The notes under the pieces: model-generated
The model's input: the letters and a program-made list of their open reading frames with translations, nothing else
Databases searched by the model: none
Told to the model about the DNA's origin: nothing
Shown here: in pieces, positions 1 to 36,595 of the stretch
Layout: each line of letters opens with the position of its first letter
Position numbering within the stretch: position 1 is the first letter of the stretch
IMG/VR virus record: IMGVR_UViG_3300045988_098325
DNA length: 36,595 nucleotides
Direction: 5' to 3' (one strand)
Source of the DNA: a virus
Program-made: the position numbers and the translations under genes

Positions 1-201
1 GGGTGCGTAAGACCTTACACAGAGTCTTACATGGTCTTACGTTCGGGCACATGCTCTAAACCATTGGAAACATTGGGCTGACAGGCCAAGGCTTACAAAC
101 TTACGTTCCATTATACATATATATGTTTATATATATATATTAGGGATATATATATAGGGGGCGTAAATGTAAGCCTGCCTGTCAGCCAGAAAAGGCAGGA
201 A
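1..201 (+). repeat. Copy A (5'-truncated by the window edge) of the multi-copy ~274-bp intergenic element
   Basis: Base-by-base comparison shows it is identical to 29988..30188 and 36395..36595. It carries GTAAGAC/GTCTTAC heptads (7..13, 24..30, 34..40) and a TA-rich core flanked by GGCTGACAGG/CCTGTCAGCC (76..187). It ends 3 nt before the ATG at 205. Confidence 0.95.
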
Positions 202-204
202 CAT

Positions 205-900
205 ATGAACAGCATCCGAACATCACTGCACTACCTGCACGTACACTCCACCATCCTCGACGCGATCATCACGAAAAGCGTCATACTCAACACCGGCCAA
301 CATGCACATAACAGGCCAGTCACCGCAGCCACACCCATCAACCTGACAGCGGCTGACCTCAGTGACCAGCTCCACGAGCTCGCACTGCTCCTGTGCAGGG
401 CCGTCGGCCAACACCCACCGAAAGGGCTGCCGGTTCGTGACCTCTACGCCATGCTCGACACCGAGCAGACCGTCACCCGGTTGGACACGCGGCCGGATCG
501 TGACCACATCCGACGTGTCCTCCATTCGGCCACCATGCGCATGCAGTCCATTTGCGAACGCCGGCAGGTCATGCGTTACATCGGCGTCTGCACGCAATGC
601 GGGTACGGCATCTGGGCGGACGAGGACGCGGACATCACCGCCGACACGTACACCTGCGACATGTGCCATGCTACAGGCAGCCTAGCCACGGTGGCCGCGG
701 CGCACCGGCTCAGGCTCATGATGAGCGGCATCACAGGCACCGCCGCCGAACTTGCCACACTCCTGCGCTCATGTGGCTACAATGCGCGACGCAACACGAT
801 CACGCAATGGGGCAAGCGGGGGTTCGTCCACATGGTCGGCCATGACGAGGACGGGGCGCCTGTCTACCGGCTGGCTGACATACTCGTCCGGATGACTTGA
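205..900 (+). CDS. Hypothetical DNA-binding protein (CxxC..CxxC zinc ribbon plus C-terminal MerR/excisionase-like HTH). Possibly a late-gene regulator, judged by its position upstream of HNH/terminase.
   Basis: 231-aa ORF starting immediately after the repeat. Motifs are CTQCG...CDMCH and TAAELATLLRSCGYNARRNTITQWGKRGFV...YRLADIL. The function is inferred only. Confidence 0.7.
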   Translation: MNSIRTSLHYLHVHSTILDAIITKSVILNTGQHAHNRPVTAATPINLTAADLSDQLHELALLLCRAVGQHPPKGLPVRDLYAMLDTEQTVTRLDTRPDRDHIRRVLHSATMRMQSICERRQVMRYIGVCTQCGYGIWADEDADITADTYTCDMCHATGSLATVAAAHRLRLMMSGITGTAAELATLLRSCGYNARRNTITQWGKRGFVHMVGHDEDGAPVYRLADILVRMT

Positions 901-960
901 CACAGTCCACTGTCACCGGTAGTATTACTATTATTGCGCAATGCGTATAAGCAAAAGCGC

Positions 961-1002
961 GCGGACACCCCGGGTCGGCCACGAGTCGCGCGGGGTGTTC
1001 GC
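961..1002 (+). other. 12-bp stem / 18-nt loop hairpin downstream of ORF 205..900, with no U-tract
   Basis: GCGGACACCCCG (961..972) pairs with CGGGGTGTTCGC (991..1002) with one G-U pair. It lies in a 385-bp ORF-poor, C/A-rich stretch (901..1285). Confidence 0.4.
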
Positions 1003-1285
1003 ATAAGCCAAACTTGTATTATGCTTACGCATTACCAGCGGTGTCTCCAACGGAAGACACACAATATGGCATGAGAGCACATGGCACTTCCACCTCGAAG
1101 GCCATGGGCTCTCCCAATACACACCACTCCCACTATCAAACAACCCCAGGGGGTGGCACAGTTCACAAGCCCCTCCCCTACAGCAAGCCCATACCCTGAC
1201 AACCACAGCAGGACACGGCCAGACCACAGGCGGAGCAACAGACCACAACATACGCGACAACACCCCTGCCACAATTGGAGCAACC

Positions 1286-1609
1286 ATGAGCACCAACCCC
1301 AGATACCGCAACGGCTGGCGCAGGGAACAATTACGCAAACGGGTGCTCGCCGCATATGATGTGTGCGCGATCTGCGGGCAACCAGTCGACAAAACACTGC
1401 ACACACCACACCCGTTGAGCGCGGAAGTCGACGAGATCATCCCCGTCAGCCGCGGCGGCGACCCATTGGCATGGGACAACGTGCGCTTGACGCACCGGCG
1501 CTGCAACCGGCTCAAAAGCAACCGCAGCGACGACTACGCGCGAGCGCAACTCACACAAACGCCACAGCCGAAAGCGACAAGCCTTCCACTGCACACGAGC
1601 ACATGGTGA
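1286..1609 (+). CDS. HNH endonuclease (terminase-associated type)
   Basis: Motif CAICGQ...EVDEIIPVSRGGDPLAWDNVRLTHRRCNRLKSN, located just upstream of the terminase genes. Confidence 0.85.
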   Translation: MSTNPRYRNGWRREQLRKRVLAAYDVCAICGQPVDKTLHTPHPLSAEVDEIIPVSRGGDPLAWDNVRLTHRRCNRLKSNRSDDYARAQLTQTPQPKATSLPLHTSTW

Positions 1610-1764
1610 ACACGAACAACACGACGACAACCACAGCGCGCCGGACACACACCACGGGGAGCCACCCCCTAGGGGACTTCCCGGCGACCTCGGGCAAAGC
1701 GCCGATATACTCACAGAAATTCGGTAAAAAGTCAGTCTGACGTTTTAAAACGTAAGGAACAGTC
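1610..1764. promoter_or_regulatory. Putative packaging (cos-type) / late regulatory region between HNH and TerS
   Basis: The position is typical of HNH-dependent cos phages. It contains perfect palindromes CCCCTAGGGG (1666..1675) and ACGTTTTAAAACGT (1740..1753), plus GTCAGtCTGAC (1731..1741). Confidence 0.3.
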
Positions 1765-2193
1765 ATGAAGTGCGTGATCTGCGGCAAGGAGTTTTCCGCG
1801 AACACGAACGCTCGCCGCAAACCAAAGTATTGTTCCGCTGCCTGCAAGCAGAAAGCCTATGAGCTGCGCAAACGGATCGGCGCGAAGCCCGAGGTGAAGC
1901 GCGCGAAGAAGAAGGTGACGGTTCAGGTCTCCAAAAACGTCGACGCTGAATTGGACAAGGACACGTTCGAGCGGATGCGGGACGGTGCGCTCGTGGACAC
2001 ATTGCGGTTTAATCGCGACGTGCTGCAGAAAGCGCTCGGCAATCCAGATACGCCGCCCAGCGCGCTGGCGTCGATCAGCAAGCAGCTGATTGATGTGTGC
2101 AGGCAGATAGAGACCCTGGAAACTGACGATGGCGACGTGCTGGCGTCCAGTGAGGAGCTGACTGATGACGCAATCCTCACCGACATCATCTGA
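1765..2193 (+). CDS. terS: Terminase small subunit (putative)
   Basis: 142 aa, with an N-terminal zinc-ribbon-like CVICG...CSAAC and an acidic C-terminus. It overlaps the start of the large terminase gene. Confidence 0.6.
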   Translation: MKCVICGKEFSANTNARRKPKYCSAACKQKAYELRKRIGAKPEVKRAKKKVTVQVSKNVDAELDKDTFERMRDGALVDTLRFNRDVLQKALGNPDTPPSALASISKQLIDVCRQIETLETDDGDVLASSEELTDDAILTDII

Positions 2194-3625
2194 GCAGCCG
2201 CGTCTGAGCCAGCTCGCCAAGCATTTGAAATACCCTGATGGGGTCGTGCGTTCAGATTGGAACGCGGTCAGTCGTCTCGCCGCGAAATGCGGTATCCGGT
2301 TCGACCGGTGGCAGGCCGGTCTCGGCACCCTGTTGTTCGGCAAGACGCAGGACGGACAGTATGCCGCCGGCACCGGTGGTGCGGCGATGAGCCTATGCCG
2401 CCAGGTCGGCAAAACATTCCTCATCGGCAACAGTGTCAACATGCTGTGCGTCCTCAAACCGAACACGACGGTGTTGTGGACCGCGCACAGGACCCGTACA
2501 GCCGGCGAGACGTTCCGCCACATGCAGGCCCTCGCCCAGAACAAGGCGGTCGCACGCTATGTGCGCACCGTCTCGCGTGGTGCCGGCAAAGAGGCCATCG
2601 AATTCACGAACGGCAGCCGCATCATGTTCGGTGCCCGCGAGCAGGGGTTCGGCCGTGGCTTCGACGCGATAGACATGGAAATCTTCGACGAGGCGCAGAT
2701 TCTCACGGAGAAGGCGCTCGAGGACATGGTGCCAGCCGTGAACGCCGCACCCAACGGCCTGATCGTCTACATGGGGACGCCACCACGTCCAACCGACCCG
2801 AGCGAGGTGTTCACGCGCCTGCGCCGTGAGGCGTTGGCCGGCGAGCCTGGCCTCATGTGGTGCGAGTTCGGCGCGGACGACGACATCAAGGATCTGGACG
2901 ATCACGAACAGTGGCGGCGGGCGAACCCGAGCTACCCGCTGCGCACGAGCGAGAACAGCATCCTGCGCCTACGCCGCCAACTGTCCGACGACGCGTTTCG
3001 CCGTGAAGCGTTGGGCGTATGGGACAGGCAGACAGTCAAACGCGCCATCGACACCGCGTTGTGGGCCGAGACCGCGGTGGCAGCGCCGGACATGGACGGT
3101 TTGCGTGGATTCGCCATTGACATGGCCCCAGACCGCAGCACCATCTGCATCGGGGCCGCGGTCAAACACGCGGACGGCAGCATCCACACCGAACTCGCCG
3201 CCTATAAGGACGCCTACCATGAGGGCACACGGTGGGCCGTCGATTGGATCGCCGAACGATGGCCAAAAACCGCAGCTGTTGTCATCGACGGGCAAAGCCC
3301 GGCCATGAGCCTGCTGCCCGACCTCAAGAAGGCCCACGTGCGCCCCATCATCACGGGCGCGAACGACATGGGACGCGCATGCGGCACAATACTCGACCGC
3401 CTCCACGACCATACGCTCACCCACCTGCCGGACGAACAGCAGCCCGCACTCGCCAAAGCGGTGCAGGGCGCAGTCACCCGGCCGATAGGCAAGTCCGGTG
3501 CGGTCGGATGGAACAAGACCGGCAGTGACACCGACATCAGCCCGCTCGTCGCATGCACACTCGCCGCCTACGGGCTGACTGTGACAAAACGCAACACTGA
3601 TAGAAAGCAGAAGGTGATGATCTGA
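2165..3625 (+). CDS. terL: Terminase large subunit
   Basis: 486 aa with a Walker A-like CRQVGKT and Walker B-like DMEIFDEAQ. It sits directly upstream of the portal gene. Confidence 0.9.
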   Translation: MTQSSPTSSEQPRLSQLAKHLKYPDGVVRSDWNAVSRLAAKCGIRFDRWQAGLGTLLFGKTQDGQYAAGTGGAAMSLCRQVGKTFLIGNSVNMLCVLKPNTTVLWTAHRTRTAGETFRHMQALAQNKAVARYVRTVSRGAGKEAIEFTNGSRIMFGAREQGFGRGFDAIDMEIFDEAQILTEKALEDMVPAVNAAPNGLIVYMGTPPRPTDPSEVFTRLRREALAGEPGLMWCEFGADDDIKDLDDHEQWRRANPSYPLRTSENSILRLRRQLSDDAFRREALGVWDRQTVKRAIDTALWAETAVAAPDMDGLRGFAIDMAPDRSTICIGAAVKHADGSIHTELAAYKDAYHEGTRWAVDWIAERWPKTAAVVIDGQSPAMSLLPDLKKAHVRPIITGANDMGRACGTILDRLHDHTLTHLPDEQQPALAKAVQGAVTRPIGKSGAVGWNKTGSDTDISPLVACTLAAYGLTVTKRNTDRKQKVMI

Positions 3626-5079
3626 TGCAGCAGACAACAGCCACTCCAACGCTTTCCGGGGCGGTCAGCATTCCCTCGAACATTCGTGGCATGGACCAGG
3701 ATGATCTGGACATGACACGAGCACTGCTCAACGTGTGGCGTGCCAAGTACCCGCGCAACCTGCTGCGCAGCGCATTCTACGACGCCAAACAACGCTTTCG
3801 GAACCTGCAGATCGCCGTGCAGAGCGACCTCGGGCGCAAAATCGGCAACACGGTCGGCTGGCCGCAGAAAAGCGTGCGCGCGCTCTCCGACAAAAGCGTG
3901 TTCGAGGGCTTTGAACTGCCCAACAACGACGAATACGGCATCAGCAGTATTTGCATGGACAACGAATTGACCGCCGACGTATCCGAGGCGATCATCAGCT
4001 GCTACAAACACTCCTGCTCGTTTTTGACCGTGGACTACGACCCCTACGACCCGAGCGGCGAACGGATCCTCATCACGCCACGCTCGGCTGACTGGTCAGC
4101 AGCTATCTGGGATCCGCAGCGCCGCCGCATCAAAGCCGCGTTGACCATCACCGGAGCCGACCAAAACGGCAGCATCACGAGCTTTAACGTGTGGCTCGAA
4201 GGCCATAATTACGCCGTCACTGGCACCGGTTTCGGCGGTTGGAACGCGCAGAGGCAGGACAATCGGCTCGATCGCGTCGCCGTGGTCCCGTTCGCCTACG
4301 ACAAGCAGATGGACCGCCCCTTCGGCCGTTCGCGTATCAACCGCACGCTGATGAACCTCACCGACATGGCCGTGCGCACGATGGTGCGCATGGAAGTGTC
4401 CGCCGAATTCTATTCCGTGCCGAAACTCTGGTTTTTGGGCCTCGACAAGGACGCGTTCGAATCCGGCACATGGAGCTCGCTCATCGCTGACATCAACGCG
4501 ATCAGCCGTGACGTCGACGGCGAGGTACCCGAACTCAAACAGATCCAGCAGGCATCGATGAGCCCGCACGGGGCGATGCTTGAGACCATCGCCATGCTCG
4601 CCTCGGCCGAGACCGACATCCCGCCCGAATCACTCGGCATACGCGTGTCGAACCCGACATCGGCCGAAGCGCTCGCCGCGAGTGAGAACGCGCTCACCCG
4701 CGTCGCCGACCGGCAGAACAGGATATTCGGCCAACAGCTCATGAACGCGATGCGCATGGCCGTCCAACTGCGCGACAACACTCCGACGGCACCGACGTTG
4801 GCTGGTGTGCGCCCGATATGGGCTCCCACACGGGTCGTGTCCGACGCTGCCCGCGCCGACTACTACGCGAAGGTCGCCAGCGTCAACCAGGCGTGGGCGC
4901 AATCCGACGTCGGGTTGGCGAAACTCGGGTTGAGCATGGACGACATCGCCAGCCTGCGCGCATGGGAGGCAAGCCAACGCGCCAAACAACGACTCGACCA
5001 GCTGCGCGCGCAGACCAATGCGCAAAAAGACCCATCACAGGACGCTACCGACCACGGTGGCGGCACCAACGAACCATAA
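3625..5079 (+). CDS. Portal protein
   Basis: 484 aa, with its ATG overlapping the terL stop. Size and position are canonical. Confidence 0.85.
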   Translation: MQQTTATPTLSGAVSIPSNIRGMDQDDLDMTRALLNVWRAKYPRNLLRSAFYDAKQRFRNLQIAVQSDLGRKIGNTVGWPQKSVRALSDKSVFEGFELPNNDEYGISSICMDNELTADVSEAIISCYKHSCSFLTVDYDPYDPSGERILITPRSADWSAAIWDPQRRRIKAALTITGADQNGSITSFNVWLEGHNYAVTGTGFGGWNAQRQDNRLDRVAVVPFAYDKQMDRPFGRSRINRTLMNLTDMAVRTMVRMEVSAEFYSVPKLWFLGLDKDAFESGTWSSLIADINAISRDVDGEVPELKQIQQASMSPHGAMLETIAMLASAETDIPPESLGIRVSNPTSAEALAASENALTRVADRQNRIFGQQLMNAMRMAVQLRDNTPTAPTLAGVRPIWAPTRVVSDAARADYYAKVASVNQAWAQSDVGLAKLGLSMDDIASLRAWEASQRAKQRLDQLRAQTNAQKDPSQDATDHGGGTNEP

Positions 5080-5095
5080 CAGTTAGGGGGCGGCC

Positions 5096-6496
5096 ATGGC
5101 ATTGAACAACCTGACCGTCCCCACCGATGACGCCGACGAATTCCAGCGGATCCTCGACGCGGCGTACAAAAAATACCAGGACAGCATCGAGAACCTGACC
5201 GACGCGGCCGCCGACGAGATCGAGACCGCCATCAACCGGCACGATATGGCACTCAAGGAGATCGTGCGCGAATACGTGGCCGACGCCAGCCAGCTCGCCA
5301 AGGACTACCACCACATGCTACGCCAGGCGTGGAGCGAATACTCCGACACCGAGTTCCCGCCGTTCGCAGACGATGGGCTGGTGGATTTCGACCGTGTGCT
5401 GTGGCAGACGGTGCACGGCGTCGCGAACACCGATTACCCCGGCCTGAAATACCGTGACGTGAAGAGCGGCAGCAACAAGTTCGGTGTGACGATGGACGAC
5501 CTATGGCCGAGCATGGACAATGTGGACGATGCACAGCAGTTCATCGGCGACATGATCTCCGCCGCGCTGCGCTCACAGACGCAGCGCAGTATCCGGCGTG
5601 ACCCCACGAAGCCCAGTTGGGCGCGCGTGCCACAAGGCAAGTCGTGCGCGTTCTGCACCATGCTCGCTTCCCGAGGCTTCACATACACCAGTGAGGAGGC
5701 AGCCGGCGGCGATGGCAACAAATACCATGACGACTGCCATTGCCGCATCATCCCCAGCTGGGGTAAACAGACGCTCACTGGATACGATCCGGACAAGTAC
5801 TATGCGATGTACAAATCTGCACAGGCAGCATCCGGTGATGACACCACCATGCAGGCCGTATTGCGCGAGATGCGTAGACTGCACCCGAATGGAGTGCGCG
5901 ACGGCGTGTCCCCGAAGCCGGATGTGCGATGGTCTGGTGCTGCACGTCCACCATCAATAAACGAGCTGCATCGCCTTAGCGATTATGGAGCGCGCATGCC
6001 AGACGATAGGTTCACCGAAATCGAGAAAACAACGGCGTTGCGAGACTGGACCGGCACCGCATACGAACGCATCAACAATTACTGTTTTGGTGGGAAACCG
6101 ACTGACGGCGTGGAGTCACTGATTGCCAGAATCGATGAAGCCATCGCAGACCACATCACGCAGGATACGTTCACTGTCTACCGGCAGATGCGACTCGAGA
6201 CGTTCGGCATCGAATCAGACAAGGACATCGGCACGCTCCTGCTCGGGCAGGTCTTCGACCATGCCGGATACATGGCCTGCTCGACCGACCTCGGCGGCAA
6301 GGAAGTGGGAGGCGAAACTGGACGCATCGCCGTGCGTCTGCTCGTCCCGTCAGGCGACCACGCCGTGTACCTCGAACCGATCACGCACGTCAAGAGCGAA
6401 TACGAGGTGCTGCTGCAGCGAAACCGCAGTCTGCAATACGTCGGCGCGGGGAAACTTGAAAACGGCGCTCCGATCCTTTACTGCAGGCTGGTATGA
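5096..6496 (+). CDS. MuF/SPP1 gp7-like minor head protein fused to a C-terminal ADP-ribosyltransferase (R-S-E type) toxin domain
   Basis: The MuF signature is CAFCTMLASRGF...YHDDCHCRIIP. The C-terminal domain has YERINNY, VYRQ (Arg), ACSTD (STS-like) and SEYEVLL (ExE). Confidence 0.8.
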   Translation: MALNNLTVPTDDADEFQRILDAAYKKYQDSIENLTDAAADEIETAINRHDMALKEIVREYVADASQLAKDYHHMLRQAWSEYSDTEFPPFADDGLVDFDRVLWQTVHGVANTDYPGLKYRDVKSGSNKFGVTMDDLWPSMDNVDDAQQFIGDMISAALRSQTQRSIRRDPTKPSWARVPQGKSCAFCTMLASRGFTYTSEEAAGGDGNKYHDDCHCRIIPSWGKQTLTGYDPDKYYAMYKSAQAASGDDTTMQAVLREMRRLHPNGVRDGVSPKPDVRWSGAARPPSINELHRLSDYGARMPDDRFTEIEKTTALRDWTGTAYERINNYCFGGKPTDGVESLIARIDEAIADHITQDTFTVYRQMRLETFGIESDKDIGTLLLGQVFDHAGYMACSTDLGGKEVGGETGRIAVRLLVPSGDHAVYLEPITHVKSEYEVLLQRNRSLQYVGAGKLENGAPILYCRLV

Positions 6497-6744
6497 TTGT
6501 GACTATGACAGTATCCGAAGACCGGCTGAACAGATACACGTTCCAGCCCGGTGAACTCAAACCGGTCACCGACCGCAATCAGCTCAACGCGGCCTATGAG
6601 CGTACCGGCGTGCGCCCAGCAGATGATGAGGAGCAGGCGTGGATCGCCGAACAGTGGCGACTGCGCTATGACACCGACCCCGACCTGTCCACATTCGCGC
6701 TCAGCGACGAATACCGCAGGCTCAAGGCACAAGGCAAGCTTTAA
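6493..6744 (+). CDS. Hypothetical 83-aa protein, a candidate immunity/neutralising partner of the ART domain
   Basis: Its ATG overlaps the stop of 5096..6496 (ATGA), which implies translational coupling. No motif was recognised. Confidence 0.6.
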   Translation: MIVTMTVSEDRLNRYTFQPGELKPVTDRNQLNAAYERTGVRPADDEEQAWIAEQWRLRYDTDPDLSTFALSDEYRRLKAQGKL

Positions 6745-6805
6745 TCTCGACACATACATGGCAAAGGCCGTTTCCGTCCACGCGGAGGCGGCCTTCCGCA
6801 TAACT

Positions 6806-6847
6806 GGGACTGGAAGGCCGATGCCGGTTCGATTCCGGCGCAGTCCA
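6806..6847 (+). other. tRNA 3'-half-like element (T-arm plus acceptor-like stem); not a complete tRNA
   Basis: GCCGG-TTCGATT-CCGGC (6823..6839) matches the canonical T-arm. GGACTG (6807..6812) can pair with CAGTCC (6841..6846). No D arm or anticodon arm could be built. Confidence 0.4.
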
Positions 6848-6855
6848 CGATATGA

Positions 6856-6880
6856 AGCACCCGCACGGGTGCTTTTTATT
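6856..6880 (+). terminator. Rho-independent terminator between head genes
   Basis: AGCACCC-GCAC-GGGTGCT is a 7-bp stem with a tetraloop, followed by TTTTTATT. Confidence 0.75.
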
Positions 6881-6911
6881 GCCCGAAACGGGCCGATACG
6901 AAAGGAACATC

Positions 6912-7370
6912 ATGACCGCGACGAACGATGACATGCAGCAGCAGCTCGACGAGGCCCTCGCCAAAAACGAGGAACTCCAAGCGAAGCTCGATCAGGTCAC
7001 CAAGCATTCGCGCCAATGGGAGGAACGCGCCAAGGCAAACAAGACGGCCGCGGACGAGCTGGAACAGCTCAAAGCGGAGCACGACAAAACCGTCAAGGAA
7101 GCGGACGAGCTGCGCGCATGGAAGCAAAGCACGGATGCAGCTCAGGAACGCACGCGCATCGCCCAACAGGTGAGCGAGAAGACCGGCGTGCCGGCAGACC
7201 TGCTCGTCGGAGACGACGAGGAAAGCATGAGCGCCTACGCGCAAAAGCTCGACCAGTTCGCACACCCCAAGCCGCAGGGCATGCCCAACCAAGGCATGCA
7301 ACCGTCCGGCACAGCTGGAGCCAACCCGATGGGCGACGTGGTCCACCAGATGTTCGACAACCTCAACTAG
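6912..7370 (+). CDS. Scaffolding protein
   Basis: The ATG is preceded by GAAAGGAA. The sequence is coiled-coil-rich (QQQLDEALAKNEELQAKLDQ...) and lies directly upstream of the capsid gene. Confidence 0.7.
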   Translation: MTATNDDMQQQLDEALAKNEELQAKLDQVTKHSRQWEERAKANKTAADELEQLKAEHDKTVKEADELRAWKQSTDAAQERTRIAQQVSEKTGVPADLLVGDDEESMSAYAQKLDQFAHPKPQGMPNQGMQPSGTAGANPMGDVVHQMFDNLN

Positions 7371-7391
7371 CACTATCGAAAGGAACCCATC

Positions 7392-8270
7392 ATGGCGATG
7401 GACACCACCAAAATCAAACTGCCCGCCGAAGTGACGCAGGCGATCATCAACAAGGTCGGCAATACCAGCACGATCGCGGCGCTCAGCCCCAGCACCCCAC
7501 AGTTGTTCCTCAACGAGGACTACATGGTGTTCAACGGTGACGCCGAGGCCGAGGTCGTCGCCGAGGGACAGAAGAAAAATTCCTACGAGCAGACAGCGTC
7601 CTACATCACCGGCAAGAAGTTCAAGGTGCAGTGCACCACGCGCGTCACCGAGGAACTCAAATGGGCCGACGAGGACAACCGCCTCGAGATCATCAGCTCC
7701 ATCCAGGAAGACCAGACCAAGGCCATCGCGCGTGCCATCGACTACGTGATCTACCACGCCATCAACCCAAAGAGCGGCACCAGTCTCAGCGGCTACAACG
7801 CGCTCACCGCGAACGCGGTAACGGTCCAGGACAGCGGGGACGACATCGCGAACGTGGACGCGCTCGCCGACGCTGTCAACGAGTACGAGATCAACGGCGT
7901 GGCGCTGTCGCGCACGTGGGCGTCCCGCCTGCGCAAGCTGCGCGTGCCGGCCACGGGCATGCGCTTCTACCCGGAGATCCCGATTAATCTCGCCGCGGGC
8001 ACACTGGACGGCATTCCTGCGGCCACGTCCACCACGGTCGACGGCAAGAAGGCGACGACGGCGACCAATGTGTTGGGCATCATGGGCGACTACAGCATGA
8101 TCAAGTGGGGCATGATCCGTGACATCTGGGCCGAGGTCATCCAGTACGGCGACCCGGACCAGACCGGTGTGGACCTCAAGGCGCACAACCAGATCGCGTA
8201 CCGTACCGAGGCGATGTTCTCCTACGCGGTGCTCGATCCGGAGGCGTTCGCCGTGCTGAAGGCTGCGTGA
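7392..8270 (+). CDS. Major capsid protein
   Basis: 292 aa, called on position after the scaffold gene and on a typical C-terminal region. Confidence 0.85.
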   Translation: MAMDTTKIKLPAEVTQAIINKVGNTSTIAALSPSTPQLFLNEDYMVFNGDAEAEVVAEGQKKNSYEQTASYITGKKFKVQCTTRVTEELKWADEDNRLEIISSIQEDQTKAIARAIDYVIYHAINPKSGTSLSGYNALTANAVTVQDSGDDIANVDALADAVNEYEINGVALSRTWASRLRKLRVPATGMRFYPEIPINLAAGTLDGIPAATSTTVDGKKATTATNVLGIMGDYSMIKWGMIRDIWAEVIQYGDPDQTGVDLKAHNQIAYRTEAMFSYAVLDPEAFAVLKAA

Positions 8271-8275
8271 TAGCG

Positions 8276-8509
8276 ATGGCAGACACTCATTTCCCGCCGC
8301 AGACGTTCGTCGTCACCACTGGCGGCAAGCAACGCAAGCCCAGTGTCCTCGATCCGCGCATTCGTCTCGTGAAACCTGACGGCACGCCATACGACCACAC
8401 ACATACGCCGGGTGCCGCGGTGTCCGACGCGGAAACGGGGACACTGCTCACGCAGTTCAACGCGCTGCTCGCCTCGCTGCGCGCCGCTGGCGTCATTGCC
8501 GAATCCTAG
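8276..8509 (+). CDS. Hypothetical head-associated protein
   Basis: 77-aa ORF in the head module. Confidence 0.55.
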   Translation: MADTHFPPQTFVVTTGGKQRKPSVLDPRIRLVKPDGTPYDHTHTPGAAVSDAETGTLLTQFNALLASLRAAGVIAES

Positions 8510-8520
8510 GTCGTGTACTG

Positions 8521-8895
8521 ATGGACGCGACCAAACCATTCGCGACGGTGGCGGACCTCGAGGCGCGCTGGCATCCACTGACCGACAACGAACACGCCAA
8601 GGCTGAGGTGCTCATCGTGGATGCGTCCGACATGATCATCGACGCCGCGGCCGACGTGGATTCGGTACGCCCGGAGACATTGACGCGCATCTGCTGCCAG
8701 ATGGTCAAACGCGCCATGATCGCCGAAGCGGCCAACCCGACGGGTGTCACACAGTATTCGCAGACGGCCGGCAGTTTTTCCGAGTCCGGAACGTACGCGA
8801 ACCCCACCGGTGACCTGTACCTGCTGGCCGCGGAGAAACGTGCGCTGCGTGGCTCCCAACGCGCCTGGCACACAACCATGCAGGGAGAAACGTGA
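8521..8895 (+). CDS. Head-tail connector (gp6-like adaptor)
   Basis: 124 aa. The call rests on position and the N-terminal ATVADLEARW...LTD pattern typical of adaptors. Confidence 0.6.
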   Translation: MDATKPFATVADLEARWHPLTDNEHAKAEVLIVDASDMIIDAAADVDSVRPETLTRICCQMVKRAMIAEAANPTGVTQYSQTAGSFSESGTYANPTGDLYLLAAEKRALRGSQRAWHTTMQGET

Positions 8896-9233
8896 TGCTC
8901 ACTGGTGAACAGGTCATTGTCACCACCAGACACGAGCACGGCTACGACCCCGGCGGCGACCCCATCTATGAGGACGACCCGCCGGAAACGGTCGATGACG
9001 TGCTCGTGGACACCTCCACCGAGGACGATATCGAGGCGACCCGCCCCGACGGCATCCGCATCGACTGCACGCTGCGGTTCCCCCGCGCGTGGCCATACCG
9101 CAGTCTGAGAGGCGCTCGGATCCGGATGCGCGGCAATGATTACCGCGTCATCGGTGACCCGCAGCCGATCTATGGCGGTATCACGCCCACACGGTGGAAC
9201 CTCACCGTGCAATTGCACGACGAAAGGGGATAA
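8895..9233 (+). CDS. Head closure / head-tail joining protein
   Basis: Its start overlaps the upstream stop (TGATG). Size and position support the call. Confidence 0.5.
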   Translation: MLTGEQVIVTTRHEHGYDPGGDPIYEDDPPETVDDVLVDTSTEDDIEATRPDGIRIDCTLRFPRAWPYRSLRGARIRMRGNDYRVIGDPQPIYGGITPTRWNLTVQLHDERG

Positions 9234-9236
9234 CCC

Positions 9237-9512
9237 ATGAGCCGAGTCAAACTCAACATGCAAGGGTTCACGCAGTTCCGCCGTGACGCCGGTACACGCG
9301 CCGCTGTCGAACAGGTGGCCGACCAGGTTGCGGCTCGTGCGAACAGCATGGCGTCGACGACCATCAAAGCGGGCAAACCGGTCTACTCGGTCGCCCCACC
9401 AATCAACTCCGCAGTGGGTTCCATCGCGTTGGTGTCGACGCACGGCAACACCGCGGCGCGTGTCGACAACGCGGCCCACAACACGCTGCTCAAAGCGGTC
9501 GGAGGCGCATGA
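9237..9512 (+). CDS. HK97 gp10-like neck/tail component
   Basis: 91 aa, called on position. Confidence 0.45.
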   Translation: MSRVKLNMQGFTQFRRDAGTRAAVEQVADQVAARANSMASTTIKAGKPVYSVAPPINSAVGSIALVSTHGNTAARVDNAAHNTLLKAVGGA

Positions 9513-9895
9513 TGAACGCGGAAAAACTGGTGGTGGACTGGTTGAACACCGATCCTGGATTACGGCCGGCCACTGCATCGTTGAGCATGCCGCCAGACGC
9601 GTCCAGCACCTCACCAACGGCGCATATCACGGTCGAACGCACCGGCGGCCCCGAGACACCGTTCGTGAGCCGGCCACTGCTCGCCATCCAGACATGGGCG
9701 GCCAGCCGGTGGAACGCGAGCCACCTCGCCGTCGACGTCGCACGGCGCGTGCGGCATATCACGGACATCGATGAGGTGGCGGATGTCGACATCCTTTCCA
9801 TCACCGATTTCCCCTCCACGGACGGCCGGCCACGCTATCAGATCACGTGCCAATTGACCATCAAAACCAACTACACAGAAAGCGAAGAAGCATAA
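9509..9895 (+). CDS. Tail terminator / tail completion protein (DUF3168-like)
   Basis: 128 aa with an ATGA overlap to the upstream gene, immediately upstream of the major tail gene. Confidence 0.5.
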   Translation: MMNAEKLVVDWLNTDPGLRPATASLSMPPDASSTSPTAHITVERTGGPETPFVSRPLLAIQTWAASRWNASHLAVDVARRVRHITDIDEVADVDILSITDFPSTDGRPRYQITCQLTIKTNYTESEEA

Positions 9896-10500
9896 TGTCC
9901 ACCACACCAGCCACACAGAAGAACAATCCAGCGAACGTGTCGCTTGGCAAGACCAACGTCACCGGCTACGCCTACTGGGCACCCAAGGGCACGTCCCTGC
10001 CGACCGACGCGTCCACCGCGCTGCCGGAGGCATACATCGGACTTGGCTACATCGGCGAGGACGGCATCACGAACGCATCGGACTCCGAAACCACCGACGT
10101 CAAGGAGATGGGCGGCGAGAACGTCCTGAGCATCATCACAAGCTATTCGGAGACGTACCAGTTCGTGCTCATCGAGGCGATGCGCAAAAGCGCCGCGCAG
10201 ATCCGCTACGGCGAGAAGAACGTGACCGGCGAGGACGGCGCGCTCTCCATCACGCACACGATGCCCGACGACACCGAGTTCGTGCTCGTCGTGGAGCTCG
10301 CCCTGACCGGCAACAAAAAGGATAGGTTCGTCATCCCGCGCGCCGTGCGCAAGGAATTCGGCGACCGCACCCTTTCGGGCACCGAGGTGCTCGGCTACGA
10401 CGTGACCCTTGGCGCGCTGCCGTCCGACCAGATCAGTGGCGGTACCAGCCGTGAATACATCGGCACAGCCACAGCCGCAGCCGGCTCAGGCGGCAAGTGA
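9895..10500 (+). CDS. Major tail protein
   Basis: The ATG at 9895 lies inside ORF 9847..10500 and gives 201 aa. It sits upstream of the chaperone pair. Confidence 0.7.
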   Translation: MSTTPATQKNNPANVSLGKTNVTGYAYWAPKGTSLPTDASTALPEAYIGLGYIGEDGITNASDSETTDVKEMGGENVLSIITSYSETYQFVLIEAMRKSAAQIRYGEKNVTGEDGALSITHTMPDDTEFVLVVELALTGNKKDRFVIPRAVRKEFGDRTLSGTEVLGYDVTLGALPSDQISGGTSREYIGTATAAAGSGGK

Positions 10501-10571
10501 GCCGGAACCACAATGAGAAAACGGGCCGCATGCACATCGCGTGCGGCCCATCGCATAAGGAGGACTATTAG

Positions 10572-10880
10572 ATGACCGCGAAGCAAACACCAACGGTGTT
10601 CGACCAGGACAAGCCCAAGACGATCACCTCGTGCGGAGTGAAGGTCACGCTCAGCCCGGCCGTGTTCGACGATTGGCGCATCGTCGAGATGATCGCCGAC
10701 ATGCAGGACGGCGACAACACGTCACCGCAACTGCTCGTGCGTTTCCTGCGCACGCTGCTTGGCCGTGACCAGTACGAGCGCGCCATGCGTGAACTCGAGG
10801 AAGAGGACGGACGCCTGCCGGTGTCGCGCGTCACCGAATTCCTCACCGGCCTCATGGCGGGTATCGACCCAAACTCCTGA
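10572..10880 (+). CDS. Tail assembly chaperone (gpG-like)
   Basis: 102 aa, located between the major tail and tape measure genes. Confidence 0.8.
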   Translation: MTAKQTPTVFDQDKPKTITSCGVKVTLSPAVFDDWRIVEMIADMQDGDNTSPQLLVRFLRTLLGRDQYERAMRELEEEDGRLPVSRVTEFLTGLMAGIDPNS

Positions 10881-11266
10881 CGCTCGCATACCTGACCGGC
10901 AAATGCCCCGCCGCGTTGCGTGCGGACGTCCGGCGGGTATACGGGCTCGACATCACCACATTGGGCGCATGGGAGGCGGCGCAGCTCGCCGCCAACCTGC
11001 CCGACGGCAGCATGGTATGGCGAGCGTTGGATGTGCCGCGCGCATGGACCATGGATCAGCATCTGCTCGCCACACTCGTCGACCAATGGCAGATGTGGAT
11101 GTGGGGCCAATCCGATCCGAAACACCGCGGCAGGAAACCACGCCCATTGCCACGGCCCGGCGACGGCAAGTCGCACAGCATGCGCGATGACACGATCACC
11201 ATGAGCGCGGACCAACTCGACGCGTTCCTCGCACAGGAGTTCACCGACACCACGATGGGAGGCTGA
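10572..11266 (+). CDS. Tail assembly chaperone G-T fusion made by -1 programmed frameshift at 10868..10874
   Basis: The slippery heptamer C.CCA.AAC lies 4 nt before the G stop. The -1 frame is open from 10793 to 11266 and ends 1 nt before the tape measure ATG. Confidence 0.7.
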
Positions 11267-11267
11267 C

Positions 11268-14200
11268 ATGGCAATCAAACTCGCTGAGGCATACGTGCAG
11301 ATCGTGCCCAGCATGAAGGGCGTGGGCAACGCCATCGTCTCCGCGTTCGACGGTGCCAGCGGCAGAGCCGGCATCTCAGGCGGCAAGGCCGCCGGCAGCG
11401 GGTTCGCCAGTGGCCTGAAAGCCAAAATGGGCGCGGTCATCGGAGCCGCAAGCGCCATCACCAGCAAGGCGATGGACACCATCGGCTCCAGCATCTCCAG
11501 TGCCGTCAGCCGCGCGGACCAGATGAACAACTTCCCCAAGGTCATGAAGAACTTGGGCTATTCGTCCGAGGACGCGGCCAAGAGCATCAAGAAGATCTCC
11601 GACAGTCTCGACGGCCTGCCCACCACGTCGAGCGCGATGACCGGCATGGTCCAGCAGCTCGCCCCACTCACTTCGAATCTCGACGAGGCCACCACCATCT
11701 CATTGGCGTTCAACAACGCGATGCTCGCTGGCGGGGCCTCGACGATGGAGCAGGAGAACGCCCTAGCGCAGTATACGCAGATGCTCTCCGCGGGCACGGT
11801 GGACATGGCTGCATGGCGGAGCATTCAGGCTGCCATGCCCGGCCAGCTCAACCAGGTCGCTGAAGCGATGATGGGAGCCGGCCACAACGCCAACGACCTG
11901 TACGAGGCCATGAAGGACGGCACCTACAGCTTCGATGACTTCAACAAAGCCATCGTCGACCTCAACGAAAACGGGTTCGGCCAATACGCCTCGTTCGCTC
12001 AGCAGGCCAAGGACGCCACACAGGGCATCGGCACCGCCATCGAGAACGTGAAGAACCGCGTCGCCAAGGCCGTGCAGAAGGTCATCGAAGCGTTCGGCGT
12101 GGAGAACATCGCCGGCGCGATCAACGGGTTCAGCTCGCAGTTCGGCAAAATCGGCGACGCTGCCGCCAGCATGGTCACGTTCACCAAGAACCAGTTCTCA
12201 CTATTGTGGGAACGCGTCAAGGACATCGGGGCCATAGACACCCTCAAGACCGCGTGGGACGGCCTCACCGCGAAACTCTCCAACACTGATTGGGGCAACC
12301 TGCTGCCTAGCGGTGTCTGGAAGCAACTGCGCAATACAGCCGCGTCGGCGCTCGCTGACGTCATGGACCGTGTCAGCCAGCTCATTGGCTGGCTTTCCAA
12401 CGGCATCCAATGGGTGACCGGCTTCGTGCAGTCATTTGCATCCACTGGCGTATTCCAAGCGTGGATAGACGTGTTCGGCGTCGTATTGGACGTGATCAAC
12501 AGCGCCACGGACGTGTTTGGATCAGTCATCGACGCGATCGGGCGGTTGACCGGTGCTGCAGGAGGCGCGCAATCGTTCGGGCAGACGGTTGGTGACGCAT
12601 TCAAAATCATCGCTGACCTGATTAAACCGGTATTGCAGGCACTCGATGATGTGCTTGGCTGGTTCAGCCAGAACCCCGGAATCATCGTCGCCGCGCTGGG
12701 TACCATCGGTGCGGCGTTCGCTGGTGTGAAGGGATATCAGGCGCTCAACAACGGTCTGGTGGCGCTCAGGGGAACGATGGACACTGTCACCGGGGCCGCC
12801 AAGGGCATCAGCAACGGCATCCAGCTCATGATGGATCTGGGCGGTCCGGTGCAAATGGTGAAGAAGCTCGGTTCGAATCTGAACATCGTCTCCACAGCAC
12901 AGCAGACATGGAGCTCCGTGACCAAGGCCGCGACGGCGGTCCAGGGCGCGTTCAACGCCGTCGTCTCGGCCAATCCCATCGGCGCTATCATAACCGCAAT
13001 CGCCGCAGTGGTCGCGGCCCTTGTCTGGTTCTTCACTCAGACAGAGACCGGCCGCAAGGCATGGGCAGCGTTCACACAGTTCCTCACGGACGCGTGGAAC
13101 AAGGTCTGCGAGGTCGGCAAGGCCGTATGGAACGGGCTCGCATCGTTCTTCTCCGGATTGTGGGAGGGTATCAGTTCCGTCGCGCAATCCGTGTGGGGTG
13201 GCATCTCGAGTTTCTTCACCGGTATCTGGGATGGTATGAAATCAGCGTGGGATGCGGTGTGGAATGGGGTCCAAACGGTGTTCGAGGCCGTCTGGGGTTT
13301 CATCCAAGCGTATGTGCAGAACGTCATCATGCCGATCGCGGAGTTCATCAAAAACACGTTCATCGTGGTCGCGGCCGTGTTCGTGACCATCTGGAACGGT
13401 ATCAAGACCGTGTGGGAGACCGTGTGGAATGCGATCGTCGCGTTCTTCACGCCCATCATTCAGGGTATTTCTGACACGATCACGACCGTGTGCACGTTCA
13501 TCTCGGAGACGTGGAACACGGTATGGTCGGCGGTCAGCGAATTTTTCCAGACCGTCTGGCAGGGAATCGTCGCGTTCTTCACGCCGATCATCGATGGCAT
13601 CGCCAACACAATCAGCACGGTCGTCAACGCAATCAAATCCACGTGGGATTCCGTGTGGGGTGCGATATCGAGTTTCTTCCGGAACATCTGGAACGGCATC
13701 GTCGCATTCCTCACGCCGATCATCAACGGGATACGCACCACGATTACGAACGCGGTCAATGCGATACGGTCCACGTGGACGAATGTATGGAGCAGCATCA
13801 GCAGTTTCTTCTCGGGAATCTGGAATGGTATGCGGAACACGGTCGGCAGTGCGGTCGGATTCATCGGCGACAGGGTACGAGGCATCAAAAACACCGTGTT
13901 CGGAGCGCTCAGTGGTGCCGGCGAATGGTTGCGCGGCATCGGCAGGGACCTCATCCAAGGCCTGATCAATGGTATCGGCGACATGTTCGGATGGGTGCGT
14001 GACAAAATCTGCTCGCTCGGTGTCAATATTCTCGGCTGGGCGAAGAGCGTGCTCGGCATCGGCAGCCCGTCGAAGATTTTCGCACAGTATGGCCGGTGGT
14101 TGGATGAGGGTCTCGCCATCGGTATCGATGACGCTGCTGCTCGGGTCGGCAAGGCGATGGACGATATGACCGGCATGGTTGTCGGCAAGGGCCTCGATTT

Positions 14201-14405
14201 CGGTGTGGAGGCACGCCTCAACGGCATGGGCACTCCGTTCGACATGGGTGCGGTCGGCGGGTGGACCCCGTACGAACCGCCACATGGTGACAATGGCAAG
14301 CCGACTGGGACAACGACGATCTACCAGACGATCAACAATCCGGTCGCCCAACCATGGCCGTTGAAATCCGCCGATGATTCCGACCACAAGTTCCAGGATG
14401 CATAA
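11268..14405 (+). CDS. Tail tape measure protein
   Basis: 1045 aa, Gly/Ala/Ser-rich with W-rich internal repeats, in the canonical position. Confidence 0.9.
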   Translation: MAIKLAEAYVQIVPSMKGVGNAIVSAFDGASGRAGISGGKAAGSGFASGLKAKMGAVIGAASAITSKAMDTIGSSISSAVSRADQMNNFPKVMKNLGYSSEDAAKSIKKISDSLDGLPTTSSAMTGMVQQLAPLTSNLDEATTISLAFNNAMLAGGASTMEQENALAQYTQMLSAGTVDMAAWRSIQAAMPGQLNQVAEAMMGAGHNANDLYEAMKDGTYSFDDFNKAIVDLNENGFGQYASFAQQAKDATQGIGTAIENVKNRVAKAVQKVIEAFGVENIAGAINGFSSQFGKIGDAAASMVTFTKNQFSLLWERVKDIGAIDTLKTAWDGLTAKLSNTDWGNLLPSGVWKQLRNTAASALADVMDRVSQLIGWLSNGIQWVTGFVQSFASTGVFQAWIDVFGVVLDVINSATDVFGSVIDAIGRLTGAAGGAQSFGQTVGDAFKIIADLIKPVLQALDDVLGWFSQNPGIIVAALGTIGAAFAGVKGYQALNNGLVALRGTMDTVTGAAKGISNGIQLMMDLGGPVQMVKKLGSNLNIVSTAQQTWSSVTKAATAVQGAFNAVVSANPIGAIITAIAAVVAALVWFFTQTETGRKAWAAFTQFLTDAWNKVCEVGKAVWNGLASFFSGLWEGISSVAQSVWGGISSFFTGIWDGMKSAWDAVWNGVQTVFEAVWGFIQAYVQNVIMPIAEFIKNTFIVVAAVFVTIWNGIKTVWETVWNAIVAFFTPIIQGISDTITTVCTFISETWNTVWSAVSEFFQTVWQGIVAFFTPIIDGIANTISTVVNAIKSTWDSVWGAISSFFRNIWNGIVAFLTPIINGIRTTITNAVNAIRSTWTNVWSSISSFFSGIWNGMRNTVGSAVGFIGDRVRGIKNTVFGALSGAGEWLRGIGRDLIQGLINGIGDMFGWVRDKICSLGVNILGWAKSVLGIGSPSKIFAQYGRWLDEGLAIGIDDAAARVGKAMDDMTGMVVGKGLDFGVEARLNGMGTPFDMGAVGGWTPYEPPHGDNGKPTGTTTIYQTINNPVAQPWPLKSADDSDHKFQDA
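13434..13829 (+). repeat. Three in-frame 132-bp (44-aa) tandem repeats inside the tape measure gene
   Basis: Units start at 13434, 13566 and 13698 (IVAFFTPII.GI...TW..VW..IS.FF..W.G). More degenerate copies lie upstream. Confidence 0.85.
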
Positions 14406-14417
14406 GGTAGGTGTGGC

Positions 14418-15287
14418 ATGTATCTGATCAACGGTGTGGAGTTGGACGGGGGCAATTGCGTCATCGAGCACGGGTCCGATTGGCTGTCGCCCATCAGCCC
14501 GGTCGTGGATGTGGTCACCGTGCCCGGCATGCATGGCATCACGGTGCCTCCCTTGCCGCCGGTGGTCGGGCAGCGTACGCTCACCATGAAAATCGGTTGC
14601 GCGGGCAGCACTGGGTGGGCGGAGACACGACGGGTGCTGCGTCTGCTCACGATGCCCCGCTTGGTACTGACACGTCGCATGCCGGACCAGTTCATGGACC
14701 GGTGTGTAGAGGTCGTGTTGACCAGCCTGAGCGCTGACGACACGACCCTCGACAGGTATACGCGGTACACGGCGGTGTTCTCCATGACGAGCCCGTTCTG
14801 GCGTGCCCCTGACCCGACGTTGGCCGCCCTGCCAGACGATGGTGTGCTGTTGGATGCCTCCGCCATACCCGGCCAGTCCACATGGTGGGAGGGTGAGCCG
14901 AACAACAGCGTGAGCGTGCTCGCGATGGAAGGGTGTCCTGATGGCTGCCAGTCCGACGCGCCGATCGATGACATGATCATCCGTGTGCCGACCGGAGTGG
15001 ACGCGATGACACTCACCGACCCGACCAGCGGCACGAGCGTCACATGGTCCGGTAAGACGACGAGCGGCTACCTGTATGTGGATCCCCAACGGCTGCATGC
15101 ATGGACCAGTGGCAACGCCACCGCATGGACCGGTGGCGCGGACGTGACAGCCGGCCTCGACTACGGTGCGAATGGACCATTGCAGATCTGGCCGGACGCG
15201 GCCGGAAAATACAGAGTGAACCTGACCGCGCATGGCGTGCCGGCAGGGCAACAAACCTATGTCAGATATTACAAATCGTGGTGGTGA
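14418..15287 (+). CDS. Distal tail protein (Dit)
   Basis: 289 aa, directly after the tape measure gene. Confidence 0.7.
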   Translation: MYLINGVELDGGNCVIEHGSDWLSPISPVVDVVTVPGMHGITVPPLPPVVGQRTLTMKIGCAGSTGWAETRRVLRLLTMPRLVLTRRMPDQFMDRCVEVVLTSLSADDTTLDRYTRYTAVFSMTSPFWRAPDPTLAALPDDGVLLDASAIPGQSTWWEGEPNNSVSVLAMEGCPDGCQSDAPIDDMIIRVPTGVDAMTLTDPTSGTSVTWSGKTTSGYLYVDPQRLHAWTSGNATAWTGGADVTAGLDYGANGPLQIWPDAAGKYRVNLTAHGVPAGQQTYVRYYKSWW

Positions 15288-15293
15288 TAACAT

Positions 15294-18200
15294 ATGAGCG
15301 ACCTGCATGTACGGTTCAAGGCATATGACAGTGCCGGGGTGTTCCAAGGGTTCCTGACCCCGAGCTCGTGGTCGGCGAGCGTGCAGCACAATGATGCGGG
15401 CACCCTGTCGATGACCTACCCGCGTGTCGCACTCAATGGTGGTATCCTCCAGCGCGGGTTGGAGCAGGGCCTCGAGATCGGCATGGAGGTCGCCACACAT
15501 GACGCATGGGTGGAACCATACAACTGCCGTTTCCTGCTCGTCTCGCGCTCCCGTGACGCCAAGGACAGCACGGATACGGTCACGCTCAACTGCATGACGT
15601 GGATCTGGTTGACGAAAAAGATCCTCAACCTGAACATGAGTGCGTTGCTTACCGATACCGACAACAAGGGCAAACGCCCATTCTATTCGGCGACATCTGG
15701 CATGATCGTGCGCACGCTGCTCGACGAGAACCGTAAGCGGGGCGGTGCGGCCACCGTCATGCCGGCAGGGTTCAACAGTGCACGCGACACGAACGGTGAC
15801 ACGTGGGCGTACAAGATGACGCTCTACTATGATGCCGGGGTCGACCTGTACACGGTCATCGACAACCTGAGCGCGAACGGCATGTGCGATTGGCGTACCG
15901 ACGGGCGCATGCTCAAAATGTGGAACGCCGATTCGACCGCATTGTGCCGGGATCTGAGCGCCCGTGTGCGCATCCCGTTGGCGACCGGATTGCTGGAATC
16001 CCCAGAGGAGGAGACCATCGAGGGACTCGCCGGCAACATCCTCGTCCGTGGTGACAACGATCTGGTGTTCACGCAGGAGAACAAGACAGCTCCCTCGCCA
16101 TGGGGCAAGTGGGAGCTGTACTCGTCGCAGGGTGGCGTGTCGAACAAGGACACCGCCCAATTGTTGATGCAGACGCAGCTCGCGTCCGCCGCCCGTGTGC
16201 GCGGCCAGTACACGCGCCAGATCCTCACCACGGGCATCGAGCACCTGCCGTTGGTCGACTACCGTCCGGGTGATTGGATCACCGCACCAACCGTCAACCA
16301 TGGCGAAAAAGTGCGGGTGCAGCGCGTCGAACTGTCAAACCGCAATGATGGCGGCGTCAAATGTGCGCTCATGCTCAACGACAGGTTGTATGATGCGCAG
16401 ACCCGACAGGCCAAACGCATCCAGGGCATCACCGGCGGAGCAGTCGCCGGCGGCGCGTCCGGAGCCACACCCGCCCCCGAAAAAGACCATCGCATACCAA
16501 TGGCACCGGCCGGGCTCGTGGTGCAGACCGACGCGTACATCGACGCGAACGGGTACGCGCGCGGCCTCGCCACCGCGCAATGGGCTGAGGTCACGCAGGC
16601 CACCAACCACACCAGCATCGAGATCACCTCATACCGGGTCGAATGGAGGCCAAACATCGCCGGTGAGGCATGGCGCAGCGCTGGCGTGACGACCGACACG
16701 ACGTTGAGCTGGGGCAATCTCGACTGCGGCACCACGATCCAAGTGCGCGTGCGCGCGGTCCCCACCTACAGCGATAAGCTGGGCGACTGGTCGGCGGTGG
16801 CCGTCGTCGATGTCGCACAGGATGTGACGCCGCCGAGCGTCCCGTCCACGCCGGTGCTCGCCAGCGAACTCGGCGTCGTCACCATCCACTGGGACGGGCG
16901 CACCGCCACCGGCACACACATGGAACCGGATTTCGATCATATCGAGGTAGGACGCGGCACCAACCCCAGCAACCTCACCCGTATCGCCGCAGCACAGTCC
17001 GGGGAGGGGGACTATCTCGACACGGCACTCACCGCCGGCGACGAACCCGTCTACGCACTGCGCGCAGTCGACCATGCCGGCAACATGAGCGCCTGGTCGA
17101 CGACTGCTGGAATCACCGTAGCCAGCACTGTCAGCCCCGAGGAGATCAGCCAGATCAAAAATGACCTCAAGGCCAACAACGATGCGCTGGAGACGGCGAA
17201 CCAGACGCTCTCCCAGGCGAAGAAGGATATCCAGGCCAACAGCCAGGTGATAACCAGCGTGAATCAGACGCTCACGCAAACCAATAAAACACTCGAGGAA
17301 ACCAACCAGACGCTCTCCCAGGCGAACAAGGACCTGGCGCAGGCCAAAAATGACATCAAAGCCAACGCCGACAAAGCAAAGGAATCCTACGACAAAGCCA
17401 CCAACGCACAAACCACCGCAGATGGCAAGAACAAGATCATCAAAAGCACGCGCGAACCGGCACACGCCGGACTCGCGACAGGTGACATGTGGTACCAGAC
17501 CAGCCTCGTCACATGGTGGACCGGCCAGCCCAACAACTCACCAAGCGTGCTCTCCGAACGGGTCGATCATGTATACATCTGGGATGGAACACAATTCAAT
17601 GAATACAATTTCGTCGCCAGCAACGTGATCTCCACGAACACAGTGACCGCACCACTGCTCGCCGCTGGCAGCATAATCACCGACAAACTCGCCGCGAACG
17701 CGGTTACCGCCGACAAGATCCTCACAGGAGCCGTCACCACGGACAAACTTGCCGCAAACGCGGTTGTATCGGATAAGATCGCCGCGAACGCGGTCACTGC
17801 AGGAAAAGTCGCCGCAGAAGCCATCTCATCACGAGAGATCAAGGCACTCGCCATCAGTACGGACAAACTCGCCGCGAATGCGGTGACCACCGCGAAGATC
17901 GCGGCGCTCGCCATCACGGCCGACAAGATCGCCGCGAACGCCGTGAACGCCGACAAGATCGCCGCGAATGCGGTGACTGCAGACAAGATCGCGGCGCTCG
18001 CCATCACGGCCGACAAGATCGCCGCGAACGCGATCACCACGGACAAGATCAAGGCCGGCCAGTTCGTCGGCTATGTGTTCACCGGCGCGGTCTACCAATC
18101 CCACACGGAGGACAACAAGGGCTTCAAACTACGAGGCAACTCATTCGACATGTGGGATGCCAGCCAAAACAACACCGTCCACCTCGACGGCAGCGGAGCT

Positions 18201-19100
18201 TCGAACCTCATCGTCGGTGAATTGGCCACGAAACTGTCCGGCGACCGGGTGCGCATTCGACCCAGCTTCTATACGAGCACAGTGGGGGCTGACGCGACAC
18301 AGCAGGGAGCCGGCATTGATTTCCCATTGCAGGGAACCTATGCGCGCACCCCCTACATCGCCACGGAATCATTGGACTCCGAAAAGGGGCCGATCAGCAC
18401 GCTTACGCTGAATTCCGGCATGCGCACCGACGGCTCCGCCGGAGCGGGCACCGGATTCGGTTCTTTCTTCCGTCTGGGCCAGACCCGAGACAGCAAAAAC
18501 AAGGAAATGGCCTGCGCCTTCCTCACCGCCAACTGCGATTACCTCAATCTCAGCAAGGACACCAACCGTCGCCAATGGAAGACATACATCAACCTCACCA
18601 CCATTTCCGGAGAGGGCACCAACGCGTACATCACCGCACGAAAACCAGGAGGATACGCCGCATGCAACCTCGTGGGAGGCGACGGCAGAGACACCCGGGC
18701 AGCCATCGTCGCAGGAGATGGCAACGGCGAGGTCGGCATGGAATGCAACATCAACACCGGATACCTCTACCTCGGAGGATTCCTCGGATTAATGACAGGC
18801 CGAGGAACACTATCCGCGAACTGGGTAGAGGGAACCAACCACATCAAACCCTACACCGCCATGACCCACACCATCACGCTCCCCGCTCCGAAATACGGAC
18901 GATACAAGTCAATCGCGGTACTCAACAACAACAACGGCAACGCCTATTTCAGCGCCACAACATGCAACGAGAAATCCGGTAGTTTCCAGGTGATCGTCAG
19001 ATCATTCCCACAGAAACTCTCCGGCGACACCAGCTACGAGTTCTTCCCCTCGGGAGGAGCCGACTACTGGCTCACCTCACTCAGCTACCTCATCAAATAA
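15294..19100 (+). CDS. Tail-associated (Tal-like) / receptor-binding fibre protein
   Basis: 1268 aa. Its regions are an N-terminal tail-tip region, FN3-like segments, a coiled coil (NDLKANNDALETANQTL...), decapeptide repeats and a distinct C-terminal domain. Confidence 0.75.
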   Translation: MSDLHVRFKAYDSAGVFQGFLTPSSWSASVQHNDAGTLSMTYPRVALNGGILQRGLEQGLEIGMEVATHDAWVEPYNCRFLLVSRSRDAKDSTDTVTLNCMTWIWLTKKILNLNMSALLTDTDNKGKRPFYSATSGMIVRTLLDENRKRGGAATVMPAGFNSARDTNGDTWAYKMTLYYDAGVDLYTVIDNLSANGMCDWRTDGRMLKMWNADSTALCRDLSARVRIPLATGLLESPEEETIEGLAGNILVRGDNDLVFTQENKTAPSPWGKWELYSSQGGVSNKDTAQLLMQTQLASAARVRGQYTRQILTTGIEHLPLVDYRPGDWITAPTVNHGEKVRVQRVELSNRNDGGVKCALMLNDRLYDAQTRQAKRIQGITGGAVAGGASGATPAPEKDHRIPMAPAGLVVQTDAYIDANGYARGLATAQWAEVTQATNHTSIEITSYRVEWRPNIAGEAWRSAGVTTDTTLSWGNLDCGTTIQVRVRAVPTYSDKLGDWSAVAVVDVAQDVTPPSVPSTPVLASELGVVTIHWDGRTATGTHMEPDFDHIEVGRGTNPSNLTRIAAAQSGEGDYLDTALTAGDEPVYALRAVDHAGNMSAWSTTAGITVASTVSPEEISQIKNDLKANNDALETANQTLSQAKKDIQANSQVITSVNQTLTQTNKTLEETNQTLSQANKDLAQAKNDIKANADKAKESYDKATNAQTTADGKNKIIKSTREPAHAGLATGDMWYQTSLVTWWTGQPNNSPSVLSERVDHVYIWDGTQFNEYNFVASNVISTNTVTAPLLAAGSIITDKLAANAVTADKILTGAVTTDKLAANAVVSDKIAANAVTAGKVAAEAISSREIKALAISTDKLAANAVTTAKIAALAITADKIAANAVNADKIAANAVTADKIAALAITADKIAANAITTDKIKAGQFVGYVFTGAVYQSHTEDNKGFKLRGNSFDMWDASQNNTVHLDGSGASNLIVGELATKLSGDRVRIRPSFYTSTVGADATQQGAGIDFPLQGTYARTPYIATESLDSEKGPISTLTLNSGMRTDGSAGAGTGFGSFFRLGQTRDSKNKEMACAFLTANCDYLNLSKDTNRRQWKTYINLTTISGEGTNAYITARKPGGYAACNLVGGDGRDTRAAIVAGDGNGEVGMECNINTGYLYLGGFLGLMTGRGTLSANWVEGTNHIKPYTAMTHTITLPAPKYGRYKSIAVLNNNNGNAYFSATTCNEKSGSFQVIVRSFPQKLSGDTSYEFFPSGGADYWLTSLSYLIK
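17682..18041 (+). repeat. About 12 in-frame ~30-bp (DKIAANAVTA-type) tandem repeats in the fibre gene
   Basis: GACAAGATCGCCGCGAACGC... recurs every 27-33 nt. This also creates the spurious antisense ORF 17567..18052. Confidence 0.9.
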
Positions 19101-19113
19101 CAAAGGAATTCCA

Positions 19114-19656
19114 ATGGAAATAAGAGCAGGGAAACGCAATCTCACCATTATACTCCCCGGCCACGAAACACCAGCCGGCGAACCAGACGACGGAGGACAT
19201 GCCATCACCATGTCATGGGACGCACTCGCCTCATGGCAAGCACTGCTCGGCATCGAATCCGTAGGCGAAACCATCGCAGTCATGCTCAAATCCGCCACCA
19301 ACCACGAACACGAAACCATCGACGAGAACGGACGCACCCCATGGACGATCTCATACGAAGCGCTCGAGGCAGCACTCAACGACACCGTGCCAGACACACT
19401 ATCACTCGACAGCAGCGAGGCACACCTCAACGATCCACTCACCGTCGCACGCCACCAGACACTAACAGCACTGGGAGCGACAACCAGAAACTATGCACTC
19501 AAACAACATGCCCGCACCGCACAGACAGACGGACTCGACATCCACGCAATCAACCAGCGCATGCAAGACAACGCGCTCGCCGACCGTCTCGAACAGGCAC
19601 AGGGCAGGTTCTTTGAGTCCCTCATGCCACAACAACACCCACAGCAGGAACAATAA
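19114..19656 (+). CDS. Hypothetical protein (tail/lysis junction)
   Basis: 180-aa ORF with an AAAGGA ribosome-binding site. Confidence 0.6.
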   Translation: MEIRAGKRNLTIILPGHETPAGEPDDGGHAITMSWDALASWQALLGIESVGETIAVMLKSATNHEHETIDENGRTPWTISYEALEAALNDTVPDTLSLDSSEAHLNDPLTVARHQTLTALGATTRNYALKQHARTAQTDGLDIHAINQRMQDNALADRLEQAQGRFFESLMPQQHPQQEQ

Positions 19657-19671
19657 AGAAAGGATCTGGGA

Positions 19672-19854
19672 ATGAATGAAAGCAACCAGTTGATGGTGGA
19701 TGACATCCTGGCGGAACTCCAATCACAGATCGGAGACCAGGCATGCACCATCGCCATACTCAAAGCCGAGAACAAAATGCTCAAAAAACAACTCGACAAC
19801 GCGCAAACACAGGGGGGTGATGGCAATGACGGAGATGCGCAACCGGCTGCATAA
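19672..19854 (+). CDS. Hypothetical small coiled-coil protein
   Basis: 60 aa with an RBS-like GAAAGGA upstream. Confidence 0.5.
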   Translation: MNESNQLMVDDILAELQSQIGDQACTIAILKAENKMLKKQLDNAQTQGGDGNDGDAQPAA

Positions 19855-20092
19855 TCCGCGTCCGTCCGGCACGGCTGCATGGCTGCTGCACAACGAGTAT
19901 TCGGATCAGCCAGCGTCGATTACAGTGACGTCCGACGCCCTCACGCTCACCGATGCGTCCAATCTCGCGCACATGCAGGAGCTGGGCGTCACATGGTGGT
20001 GCGGCGACGGATACGACCGCAACGGGGTGGGGCGTCCCAGTGACGCTCTCGTAGGTTATCCACCATGCGAGCGCTGGACGGTGGTCGCATGA
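19820..20092 (+). CDS. Hypothetical protein
   Basis: The ATG at 19820 lies inside ORF 19700..20092 and gives 90 aa. Confidence 0.45.
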   Translation: MAMTEMRNRLHNPRPSGTAAWLLHNEYSDQPASITVTSDALTLTDASNLAHMQELGVTWWCGDGYDRNGVGRPSDALVGYPPCERWTVVA

Positions 20093-20577
20093 CGGAGACC
20101 ACTAACCGTGCGAAAGACCCGTGGGCCATCCGGCTCAAGCCCACGGTGAATTGCACCGGCGCTCTGGCTGGGGATGCGAAATACTACACGTACACGCTCA
20201 CCGACCCCACACAGAATGGCACAATAGAATGCTACAACGGCAACGGTACGGTCGGATACGTGTATTACGCGCGATTCACCTGCGCGGACAAGGCGAAGGT
20301 ATCGCTCGCCTGGTGCTACATGATCGAATCCAAGGCGGATTGGATTGCCGGCGCCTGCCAGAGGGAGTCGCTCATGCGCCTCGTCATGGCATCCGGCTGC
20401 CCGCCACTCAAACTCCATCACGTCGGCATCTACACGATGGACGACTGGCAGCACCTGCGCGAACTCCACGACAAGGGCGACCTTGTGGAACCGTGGTTCG
20501 CGCCACCAATCAATGATCCCGGATACGGACATGTCACAACATACCAACAGTTAGGGGAGGTGAATCAGGGGAATTGA
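20089..20577 (+). CDS. Hypothetical Cys-containing protein
   Basis: The ATG at 20089 overlaps the upstream stop (ATGA). 162 aa. Confidence 0.55.
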   Translation: MTETTNRAKDPWAIRLKPTVNCTGALAGDAKYYTYTLTDPTQNGTIECYNGNGTVGYVYYARFTCADKAKVSLAWCYMIESKADWIAGACQRESLMRLVMASGCPPLKLHHVGIYTMDDWQHLRELHDKGDLVEPWFAPPINDPGYGHVTTYQQLGEVNQGN

Positions 20578-21029
20578 ATTTCCTCAGTGTCGAGGTGGTC
20601 ACGTCGTTGGCTGGTTTGGCGACTGGTTTCGGCGTGAGCAATGTCACCACGTGGCTGCTCAGCCGGTTCGACCGGCGTCACCCGGCCGTGGACGTGGACA
20701 GGATAGTGCGTCGCATCGAGGAACTGAATGAGCGAATCGACCTGTCCACGTTGGCGGACAAGCTCGACGCGTTGAACAACGCCGTCATCGAACTCGCCTA
20801 TCTGCGTATCCGTGAACGGCATGAGACAGCGATGCGCCACGGGTGGATGCACCCGAACGAGAAACACGTCCTCGAACGGTTGTACGCCGCCTACCACTCT
20901 ATCGGTGGCAACGGGGTCGGCACGCAGATGATCGAGGAGATACGCAATCTGCCGTCCGTGCCGCCACGAGGCGACCCGGCCAGACGCATGTGCGAGGAGC
21001 GCACGGAGACCACCAACGACAACGACTAG
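20574..21029 (+). CDS. Hypothetical membrane-anchored protein
   Basis: TTG start, with an N-terminal hydrophobic segment VVTSLAGLATGFGVSNVTTWLL. Confidence 0.5.
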   Translation: MNFLSVEVVTSLAGLATGFGVSNVTTWLLSRFDRRHPAVDVDRIVRRIEELNERIDLSTLADKLDALNNAVIELAYLRIRERHETAMRHGWMHPNEKHVLERLYAAYHSIGGNGVGTQMIEEIRNLPSVPPRGDPARRMCEERTETTNDND

Positions 21030-21087
21030 ACAACATCATGGCCACGGCAATCACGCTGCGGCCTCTTTTCATATGAAAGGGACAACA

Positions 21088-21426
21088 ATGAATATTCGCA
21101 CGAAGAGCTTCGCGGAACTCGCCGCCACGCTCACTGCCGGAGCCATCGCGGTGAGGACATCGAATCCGATGGTCAAGGGCGCGGCCATATTGGCCGCCGC
21201 CGCATTGACGGTGCATGTGTGGTGGAAGAACCAGCCCGTCACCGAGGCGGCGGTGAAGGGCCAGCAGATGATCGACAGCATCAAGACCGCGCAACGCTAC
21301 GGCAATGCCGAGGACATGCCGGACGGGCCCGCACCGATCGCCGATGACGTGGACGGCGCGTACATGGCGGACAATGACACCGACGCAGATGCCGATGCTG
21401 ATGCCGATGCCGATGCCAAGGAGTGA
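21088..21426 (+). CDS. Holin-like two-TM membrane protein with an acidic (DA)n tail
   Basis: AAAGGGA lies 6 nt before the ATG at 21088. There are two hydrophobic segments, and the gene lies directly upstream of the endolysin. Confidence 0.5.
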   Translation: MNIRTKSFAELAATLTAGAIAVRTSNPMVKGAAILAAAALTVHVWWKNQPVTEAAVKGQQMIDSIKTAQRYGNAEDMPDGPAPIADDVDGAYMADNDTDADADADADADAKE

Positions 21427-21429
21427 CAT

Positions 21430-22326
21430 ATGGTCGCCATCAAAAGAGAGATAGTCAACCCAGGGCACGGCCACCTCGCGCCATTCCTGCTCGCCGTGCA
21501 TTCCACGGCGAATCCGGGGGCGACCGCGCGCAATCATCGTGACCTATGGTCACGTGGCTACGACTACGCGGTGCATCTGACCTCCGACTGGACGGAGGCG
21601 ATCCAATGCGTCGAATACGACCGGTTGTGCTGGCAGGTCGGCAACGGCAACTCGACGTGTATCGGCATCGAGATATGCGAGGCCACCAACGCCGCGGATT
21701 TCCAGCGTGGCTTCGAGATCGCGGCGCAGGTGTGCGCGCAGGTGCTCATACAGCGAGGCTGGAATACGAGTGTGATGCACCCGCACCTGTGGTTCTCACA
21801 GACCTACGGCGGCTCAGATCATGTGGACCCATTCCCGTATTTCGCCCGGTTCGGGCGCACATGGGATGACTTCGTGCGACTTACACAGCAATACATCAAT
21901 GGAGGAGGAATCATGGCAATCTCGGATAGTGACGCGCGGAAAATCGCGAAATTCGTATGGGAGTATGGCGTGCACGGCGTGCAGGCCAGCGACCGGTTGA
22001 GGGGCATCGACACGGCCGCGAACAACGTCAACGGCATGTTGACGAAAAACAACGAGTGGAAGTGGCTCACCAACCGCGTCTACCGTCTCGCCGACATGTT
22101 CTTCAACCGCACCGACGCCGCCGGCAGCGGCATGGTGGACGACAACGGCAAGGAAGTCAAACGCAACCTCTACGACCGCATCGTATGGTGCGACAAACGC
22201 CTGCGCGAACTCAACCCGTACAAGACCGGTGAACCCAGGAGCCTGCCGGTGGGTGTCGCGCTCACCAACGAACAGATGGACAAGCTCGCGGCCATCGTCG
22301 TGGCCAAACTCAAGGAGGCAGAATGA
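21430..22326 (+). CDS. Endolysin, N-acetylmuramoyl-L-alanine amidase (Amidase_2/PGRP type)
   Basis: Motifs AVHSTANPGATA..., CWQVGNGNSTCIGIEICE and GGSDHVDP. Confidence 0.85.
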   Translation: MVAIKREIVNPGHGHLAPFLLAVHSTANPGATARNHRDLWSRGYDYAVHLTSDWTEAIQCVEYDRLCWQVGNGNSTCIGIEICEATNAADFQRGFEIAAQVCAQVLIQRGWNTSVMHPHLWFSQTYGGSDHVDPFPYFARFGRTWDDFVRLTQQYINGGGIMAISDSDARKIAKFVWEYGVHGVQASDRLRGIDTAANNVNGMLTKNNEWKWLTNRVYRLADMFFNRTDAAGSGMVDDNGKEVKRNLYDRIVWCDKRLRELNPYKTGEPRSLPVGVALTNEQMDKLAAIVVAKLKEAE

Positions 22327-22652
22327 GCGACAATCTCGATAATCTCAACGACCATCCGGCCTACGACGACAGTGACCAGGCGTTGCCCGACAGCATGCCC
22401 ACCCACGAGCCCGCGCCGAACCCGACTCGCGTATGGGTGCGGGCCGCGCTCATACGCGCGCTGAAAACCATGGCACAGGCGGCCATCGGCGTGCTCGGAA
22501 CCGGCGCAGTAGGACTCATGCAAGCCGACTGGGCAAACGTGCTCTCCGTCGCCCTCATGGGCGGCGTATTGAGCCTGCTCACCAGCATCGCCGGAATCCC
22601 CGAGGTGGACGATGGGTCAAGCCTCGCGAGCATCACAGACAGCGCAAACTAG
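22323..22652 (+). CDS. Holin (r1t/LL-H-like)
   Basis: 109 aa, with hydrophobic segments AAIGVLGTGAVGLM and LSVALMGGVLSLLTSIAG. It overlaps the endolysin stop. Confidence 0.7.
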   Translation: MSDNLDNLNDHPAYDDSDQALPDSMPTHEPAPNPTRVWVRAALIRALKTMAQAAIGVLGTGAVGLMQADWANVLSVALMGGVLSLLTSIAGIPEVDDGSSLASITDSAN

Positions 22653-22694
22653 GGAATACCAATGAGTCACTAGTGGATCGCGGTGAATCACGAA

Positions 22695-22950
22695 CTGCCT
22701 TTGCTGGCTGACAGGCAGGCTTACATTTACGCCCCCTATATATATATCCCTAATATATATATATAAACATATATATGTATAATGGAACGTAAGTTTGTAA
22801 GCCTTGGCCTGTCAGCCCAATGTTTCCAATGGTTTAGAGCATGTGCCCGAACGTAAGACTATGTAAGACCTGTGTGGGGTGTGTAAGACCTTACACAGAG
22901 TCTTACATGGTCGTACGTGATTGACGTAAGACCTAGAATTCGTGTTCGCC
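22695..22950 (-). repeat. Copy B, the inverted copy of the multi-copy element, with its 30-bp core flipped relative to its flanks
   Basis: The reverse complement matches copies C and D apart from a few substitutions. The exception is 22870..22899, which has the same plus-strand orientation as in C and D. Confidence 0.95.
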
Positions 22951-22963
22951 GCAGCTGCAATGA

Positions 22964-23015
22964 GCCCCGCCCCACTCGCCAACCATGGTGAGCGGAGCGG
23001 GGCGATTTTTGCGTT
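22964..23015 (+). terminator. Rho-independent terminator of the late/lysis operon
   Basis: A 17-bp imperfect stem (22964..22980 pairing with 22987..23003, 2 mismatches), followed by GATTTTTGCGTTT. Confidence 0.7.
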
Positions 23016-23039
23016 TACGGTGGCGCGCCGTGAGACAAT

Positions 23040-23561
23040 ATGCATATGGAAACCATCGAAAGCGCCATAGCAGTCATCCGCAACTCCGGCCGAATCCTGC
23101 TCACCTGGGACGACGAATGGGACTGCTGGCTGCTGCCCAACCAAACCATCCACGAGCCAGACACCCCAGACCACGCGCTGCGCTCGCTCGCCATCGACTA
23201 CCTGCCATGCATGCCGACGCGACTGTACGACATACCGCCCACGCTCATGGTCGACAGCCACAAACCATGCCCGCAGCATGACGACGCGATCCGCCACTAC
23301 GTGTACACGATTGGGTTTTATGACATCTATCCCGACGCCGATTATAGGTACGAGGACGTTTACAACCATCACCTCATCGACATCGACGACTGGCAGGGCG
23401 AATGCGATTTATACGGCATCGACCATTTCATGTTCGACATCGGCATCGAACCAGACAGGCGCACCTGCACATGGTGGACGATCGACGAGATGCGCGCAGA
23501 CCCGCGCATGCGGGCGGTCAACGGCGACCTAATCGACACGCTCGAACTCATCTATGCCTGA
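23040..23561 (+). CDS. Hypothetical protein in a moron-like position. The N-terminus resembles the start of a Nudix fold, but no Nudix box is seen.
   Basis: 173 aa. It begins AIAVIRNSGRILLTWDDEWDCWLLP, and no GX5EX7REUXEEXGU motif was found. Confidence 0.6.
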   Translation: MHMETIESAIAVIRNSGRILLTWDDEWDCWLLPNQTIHEPDTPDHALRSLAIDYLPCMPTRLYDIPPTLMVDSHKPCPQHDDAIRHYVYTIGFYDIYPDADYRYEDVYNHHLIDIDDWQGECDLYGIDHFMFDIGIEPDRRTCTWWTIDEMRADPRMRAVNGDLIDTLELIYA

Positions 23562-23823
23562 CTGCTGCCAGCGCCGAGCATGGCCGGATAGGCGTCACGC
23601 CAGCCTCCTGGTCGGCGCGCCGCTCCACCCACTTATCCACGCGACAGCCGGCATCCATGTGGCGCGCGTGACTGATCTCATGCGCGAGCACACAACGGCG
23701 CTGCACGTCCGTCAGACGCGAATCCAAGACGATCAGATCCAGACCGGGCGCGTAGAAGCCTTCATAGCCGACCGGCAACGGCTGTTCGGCCACACGCGCC
23801 CAGCGTGACGCCTCAATAAGCAA
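23548..23823 (-). CDS. ImmA/IrrE-family metallopeptidase (short form)
   Basis: HEISH (HEXXH) sits in the context RRCVLAHEISHARH. TTG start; last gene of the leftward immunity operon. Confidence 0.7.
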   Translation of the reverse strand: MLIEASRWARVAEQPLPVGYEGFYAPGLDLIVLDSRLTDVQRRCVLAHEISHARHMDAGCRVDKWVERRADQEAGVTPIRPCSALAAVRHR

Positions 23824-23850
23824 CTCGTTCAGAACAACTCCCGGGACGAA

Positions 23851-24570
23851 TCAGTCGTTGAGATGATCGATGGCGTACTGCGCTTCGGATTCAGTGAACT
23901 GGCCACCGTATTCGCTCATCAGCTGGTCCTTGACCGCGGCCTCGCTCATCTCCATCGTGTCCCGGTACGTCTTCGCCTGTTCCAGGGCGTTCTTGTTGTA
24001 ATCGGCCTTCAGGTGATCGATGGCGTACTGTGCGGCCTCCGCAGGGAACTGGCCGCCGTATTCGCTGGTCAGCTGGTCGTAGATGCCCTGCTTGCTCAGG
24101 TGCATCATATCGGAATACGTTTCCGCCTGACTGAGCGCATTGCGATACTCGGCCGGAACGTTGTTGTCTGTGGATTCAGGCTTTTGCTCGGTGGCGTTCT
24201 GCTCGGCCTCCGTGGTCTTCTCATCCGCGGCCTCCTGTTTCTCCTCCTCGGCCTTCTGCTCTTCAGCCTGGTTCTTCTCCGCGGTGCCCGCGGACTGCGA
24301 CGTCGACGACGACGGCTTGGCTTCCGTCACCGACTCCTTCTTGTCATTGGATCCGCCGGCGCTCGCCGCGATGGCGATGACGACAACGACGATGATCACC
24401 CAGAACCACCACTTTTTCCAGATCGGCTTCTTCCCGTCGCCCTTCGGCGGGGTGGCGGGCGTCGGCTGAGGCATCGGCGGCTGCATTTGCTGCTGCACCG
24501 GAGCCCCAGCAGGCTGGAACTGCTGCGCGGCATTTCCCTGCGACGATGGCATGGTATTCGGATCACTCAT
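23851..24570 (-). CDS. Membrane-anchored protein with two Ltp-like repeats (putative superinfection exclusion)
   Basis: The ATG at 24570 follows GAAGAGGAA. The TM segment is WWFWVIIVVVVIAIAASAGG. The duplicated motif is NAL.QA.TY.D.M..S......QL.SEYGGQF...EAQYAIDHL. Confidence 0.7.
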   Translation of the reverse strand: MSDPNTMPSSQGNAAQQFQPAGAPVQQQMQPPMPQPTPATPPKGDGKKPIWKKWWFWVIIVVVVIAIAASAGGSNDKKESVTEAKPSSSTSQSAGTAEKNQAEEQKAEEEKQEAADEKTTEAEQNATEQKPESTDNNVPAEYRNALSQAETYSDMMHLSKQGIYDQLTSEYGGQFPAEAAQYAIDHLKADYNKNALEQAKTYRDTMEMSEAAVKDQLMSEYGGQFTESEAQYAIDHLND

Positions 24571-24683
24571 GATGATTCCTCTTCTCTTTGGTTCAGTGAC
24601 GCCCCTAACAACCTGCGCCTTGACTTTCCCGGCACCCTTATGAATGCCGGGCCGGCACCGCAACAATACGGCGCCAAAACTTC

Positions 24684-25074
24684 TTACGGCAGATCCTCGT
24701 ATTCGGTCTGCTCACGCTCGATATCACCCTTCTTCGCGGCAATGTCGAATTGATCCATGTGCGACGCGACATACGCAGCCTGCTCATCCGCAGACCACCC
24801 AGAAATGGACTGCGCCATATCGCTGTCGATAAAATGGCCGGCAGCGTCGACGTTGACCTGTGTCTGCCGCATCGCGTTGACGAGTGCGAACACGTCGTTG
24901 CAGCACAGGATTGGGGCGAGTCTGTCGAGCTCGTCGATGGTCCACGGCTTCAGCCCCCTTGATATGTAGTGAGGCGTAGGACTGGGCGCGCCCGATGATC
25001 CTGCCGGCCTCTTCCTGTGCCACACTCTTCGCCTCGGGCGCTTGTCGCACGGAGGGCCGGTTGCTTTGTCGCAT
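24684..25074 (-). pseudogene. XRE/ImmR-like repressor with its reading frame broken at a homopolymer (plus-strand C5 at 24954..24958)
   Basis: ORF 24784..25074 encodes the first HTH helices (SVAQEEAGRIIGRAQSYASLHIKG). ORF 24684..25025 encodes the continuation (LKPWTIDELDRLAPIL...). Removing one G would fuse them into a single protein of about 129 aa. Confidence 0.7.
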
Positions 25075-25109
25075 GCCCCGTGTCGGGGGGTTCCTCCTTT
25101 CTAACCATG

Positions 25110-25222
25110 AGCTAAGTATAGCACATTTAAGCTGTCTTACAGGTATTTCGACACGCCGTGTAGCTCATATGAGTTGACATACCTTAACGGTTGTGCTTTA
25201 CTGTAATCAGCTCAAACGAGCT
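25110..25222. promoter_or_regulatory. Divergent immunity-switch region: rightward promoter plus AGCTC-N4-GAGCT operator-like palindromes
   Basis: The promoter is TTGACA (25174..25179), a 17-nt spacer, then TTTACT (25197..25202). The operators are AGCTCAAACGAGCT (25209..25222), AGCTCATATGAGTT (25162..25175) and the weaker AGCTAAGTATAGCA (25110..25123). Confidence 0.55.
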
Positions 25223-25236
25223 AGAAAGGAGGGCGA

Positions 25237-25515
25237 ATGAGCAACACCACTGCGATAACCCGAGCAATAGAAGCGGAACTCGCCGCCGCCCATGTCACCA
25301 AGAACCAACTCGCCGACCAGCTTGGCATAGCGAGAAGCAACCTGCTGAGACGATTCAACGGCGAGGTCCCTTGGAATATCAACGAGGTGGAAATCGCCGC
25401 AAACTGCACCGGACTCTCACTCTGGGAACTCATGAGTCGAGCAGAAATGAGAGCAAACACCCCCAAAAAAGCAAAAGAAAAGGCACCCGCCGACACGGAT
25501 GCCCAGTCCAAATGA
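25237..25515 (+). CDS. Cro-like HTH regulator
   Basis: 92 aa with the HTH TKNQLADQLGIARSNLLRRFNG, divergent from the repressor. The RBS is AAAGGAGGG. Confidence 0.7.
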   Translation: MSNTTAITRAIEAELAAAHVTKNQLADQLGIARSNLLRRFNGEVPWNINEVEIAANCTGLSLWELMSRAEMRANTPKKAKEKAPADTDAQSK

Positions 25516-25527
25516 AAGGAATCCCAA

Positions 25528-26313
25528 ATGGACACCAATCAGATTACACGGTTCGACTTCCACGGCGCAAACGTGCGCGTGCTCACCGACGAGCATAACG
25601 AAACGTGGTTCATCGCCAAGGACATTTGTGACGTCCTCGGCATCGACACGAATCACGCCCGCGAAGGGCTTGATGATGACGAAATCACAAACCTCCGTAA
25701 TACGGAGGTTTGGAACCGACCGGGGCGCGCGCCACTGATCGTGAGCGAGGCTGGTTTCTACAAGCTCGTGCTCCGCTCACGCAAGCCAGTCGCCAAGGAA
25801 TTCCAGCGCTGGGTCACCCACGAGGTGCTGCCGAGCATCCGCAAACACGGCGGATACATGGCAGGACAGGAGGCCATGAGCCCCGAGCAGATGCTTGCCG
25901 CGAGCATGCGTTGGCTCGAAAGCCGCATCGCCGAACAACAGGGGCAGATCGACGCGCAGCAGGCCCAGCTTGACGCGCAGGCACCCAAGGTGCTGTTCGC
26001 GGACGCGGTGAGCACCTCGAAACGCTGCATCCTCGTCGGCGAACTCGCGAAGATCCTACGTCAGAACGGCGTCGACATGGGCGAGAAACGGCTCTTCGCG
26101 TGGCTGAGGGAACATGGCTATCTCATGCAGCGCAACGGCGTGCGTAACTTCCCGACGCAACGCTCCATGGACTTGGGGCTTTTCCAAGTCAAGGAAACCC
26201 CGATCGTGCATTCGGACGGGCACACGACGCTCAGCGTCACGACCAAGGTCACGCCGAAAGGACAACAGTATTTAATTCAGAAGTTCCTCGGGCACAAGGA
26301 GCAAACCAAATGA
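25528..26313 (+). CDS. Antirepressor (Bro-N plus KilAC/ANT C-terminal domain)
   Basis: Motifs FDFHGANVRVLTDEHNETWFIAKDICDVLG, EFQRWVTHEVLPSIRKHGGYM, and a C-terminal LFADAV...GELAKIL... Confidence 0.85.
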   Translation: MDTNQITRFDFHGANVRVLTDEHNETWFIAKDICDVLGIDTNHAREGLDDDEITNLRNTEVWNRPGRAPLIVSEAGFYKLVLRSRKPVAKEFQRWVTHEVLPSIRKHGGYMAGQEAMSPEQMLAASMRWLESRIAEQQGQIDAQQAQLDAQAPKVLFADAVSTSKRCILVGELAKILRQNGVDMGEKRLFAWLREHGYLMQRNGVRNFPTQRSMDLGLFQVKETPIVHSDGHTTLSVTTKVTPKGQQYLIQKFLGHKEQTK

Positions 26314-26537
26314 GCGAATACGAACACGCCTACGGCAACGGCGAAACACATGACGCCACAGCCGACCTCTACGTGTCCTACCTAAACCGGCTATGCGACT
26401 CCCACACGGAACCCGAAAACCTCATCAGCCAATACATCAACGACACCGAGGCCCACTACCGCGCCGCAGTCAACCGCATCATCACCCGCAAAACCGCGGA
26501 ACTCAACCACACCGAACCACAGGGGCAGGAATCATGA
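26310..26537 (+). CDS. Hypothetical protein
   Basis: 75 aa, overlapping both neighbours by ATGA. Confidence 0.55.
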   Translation: MSEYEHAYGNGETHDATADLYVSYLNRLCDSHTEPENLISQYINDTEAHYRAAVNRIITRKTAELNHTEPQGQES

Positions 26538-26752
26538 CCGACACCACCACCGACCTCGACGTACTCATCAAACTGTTTGACACCAACCTGCGGATCCTCA
26601 AGGGAATCGACATCGACTCCGACAGGTACATGGCCGGGCGCATCGAGGAACTCGAATCAACCATCCGCACACTCGAATCACTGCGCAACATCGCATCCAT
26701 GTCAAACCGGATCGACGACGAGCTGGAGAGGCACCCATGCAAGGCGGAATGA
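26534..26752 (+). CDS. Hypothetical protein
   Basis: The ATG at 26534 lies inside ORF 26393..26752 and gives 72 aa. Confidence 0.5.
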   Translation: MTDTTTDLDVLIKLFDTNLRILKGIDIDSDRYMAGRIEELESTIRTLESLRNIASMSNRIDDELERHPCKAE

Positions 26753-27045
26753 TCGGACTGTGGACGCCACTGCCAGACACGCACCTCGACCAGGCTCGAG
26801 GACTGCACACGCACCAAACACATCAGGAGACACTCGTGAAACACACCATCATCCGCCACACGTGGACACTGTGCGGGATCCTCTCGCTCATGCTGTTCGG
26901 CATCGACATGGCCGTCCTATACGAGCACGGCGGCAGCATCAGCCCATGGCTCACGATCCTGCTCCTCATCGCAGGGCCGATCCTCCTCTGCGCCGGCACC
27001 ACCATGCTCGGCAAAGGGGAACGCGACACAGAGGAGACACTGTGA
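26737..27045 (+). CDS. Hypothetical membrane protein
   Basis: 102 aa with hydrophobic segments WTLCGILSLMLFGIDMAVL and WLTILLLIAGPILLCAG. Confidence 0.55.
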   Translation: MQGGMIGLWTPLPDTHLDQARGLHTHQTHQETLVKHTIIRHTWTLCGILSLMLFGIDMAVLYEHGGSISPWLTILLLIAGPILLCAGTTMLGKGERDTEETL

Positions 27046-27056
27046 GGGAGCCGATC

Positions 27057-27494
27057 ATGCTCACCATCGACGGCACCCCAATCGCCAAGGGCCGGCCCAG
27101 AGTCTACCGAGGACACGGGGTCACCCCCGAGCGGACCCGCCAGGCCGAACAGGCAATCCGCGACACGTTCAACAGGGAATACCCCGGTTTCCAACCATTC
27201 GAGGGGCGACTCGTCATGACATGCCGATTCTGGATGCCCCGCAACGGCCGCCCGGATTTGGACAATCTCGTCAAACTCGTCACCGACGCGCTCAACGGCC
27301 TCGCCTACAGGGACGACGAGCAAATCGACACAGTCGCCGCCTACCGGCACCTCCCAGACCGTAAGGTACGCGGATGCAACGGGCGCATGCGATGGCGACA
27401 CACAGGCGACCCACTCACCCACCACGGGGAGGAATACACGCCACACACCGCAATCCGCATAGAGGAAATCACCACAGAAAGGAACCCACAATGA
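27057..27494 (+). CDS. rusA: RusA-family Holliday junction resolvase
   Basis: Motifs KGRPRV and PDLDNLVKLVTDALNGLAYRDDEQI. The alternative GTG start at 27042 is possible. Confidence 0.8.
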   Translation: MLTIDGTPIAKGRPRVYRGHGVTPERTRQAEQAIRDTFNREYPGFQPFEGRLVMTCRFWMPRNGRPDLDNLVKLVTDALNGLAYRDDEQIDTVAAYRHLPDRKVRGCNGRMRWRHTGDPLTHHGEEYTPHTAIRIEEITTERNPQ

Positions 27495-27910
27495 GCACCA
27501 CAGCCACGACGACGAAACCGGACACGGGCGCCAACGCAATCCAACCAGCCACCGAAGACCATGCCAAAGCGAAACTCCTCGAAGCACAACTCGCACGCAT
27601 CGACACCATCAACGGCCAGATGAAAAAACTCAAAGAGGAAAAAGACGCATTGGAGGCAGAACTGCTCGACAGGTATCCAATCGGCCGACAGACTGCGGGC
27701 GGGTACACACTCACCATCACGGCAGGACGCCGCAGCCTCGACCCCAGAAAATTCGAGGCCGCCTACCCGGTCTCCGACAATCCGACATACTACGAGCTCA
27801 AACCCAAAAGCATGAGCACCATCGCCAAACACGTCGGCGAGGACGCGCTCGCAAACTGCATCAAAACCACAAAACCGACCGTGAAAGTGTCCGTCAATGA
27901 GCAGCAATGA
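27491..27910 (+). CDS. Hypothetical coiled-coil protein of the recombination module
   Basis: 139 aa, with its ATG overlapping the rusA stop. The N-terminal coiled coil is KAKLLEAQLARIDTINGQMKKLKEEKDALEAELL. Confidence 0.6.
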   Translation: MSTTATTTKPDTGANAIQPATEDHAKAKLLEAQLARIDTINGQMKKLKEEKDALEAELLDRYPIGRQTAGGYTLTITAGRRSLDPRKFEAAYPVSDNPTYYELKPKSMSTIAKHVGEDALANCIKTTKPTVKVSVNEQQ

Positions 27911-28070
27911 GAAACCGTCGGAACTGCAGATCCTACGCGACGCGCTCATGGACACGTTAATGGCCTACGACCTCGATGCCGACGAGGGCCTGTACATGCT
28001 GCCCGTCGAGCAATTCGACGAGATCGTCGCCCATCTCGCACAGGCAATCATCACAAGGAGCCAGTCATGA
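27897..28070 (+). CDS. Hypothetical small protein (57 aa)
   Basis: Found by manual reading; it is below the 60-aa cutoff of the ORF track. It overlaps both neighbours. Confidence 0.45.
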   Translation: MSSNEKPSELQILRDALMDTLMAYDLDADEGLYMLPVEQFDEIVAHLAQAIITRSQS

Positions 28071-28246
28071 CGTACAGCGGATACACGCCAGGCCGCCCAG
28101 GACACCTCGACATGAGCGAGCCGCACGAATACTGCGCCGTCTGCGGCACCGGACTCTCCAACCAGGACGTCCACGACGGACGCGACACCTGCCAATGGTG
28201 CCGCCTCGACCCACCAAAGGAGCAGGACGATGAGCAATCCCAATGA
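28067..28246 (+). CDS. Hypothetical small zinc-ribbon protein (59 aa)
   Basis: Found by manual reading. The motif is CAVCG...CQWC, with an ATGA overlap upstream. Confidence 0.45.
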   Translation: MTYSGYTPGRPGHLDMSEPHEYCAVCGTGLSNQDVHDGRDTCQWCRLDPPKEQDDEQSQ

Positions 28247-29213
28247 CGTACTCGCCGTGCTCAACGCGCAACAGGCAGCGCACACGCCACACATTCCCGA
28301 CACCATGCCAATGGCTGGCGAATGGATGCCGACAACCCCAGCGCCCAGCGTATGGCCGACGATCCGCGAACACATCGTGGACATGGTCACCCACCAGCCG
28401 CGCAGCCTACAGCGCGAAATCGGCCCAAGCGAACTCGGCACACAATGTTTGCACTGCCTCGCCAGAAAACTCACCGGGCACACGACAGAGGAGATTCGCG
28501 ACGTCGCATGGCTGCCATTCATCGGCACCAGCGTCCACGCGCAATTCGAACACATGTTCGGCGCATTGGACGGGTATGAGACCGAGAAAACCGTGCTCGT
28601 CGGCAACCTCACCGACGCGCGCCCCATCACCGGCAGCATCGACCTGTGGGACGAAAAAAACGCGGCGACCTGCGATTGGAAAATCGTCGGAAACAGCACC
28701 CTGGCCGATGTGCGCCGCCACGGCCCCAGCCAACAATACAAAATCCAGGCGTCGCTCTACGGCATCGGCATGAGCCACACCACACCCGTACAAACATCCT
28801 GCATCTACTACCTGCCACGCAACCAGCCCAGCCTGGACGCCGGATGGATCTACGAAACCCCATTCGACCCACGCCCCGGCCAATGGGCACTCGCCAGGGC
28901 ACGCCTCATCCTCACCCTATACGACAGCATCCGCGTCGAATACGGGGACAGCATCGCGGAACAGTGGGTGAACGCGTTCCCCCGCAACACCGAACACTGC
29001 TTCCACTGCCGGGACGAAGCGCAACGCAGAAACCACGCCGACCTCGCCAGCCTGATCGGCACCAAAACCGTGGACGCGGCGGACACGCGGACATTGGCCG
29101 ACAACCTGCCAGCCATGCCACGCGCACTCCTCAACGTCCCACAGGCCGACTACCGGCCACAACCAACCAATAAACCAACCACTGACACAAACCCGAAAGG
29201 ACAACAGTCATGA
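28230..29213 (+). CDS. PD-(D/E)XK nuclease, Cas4/RecB-like exonuclease
   Basis: Motifs IDLWD...CDWK (D...D-x-K) and QQYKIQASLY (QxxxY), with Cys pairs CLHC and CFHC. Confidence 0.75.
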   Translation: MSNPNDVLAVLNAQQAAHTPHIPDTMPMAGEWMPTTPAPSVWPTIREHIVDMVTHQPRSLQREIGPSELGTQCLHCLARKLTGHTTEEIRDVAWLPFIGTSVHAQFEHMFGALDGYETEKTVLVGNLTDARPITGSIDLWDEKNAATCDWKIVGNSTLADVRRHGPSQQYKIQASLYGIGMSHTTPVQTSCIYYLPRNQPSLDAGWIYETPFDPRPGQWALARARLILTLYDSIRVEYGDSIAEQWVNAFPRNTEHCFHCRDEAQRRNHADLASLIGTKTVDAADTRTLADNLPAMPRALLNVPQADYRPQPTNKPTTDTNPKGQQS

Positions 29214-29947
29214 CATGGAACAACCAGTACACACCACAATTCCAGCAGCCACAATACGGGCAGCAGCCACAGCAAGGCTACGCGCCACAGGAGGAGCCAA
29301 CCGCTCCGGCACCCAGCTTCGGCCAGCTCCTCAAAAGCGGAGGCGGCAAAGCCGCGTTCAACAAGGACAGCATGCCCGGCACCACCGTGACCGGCACCGT
29401 CGTGGACATCAAAACCCGGCAGAAAAAAGAGTACGGGACCGGCAAACCCATGTTCTCACAAAAGGGCAATCCGAAATACGAGGCGCTCATCACCGTGCAA
29501 ACCAGCCTGCAGGAGGCGCCCGACGATGACGGACGCCGCACCATCTACATCAACATGTGGGGCGTGCAGCAGGACGCCATCCGCAAAGCCTGCGAAGCAG
29601 CCAAATGCGAAGGCCCCGTGGAGGGTGACACGTTCACCGCGACCTACGTGGGCTTGGGGCAGGCGCAGCCCGGCATGAGCGCGCCGAAACTCTACGAGTA
29701 CCGCATCGACCACAAGCCGCCCGTGTCGTTCACACAGTCCGAAAACGCTCCGCAGCCCACGCCCCGGCAGTCTGCCGGACAGCCGGCACCGCATGTGGAC
29801 GCCATGCAGGTCACCGGCCTGCGCAACATGGGCAAGAGCGATCAGGAGATCTCGCAACTGCTCGGCGTCCCGTCGGACGCGGTCACCCGCATCGCCGGGC
29901 AGGCACGAGTGCAGGGCAGCGAGATGAACGGCGAACCCGAATTCTAG
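29210..29947 (+). CDS. Putative ssDNA-binding-like protein (Q/P-rich N-terminus, OB-like core, HTH-like segment, C-terminal ...NGEPEF)
   Basis: 245 aa. The C-terminal acidic-aromatic tip recalls SSB/gp2.5 tails. The functional call is tentative. The last ~33 nt belong to repeat copy C. Confidence 0.4.
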   Translation: MTWNNQYTPQFQQPQYGQQPQQGYAPQEEPTAPAPSFGQLLKSGGGKAAFNKDSMPGTTVTGTVVDIKTRQKKEYGTGKPMFSQKGNPKYEALITVQTSLQEAPDDDGRRTIYINMWGVQQDAIRKACEAAKCEGPVEGDTFTATYVGLGQAQPGMSAPKLYEYRIDHKPPVSFTQSENAPQPTPRQSAGQPAPHVDAMQVTGLRNMGKSDQEISQLLGVPSDAVTRIAGQARVQGSEMNGEPEF

Positions 29948-30188
29948 GTCTTACGTCAATCACGTACGACCATGTAAGACCTGTGTGGGGTGCGTAAGAC
30001 CTTACACAGAGTCTTACATGGTCTTACGTTCGGGCACATGCTCTAAACCATTGGAAACATTGGGCTGACAGGCCAAGGCTTACAAACTTACGTTCCATTA
30101 TACATATATATGTTTATATATATATATTAGGGATATATATATAGGGGGCGTAAATGTAAGCCTGCCTGTCAGCCAGAAAAGGCAGGAA
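29915..30188 (+). repeat. Copy C, a full-length copy of the multi-copy element
   Basis: 274 bp, with 3 mismatches to copy D. It starts inside the 3' end of 29210..29947 and ends 3 nt before the ATG at 30192. Confidence 0.95.
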
Positions 30189-30191
30189 ACG

Positions 30192-32537
30192 ATGAACTTC
30201 TCCAACTACCACCCCATACCAGTGCAGGGGGTGCCCGCCGCATACGAAGGGATATTCAACCAGCTTGAGCTCACCTTCCAACCGGCGAACGACTCCACAG
30301 TCGTGAACACGCTCCTTGGCCGCCCACTCGCACTGGTCACTGCCCGCCACAGCAAGAACGGGCCGGAGGCACCCGTCATCGCCATCGGATACCAGAAAGC
30401 CATCTGGGAGCTGCGCGAGGGGCATCTGCGCTGGTGCCAGCCGGAACAGCGCCTCTACCGCAGGGACGAGGACGCTGAGGACCATCCGGGGGACCGGTAC
30501 CTGCTCAACAGCTGGCATCCGGTGAAAAGCATCGACGACGAGTACGGCGTCGAATCAAAGAACCAGCAGTCACCCGCATACGTTGCGACGATCCTGCGTG
30601 AGGCGAAACGACTCGAATGGTTCGCGCAGGTCGAACGTGGCATCCGCATCGACCCGTGCGTGTGGGTGCGTCGCGACGGGCACGTCGTCAAGCTCGTCGG
30701 CGAGGAAACGGAGGATCTCGCCGTCACTCAGACGTTCGACCCTGCCGGCATGGGCCGTGAGGCCATCCGTGACGCGGAACGCATCTGCCGGTGGCTGACC
30801 GTGGACGAGAAATCCTACCGGAATCTCGTGCGCATGTTCGCCACTCCCTGGCTGGAACCGTTCAAACAGCTCACCTACGTGCTGTCCGGGCATGGCGGCG
30901 ACGGCAAGTCGCTGGTCATGTCGCAGTGTGTGCTCGGCGTGCTGGGGGTCGGCAAGGTGTTTCCCGCGTTCAACGCGCAGAATTTCTGCGAGACCGGCTC
31001 GTACACCATCAACCGGGAGAGCATGCTGGATGCGATGGACGGCATGGCGTTCGCCTATGACGACGAGGCGGGTGACGTGACGGAGCACATGCTCCCCTCG
31101 TTGCGCGCCATATCCACCGGCACTCAGATGCAGGCGCGTGTCATCGGCGGCAAGTATCGGACGGTCACGCCTTCCGCGACGGTCGTCCTGTGCACGAATC
31201 AGGGGTTCGCCGACAGTACGGAGTCCTCCGACCGGCGCAGGTTCGTGAAGGTCGAGTTCCATGCGAGCACCGGCCGAAGCTATGACGAGTATCACGCGAT
31301 CGAACTGTTCGTGCACAACCATCCTGCTGCATTGTTCGCGCTCTCGTGCGAACTGTGGGAGCAGGGTGATGTGCCGGATCTGGTGAATCTGTCGCCTGCC
31401 CGTCAGATCAGTGACGAGATGTATTGGCTGATCCATGAGATCTGTGTGAACGATGAGCAGTACGGTCAGCCGGTTGCGTCGCGTACCGCGTACCGTGATG
31501 AGTTCCATCGTGCGGTCAGTGATGATGCCATGCAGTTGATGGGGTTGAAGAACTCCACGAGCTGTGTACTTCGTGGCGGTCAGCAGCGTGTGGTGCGTGT
31601 CGCTGATTGGGATCGGTTCGACAAGTATCGGAACGCGGTTATGGAGGCGGACGCTGAGGGCGTGGTGGAGGTGCCATCCCCGCCTTCCCCGATCGACGGG
31701 CCTATTGTCCTGCCGTCCGAGGTTGGGTTCGCCGCGGAGTATGTGCGTGCCGACCAGCGCAAGGTCGCCCGTGATTGGAAGCAGTTGGCTCAGTCGCCGA
31801 ATGTGGATACGAGCCGGCGTCCGACGGATAGTGCCGCGTATGCGGTCGTACCGCATGAAGGGTTTGTGGTCGTGGACATGGACGTGCCGCATGACGGCGG
31901 GGACACGGGGTGGACGGTGTGGAACCGGCAGGTCGGCCTGTATGGGACGCCCGCGTTCCCCACCACGTATCTGGTGGGCACGCCGTCGGGTGGCGTGCAC
32001 GCGTATTACCGTGTGCCGGCGGCAGTCGCCGGACAGCTCAAGAACGCCGCGCACCCGAAGGGCATGCCGGTCGACCTGCGTGTGGACGGCAAGGGCTACG
32101 TGATCGGCGCCGGCTCCCATGTGACCGCCGGCGACTACCGGCTGCTCGACATGCCTGCCGGTGACGTGGTGCCTGAACTGTCGGAGCGCATGTGCCGGTG
32201 GCTGATCGATACACCCGGCTATGTGGAGTCGCATACGCCGATGCTCCCCACCGTGTCCGATGACGGTGCGCCGCGCACGTCCATTGCCAGTCTGATCGCC
32301 ACCACTCCGGGAGCGGGGGATTCGAGCAGGCCGCCGGTGGATATGAGTCCGATACCGGAGGGTTCACGCAACACCGACCTGCACGCATGGGCATACGGGC
32401 GAGCAGCGAACCACCCAGACAATTGGCCGTCCATCAGACTCGACCTGTTCGAACGCGGACGGATCAGCGGCCTGCCCGAATCGGAGTGCGCGACGATCTG
32501 GAACAGCATCATGCGTGAGCTTGGAGGTGCACGATGA
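30192..32537 (+). CDS. Replication protein: D5/P4-type P-loop helicase domain followed by a Prim-Pol (archaeo-eukaryotic primase) domain and PriCT-1
   Basis: Walker A is SGHGGDGKS and Walker B-like is AFAYDDEAGD. Prim-Pol motifs are VVVDMDV, PSGGVHAYY and DLRVDGKGYVIGAGS. PriCT-like is SRNTDLHAWAYG... Confidence 0.8.
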   Translation: MNFSNYHPIPVQGVPAAYEGIFNQLELTFQPANDSTVVNTLLGRPLALVTARHSKNGPEAPVIAIGYQKAIWELREGHLRWCQPEQRLYRRDEDAEDHPGDRYLLNSWHPVKSIDDEYGVESKNQQSPAYVATILREAKRLEWFAQVERGIRIDPCVWVRRDGHVVKLVGEETEDLAVTQTFDPAGMGREAIRDAERICRWLTVDEKSYRNLVRMFATPWLEPFKQLTYVLSGHGGDGKSLVMSQCVLGVLGVGKVFPAFNAQNFCETGSYTINRESMLDAMDGMAFAYDDEAGDVTEHMLPSLRAISTGTQMQARVIGGKYRTVTPSATVVLCTNQGFADSTESSDRRRFVKVEFHASTGRSYDEYHAIELFVHNHPAALFALSCELWEQGDVPDLVNLSPARQISDEMYWLIHEICVNDEQYGQPVASRTAYRDEFHRAVSDDAMQLMGLKNSTSCVLRGGQQRVVRVADWDRFDKYRNAVMEADAEGVVEVPSPPSPIDGPIVLPSEVGFAAEYVRADQRKVARDWKQLAQSPNVDTSRRPTDSAAYAVVPHEGFVVVDMDVPHDGGDTGWTVWNRQVGLYGTPAFPTTYLVGTPSGGVHAYYRVPAAVAGQLKNAAHPKGMPVDLRVDGKGYVIGAGSHVTAGDYRLLDMPAGDVVPELSERMCRWLIDTPGYVESHTPMLPTVSDDGAPRTSIASLIATTPGAGDSSRPPVDMSPIPEGSRNTDLHAWAYGRAANHPDNWPSIRLDLFERGRISGLPESECATIWNSIMRELGGAR

Positions 32538-32965
32538 AGCGTGAACGCAAGCCAGCGTGGCTCAGGCTCATGGCACCGGCAGGCAACCAGTACGGCTATC
32601 ATGCGCGTCGCTGCAATTGTGGCCGGTGGCTGTTCCAAACGCGAGACCAATGCCAATGGGAGGACTGGGACGCGGGCCTGCTCGTCGGAGATGACGTGGT
32701 GACGGCGATCCTATGCCATCGCATGCTGTGCCGTGTGACCGTGTCGGACGGGCCGCCGCTCCTCTCCACCGTGTGGGCGGGGATCGGCATCGACGCTGAC
32801 GGCCGATACCTGGCACGCCACGACTGCATGCTGCCGACCATCGGACACACGCCATACAGGCCATCACGCAAACCAAGAAAAAACAGTGGGACGGGTTTCC
32901 TCCCCGCATGCACGCCATGCGGGGACGACCCGTGGGCCGCACACCAACGAAAGGAGAAAAAATGA
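32534..32965 (+). CDS. Hypothetical Cys-rich protein
   Basis: 143 aa with an ATGA overlap to the primase gene. Confidence 0.55.
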   Translation: MKRERKPAWLRLMAPAGNQYGYHARRCNCGRWLFQTRDQCQWEDWDAGLLVGDDVVTAILCHRMLCRVTVSDGPPLLSTVWAGIGIDADGRYLARHDCMLPTIGHTPYRPSRKPRKNSGTGFLPACTPCGDDPWAAHQRKEKK

Positions 32966-33330
32966 CCGACAACGTGAACCACCCATCGCATTACGCCGAC
33001 AACGGGCCGTTCGAATGCATCGAACTGACCCAACGCTACGACTTCTGCCTAGGCAACGCGATAAAATACGTGTGGCGGCACAACGACAAGGGCAAGCCCG
33101 TCGAGGATTTGAGCAAGGCACTCTGGTATGTGCAACGGGAGATCGACCGCATGGGCGAACCAGGCATCTACATGCCGGACGACGATGGACTGTCCGCCAG
33201 ACTGTCCGTCATCGACTTCGCCCACATGGCCGACTTCTGGCACGCACTCGACGTGGGAGACCTCGACCTGATGAAACAGGCAATCCAGTCACGGATCGAC
33301 ACACTCACCAAACAGGAGGACGCGGCATGA
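32962..33330 (+). CDS. DUF3310-family protein
   Basis: NHPSHY...GNAIKYVWRHNDKGKPVEDLSKALWYV, with its ATG after AAAGGAGAAAAA. Confidence 0.75.
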   Translation: MTDNVNHPSHYADNGPFECIELTQRYDFCLGNAIKYVWRHNDKGKPVEDLSKALWYVQREIDRMGEPGIYMPDDDGLSARLSVIDFAHMADFWHALDVGDLDLMKQAIQSRIDTLTKQEDAA

Positions 33331-33608
33331 GACGCACCATAACCTGCCTGCATTGCGGGCAGACACGAGCACACAGGGCATTCGGCCTATGCTCCATCTG
33401 CTACATGCGTGACCTGCGCAAACGCCAGGGGAGCGTCAAACATGAATGCGCGAACTGCCATCGCATGATGCACCTGTGGGCGGCAGGCATATGCCGCACA
33501 TGCTACCAGCACCGCAAAGACACCGACTACACACCACCCCAGCTCGACATCAACTTGGACGACTACCGCGACTACATCAACCAATGCCGGAAAGGACACA
33601 GCAAATGA
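33327..33608 (+). CDS. Hypothetical protein with a duplicated zinc-finger motif
   Basis: CLHCG...GLCSICY and CANCH...GICRTCY. Confidence 0.55.
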   Translation: MRRTITCLHCGQTRAHRAFGLCSICYMRDLRKRQGSVKHECANCHRMMHLWAAGICRTCYQHRKDTDYTPPQLDINLDDYRDYINQCRKGHSK

Positions 33609-34168
33609 GCAGCACATTATTCCAGACCTGCGGCGCATTCAACGACATCGACATCATCCGCCGCTCATACATGATCGAACCGTTCAATCCCGGACAGGTG
33701 CAGCCGGTCAGCTACGACGTGCTGCTGGGTGACTCATACAAGCGGCTACGGTCAACGAAACCACGCAACATCACGCGACCATCGGAAAGCGAATGGGAAT
33801 CCTACGAGCACGTGCAGGAGATACGCATACGCGCGCATGAGTTCCTGCTCGCCAGCACGCTGGAAACCGTGCATATCCACACGCGGGTCGTCGCACGGTT
33901 GGAAGGGAAAAGCACGATAGCCCGGCAAGGACTCATCGTGCATGCCGCCGGGCTCATCGACCCAGGATTCCACGGGCAAATCACGCTCGAACTGCACAAC
34001 GAAACCAACACCGAACTGGTACTGCCAGTGGGCACGCGAATCGGACAGCTCACCTTCCAGTGGGTGGCGAAACCCGCACGCCTATACGGAGACAAGGCAC
34101 TCAACTCGCATTACCAGTGCCAGAGCGGGGCGACCGCACCACAAGGAGGCACCCATGTGGAATCCTGA
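33605..34168 (+). CDS. dcd: dCTP deaminase / dUTPase-superfamily enzyme
   Basis: LEGKSTIARQGLIVHAAGLIDPGFHGQITLELHN. Confidence 0.8.
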   Translation: MSSTLFQTCGAFNDIDIIRRSYMIEPFNPGQVQPVSYDVLLGDSYKRLRSTKPRNITRPSESEWESYEHVQEIRIRAHEFLLASTLETVHIHTRVVARLEGKSTIARQGLIVHAAGLIDPGFHGQITLELHNETNTELVLPVGTRIGQLTFQWVAKPARLYGDKALNSHYQCQSGATAPQGGTHVES

Positions 34169-34478
34169 CATGTGGCAGGCCATACAAGACTACCGCAACA
34201 ACATTGGGCAGAAGCCACGCAAGCCGAAACGCCACCACAAACGCGACGACATCGACCACACACGGATCGGCAAACGCTTCGGCAGGCTCACCATCATCAA
34301 ATACGTGTACTCCAACAAGCAGGGACGCGTCTACGAATGCGCATGCGACTGCGGCGCATACAAGGACGTCCCGTACACCTACATCAAAAACCACATCACC
34401 AGCTCATGCGGATGCCTACGCCGCGAACACGGCGTAAGACAATGCGAATACATGAACAAGAGAAGGGACGCACGATGA
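34155..34478 (+). CDS. Hypothetical Cys-rich protein
   Basis: FGRLTII...CACDCG...SCGC. Confidence 0.55.
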   Translation: MWNPDMWQAIQDYRNNIGQKPRKPKRHHKRDDIDHTRIGKRFGRLTIIKYVYSNKQGRVYECACDCGAYKDVPYTYIKNHITSSCGCLRREHGVRQCEYMNKRRDAR

Positions 34479-34651
34479 CACCGAACCAGACACCGTATAT
34501 CCATCATTTCGACATGCACGTGTGTGAGATCTGCGGCAGGCCCAACGCCGGGTCCGACCGTTGCCCGCACGCCATCGACCCGGCGCTCCAATGCCCACGC
34601 GACCCGAAACGCAGGCAGGCCCGCCAACGCATGCGCAACATCGGGAGATGA
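34475..34651 (+). CDS. Hypothetical small protein
   Basis: 58 aa with CEICG...C, overlapping the upstream stop. Confidence 0.45.
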   Translation: MTPNQTPYIHHFDMHVCEICGRPNAGSDRCPHAIDPALQCPRDPKRRQARQRMRNIGR

Positions 34652-34734
34652 CCTTGTTCCAATGGCTGATACTCACCGCAATCCTCGGCACCATGCTATT
34701 GATCTCATGGTTAACCGACGACCGCAAAATCTAG
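34648..34734 (+). CDS. Possible 28-aa single-TM peptide
   Basis: Found by manual reading: MTLFQWLILTAILGTMLLISWLTDDRKI, with an ATGA overlap. Confidence 0.3.
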   Translation: MTLFQWLILTAILGTMLLISWLTDDRKI

Positions 34735-34747
34735 AAAAGACACCACA

Positions 34748-35854
34748 ATGAAATACGTCAGCATGTTCTCTGGCATCGAAGCGGCAACCGTCGCATGGAA
34801 ACAACTCGACTGGCAACCGGTCGCATTCTCGGAAATCGAACCATTCCCATGCGCAGTGCTCAAACACCATTACCCAACCGTCCCCAACCTGGGAGACATG
34901 ACGAAAGTAGATTGGAATGACTACCATCACACAGCCGACATTGTGGTCGGAGGAAGCCCCTGCCAAAGCTTCAGCACCGAAGGACTCAGGAAGGCGTTGG
35001 ACGATCCACGCGGCCAGCTCATGCCAGCATATTTCCGAGCTTGCCAGCAAATTGACCCAGAATGGATCGTCTGGGAAAACGTGCCCGGAGTATTATCCGC
35101 AGATCACGGACGCGCTTTCGGCACACTCCTGCAAATCGTGGCCGAACTCTGGCCTGATGGGGGGGCAGCATGGAGAGTGCTCGACGCTCAATTCCACGGA
35201 GTGGCACAACGCCGCCGCCGTGTGTTCGTTGTCATCAACACTAGAGACTGGCGACGTGCCGCACCGGTACTATTTGAGCGAGAAAGCCTGTGCTGGGATC
35301 ATCCGACGAGCAAAGCAAAAAGGCAAGCCCTTACCGGAAGTGTTGTCGGCGGCGTTGCAGGCGCAGATACAGGCATGGGAGCAGGAAACTGCCTAAACCA
35401 TTTTGACGGTCAGTTGAGCAGGCGCTACTCGGCAGATGGGCCATACCCGACGTTTGCTGGTGGGACGGGAGCAACCGGCGGCAGGAACATAGGCGTGCTC
35501 ACTGATGTGGTACAACTGGTTCGCACCTCGAACACGAATTCCAATGGAGGGCATTTCCCTCAATCGGATGTAATGGACACGTTAGATACGACGGTTTCAA
35601 CTGCGGTGCTGTGCAATGCCGGTGATTCAGCGAACGCCGAAGTCGGCTACGAAGTGCGACGGCTCACCCCACGGGAATGCGAACGGCTCCAGGGCTTCCC
35701 GGACGATTACACGAATGTCGCATTCAACGGGAAACCAGCCTCGGACGCGAACCGTTACCGCGCACTCGGCAACAGCATGGCAGTCCCCGTCATGCGATGG
35801 ATAGGCGAAGGCATCAACCTCGTGGAACAAGCGAAACAGGAAGGAACACTATGA
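34748..35854 (+). CDS. DNA (cytosine-5)-methyltransferase, with no adjacent restriction endonuclease
   Basis: Motifs FSGIE (I), GSPCQSFS (IV), ENV (VI), QRRRRVF (VIII), RRLTPRECERLQGFPDDYT (IX) and GNSMAVPV (X). Confidence 0.9.
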   Translation: MKYVSMFSGIEAATVAWKQLDWQPVAFSEIEPFPCAVLKHHYPTVPNLGDMTKVDWNDYHHTADIVVGGSPCQSFSTEGLRKALDDPRGQLMPAYFRACQQIDPEWIVWENVPGVLSADHGRAFGTLLQIVAELWPDGGAAWRVLDAQFHGVAQRRRRVFVVINTRDWRRAAPVLFERESLCWDHPTSKAKRQALTGSVVGGVAGADTGMGAGNCLNHFDGQLSRRYSADGPYPTFAGGTGATGGRNIGVLTDVVQLVRTSNTNSNGGHFPQSDVMDTLDTTVSTAVLCNAGDSANAEVGYEVRRLTPRECERLQGFPDDYTNVAFNGKPASDANRYRALGNSMAVPVMRWIGEGINLVEQAKQEGTL

Positions 35855-36036
35855 CCGACACGATCAGCGCATACAGGCGCAGCATGATATTGAAATGGCA
35901 TGCGGACGGCTACCGGGTGGACGAGATCGCCCGCCTCATCGATCTCCCGCAACAGGCCGTCATCGACATCATCGACAACGCTGCCCGGCCTGAGGAGCAC
36001 AAGCCGGACATGGGAGAGGACGTGCCATTATGGTGA
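35851..36036 (+). CDS. Small HTH protein (sigma-70 region 4 / LuxR-like)
   Basis: 61 aa: MILKWHADGYRVDEIARLIDLPQQAVIDII. Confidence 0.55.
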   Translation: MTDTISAYRRSMILKWHADGYRVDEIARLIDLPQQAVIDIIDNAARPEEHKPDMGEDVPLW

Positions 36037-36308
36037 ACCACTTTGACTGGCAGAAGCAGGCCGCCTGCGCGAACCCGGACTACGATCCGGAATGGTGGTT
36101 CGCACCCAAGGACTCGCCCGAGGCCACGGCGGCTCAAGCCATCTGCATGTACGACTGTCCCGTATACGAGCAATGCGAACAATACACGCGCGCCGTCGAC
36201 CTGCGGACACCAGGCGGAATCACCGGCATCTGGGCAGGCTGCACCTACCGGGAGCAATGGCGTTCCGCCGGGAAGCAGGAATCAAAACATCAACACGACA
36301 AGGATTGA
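36030..36308 (+). CDS. whiB: WhiB-family transcription factor
   Basis: Four Cys (C13, C40, C43, C49) and a GIWAG turn. Confidence 0.85.
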   Translation: MVNHFDWQKQAACANPDYDPEWWFAPKDSPEATAAQAICMYDCPVYEQCEQYTRAVDLRTPGGITGIWAGCTYREQWRSAGKQESKHQHDKD

Positions 36309-36321
36309 ACAAGTTTTGAAA

Positions 36322-36595
36322 GGCAGCGAGATGAACGGCGAACACGAATTCTAGGTCTTACGTCAATCACGTACGACCATGTAAGACATGTGTTGGGTGC
36401 GTAAGACCTTACACAGAGTCTTACATGGTCTTACGTTCGGGCACATGCTCTAAACCATTGGAAACATTGGGCTGACAGGCCAAGGCTTACAAACTTACGT
36501 TCCATTATACATATATATGTTTATATATATATATTAGGGATATATATATAGGGGGCGTAAATGTAAGCCTGCCTGTCAGCCAGAAAAGGCAGGAA
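36322..36595 (+). repeat. Copy D, a full-length copy of the multi-copy element. Its last 201 nt are identical to window positions 1..201.
   Basis: 274 bp. It begins with a non-coding fossil of the SSB-like gene's 3' end (36322..36354) and runs to the window end. Confidence 0.95.

Follow-up and report, generated by a model that had tools for sequence, protein, structure and literature searches.

Copy B of an intergenic cassette of ~270 bp, present three times per genome (copies B, C and D) in an uncultured phage, contains a 30-bp spacer that is inverted relative to its own flanks. The inversion is probably a fixed and heritable one, of the kind known for the spacers of inverted repeats, brought about by template switching or short-patch conversion, and not the work of a programmed switch. 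The window, by which the whole analysed stretch of DNA is meant, comprises 36,595 nt of the IMG/VR virus record IMGVR_UViG_3300045988_098325.

Architecture of the three cassette copies

The cassette copies, their parts and the neighbouring elements were located in the window as follows.

22695-22951, minus strand: copy B, with flanks inverted relative to C and D (inverted repeats I1-I5); neighbours are the holin gene (22323-22652) on one side and a terminator-like hairpin on the other
22851-22918, no strand assigned: core of copy B, a 68-bp quasi-palindrome with 19-bp arms (one mismatch) and a 30-bp spacer; direct-repeat family D7
22861-22869, plus strand: left perfect 9-bp arm of copy B, ATGTAAGAC; an inversion breakpoint lies within or beside it
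22870-22899, plus strand: asymmetric 30-bp spacer of copy B, flipped relative to the B flanks
22900-22908, plus strand: right perfect 9-bp arm of copy B, GTCTTACAT
22963-23010, plus strand: terminator-like hairpin followed by T5, separating copy B from the next gene (23040); RNA fold −36.5 kcal/mol, z −6.1
29929-30197, plus strand: copy C, with the primase-helicase gene (30192-32537) directly downstream
29962-30029, plus strand: core of copy C, 68 bp, with the spacer at 29981-30010
30063-30174, plus strand: second quasi-palindrome of copy C, located in the R flank, AT-rich at its centre and bounded by GGCTGACAGGCC.AGGCTTACA / TGTAAGCCTGCCTGTCAGCC; fold −57.9 kcal/mol, z −8.6
30099-30128, plus strand: promoter-like site TATACA-18-TATATT (9/12 match, weak), facing the downstream gene
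36336-36595, running on into 1-201, plus strand: copy D, with whiB (36030-36308) upstream and a 231-aa gene (205-900) downstream
36369-36436, plus strand: core of copy D, 68 bp, with the spacer at 36388-36417 carrying two private SNPs

Copies C and D are direct repeats with 98–99% identity, and the flanks of copy B are 99% reverse-complementary to both. The termini of the window share an exact direct overlap of 201 nt (1-201 = 36395-36595) starting within the copy D spacer; this exact overlap marks the contig as circularly closed or permuted, with a genome length of about 36,394 bp. Positions 1-201, which the sequence-only reading had counted as a separate copy A, are the same as copy D, so that three copies remain.

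At copy C the L flank, with which the cassette begins, consists of the final ~35 nt of the 245-aa gene upstream (ending in EPEF and the stop codon), and this gene ending is kept in relatives whose primase is ~70% identical. The 68-bp core with its GTAAGAC heptads is the second part. A 50-nt block that is invariant across lineages and a 112-nt AT-centred quasi-palindrome make up the third, the palindrome being edged by ~20-bp inverted repeats with heptad-like GGCTTACA/TGTAAGCC that have equivalents in B and D. The last part consists of a leader hairpin and a ribosome-binding site, abutting the start codon of the primase gene at C and that of the 231-aa gene at D. Since the L flank of copy C is the 3′ end of the 245-aa gene, with an ending conserved in relatives, C is probably the source copy; the same origin of the L flank from a neighbouring gene suggests that B and D are segmental duplications. 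A MITE or other mobile insertion was rejected: inspection of the element ends by eye gave neither a terminal inverted repeat nor a target-site duplication, and every related genome seen has the element at these same three sites.

DNA hairpins of about −22 to −25 kcal/mol (z about −8) were calculated for the cores, with −22 kcal/mol for the B core on the plus strand (z −7.7), −18.3 kcal/mol for the B core on the minus strand and −24.6 kcal/mol for the C core (z −8.1). A search of Rfam gave no match to the element, and an RNA element is unlikely, as B is inverted and both orientations occur. The terminator-like hairpin at 22963-23010 was not flagged by a simple terminator scan. The promoter-like site faces the primase gene at C and the 231-aa gene at D, its number of matches not exceeding that in shuffled sequence. 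Because the copy B cassette is inverted, the mirror site there (22781-22752, minus strand) is directed antisense into the holin and endolysin genes. An antisense transcript opposing the lysis cassette might start there, with no conserved ORF downstream.

Orientation of the copy B spacer

The arrangement ATGTAAGAC-N30-GTCTTACAT occurs exactly three times in the window, each time on the plus strand (22861-22908, 29972-30019 and 36379-36426), with none expected by chance. The three enclosed 30-bp spacers repeat one another in direct orientation with 0–2 mismatches, that of D differing at 36388 and 36394, and the 68-mer of B is 94% identical to that of C in direct orientation (family D7). Outside the spacer, copy B (22695-22951) was compared with the reverse complement of copy C (29929-30185), and mismatches were found only at 22703, 22860 and 22943. 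Inside 22870-22899 the same comparison gave mismatches at 25 of the 30 positions, and the direct comparison with C gave 29 matches. The claim from which the analysis started, namely that the flanks of B are reverse-complemented while its spacer still reads on the plus strand, was thereby borne out. A hybrid model composed of reverse-complemented C flanks and a direct C spacer differs from B only at 22860 and 22882, in both cases with T in place of C. With a derived spacer that is the reverse complement (29/30) between flanks of 99% identity, the structure matches an inverted-repeat spacer inversion.

Some details of the sequence-only reading needed adjustment. The spacer is flipped with breakpoints inside the arms, as had been described, but it is not identical to that of C: the T at 22882 is private among the window copies, being found in neither C nor D. 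The T at 22860 is either private or the junction base of the S′ type defined below. The inverted repeats of 9 bp are indeed perfect, but the full arms extend to 19 bp with one mismatch, within the 68-bp quasi-palindrome 22851-22918. It had further been argued that reciprocal recombination between whole copies cannot flip the core alone, which holds for in-register exchange. The conclusion drawn from this, that a local event is required, is true only in the sense that such an event took place somewhere in the history of the element, since relatives carry both orientations at all three sites.

Orientation in related phages

A conserved 24-mer of the R flank was used to retrieve two IMG/VR contigs and ten metagenome stretches, and more contigs were obtained from lookups with window proteins (contigs are given with L numbers). 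All copies were oriented by their flanks, and the spacer was scored as S when oriented as in window C and D and as S′ when oriented as in window B; each contig being a consensus assembly, the score gives the majority form only. At the B site, S′ was found in the window, L001, L008 and L010, and S in L002 and L005. The C site carries S in the window and L005 and S′ in L004 and L007. For the D site, S was scored in the window, L006, L015, L016, L017 and L021 and S′ in L009, with L003 as S′ or a variant. The comparison with related phages that had been proposed as a check thus showed that orientation varies, with both forms present at all three sites.

Within genomes the copies mostly agree. ULZD01042602 has S′ in three of three copies, the SKEA/SKEO lineage has S throughout, and a mixture within one genome was seen only in the window lineage (S′ in B, S in C and D). 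SNP haplotypes of the R flank group by genome and not by site. Concerted evolution of the copies is indicated by both patterns, since orientations are uniform within the other genomes and the haplotypes cluster by genome.

At the B site the nearest relative is L005, which combines both flank haplotypes of window B (L and R) with a spacer in the S orientation; with the same flanks and the opposite spacer, only the core has changed. In the wider group, spacer orientation is uncoupled from flank haplotype: GAA-type and TTT-type flanks each occur with S and with S′, the window-type flank is found with both, and so is the other flank type (L002 against L001, L008 and L011). A spacer SNP (GGGG/GTGG) is present in both orientation classes. 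This uncoupling, together with a SNP that crosses the classes, implies more than one flip or core exchange in the group, and the four-gamete pattern could reflect frequent, switch-like flipping instead of rare events plus recombination. In the sister clade L032/L034 the element has the same spacer orientation in both relevant contigs. Selection for a fixed absolute (plus-strand) orientation was considered and rejected, the ULZD, SKEA and L001 lineages being mixed in absolute terms.

Two contigs showed further rearrangements at the cassette. In L012 (ULXP01025584.1, 1300-4160) the whole 68-bp core of B is deleted between GGTCTTAC direct repeats, so that the core is dispensable at B there. The deleted core is followed by an IS607-like element (TnpA with MerR-HTH and Resolvase domains, TnpB of the OrfB_IS605 type), beyond which lies a second copy of the junction between the holin downstream region and the terminator, without the repeat. 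This IS607-type serine transposase was found in L012 alone among the relatives and is unrelated to the window. In L010 (SKDY01009618.1, 1076-2218) the order reverse-complemented terminator, L flank of B, core and R flank is joined directly to the start of the structural module (231-aa gene). The junction fits an inversion of the 22.5-kb segment between D/A and B via the inverted cassettes; alternatively, it is an assembly chimera through the 175-nt R repeat.

Gene content and probable host

The genome is that of an integrase-less siphovirus of ~36.4 kb. Scans against Pfam and PHROGs assigned structural genes (large terminase, SPP1-type portal, capsid, tail tube, tape measure) and lysis genes (amidase endolysin, r1t-type holin); further genes encode a Bro-N/Ant protein, a helicase plus Prim-Pol protein, a dCTP deaminase, a C5 methylase and WhiB. 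Genes with a role in recombination are those for an exonuclease (28230-29213) and RusA (26577-27494), and a phrog_1911 protein (29210-29947) is encoded beside the exonuclease. No integrase, invertase, resolvase or serine/tyrosine recombinase was detected with Pfam and PHROGs among 59 ORFs, including all major ones.

Among cultured phages, the closest are those of Bifidobacterium: the large terminase shares 54% identity with its PMBT6 counterpart, and the primase matches Bifidobacterium phages only. WhiB and a GC content of ~60% are consistent with an actinobacterial host, and the phage probably infects gut Bifidobacterium. Cultured phage genomes gave no DNA match to the repeat or to 25 kb of the window. 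The R-flank 24-mer was absent from 185,579 species genomes, and no prophage copy was detected there.

Several features away from the cassette were recorded. Two genes lie on the minus strand (23851-24570 and 24684-25025) in an otherwise plus-strand genome; they encode an Ltp-type superinfection-exclusion lipoprotein with two Ltp repeats and a 113-aa protein with no assigned function. The Bro-N/Ant gene adjoins this pair, and these are features of temperate phages, yet an integrase was not detected. Periodic repeats of 30 nt (10 aa) occur in the gene of the 1268-aa tail protein (window 17166-18065), and three repeats of 132 nt in the tape-measure gene (window 13410-13778). The window lineage has a C5 cytosine methylase gene (34748-35854) that is absent or truncated in close SKEA/SKEO contigs, as seen when L014/L017 were compared with L015/L016 in the region upstream of whiB.

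Origin of the inversion

Template switching at the quasi-palindrome, which the sequence-only reading had named as one of two possible local events, fits the data well and belongs to a documented class of mutation, in which the spacers of inverted repeats are inverted and their arms homogenised (PMC8604942, PMC5453318, PMC8794818). In the proposed sequence of events the cassette would have arisen upstream of the primase-helicase gene and been copied to two other module boundaries, once in inverted orientation (B). Its core, with the 19-bp inverted repeat and the asymmetric 30-bp spacer, would fold into a hairpin when single-stranded. In the course of replication or repair the nascent strand would then jump to the complementary arm, copy the spacer off the opposite strand and jump back, and such a double template switch would leave the spacer reversed in place. 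Short-patch gene conversion, with the nearly palindromic 19-bp arms serving as homology, could give the same product; the donor might be one of the other two copies, C or D, paired in direct register, or else a relative that co-infects and has the other allele. In-register gene conversion among the three copies would afterwards spread or erase the alleles, resulting in concerted evolution, probably assisted by the phage exonuclease and RusA; the phrog_1911 protein is guessed to be the annealing partner of the exonuclease. In the window lineage homogenisation would have remained incomplete, leaving B opposite to C and D. Both the template-switch or short-patch route and the direction of the event are inferred.

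The element has close counterparts among known template-switch inversions (the Ripley model; the 'short template switch' of Loytynoja & Goldman), which likewise involve short imperfect repeats, a reverse-complemented spacer and breakpoints in the arms. Such events are known as apparent clusters of substitutions between close relatives, the appearance also found here. In contrast to these cases, the window element is multi-copy, its alleles are redistributed among the copies by gene conversion, and a second route is conceivable, namely conversion from a direct-register paralogue via the palindromic arms. Concerted evolution as in rRNA operons and phage module-boundary sequences shows the same identity of 98–99% within genomes, difference between genomes and location at boundaries; unlike typical repeats of that kind, one cassette copy is inverted and the palindromic core can pair in either register.

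The main alternative is that B never flipped in the window lineage. S and S′ would then be old alleles, with B ancestral and C and D converted, or else an S′ patch of ~50 bp would have been imported into B. This account is the less likely of the two. In its favour, window B has T at spacer position 13, as do the S′ alleles of ULZD and L010; its A in the right-hand 'TAG' junction is common to all S′ alleles and is shared also with some S-type D copies (L006, L015 and L016); the absolute orientation of the window at B recurs in three of five lineages. The phage group is, moreover, mosaic and encodes recombination genes. Against this account, B shares GGGG/CCCC with its own C copy and not with the S′ alleles of ULZD or L001, and the variable sites are mostly CpG transitions, which are prone to recurrence. 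The B flanks also carry the window's own haplotype up to the arms, so that an import would need two crossovers within about 60 bp. Counted in substitutions, window B is two changes away from a flipped spacer of its own C copy and also two from the S′ allele of ULZD; a flip of the own spacer and an imported S′ patch fit equally well, as each needs two extra changes (22860, 22882). Since the absolute orientation of B is common to ULZD and the L001 lineage, C and D, rather than B, may be the copies that flipped.

A far less probable explanation is a programmed switch; the sequence-only reading had named site-specific inversion beside template switching. Here a site-specific recombinase or a hairpin-processing enzyme, working at the 9-bp repeats, would invert the 30-bp core as needed, and an array of proteins at an origin or promoter would thereby have its polarity reversed. 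It draws on the presence of both orientations at each of the three sites in relatives, uncoupled from flank haplotype, on arms that are perfect 9-bp inverted repeats, and on the central heptad, which is moved and reversed by the flip. The scan of 59 ORFs, however, detected no serine or tyrosine recombinase, and orientation is identical in all readable contigs of the window strain. Lineage-specific SNPs have accumulated within each orientation, the copies agree within other genomes as expected under inheritance and conversion, and the B site of L012 lacks the entire core. The spacer is also far below the synapsis length of invertases, a 30-bp segment being too short to loop into a synapse for site-specific inversion. 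The Hin/Gin/Cin serine invertases, FimB/FimE and the Rin shufflon of Bifidobacterium prophages such as PMBT6 resemble the core in that inverted repeats bound a segment with two orientations, but their segments measure hundreds to thousands of bp; in PMBT6 an integrase is annotated inside the tail-fibre region, whereas no recombinase gene was detected in the window phage. Very unlikely as well is a recombinase-independent variant, in which the core would be a polarity element of a multi-copy origin or enhancer that flips recurrently through a hairpin or cruciform at a rate sufficient for mixed populations. If it were true, each cassette could set the direction of helicase loading or transcription independently, and inverted cassette pairs might also allow isomers by inversion of whole segments, as hinted by the L010 junction. 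Very unlikely, too, is an assembly artefact, whether by wrong threading of the spacer across a collapsed repeat or by chimerism between two co-occurring strains. The contigs do stem from short-read metagenomes, the name of one indicates a low coverage of about 5×, and those of relatives often end at these repeats. But the B-specific flank (CAGCTGC) lies 52 shared nt from the spacer, a distance at which both are bridged by ordinary reads and by k-mers of k = 55. The SNPs of B at 22860 and 22882 are missing from C and D, and these private SNPs show that assembly did not simply fill in the B core from C or D. In ERZ1690223 NODE_217 and ERZ28656797 scaffold_972, the two independent scaffolds from other assemblies that make up the same-strain comparison, the cores of B, C and D are identical to those of the window, and the junction type L-to-S′ recurs in several unrelated samples. 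Logan contigs stop at the repeat, exactly where k-mers cease to be copy-specific, and are uninformative on orientation. A fixed inversion by template switching or short-patch conversion thus remains the preferred reading.

Heptads and possible function of the cassette

The heptad GTAAGAC occurs 21 times in the window, 18 of these sites lying in the cassettes, and 1.5 sites would be expected by chance in the whole window. The sites are placed at spacings of 10, 17 and 20 bp, in both orientations, beside an AT-rich palindrome. Their order is − + + − − in C and + + + − + in B as read on the plus strand, which corresponds to − + − − − in the frame of the B flanks. The flip had been said to turn three left-facing and two right-facing heptads into two and three; this is wrong, as relative to the flanks only the central heptad changes, from two right and three left to one right and four left. 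The flipped 30-bp segment holds this one heptad only, with no gene or promoter inside. The further suggestion that the flip could reverse the polarity of whatever assembles there found no support, given both orientations at every site and a B copy without the whole core in L012.

Upstream of the primase gene, distant relatives (primase ~70% identical) share the cassette architecture but have a different motif: CTTAC-type heptads in L032 and L034, GGTAACG 7-mers in L033. Because the motif changes between relatives while the architecture stays, the heptads are inferred to be putative sites for a phage-specific DNA-binding protein, that is, origin iterons or operator/upstream activating sites. 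The primase itself is unsupported as the heptad binder, as no part of its sequence covaries with the 7-mer motif when the window, L034 (CTTAC type) and L033 (GGTAACG type) are compared.

With clustered 7-mers, an AT-rich palindrome and a copy (C) next to the primase gene, the cassette has the sequence characteristics of an origin and is a candidate replication origin, or else a region of master promoters or transcription control. Phage P4 ori/crr is bound by the alpha primase-helicase, and iteron/palindromic origins of this type resemble the cassette in having short repeats beside an AT-rich palindrome, upstream of a primase-helicase gene. Herpes simplex oriS/oriL are AT-centred palindromes with inverted initiator boxes on either side, present in multiple copies, and the cassette is like them both in its AT-centred palindrome and in its several copies per genome. 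In contrast to iteron origins, this putative origin contains a promoter-like site, a leader and a ribosome-binding site as well, and it may instead control transcription. Taken together, the 68-bp core and the 112-nt palindrome of the R flank resemble palindromic replication origins. In the cultured lytic Bifidobacterium phage BP742P1 (L025, 3518-3999), tandem repeats of 174 nt and 55 nt with GTTAA(C/T)AGATG-like motifs sit in a 1.5-kb non-coding region upstream of the primase homologue, which may be an analogous origin or control region.

Conclusions

The kind of mutation described is already known; new is this instance, located in an uncharacterised, triplicated control cassette. The combination of heptads and an AT-palindrome in a triplicated cassette was previously undescribed, and it is found in uncultured, integrase-less phages, probably of gut Bifidobacterium. 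If the flip were dynamic, it would constitute a polarity switch that needs no recombinase; the present evidence points to an ordinary fixed mutation. As such, copy B offers a clean natural case of in-place spacer inversion at a quasi-palindrome, with the unflipped state kept in paralogous copies and in close relatives, and it shows how spacer inversion interplays with the concerted evolution of dispersed phage repeats.

Follow-up and report, generated by a model that had tools for sequence, protein, structure and literature searches.

A non-coding cassette beside a helicase-PrimPol gene, triplicated in a Bifidobacterium phage sublineage, is a candidate replication origin

Results

The window analysed here is the whole 36,595-nt stretch of IMG/VR virus record IMGVR_UViG_3300045988_098325. 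Its closest relatives are consistent with the Bifidobacterium host and the siphovirus-type phage that an earlier, sequence-only reading had guessed, and the Bifidobacterium pseudolongum group is a suggested host. Genes for an exonuclease and a 245-aa protein lead into a non-coding cassette of ~260 bp, which is followed by a gene for a helicase-PrimPol (Table 1). Each copy of the cassette contains two long imperfect palindromes (HP1 and HP2) and then a ribosome-binding site. HP2 carries two words per side, in opposite orientations, around an AT-rich centre; specifically, GGCTTAC-AAA-CTTAC lies at the left and GTAA-AT-GTAAGCC at the right of a 58-nt core. HP1 adds five to six more, phased at 10 bp. 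Across the genome there are 21 GTCTTAC words, compared with 1.5 expected by chance, and 18 of the 21 fall inside the cassette copies.

Table 1. Coordinates of the cassette copies, their parts and neighbouring genes in the 36,595-nt window
Feature	Coordinates	Strand	Remarks
Copy A	1..201	+	Physically one with the final 201 nt of D; overlap of the two ends after linearisation
Copy B	22695..22951	-	Inverted; sits between holin stop codon and late terminator
Copy B, HP1	22851-22918		
Copy B, HP2	22706-22817		
Copy B, flipped segment	22870-22899		
Terminator-like hairpin	22965..23010	+	Intrinsic type, with T5 run; closes late operon
RusA gene	26577-27494		
Exonuclease gene	28230..29213	+	phrog_1674
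245-aa gene	29210..29947	+	phrog_1911; conserved C-terminal HTH-like segment, acidic ...EPEF tail
Copy C, ancestral cassette	29910/29915..30188	+	Common core of all copies 29929-30185; orthologous cassettes 5' of PrimPol in all relatives
HP1 of copy C	29962..30029		68-nt imperfect palindrome; GTCTTAC/GTAAGAC words, 10-bp phasing, ~28-bp stem
Flip-flop segment	29981..30010		HP1 loop plus inner stem; C and D are in state 1
Spacer	30030..30062		Tandem ~10-nt motif (AAACCATTGG AAACATTGG); best-conserved part, kept across word types
HP2 of copy C	30063..30174		112-nt imperfect palindrome; outer arms GGCTGACAGGC / GCCTGCCTGTCAGCC
AT-rich core	30088..30145		Putative DNA-unwinding element; at least 85% A+T, vs 60% G+C for the genome
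Cassette 3' end	30177..30188	+	Ribosome-binding site (AAAAGGCAGGAA); 3 nt before PrimPol ATG
Helicase-PrimPol gene	30192..32537	+	781 aa, proposed initiator; Prim-Pol domain aa 525-658, D5-type P-loop region aa 231-349
PrimPol codons aa 1-100	30192..30491	+	Second co-varying segment
PrimPol codons aa 408-488	31413..31655	+	Predicted winged helix; co-varies with cassette word type
Copy D	36317/36322..36595	+	5' part of D/A copy; ~313-nt insertion at WhiB / 231-aa gene junction

The sequence-only reading counted four copies. There are three, in a circular or permuted genome of ~36,394 bp, and A and D are one copy split by linearisation, because A is identical to the final 201 nt of D, the independent assemblies L039 and L040 read continuously from D into the A flank, and five 36.35–36.38-kb contigs of the same strain have their break points elsewhere. 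The window begins directly after the last mismatch between C and D and ends at the point where A and C diverge. Other details of that reading agree with our alignments. Specifically, A, C (29988–30188) and D (36395–36595) share 201 nt without any base difference, C and D have 3 mismatches over 274 positions (29937, 29981 and 29987), and an ATGAAC start codon begins 3 nt past the end of both A and C. Copy B was described as an inverted copy with about one difference in its long arm. Its near-identity and inversion are evident, but there are two mismatches to C in the 175-nt arm, with another in the 52-nt arm, and the inversion is not a simple one, as the central 30 nt of B (equivalent to 29981–30010) are flipped relative to the remaining element.

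The same HP1 segment is reverse-complemented in other strains, and either orientation occurs between strains. Loop states are identical in four same-strain assemblies and differ only between strains. Exchange between the palindrome arms would occasionally invert the loop. A site-specific invertase or shufflon switch was considered and rejected, the genome having no invertase or integrase and the loop state being stable within a strain. Assemblies from several samples agree in both the three-copy layout and the loop states; the layout is not an assembly artefact.

Every relative examined, down to 54% and 29% protein identity, has a cassette of the same layout directly upstream of its helicase-PrimPol gene, with lineage-specific words (GGCTTAC, GGTAACG, GGT[CA]ACG, TGGCAC and TGTAGGA). 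Comparison with these relatives shows that C is the only ancestral copy of the three and that D and B are lineage-specific insertions, since the relatives carry empty-site alleles. Specifically, in relatives without D, WhiB overlaps the 231-aa gene with zero intergenic space, and at the B site the terminator lies directly 3' of holin. Thus, the proposal that the element marks every module boundary holds in the carrier sublineage only, and not generally. The carrier lineage is without an integrase gene, and the relatives are integrated prophages. The initial ~35 nt of copy C are the final codons of the upstream 245-aa gene (...NGEPEF and stop). This 3' end was copied together with the cassette, and copy D retains a relic mini-ORF (MNGEHEF and stop).

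Among GenBank phages, neither the element nor 25 kb of the genome had a match at the DNA level. In IMG/VR, the exact HP2 21-mer and the GGTAAC2-type pattern gave no match, and relatives of the 231-aa protein were not found. The 17-mer CTTACATGGTCTTACGT is absent from the Bifidobacterium genomes among 185,579 species representatives, with chance matches in unrelated taxa only. Look-ups of holin variants for GGTAAC2-type genomes returned other phages, integrase-bearing or integrated.

Substitutions are distributed unevenly over the cassette, affecting 4 of 59 positions in the words, 1 of 35 in the spacer and 12 of 50 in the AT core. Each of the three copies keeps its words and spacer conserved, with drift at other positions, and the AT core tolerates substitutions with its AT-rich composition kept. 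In relatives, the HP2 arms show paired changes, and folding with shuffled controls gives z-scores of −6.6 to −10 in the closer word types, so that the palindromes are kept as the sequence changes. GC skew, which is dominated by coding content, was uninformative as an origin locator.

Copies within a genome are 97.8–99.6% identical, a value that short-read repeat collapse could inflate in part, compared with 89–91% between genomes and 92–99% for coding flanks. The greater similarity of paralogues than of orthologues indicates gene conversion among the copies, in line with the ongoing conversion that had been suspected. The phage exonuclease and RusA could homogenise the copies or process stalled forks; an annealing protein or SSB is not recognisable in the phage genome. 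The suggestion that the repeats are a recombination substrate for rearranging modules finds no counterpart in the data, with inverted or deleted isomers in 0 of ~10 related assemblies.

The proposed initiator is recognisable as a primase-polymerase by its Prim-Pol domain match (E = 2.3e-13). Its helicase region has a DUF5906 match below the Pfam cut-off and weak PHROG helicase matches; the core of this region is poorly modelled, and its best structural neighbour is the helicase region of NrS-1, at a weak E of 0.06. The full-length AlphaFold model was too poor for a fold search. The segment from aa 393 to aa 500, in contrast, is modelled as H-b-H-H-b-b-H with pLDDT of 78 (83–92 in the core), and its top-50 PDB neighbours are all winged-helix DNA binders, although the matches are weak (best E = 0.02, TM 0.3–0.5). 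A PDB sequence search with PrimPol gave no match, and a plasmid collection gave matches only to the PrimPol core, from Streptomyces plasmids.

A region-wise identity matrix shows that two segments of PrimPol, aa 1–100 and aa 401–500, follow the word type of the adjacent cassette strictly, with identities of at least 94% among proteins of one word type and of 44–75% between types. The remainder of the protein has a different history, without strict clustering by word type. For example, aa 501–781 are 96–99% identical between the window type and the GGTAAC2 type, and L001 and L002 are 94% identical over aa 501–781 but 57% over aa 401–500. For aa 1–100, physical linkage to the cassette may be all that lies behind the covariation. 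The exception to the match between initiator and words is an orphan copy D in L042, L057 and L058, which have an intact window-type D but a PrimPol and adjacent cassette of the GGTAAC2 type. In these genomes D cannot match the resident initiator, and may be non-functional or serve something else. Covariation analysis of exclusive columns in L042 alone did not single out L002 (13 columns in common with L002, 12 with the L001 group).

Discussion

An iteron-type origin was one of three roles offered by the sequence-only reading, and the comparative evidence favours it, because the position of the cassette is conserved in all relatives, the words and two PrimPol segments change together, and the AT core is accompanied by inverted words. 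We hold, with somewhat more belief than doubt, that the cassette is a putative replication origin composed of iterons and an AT unwinding core, which the helicase-PrimPol would bind and which has been triplicated in a sublineage. Specifically, the 7-nt GTCTTAC words would serve as iterons, and the inverted word pairs of HP2 would flank the core to be melted. The helicase-PrimPol, encoded immediately 3' of the cassette, would recognise the words, probably through the winged-helix segment at aa ~408–488. Illegitimate, microhomology-type recombination probably copied the cassette twice in the sublineage, together with the last codons of the upstream gene. Copy D/A would have been inserted at the start codon of the first packaging/late-block gene, and copy B, in inverted orientation, between the holin gene and the late terminator. 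Gene conversion, plausibly via the exonuclease and RusA genes, would then keep the three copies near-identical.

What the additional copies do is a more tentative matter. By analogy with the proposal for SPP1 oriR, it is possible, although we lean against it, that replication starts at them too, as secondary origins, or that with initiator bound they block forks and thereby turn replication over to concatemer synthesis. We give little credence to a broader scenario, in which the lineage dropped integration (the integrase/attP region is gone) and gained two initiator-matched origins, one of them inverted at the old attP side. The three origins would then form a joint replication programme, by multi-origin firing, concatemer-triggering fork barriers or plasmid-like carriage, and extrusion of HP1 as a cruciform in vivo would leave the loop flip-flop behind.

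A shared promoter/leader cassette, also among the roles first offered, is an unlikely alternative to the origin. The AT core would be the promoter, the words operators (possibly for PrimPol autoregulation) and the 3' end the ribosome-binding site, and the duplications would have given the late genes and an antisense unit the same promoter. The part of this proposal that fits is the presence of ribosome-binding sites in C and D/A, both of which end 3 nt before start codons. There are also −10-like hexamers in the AT core, a TATACA-18-TATATT match in each copy, and, kept across word types, a TATA(T)AGG block that precedes the ATG by ~45 nt. However, a promoter scan found 5 sites against 6.0 expected from shuffled controls, the cassette matching at 9 of 12 positions, and the recognisable promoter of this genome is a canonical TTGACA-N17-TTTACT at 25174–25202, unlike the cassette. 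At the D site a promoter is unneeded, as the overlap of WhiB and the 231-aa gene in relatives without D leaves no intergenic space, and in B it would oppose gene flow, firing, if at all, antisense into the 3' end of holin, where no gene follows. The AT core is moreover the most substitution-tolerant part of the cassette, and the words co-vary with a helicase-primase rather than with a typical regulator. In iteron replicons the origin and the initiator promoter often overlap, and a promoter role could coexist with the origin. A reading in which only C is functional, D and B being neutral or selfish by-products of illegitimate recombination that stay similar through homology-driven gene conversion, we consider improbable. 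Direct 260-bp repeats around an essential replication module should be unstable in a recombination-proficient phage, yet window-type genomes from many samples all retain the layout intact, and the words and spacer are maintained in every copy, with no decayed or partial copy seen. Nevertheless, D and B are recent, their sites being empty in close relatives, ATGAAC microhomology brackets D, the wrong-word-type D persists in L042, L057 and L058, and the phage recombination genes could homogenise any repeats.

Both strands of the element fold, which bears on whether its hairpins act in polycistronic mRNA, as RNase III-type processing or stability signals or as a translational leader. The plus strand folds at −116.6 kcal/mol (z = −10.8) and folds better than its complement in 9 of 11 cassettes, and C and D/A lie within a long rightward transcription unit. 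The complement folds almost equally well, however (z = −8.6), the two strands have similar G-U counts and the minus strand is favoured in two word types, as for a DNA palindrome, and the inverted B would present the other strand. A search of Rfam 15 gave no family match, only sub-threshold miRNA-model matches on the AT palindrome (27.7 bits, gathering score 76). An RNA-level role, which would leave the 7-nt words, the AT core and the covariation with a DNA-replication protein unexplained, is thus very unlikely. We regard as scarcely credible that the element is a MITE-like or host-derived mobile element, a cos/pac packaging site or an assembly artefact. Spread in both orientations within the genome and hairpin-rich ends would suit a mobile element, but terminal inverted repeats and target-site duplications are lacking, the genome encodes neither a transposase nor a site-specific recombinase, the orthologues of C throughout the family are single-copy cassettes, and the Bifidobacterium and GenBank phage searches described above argue against a host-derived or mobile source. 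Many contigs of relatives break inside the element, and D/A lies ~1.5 kb upstream of the HNH-TerS-TerL genes. However, contigs in several assemblies read through all copies, which shows the breaks to be repeat-induced and not physical ends, and a packaging site should occur only once, close to the HNH/TerS genes. The contig ends of L014 and L015, near 1681 and 1796, do not coincide and so give no sign of a cos site. A telomere/protelomerase site was rejected, as there is no such gene and the contigs are circularly permuted.

The origins of Bifidobacterium phages are essentially unmapped, and we found no description in the literature searched. The cassette offers a candidate origin in an entire family of Bifidobacterium (pro)phages, with what appears to be a modular specificity code of word plus predicted winged helix in at least five variants. 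Matched pairs of origin and initiator with different specificities would be useful for bifidobacterial replicons and phage engineering, where tools are scarce. The triplication is a natural experiment, in which a small phage tolerates and homogenises long repeats around essential modules, and it bears on what accompanies the loss of integration.

The kind of element is already known, and its triplication is the unusual variant. One of the two closest likenesses is to the Rep/ori systems of staphylococcal pathogenicity islands (SaPIs), including the SaPI5 Pri-Rep fusion, in which short opposed iterons also lie on both sides of an AT-rich centre (PMC9371898). SaPI iteron specificity is set by a winged-helix domain and differs between related elements (PMC9371898). 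The SaPI origin adjoins the initiator gene, as the phage cassette adjoins the gene of the proposed initiator. In SaPIs this initiator, a self-loading helicase, is joined to a primase by linkage or fusion, and a combination of helicase and primase is predicted for the phage protein. Unlike the SaPI origin, which is downstream of the gene, the phage cassette is upstream, and the phage protein has the domain order helicase, predicted winged helix, PrimPol. The phage cassette also has an additional word palindrome, HP1, its AT-rich part is itself a 112-nt palindrome, it is triplicated, and sequence homology to SaPI proteins is not detectable.

The alpha protein of satellite phage P4 is a primase-helicase with a DNA-binding domain that recognises the same short repeats at ori and crr, two separated cis sites that replication jointly requires. 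In P4 these are arrays of direct repeats and lack a long AT-centred palindrome, sequence and domain order differ, and the extra copies of the bifidophage may be dispensable. Herpes simplex virus has two copies of oriS and an oriL, which are palindromic, with an AT-rich centre and inverted boxes for a helicase-type origin-binding protein. These origins are likewise present in several copies per genome, some of them inverted, but the virus is eukaryotic, its proteins are unrelated, and the copies lie inside genome-scale inverted repeats. In cluster A mycobacteriophages, stoperators are single 13–14-bp sites scattered through many intergenic regions. Like the words, they repeat a short asymmetric motif, one that evolves together with a DNA-binding protein of the phage, whereas the bifidophage words are confined to three 260-bp cassettes; dispersed operators of the stoperator type were rejected, as 3 GTCTTAC words lie outside the cassettes compared with 1.5 expected.

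The other of the two closest known systems is Bacillus phage SPP1, which has more than one origin copy per genome. This ~40-kb siphovirus has two similarly organised origins, oriL and oriR, each with repeats and an AT-rich unwinding element and kilobases apart (PMC6316719, PMC3485210). In both phages one copy is beside or within the initiator gene, which in the bifidophage is a proposed one, and another in the late region, and both encode an exonuclease and a Holliday-junction resolvase, here the phrog_1674 exonuclease and RusA. For SPP1 it is proposed that these enzymes act on forks that stall at the second origin, so that replication goes over to concatemers (PMC6316719, PMC3485210). SPP1, however, divides the work among an origin-binding protein (gp38), a loader and a DnaB-type helicase, and its two origins are not near-identical 260-bp copies, neither being reported as inverted or in concerted evolution; the bifidophage has three copies, and binding to them is predicted only. 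The triplication thereby bears on whether secondary origin copies control the mode of replication, as in the SPP1 oriR model.

Repeat copies and genome organisation

The window is a Bifidobacterium siphovirus-type genome. Its nearest cultured phage is PMBT6 (54% TerL identity), and the sources of its holin relatives name B. pseudolongum and B. choerinum. The repeat search confirmed the coordinates proposed by a sequence-only reading. Specifically, copies C and D form a 279-nt direct repeat of 98% identity, the window start carries a 201-210-nt direct copy (A), and the inverted copy B was detected as two arms of 175 and 52 nt. Exact comparison likewise bore out the identity of 1-201, 29988-30188 and 36395-36595, and the three mismatches between C and D (29937, 29981 and 29987). 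Between B and C the mismatches are at 30020, 30177 and 29937; in addition, the central 30-nt segment of the palindrome HP1 is inverted in B (reverse complement) with respect to the surrounding element. The genome contains 21 occurrences of the 7-nt word GTCTTAC, versus 1.5 expected from shuffles, and 18 of the 21 fall inside the copies.

Features of the window
Feature	Coordinates	Strand
231-aa protein (phrog_908)	205-900	
HNH endonuclease	1286-1609	
TerS	1765-2193	
TerL	2165-3625	
Portal, structural and tail genes	3625 to about 21400	
Amidase	21430-22326	
Holin	22323-22652	
Copy B (inverted)	22695-22951	
Terminator	22965-23010	
Ltp-type superinfection-exclusion lipoprotein	23851-24666	minus
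Canonical promoter TTGACA-N17-TTTACT	25174-25202	
Cro/CI-like repressor	25237-25515	
Ant	25528-26313	
RusA	26577-27494	
Exonuclease	28230-29213	
245-aa protein (phrog_1911)	29210-29947	
Copy C	29910-30188	
Helicase-PrimPol	30192-32537	
dCTP deaminase	33446-34168	
C5 DNA methylase	34748-35854	
WhiB	36030-36308	
Copy D/A	36317-36595	
Spacer of the copies	43-75, 30030-30062, 36437-36469	
Spacer of the copies	22818-22850	minus

The same reading counted four copies; there are three. Two independent metagenome contigs, L040 (37.3 kb, 95-97% identical) and L039 (99%), continue from D into the sequence downstream of A. Five contigs, 36,348-36,378 nt long and obtained from separate samples, carry an identical holin and break elsewhere. 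A and D are therefore one copy, in a circular or circularly permuted genome of ~36,394 bp. The window boundaries would fit an assembly graph broken at the repeat, since the final C/D mismatch immediately precedes the first base and the last base coincides with the point of divergence between A and C. Because B and C recur with identical details in the independent assemblies, the three-copy layout is not an assembly artefact.

The window genome yielded neither an integrase nor any other site-specific recombinase. Region 22952-25236 lacks the integrase and attP present there in the related loci L061, L069 and L073; after copy B it holds the terminator, 173-aa and 84-aa ORFs without assigned function, and the lipoprotein gene. 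The phage retains Cro/CI-like and Ant genes and so may derive from a temperate ancestor while itself not integrating. An isolated GTCTTAC (25134-25140) within the putative immunity switch region, 34 nt before the Cro-like gene's promoter, is compatible with chance (three words outside the cassettes versus 1.5 expected).

The HNH endonuclease gene adjoins TerS and TerL (1286-2193), an arrangement typical of cos-type packaging; a cos site was not located, and relatives whose contigs end in this region do so at different positions (window-equivalent 1681 and 1796). Encoded 3' of the exonuclease, the 245-aa protein combines a Q-rich N-terminus with a C-terminal segment that is conserved and HTH-like and an acidic ...EPEF tail resembling SSB C-terminal tips; it is a candidate for the annealing or ssDNA-binding partner that is otherwise missing. 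In-frame tandem repeats in the genes of the 1268-aa tail protein (region 17166-18065; 30-nt period, 7-9 units, with a 21-nt family at 17166-17353) and the tape measure (33-nt multiples, 13122-13831) are ordinary coding repeats. The C5 methyltransferase gene varies in close relatives: a Hint-type intein interrupts it in L057 (4872-7025) and L058 (717-722 aa in the two), it is absent in L039 (window 34751-35841 deleted), and it is truncated in L055. Two close relatives, L006 (7214-8646) and L007 (641-2067), have ~1.4 kb of additional sequence where lysin and holin meet, which the window lacks (~22319).

Anatomy and concerted evolution of the copies

Each copy contains four parts: HP1, a 68-nt imperfect palindrome with GTCTTAC/GTAAGAC words in 10-bp phasing; a 33-nt spacer; HP2, a 112-nt imperfect palindrome whose outer arms and two words per side, in opposite orientation, surround a 58-nt core of at least 85% A+T in a genome of 60% G+C; and a ribosome-binding site. 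Folding is far above shuffled controls on either strand (z = -10.8 and -8.6).

Among 11 full-length copies, 4 of 59 positions vary in the words, 1 of 35 in the spacer, 12 of 50 in the AT core, 17 of 83 elsewhere in the cassette and 16 of 30 in the HP1 loop, with marginal p-values of 0.04-0.07. The tandem ~10-nt spacer motif AAACCATTGG AAACATTGG is the most conserved part and is independent of word type, with counterparts GAAAACAGTTGAAAACATTGA in L069 and GAAAACGTTGAAATAC in L001. A conserved factor may bind there, for instance a host protein or the 245-aa protein through its invariant C-terminal HTH.

Loop excluded, paralogous copies within the window and L040 are 97.8-99.6% identical, versus 89-91% for orthologous copies between the two genomes, whose 1-kb coding flanks are 92-99% identical; this supports the gene conversion suggested earlier. 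Since both genomes share position-specific junctions, the triplication is older than their divergence, with homogenisation of the copies afterwards. At every copy position, strains 92-97% identical show the HP1 loop in either orientation, suggesting that the palindrome arms occasionally exchange sequence or that inverted copies convert one another. A rapid switch is unlikely, as four assemblies of the window's own strain have the same loop state and no invertase is encoded.

Ancestry of the copies

Comparison with relatives indicates that copy C is ancestral and that D and B arose by insertion. The opening ~35 nt of the repeat correspond to the final codons of the 245-aa gene (...NGEPEF*), kept in D as a relic mini-ORF (MNGEHEF*) and in B as a shorter relic, and a cassette occupies the C position in every relative having the helicase-PrimPol. 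That the element marks every module boundary, as had been claimed, holds only for this sublineage. At the D site of L055, L056, L059, L069 and L070, WhiB overlaps the start of the 231-aa gene, with the native junction ...CATATGAACAGC (GTGAAC in L055); at the B site, the late terminator lies within ~50 nt of the holin in L075, versus ~328 nt in the window. The ~313-nt D insertion is bracketed by ATGAAC...ATGAAC, suggesting microhomology-mediated copying of the C segment. L061, L069 and L075 are integrated prophages, the first two carrying an integrase; the ancestor was therefore a temperate phage with a single cassette. The window sublineage has three cassettes and no integrase.

Word type and helicase-PrimPol

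Upstream of the helicase-PrimPol gene the layout is kept and the word changes: GTCTTAC in the window lineage, G[GT]CTTAC in L001, L003 and L059, GGTAACG in L002, GGT[CA]ACG in L055, L057, L042 and L069, TGGCAC in the 54% identity group (L044, L046, L048) and TGTAGGA in the cultured phage BP742P1 (29% identity). The two-hairpin fold is retained, with z = -6.6 to -10 in closer types, weakening to -3 to -4 in those most distant. In BP742P1 (OP172705.1), a 1.5-kb non-coding region (3441-4970) upstream of the PrimPol homologue contains a TGTAGGA-word palindrome and a local 174-nt duplication (3518-3691 and 3826-3999); the 'complete' record of its relative BP677P3 begins within that palindrome.

In the region-wise identity matrix, word type tracks two segments of the 781-aa protein, aa 1-100 and 401-500: their identity reaches at least 94% within a type, against 44-75% between types. 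The remainder has a different history. The window and the GGTAAC2 type share ~90% over aa 101-400 and 96-99% over aa 501-781; L001 and L002 share 94% over aa 501-781 and 57% over aa 401-500; L059 equals L001 across aa 1-500 and is 79% identical thereafter. An earlier, narrower covariation test on L042 alone did not discriminate. The full-length model is of poor quality. The model of aa 393-500 is confident (core pLDDT 83-92, topology H-b-H-H-b-b-H); its top-50 PDB neighbours are all winged-helix DNA binders, among them PadR/MarR-type regulators and the replication terminator protein of B. subtilis, with weak statistics (best E = 0.02, TM 0.3-0.5).

Function of the element

The anatomy matches an iteron-plus-unwinding-element origin served by the adjoining helicase-primase. 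Anatomy and the SaPI and SPP1 parallels lead us to read the element as a putative origin cassette, triplicated. Its additional copies may initiate replication, serve as fork barriers or be passengers. The iteron-type origin proposed earlier gains from anatomy and position, but not from D in L042, L057 and L058: these carry an intact window-type D (96.7% identical to the window's in L057), unmatched because their own PrimPol segments and adjoining cassette are of the GGTAAC2 type, which speaks against this reading.

A shared promoter/leader, also proposed earlier, suits the two copies that place a ribosome-binding site immediately in front of a start codon. Against it, the promoter scan gave no excess over chance, the D site of relatives does not need a promoter, and B is oriented against gene flow. 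An RNA-level role of the hairpins is not required, as both strands fold with similar G-U pair counts and the minus strand is favoured in two word types. A MITE or host-derived element and a packaging site are contradicted.

Comparison with known origins

The element had no match in GenBank phages, no dispersed copies were found in cultured Bifidobacterium phages (PMBT6 has none, BP742P1 only its local duplication), and literature searches returned no account of replication origins or repeats of this type for Bifidobacterium phages. The best documented parallel is the SaPI origin, where the Rep helicase uses its winged-helix domain to recognise 5-6-nt iterons adjoining the rep gene; these lie in opposite orientation on both sides of an AT-rich centre, as in the window cassette, and in SaPI5 primase and Rep are fused (PMC9371898). 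SPP1 is a siphovirus with multiple origins of similar organisation: oriL and oriR, ~13 kb apart, both bind gp38, and forks that stall at oriR are proposed to switch replication to concatemers by means of an exonuclease, an annealing protein, an SSB and a Holliday-junction resolvase (PMC6316719; PMC3485210). The window phage encodes an exonuclease and RusA. An iteron origin with a matched initiator is a known kind of element; new here are a putative origin-type cassette with a modular specificity code for this phage family and, in a lineage without integrase, its triplication with concerted evolution and its flip-flop HP1 loop.

Follow-up and report, generated by a model that had tools for sequence, protein, structure and literature searches.

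A probable iteron-type replication origin, present in three near-identical copies in a Bifidobacterium phage

The SF3 initiators SV40 large T and papillomavirus E1 bind inverted pairs of pentamers or hexamers located beside an AT-rich tract, and the arrangement of these words directs the assembly of a head-to-head double hexamer. P4 requires two separated iteron clusters, ori and crr, which would be a precedent for additional iteron loci acting in cis. The Rep helicases of SaPIs bind 6–12 penta- or hexanucleotide iterons via a winged helix; the iterons are found on both sides of an AT-rich region, two or more per side and in opposite orientation (PMC9371898). In P4 alpha and in ORF904 of pRN1, an SF3 helicase is followed by a winged helix; ORF904, which combines a PrimPol, a P-loop helicase and a winged helix, was proposed to be an autonomous initiator (PMC2777425). 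G38P of SPP1 binds two origin copies with similar affinity, and SPP1 oriL consists of repeats with an adjacent AT-rich unwinding element (PMC5737612).

The DNA analysed here is the IMG/VR record IMGVR_UViG_3300045988_098325 of a phage of Bifidobacterium (36,595 nt, hereafter the window). It carries an element of about 280 bp in three copies that are 98–99% identical and that contain arrays of the heptad GTCTTAC. As judged from sequence comparisons, these heptads are probably the iterons by which a primase-helicase recognizes its replication origin. No description of such an origin was found in the searchable literature. The parts of the three copies and the two genes that adjoin copy C are the following:

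29910-30188, plus strand: copy C, directly upstream of the primase-helicase gene (30192-32537)
22695-22951, minus strand: copy B, inverted, between the end of the holin gene (22652) and an intrinsic terminator
36317-36595, plus strand: copy D, which makes up most of the third copy (its left part) and runs on into 1-210 across the circular junction
1-210, plus strand: copy A, the right-hand remainder of that third copy, reaching as far as the RBS and start codon (ATG, 205) of the 231-aa protein gene
29210-29947, plus strand: upstream gene (phrog_1911), whose product carries an HTH-like segment at its C-terminus and has the conserved ending ...EPEF*
30192-32537, plus strand: replication protein of 781 aa, with an N-terminal domain, a P-loop (DUF5906/P4-family-like) ATPase, a predicted winged helix and a C-terminal PrimPol

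The genome holds three copies rather than four, "A" and "D" being a single one, because window bases 1–201 are identical to the last 201 (36395–36595) and because the window ends are joined in independent assemblies (L081–L083). An exonuclease gene lies upstream of the copy C region.

In copy C, all six heptads reported earlier were found again, GTCTTAC at 29948, 30011 and 30021, GTAAGAC at 29974 and 29994, and the degenerate GTACGAC at 29964. The corresponding positions are 22853, 22863, 22883, 22900, 22910 (degenerate) and 22926 in copy B, and 36355, 36371 (degenerate), 36381, 36401, 36418 and 36428 in copy D. The proposed spacing of 10, 20 and 10 bp holds for neighbours of the same orientation, whereas the full series of copy C is 16, 10, 20, 17 and 10 bp. 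The two 19-bp arms are indeed inverted repeats (29962–29980 versus 30011–30029) with one mismatch (C/A). The nine CTTAC/GTAAG pentamers claimed in 274 bp were all counted within 29950–30160; 0.36 would be expected per 274 bp from mononucleotide composition, and the actual background outside the elements is about 0.09. Over both strands of the whole window, the heptad occurs 21 times versus 1.46 ± 1.22 in dinucleotide shuffles. Eighteen of these 21 lie inside element copies, and the three others (15052, 25134 and 34434) compare with 2.9 expected by chance. The isolated heptad of the immunity region lies at 25134–25140, not 25133–25139. The repeating unit is better described as the decamer GGTCTTACRT than as a heptad: with at most one mismatch, it has 21 matches in the window, all 21 within the ~280-bp element copies, versus 2.0 expected. 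The distal array of each copy is made of six such decamers, repeated in tandem with a 10-bp period within arms that are inverted with respect to each other, and copy C is organized as follows:

29947-30029, no strand: distal iteron array, six GGTCTTACRT-type decamers
29947-29956, 30010-30019 and 30020-30029, plus strand: decamers
29962-29971 (degenerate, GGTCGTACGT), 29972-29981 and 29992-30001, minus strand: decamers
29962-30029, no strand: quasi-palindrome of 68 bp, made of the inverted iteron arms and able to fold into a hairpin or cruciform
29981-30010, no strand: asymmetric palindrome centre of 30 bp, CTGTGTGGGGTGCGTAAGACCTTACACAGA, which lies either way round within the element, depending on the copy
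30049-30063, plus strand: CATTGG-AAA-CATTGG motif in the spacer that separates the unwinding region from the distal array
30063-30073, plus strand: left arm, GGCTGACAGGC, of an inverted repeat (11 bp) that brackets the AT-rich core
30077-30093, plus strand: proximal iterons on the left flank of the AT-rich core, GGCTTACA and AACTTACGT, with CTTAC at 30079 and 30087
30097-30144, no strand: TA-rich core, presumed DNA-unwinding element
30150-30162, minus strand: proximal iterons on the right flank of the core, oppositely oriented, GTAAA (30150, degenerate) and GTAAG (30156) within TGTAAGCC
30164-30174, plus strand: right arm, GCCTGTCAGCC, of the bracketing inverted repeat (11 bp)

Each copy thus has two CTTAC and one or two inverted GTAAG proximal sites around a TA-rich core of about 50 bp, and the related motifs noticed earlier on either side of this core were confirmed at 30077 and 30155. 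The G+C content is 0.40 in 30000–30199 versus about 0.60 genome-wide. The bracketing inverted repeat scores 11, where shuffled sequences reach 8 at most; its significance is limited to the lineages of the window, L005, L006 and L021, and it is therefore not a feature of the whole family. The 30-bp centre is flipped in copy B of the window, in the B copy of L003 and in the C-type copies of L014 and L015, and unflipped in copies C and D of the window, in L013, in the C copy of L003 and in the B copy of L001. Cumulative GC skew dips locally near 30.0 kb, but a monotonic transcription-like trend dominates and gives no clear origin signal. In the window, no Rfam covariance model reached its gathering score (the sub-threshold hits were eukaryotic miRNA hairpins over the AT-rich loop only), and a tRNA scan gave no match.

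The 781-aa protein matches Prim-Pol (E 2.3e-13, residues 525–658) and DUF5906 (E 1.2e-3) and no other Pfam family. DUF5906 was matched in 8 of 8 relatives, with a best E of 4.6e-5; these DUF5906 matches, that of the window protein included, score below the gathering threshold, and TIGR01613 (P4 family) gave E 9.6e-4 and 18 bits for a cut-off of 108.7. Its PHROG match is to primase/helicase families. GHGGDGKS, AYDDE and VLCTN, looked for as Walker A, Walker B and motif C, are visible in the protein. Sequence and profile searches of the PDB gave no match, and the AF2 model of the ATPase part (residues 195–400) has a pLDDT below 50 and is unusable, so that the helicase fold is putative. Residues ~401–488 are modelled with a pLDDT of 85–92 and the topology H-b-H-H-b-wing-b, a winged helix that was obtained again in a second model (195–500). 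The best Foldseek matches of this part are mostly wHTH DNA binders (PadR, LmrR, RTP, MarR-type, Orc1/Cdc6), with weak scores (best E 9.5e-3, TM 0.36–0.46). The two segments of interest are:

31392-31655, plus strand: predicted winged helix, residues ~401-488 (AF2 and Foldseek)
31467-31607, plus strand: segment that co-varies with the iteron type, residues 426-472, placed by AF2 as the beta2-wing-beta3 part of the winged helix

More than 70 relatives of the primase-helicase gene, from Bifidobacterium prophages, gut metagenomes and viral contigs, show this layout at the corresponding position; the sample compared comprises 3 viral contigs, 5 Bifidobacterium prophages and 68 metagenome loci. In the window as in all relatives examined, the putative origin directly precedes the primase gene, whatever the motif. 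The iteron word itself differs by lineage, with at least five classes (CTTAC, GGTTACG, GGTAACG, TGTGCC and GGGGAC), and the most frequent same-strand spacing is 10 bp, both pooled over all classes and in 4 of the 5. A sequence related to CATTGG-AAA-CATTGG, GTTGGAATTCCAAC, is found at the same place in relatives irrespective of the iteron type. A blastn search of the element against GenBank phages gave no match, and only proteins about 29% identical to the primase were found in cultured Bifidobacterium phages; one such phage, with a primase 29% identical, carries three TGTAGG and three CCTACA around an AT-rich core.

Conservation of the heptads in related phages, which had been fixed beforehand as the test on which the array could fail, is observed. 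Among eight close versions, only 2 of 42 heptad columns are variable, against 19 of 47 non-heptad columns as counted by script, or about 13 of 41 on a manual reading that leaves out a misaligned tail. In prophages whose primase is only ~52% identical, a CTTAC-type motif is located at the same place within surrounding DNA that cannot be aligned. The changes seen in close relatives go towards the consensus, GTACGAC becoming GTAAGAC and, on both sides of the core, GGCTTACA/TGTAAGCC becoming GTCTTACA/CGTAAGAC. In L001, L003, L014 and L015, both left proximal sites are perfect (GTCTTAC/TCTTACG), with a matching change across the core. An exact-word scan of viral contigs also retrieved GTCTTAC arrays beside AT-rich DNA in L002, which has a low G+C content and encodes a DnaG primase and a DUF927/Cch-HTH (HTH_56) helicase, and in L004, which encodes a Toprim primase-helicase. 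The helicases of L002 (compared with the window protein by BLASTP) and of L004 resemble neither the window protein nor one another. These two contigs were taken as analogues rather than homologues, because they were found by searching the word.

The iteron word varies together with one part of the primase-helicase. Column-wise mutual information between primase and motif type was set aside because phylogeny and variable regions dominated it, and a nearest-neighbour test because near-identical sequences did; both were replaced by an analysis of fixed differences in the T4/T5 clade. In this clade of 38 primases, which are 92–94% identical and associated with either TGTGCC or GGGGAC, 9 of 9 discriminating columns fall in residues 426–472, versus none in residues 1–425, the part nearer the origin. 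In residues 426–472, L006 groups with L010, which shares its GGTAACG iterons, against its own close relative L005. The primases of the window and of L084, whose truncated origin carries GGTAACG/CGTTACC instead of CTTAC, are 85% identical overall and 56% identical in this stretch. Of the distinct wing segments, 33 of 34 map to one iteron class. The exception, GLVNGTTRALGKQKRV, is found with GCTTACG and GTTACG in L021 and with GGTTACG in L080; these words are related, but the code is consequently not strictly one-to-one. The wing residues of the window protein include K453, S455–C458 and Q464–Q465, and the wing signature reads GLTNSSTR...SRQR in the GGTAACG type and GLENARSR...GQPR in the TGTGCC type. 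The upstream genes of relatives were extracted by anchoring on the conserved ...EF* stop, and none of their 138 variable columns discriminates the iteron type; the HTH protein of 29210–29947, one of the binders suggested initially, was rejected for this lack of covariation. Another of these suggestions, the N-terminal region of 30192–32537, named the likely protein but not the part of it that is the probable determinant. The likely binder of the array is the 30192–32537 protein, with the predicted winged helix (~401–488) as probable determinant and residues 426–472 as candidate specificity residues.

The features of the element are those of iteron origins in general: a short phased word far more frequent than expected by chance, an adjacent AT-rich region of the unwinding type, and a position beside a candidate initiator gene, with a word that co-varies with the predicted DNA-binding domain of its product. 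Taken together, the comparative data argue for iterons among the three roles initially considered for the array (iterons, operators or recombinase arm sites). The following course of initiation can be proposed. The winged helix of each protomer would bind one iteron, and the 10-bp phasing would place the protomers on one face of the DNA and favour their cooperative oligomerization. The opposed arms, together with the opposed sites around the TA-rich core, would allow the loading of two helicase rings in opposite orientations. The TA-rich core would then melt, and the C-terminal PrimPol domain would synthesize the first primers.

Other explanations have to be weighed against this one. The palindrome could be a terminator or attenuator hairpin, or a cruciform, which closes the upstream operon and is followed by a TA-rich promoter, the whole being a repeated cassette in whose stem the heptads would be incidental. 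The 68-nt palindrome begins 15 nt past the stop codon and folds very stably as RNA (-48.9 kcal/mol, z -7.4; the DNA also folds), a strong hairpin is found in the same stretch of many relatives, the core contains a sigma-70-like promoter match (TATACA-18-TATATT, 30099–30128) and all three copies are located at gene-module boundaries. However, the hairpin of copy C is not followed by a T-run, a scan of 29700–30400 found no terminator, copy B already has a separate canonical terminator after it, and L008, L009, L012 and L033 keep the repeated motif without a significant hairpin (z above -2). Furthermore, a stem would tolerate compensatory changes, yet the heptad bases are near-invariant while the intervening bases vary, conservation extends to heptads that lie beyond the stem (29948) or fall in the loop (29994), and the C copy of L003 has unequal arms, with two repeats on one and three on the other. 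As it also leaves unexplained the tandem 10-bp periodicity within the arms and the covariation with a protein segment, a role as terminator-promoter cassette appears improbable. An equally doubtful proposal is that the heptads are operators for a factor other than the primase (the 231-aa protein of 205–900, WhiB, the HTH protein of 35677–36036 or the HTH of 29210–29947) that would co-regulate three downstream genes or modules. The three copies are indeed upstream of different genes or modules and have an RBS-proximal segment in common, and several small DNA-binding proteins are encoded near them. Nevertheless, copy B has no downstream gene in its own orientation, relatives carry only the copy upstream of the primase, and the winged helix of the primase co-varies with the motif type whereas the upstream HTH gene does not. 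In addition, the whiB and 231-aa genes are unchanged in L084 despite its different iteron word.

It is very improbable that the element is a non-autonomous mobile element (MITE-like) or a set of recombinase arm sites, in which the heptads would be transposase or recombinase sites and the copies insertions. Such an origin would fit the near-identity of the three copies, the presence/absence polymorphism of B and D/A among relatives and the invertible 30-bp centre. Against it, the copies lack terminal inverted repeats, neither the B nor the D/A junctions show a target-site duplication when compared with empty sites, and no integrase or transposase was found among the ORFs examined. No relative has an empty orthologous site in front of the primase gene, not even those whose motif is different. 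Moreover, the extra copies carry fragments of the copy C flanks, i.e., the final 22–38 nt of the upstream gene (an ...EHEF* remnant) in copies B and D together with the RBS of the primase, which points to recombinational duplication of the origin locus rather than to transposition.

Within the preferred reading of the heptads as iterons of the primase-helicase, the three copies call for a separate account. Copy B is located at the same junctions in L001 and L003 and is missing in the relative L088, and copy D/A is missing in L084–L086, where whiB overlaps the next gene; most of the sequences compared are metagenome assemblies, in which repeats that are 98–99% identical can be collapsed or mis-joined. 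Copies B and D/A are lineage-specific duplications and the three copies evolve in concert. We infer that copy C is the ancestral origin from which B and D/A were later duplicated, and gene conversion would keep them near-identical to it. By analogy, the extra copies could be either additional firing origins or cis-acting iteron clusters such as P4 crr or SPP1 oriR. A bolder and rather unlikely possibility is that the phage, temperate in appearance, has lost its integrase and uses the three homogenized copies together as functional parts of a single system of replication control. All three might then fire, giving a multi-origin chromosome with one origin inverted, or the extra copies might be cis-acting iteron clusters that pair with the true origin, leading either to a crr-like activation or to a handcuffing-type copy control of an episomal prophage. 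In such a system, the flip of the 30-bp centre might be a by-product, or a switch, of initiator-driven processing of the cruciform or hairpin.

These data would locate the replication origin and the probable origin-recognition module of a (pro)phage family of Bifidobacterium that is widespread in the human and animal gut. They also provide a natural specificity series of at least five iteron words; each is associated with its own version of beta2-wing-beta3, and the rest of the protein may be as much as 94% identical. This series could serve as a test bed for the reading of DNA by the wing of winged helices and could supply orthogonal origin/initiator pairs for vectors in Bifidobacterium, a difficult genus to engineer. 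An origin that is present three times and evolves in concert is an uncommon variant and could show how origin copies are gained and retained in a small phage genome.

Compared with the systems described above, the locus resembles SaPI origins, with short (5–7 nt) iterons in two sets around an AT-rich region, at least two opposed sites per side (CTTAC at 30079 and 30087 versus GTAAA/GTAAG at 30150 and 30156 in the window), iterons read by a winged helix attached to the helicase (predicted in the window protein), a specificity that has diversified between relatives and an origin that directly adjoins the initiator gene. However, the window helicase matches the DUF5906/P4 family whereas Reps of the SaPI/SCCmec type are DUF927 + Cch-HTH proteins, the origin is downstream of rep in SaPIs but upstream of the gene in the window and its relatives, a PrimPol domain comes after the winged helix of the window protein, which is thereby internal, and the window has a separate distal palindromic array of 80 bp and three origin copies. 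With P4 alpha, the window protein shares a primase, a candidate P4-family/SF3-like helicase and a predicted winged helix after the helicase in one polypeptide. It differs by a PrimPol that is C-terminal, whereas the DnaG-type primase of P4 is N-terminal, and by a TIGR01613 match below the cut-off; moreover, the extra loci of the window are complete origin duplicates that include the AT-rich core. ORF904 of pRN1 has the same three modules but an N-terminal PrimPol, and its cognate site has not been identified, whereas that of the window protein can be proposed from covariation. Like SPP1 with oriL and oriR, the window is a phage genome with separated copies of initiator repeats, but G38P is not a helicase-primase, its boxes are unrelated in sequence and SPP1 has two copies instead of three that are 98–99% identical, one of them inverted. 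SV40 and the papillomaviruses are eukaryotic viruses whose origin-binding domain has an unrelated fold, and the assignment of the window protein to SF3 is not firm. Taken as a whole, the best reading is that the iterons would be bound by the predicted winged helix of the initiator, as in the origins of SaPI Rep, P4 alpha and pRN1 ORF904. The unusual features are the three complete origin copies and the palindrome centre found in both orientations, and the element is most likely an ordinary kind of origin apart from its presence in three near-identical whole copies.

Among the readings that the initial annotation offered for the heptad array (iterons, operators or recombinase arm sites), replication-origin iterons are favoured; this interpretation is supported, and we infer the function. 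The genome, that of a siphovirus-like Bifidobacterium phage, carries the ~280-bp element in the following setting, the copies having been located by repeat search:

Left side of the genome: terminase, portal, capsid, tape measure, amidase endolysin, holin
Right side of the genome: Ltp-type exclusion lipoprotein, Cro/BetR-like HTH, Ant, RusA, exonuclease, dCTP deaminase, methylase, WhiB
1-210: element copy A
22695-22951: element copy B, inverted
29910-30188: element copy C
36317-36595: element copy D
29210-29947: upstream gene, phrog_1911, C-terminal HTH-like segment
17160-18065 and 13120-13830: in-frame repeats in structural genes (tail protein, tape measure)

Copy C sits between the stop codon of 29210-29947 and the ATG of 30192-32537. 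The 781-aa product of the latter is a predicted P-loop ATPase that matches DUF5906 and, weakly, the P4-family TIGR01613, with a PrimPol domain at residues 525-658; prophages of five Bifidobacterium species carry relatives of this primase. The right half of the element is TATA-rich (40% G+C, genome 60%). The repeats of the 1268-aa tail protein gene are tandem, with 30/60-nt periods encoding ...DKIAANAV...-like units, and this gene also holds a 21-nt heptad-like repeat; those of the tape-measure gene are 132-nt tandem repeats.

Bases 1-201 are identical to 36395-36595, without mismatch, and three independent ENA assemblies of ~36.37 kb (36,374-36,378 bp), which are permuted versions, run from whiB through the element to the 231-aa gene without a break. 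It follows that the window represents a genome of ~36.39 kb, circularly closed or permuted, with three element copies (B, C and D/A). The identical ends span exactly the mismatch-free stretch common to copies C and D/A, and what looks like a terminal repeat may have arisen through overlap in the assembly and not through physical terminal redundancy.

In copy C, 29947-30029 reads, in order, GGTCTTACGT caatc ACGTACGACC ATGTAAGACC tgtgtggggt GCGTAAGACC ttacacag AGTCTTACAT GGTCTTACGT, with these heptads (GTCTTAC/GTAAGAC):

29948, 29974, 29994, 30011, 30021: exact heptads
29964: degenerate heptad

These five exact sites and one degenerate site are where the initial annotation had placed them, and its description also holds for the pair of 19-bp inverted arms, for the CTTAC/GTAAG pentamers, of which there are nine, and for GGCTTACA/TGTAAGCC on the flanks. 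The window contains 21 heptads, against 1.46 +/- 1.22 expected from dinucleotide shuffles, and the three lying outside element copies equal the chance expectation. On this count the isolated heptad reported near the immunity region, which lies at 25134-25140 rather than starting at 25133, is noise. The repeat unit is better described as the decamer GGTCTTACRT, which, with at most one mismatch, gives 21 matches (2.0 expected), every one within an element copy.

Homologous elements were fetched through the primase from three viral contigs (~70% amino acid identity), five prophages (~52% identity) and 68 metagenome loci, more contigs being added through exact-protein look-up. All the fetched loci that include the upstream region share one plan:

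Step 1: upstream gene with ...E(P)EF* end
Step 2: short word repeated as an array, forward and inverted
Step 3: spacer, often containing GTTGGAATTCCAAC
Step 4: further copies of the word
Step 5: TATA-rich core, with ATAGGGG at its end
Step 6: word inverted, one or two copies
Step 7: RBS and primase ATG

The word itself varies with the lineage:

(G)TCTTAC(G) or GCTTACG: window lineage, related loci L005/L007/L017, prophages of B. goeldii, B. aerophilum, B. biavatii and B. pullorum
GGTAACG: related locus L006, B. rousetti, remnant of the truncated origin of L084
CGTAACC/GGTTACG: another clade
TGTGCC and GGGGAC: two further groups

The spacing of same-strand neighbours has a mode of 10 bp when all classes are pooled, and likewise in 4 of the 5 classes taken singly. 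In the cultured phage BP742P1 (primase 29% identical), three TGTAGG and three CCTACA surround an AT-rich core. Most of the comparators come from metagenome assemblies, in which 98-99% repeats may be mishandled. Among eight close array versions, 2 of 42 heptad columns are variable vs 19 of 47 others (script count; Fisher p ~1e-4); when a misaligned tail is left out by reading the printed alignment, ~13 of 41 non-heptad columns are variable, the Fisher p referring to 19/47. Both variable heptad columns alternate between degenerate and consensus forms. The initial annotation would have given up the array had the heptads been unconserved in the elements of related phages; they are conserved, and the array therefore stands.

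Several smaller features accompany these arrays. A palindromic GTTGGAATTCCAAC-like motif, here CATTGGAAACATTGG, lies at 30049-30063, past the distal array and before the AT-rich core; it also occurs in the origins of loci L009, L026, L042 and L023 regardless of iteron type, and could be the site of a type-independent factor (a host protein or another initiator domain). Locus L018 and loci L021/L068 have near-identical origin backbones in which many left-array iterons differ by a concerted one-base change (CGTAACCG vs CGTAAGCG) and the GTTAC sites near the core are unchanged, which looks like a specificity switch in progress. In the C-type copy of L003 (1-35), ACGTAAGACT is found three times in tandem on one arm and twice on the other; the array gains and loses 10-bp units. 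In the B. biavatii prophage (L009, 3020-3100), four CTTAC/GTAAG pentamers form a weak second cluster between genes, ~7 kb upstream of the primase; this cluster could be fortuitous or could mark another binding region. Two metagenome contigs each hold two primase loci ~29-38 kb apart (L021 and L022, at 6109-13478 and 35093-42462 of OBXX01000129.1; L034 and L074 on OAUM01000075.1), which suggests tandem or neighbouring related prophages.

The 68-bp quasi-palindrome formed within the array has a very stable fold and many relatives have one. However, four relatives keep the iterons where the hairpin is not significant, the hairpin is without a T-run, the C copy of L003 has unequal arms, and substitutions spare the word rather than the pairing. 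The hairpin is taken to be a consequence of the opposed iterons, though it may have a secondary role as a terminator or cruciform. Compared with the remainder of the element, its 30-bp centre can lie either way round: it is unflipped in window C and D, L013, L003-C and L001-B and flipped in window B, L003-B, L014-C and L015-C. As the arm markers (ACGTACGAC, stop-codon side) stay in place, only the centre inverts. In the window and L003, the two genomes in which more than one copy was seen, all centres point the same way in absolute terms even though B is an inverted copy; this may reflect conversion from copy to copy in direct register, or else recombination between arms or template switching.

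A candidate reader of the iteron word is found in the primase itself. In the TGTGCC/GGGGAC clade (38 distinct primases, 92-94% identical between the two types), the types are told apart by nine columns, all of them within window residues 426-472; residues 1-425, which are nearer the origin, and the PrimPol half contain no such column. In the same segment, L006 groups with the distant L010 (both GGTAACG), apart from its close relative L005, and the window and L084 primases, whose origin words differ, are 56% identical vs 85% overall. Residues 451-467 take 34 distinct sequences among 181 family members, each associated with one iteron class, for instance:

GLKNSTS..GGQQR: CTTAC iterons
GLENARSR..GQPR: TGTGCC iterons
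GLENSKTK..QCR: GGGGAC iterons

The one exception is the wing GLVNGTTRALGKQKRV, whose iterons are GCTTACG+GTTACG in L021 but GGTTACG in L080, which has the L021-type wing; the words are one base apart. As a control, 0 of 138 variable columns of the upstream HTH gene, which abuts the array, discriminate iteron type; adjacency alone therefore does not give the signal. AlphaFold2 (alignment of 18 homologues) predicts for residues ~401-488, with pLDDT 85-92 and reproducibly in a second model, the topology helix - beta1 - helix - helix - beta2 - wing - beta3 - helix, with the type-specific residues in beta2, wing and beta3. The top Foldseek PDB matches are mostly winged-helix DNA binders (PadR, LmrR, MarR-type, Bacillus replication terminator protein, Orc1/Cdc6), with weak E-values (best 9.5e-3). 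Covariation and predicted fold together suggest that the predicted winged helix of the primase reads the iteron word.

Prophages with 10-kb flanks have a single array, upstream of the primase. Where relatives have primases of 70-85% identity, whiB and the 231-aa gene overlap, which leaves no D/A copy; in the 70%-related L088, ~150 bp, the same terminator and an integrase come after the holin, which leaves no copy B. In copies B and D, a fossil of the end of the upstream gene (GGCGAACACGAATTCTAG) survives together with the primase RBS. This makes C the ancestral copy, from which B and D/A arose by duplication in the window lineage. The junctions of copy B are identical in L001 and L003. Grouping follows the genome rather than the locus: window B shares 98.7% identity with window C and only 90-93% with its counterparts in L003 and L001, the identity of L003-B with L015-C is 97.5%, and C and D are exactly the same in L081 and differ in the window. 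This is concerted evolution, which suggests that the copies are kept matched to one initiator. The extra copies may fire as origins or may only bind. The P4 ori/crr pair is a precedent for such extra copies. Another is SPP1 oriL/oriR (PMC5737612).

Just past copy B, a canonical intrinsic terminator (GCCCCGCCCCACTCGC...GTGAGCGGAGCGGGGC followed by TTTTT, 22962-23010) is kept in L003 and L088. The D/A insertion (36255-36320 vs 6380-6415 of L084) replaced the last residues of WhiB (...AGKQESKHQHDKD vs ...AGKRGREM) and parted whiB from the 231-aa gene; for ~50 nt at its left junction (36268-36316) there is no match in locus C or in the empty site. The window ORFs that were examined include no integrase. 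The tyrosine integrase of L088 lies between the holin/terminator and the repressor region (2400-4400 of L088), a place (22650-25200) that in the window holds copy B and the following:

23040-23561: 173-aa ORF without a family match
23851-24666 (-): Ltp-type superinfection-exclusion lipoprotein
(-): 113-aa ORF

The phage could be either a lytic derivative or a prophage maintained as an episome.

Taken as a whole, the element is of an ordinary kind, an iteron origin adjoining its putative initiator, which is undescribed for this phage family in the searchable literature. Its candidate recognition module is well defined, and it is unusual in being triplicated and concertedly evolving. The following model can be proposed: the phased decamers would be bound cooperatively by protomers, the opposed arms and opposed proximal sites would orient two helicase assemblies, the TATA-rich core would open and the PrimPol would prime.

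Two unrelated viral contigs, L002 (7960-8260) and L004 (840-1020), also have phased GTCTTAC/GTAAGAC arrays around AT-rich DNA, which closely follow the 3' ends of the contigs' primase-helicase genes (DnaG zinc finger + DUF927/Cch-HTH and Toprim-helicase fusion, respectively); one word looks to be used convergently by unrelated initiators. The self-loading helicase origins of SaPIs combine a winged helix with 5-6 nt iterons whose two opposed sets flank AT-rich DNA (PMC9371898), and the present element resembles them in these respects. Membership of the SaPI Rep family was rejected, as the window protein has no DUF927/Cch similarity and its origin is upstream. P4 alpha and pRN1 ORF904 are primase-helicase-winged-helix initiators (PMC2777425), to which the window protein can be likened; its membership of the P4/SF3 family is weakly supported, and its domain order differs from theirs, being permuted to ATPase - winged helix - PrimPol.
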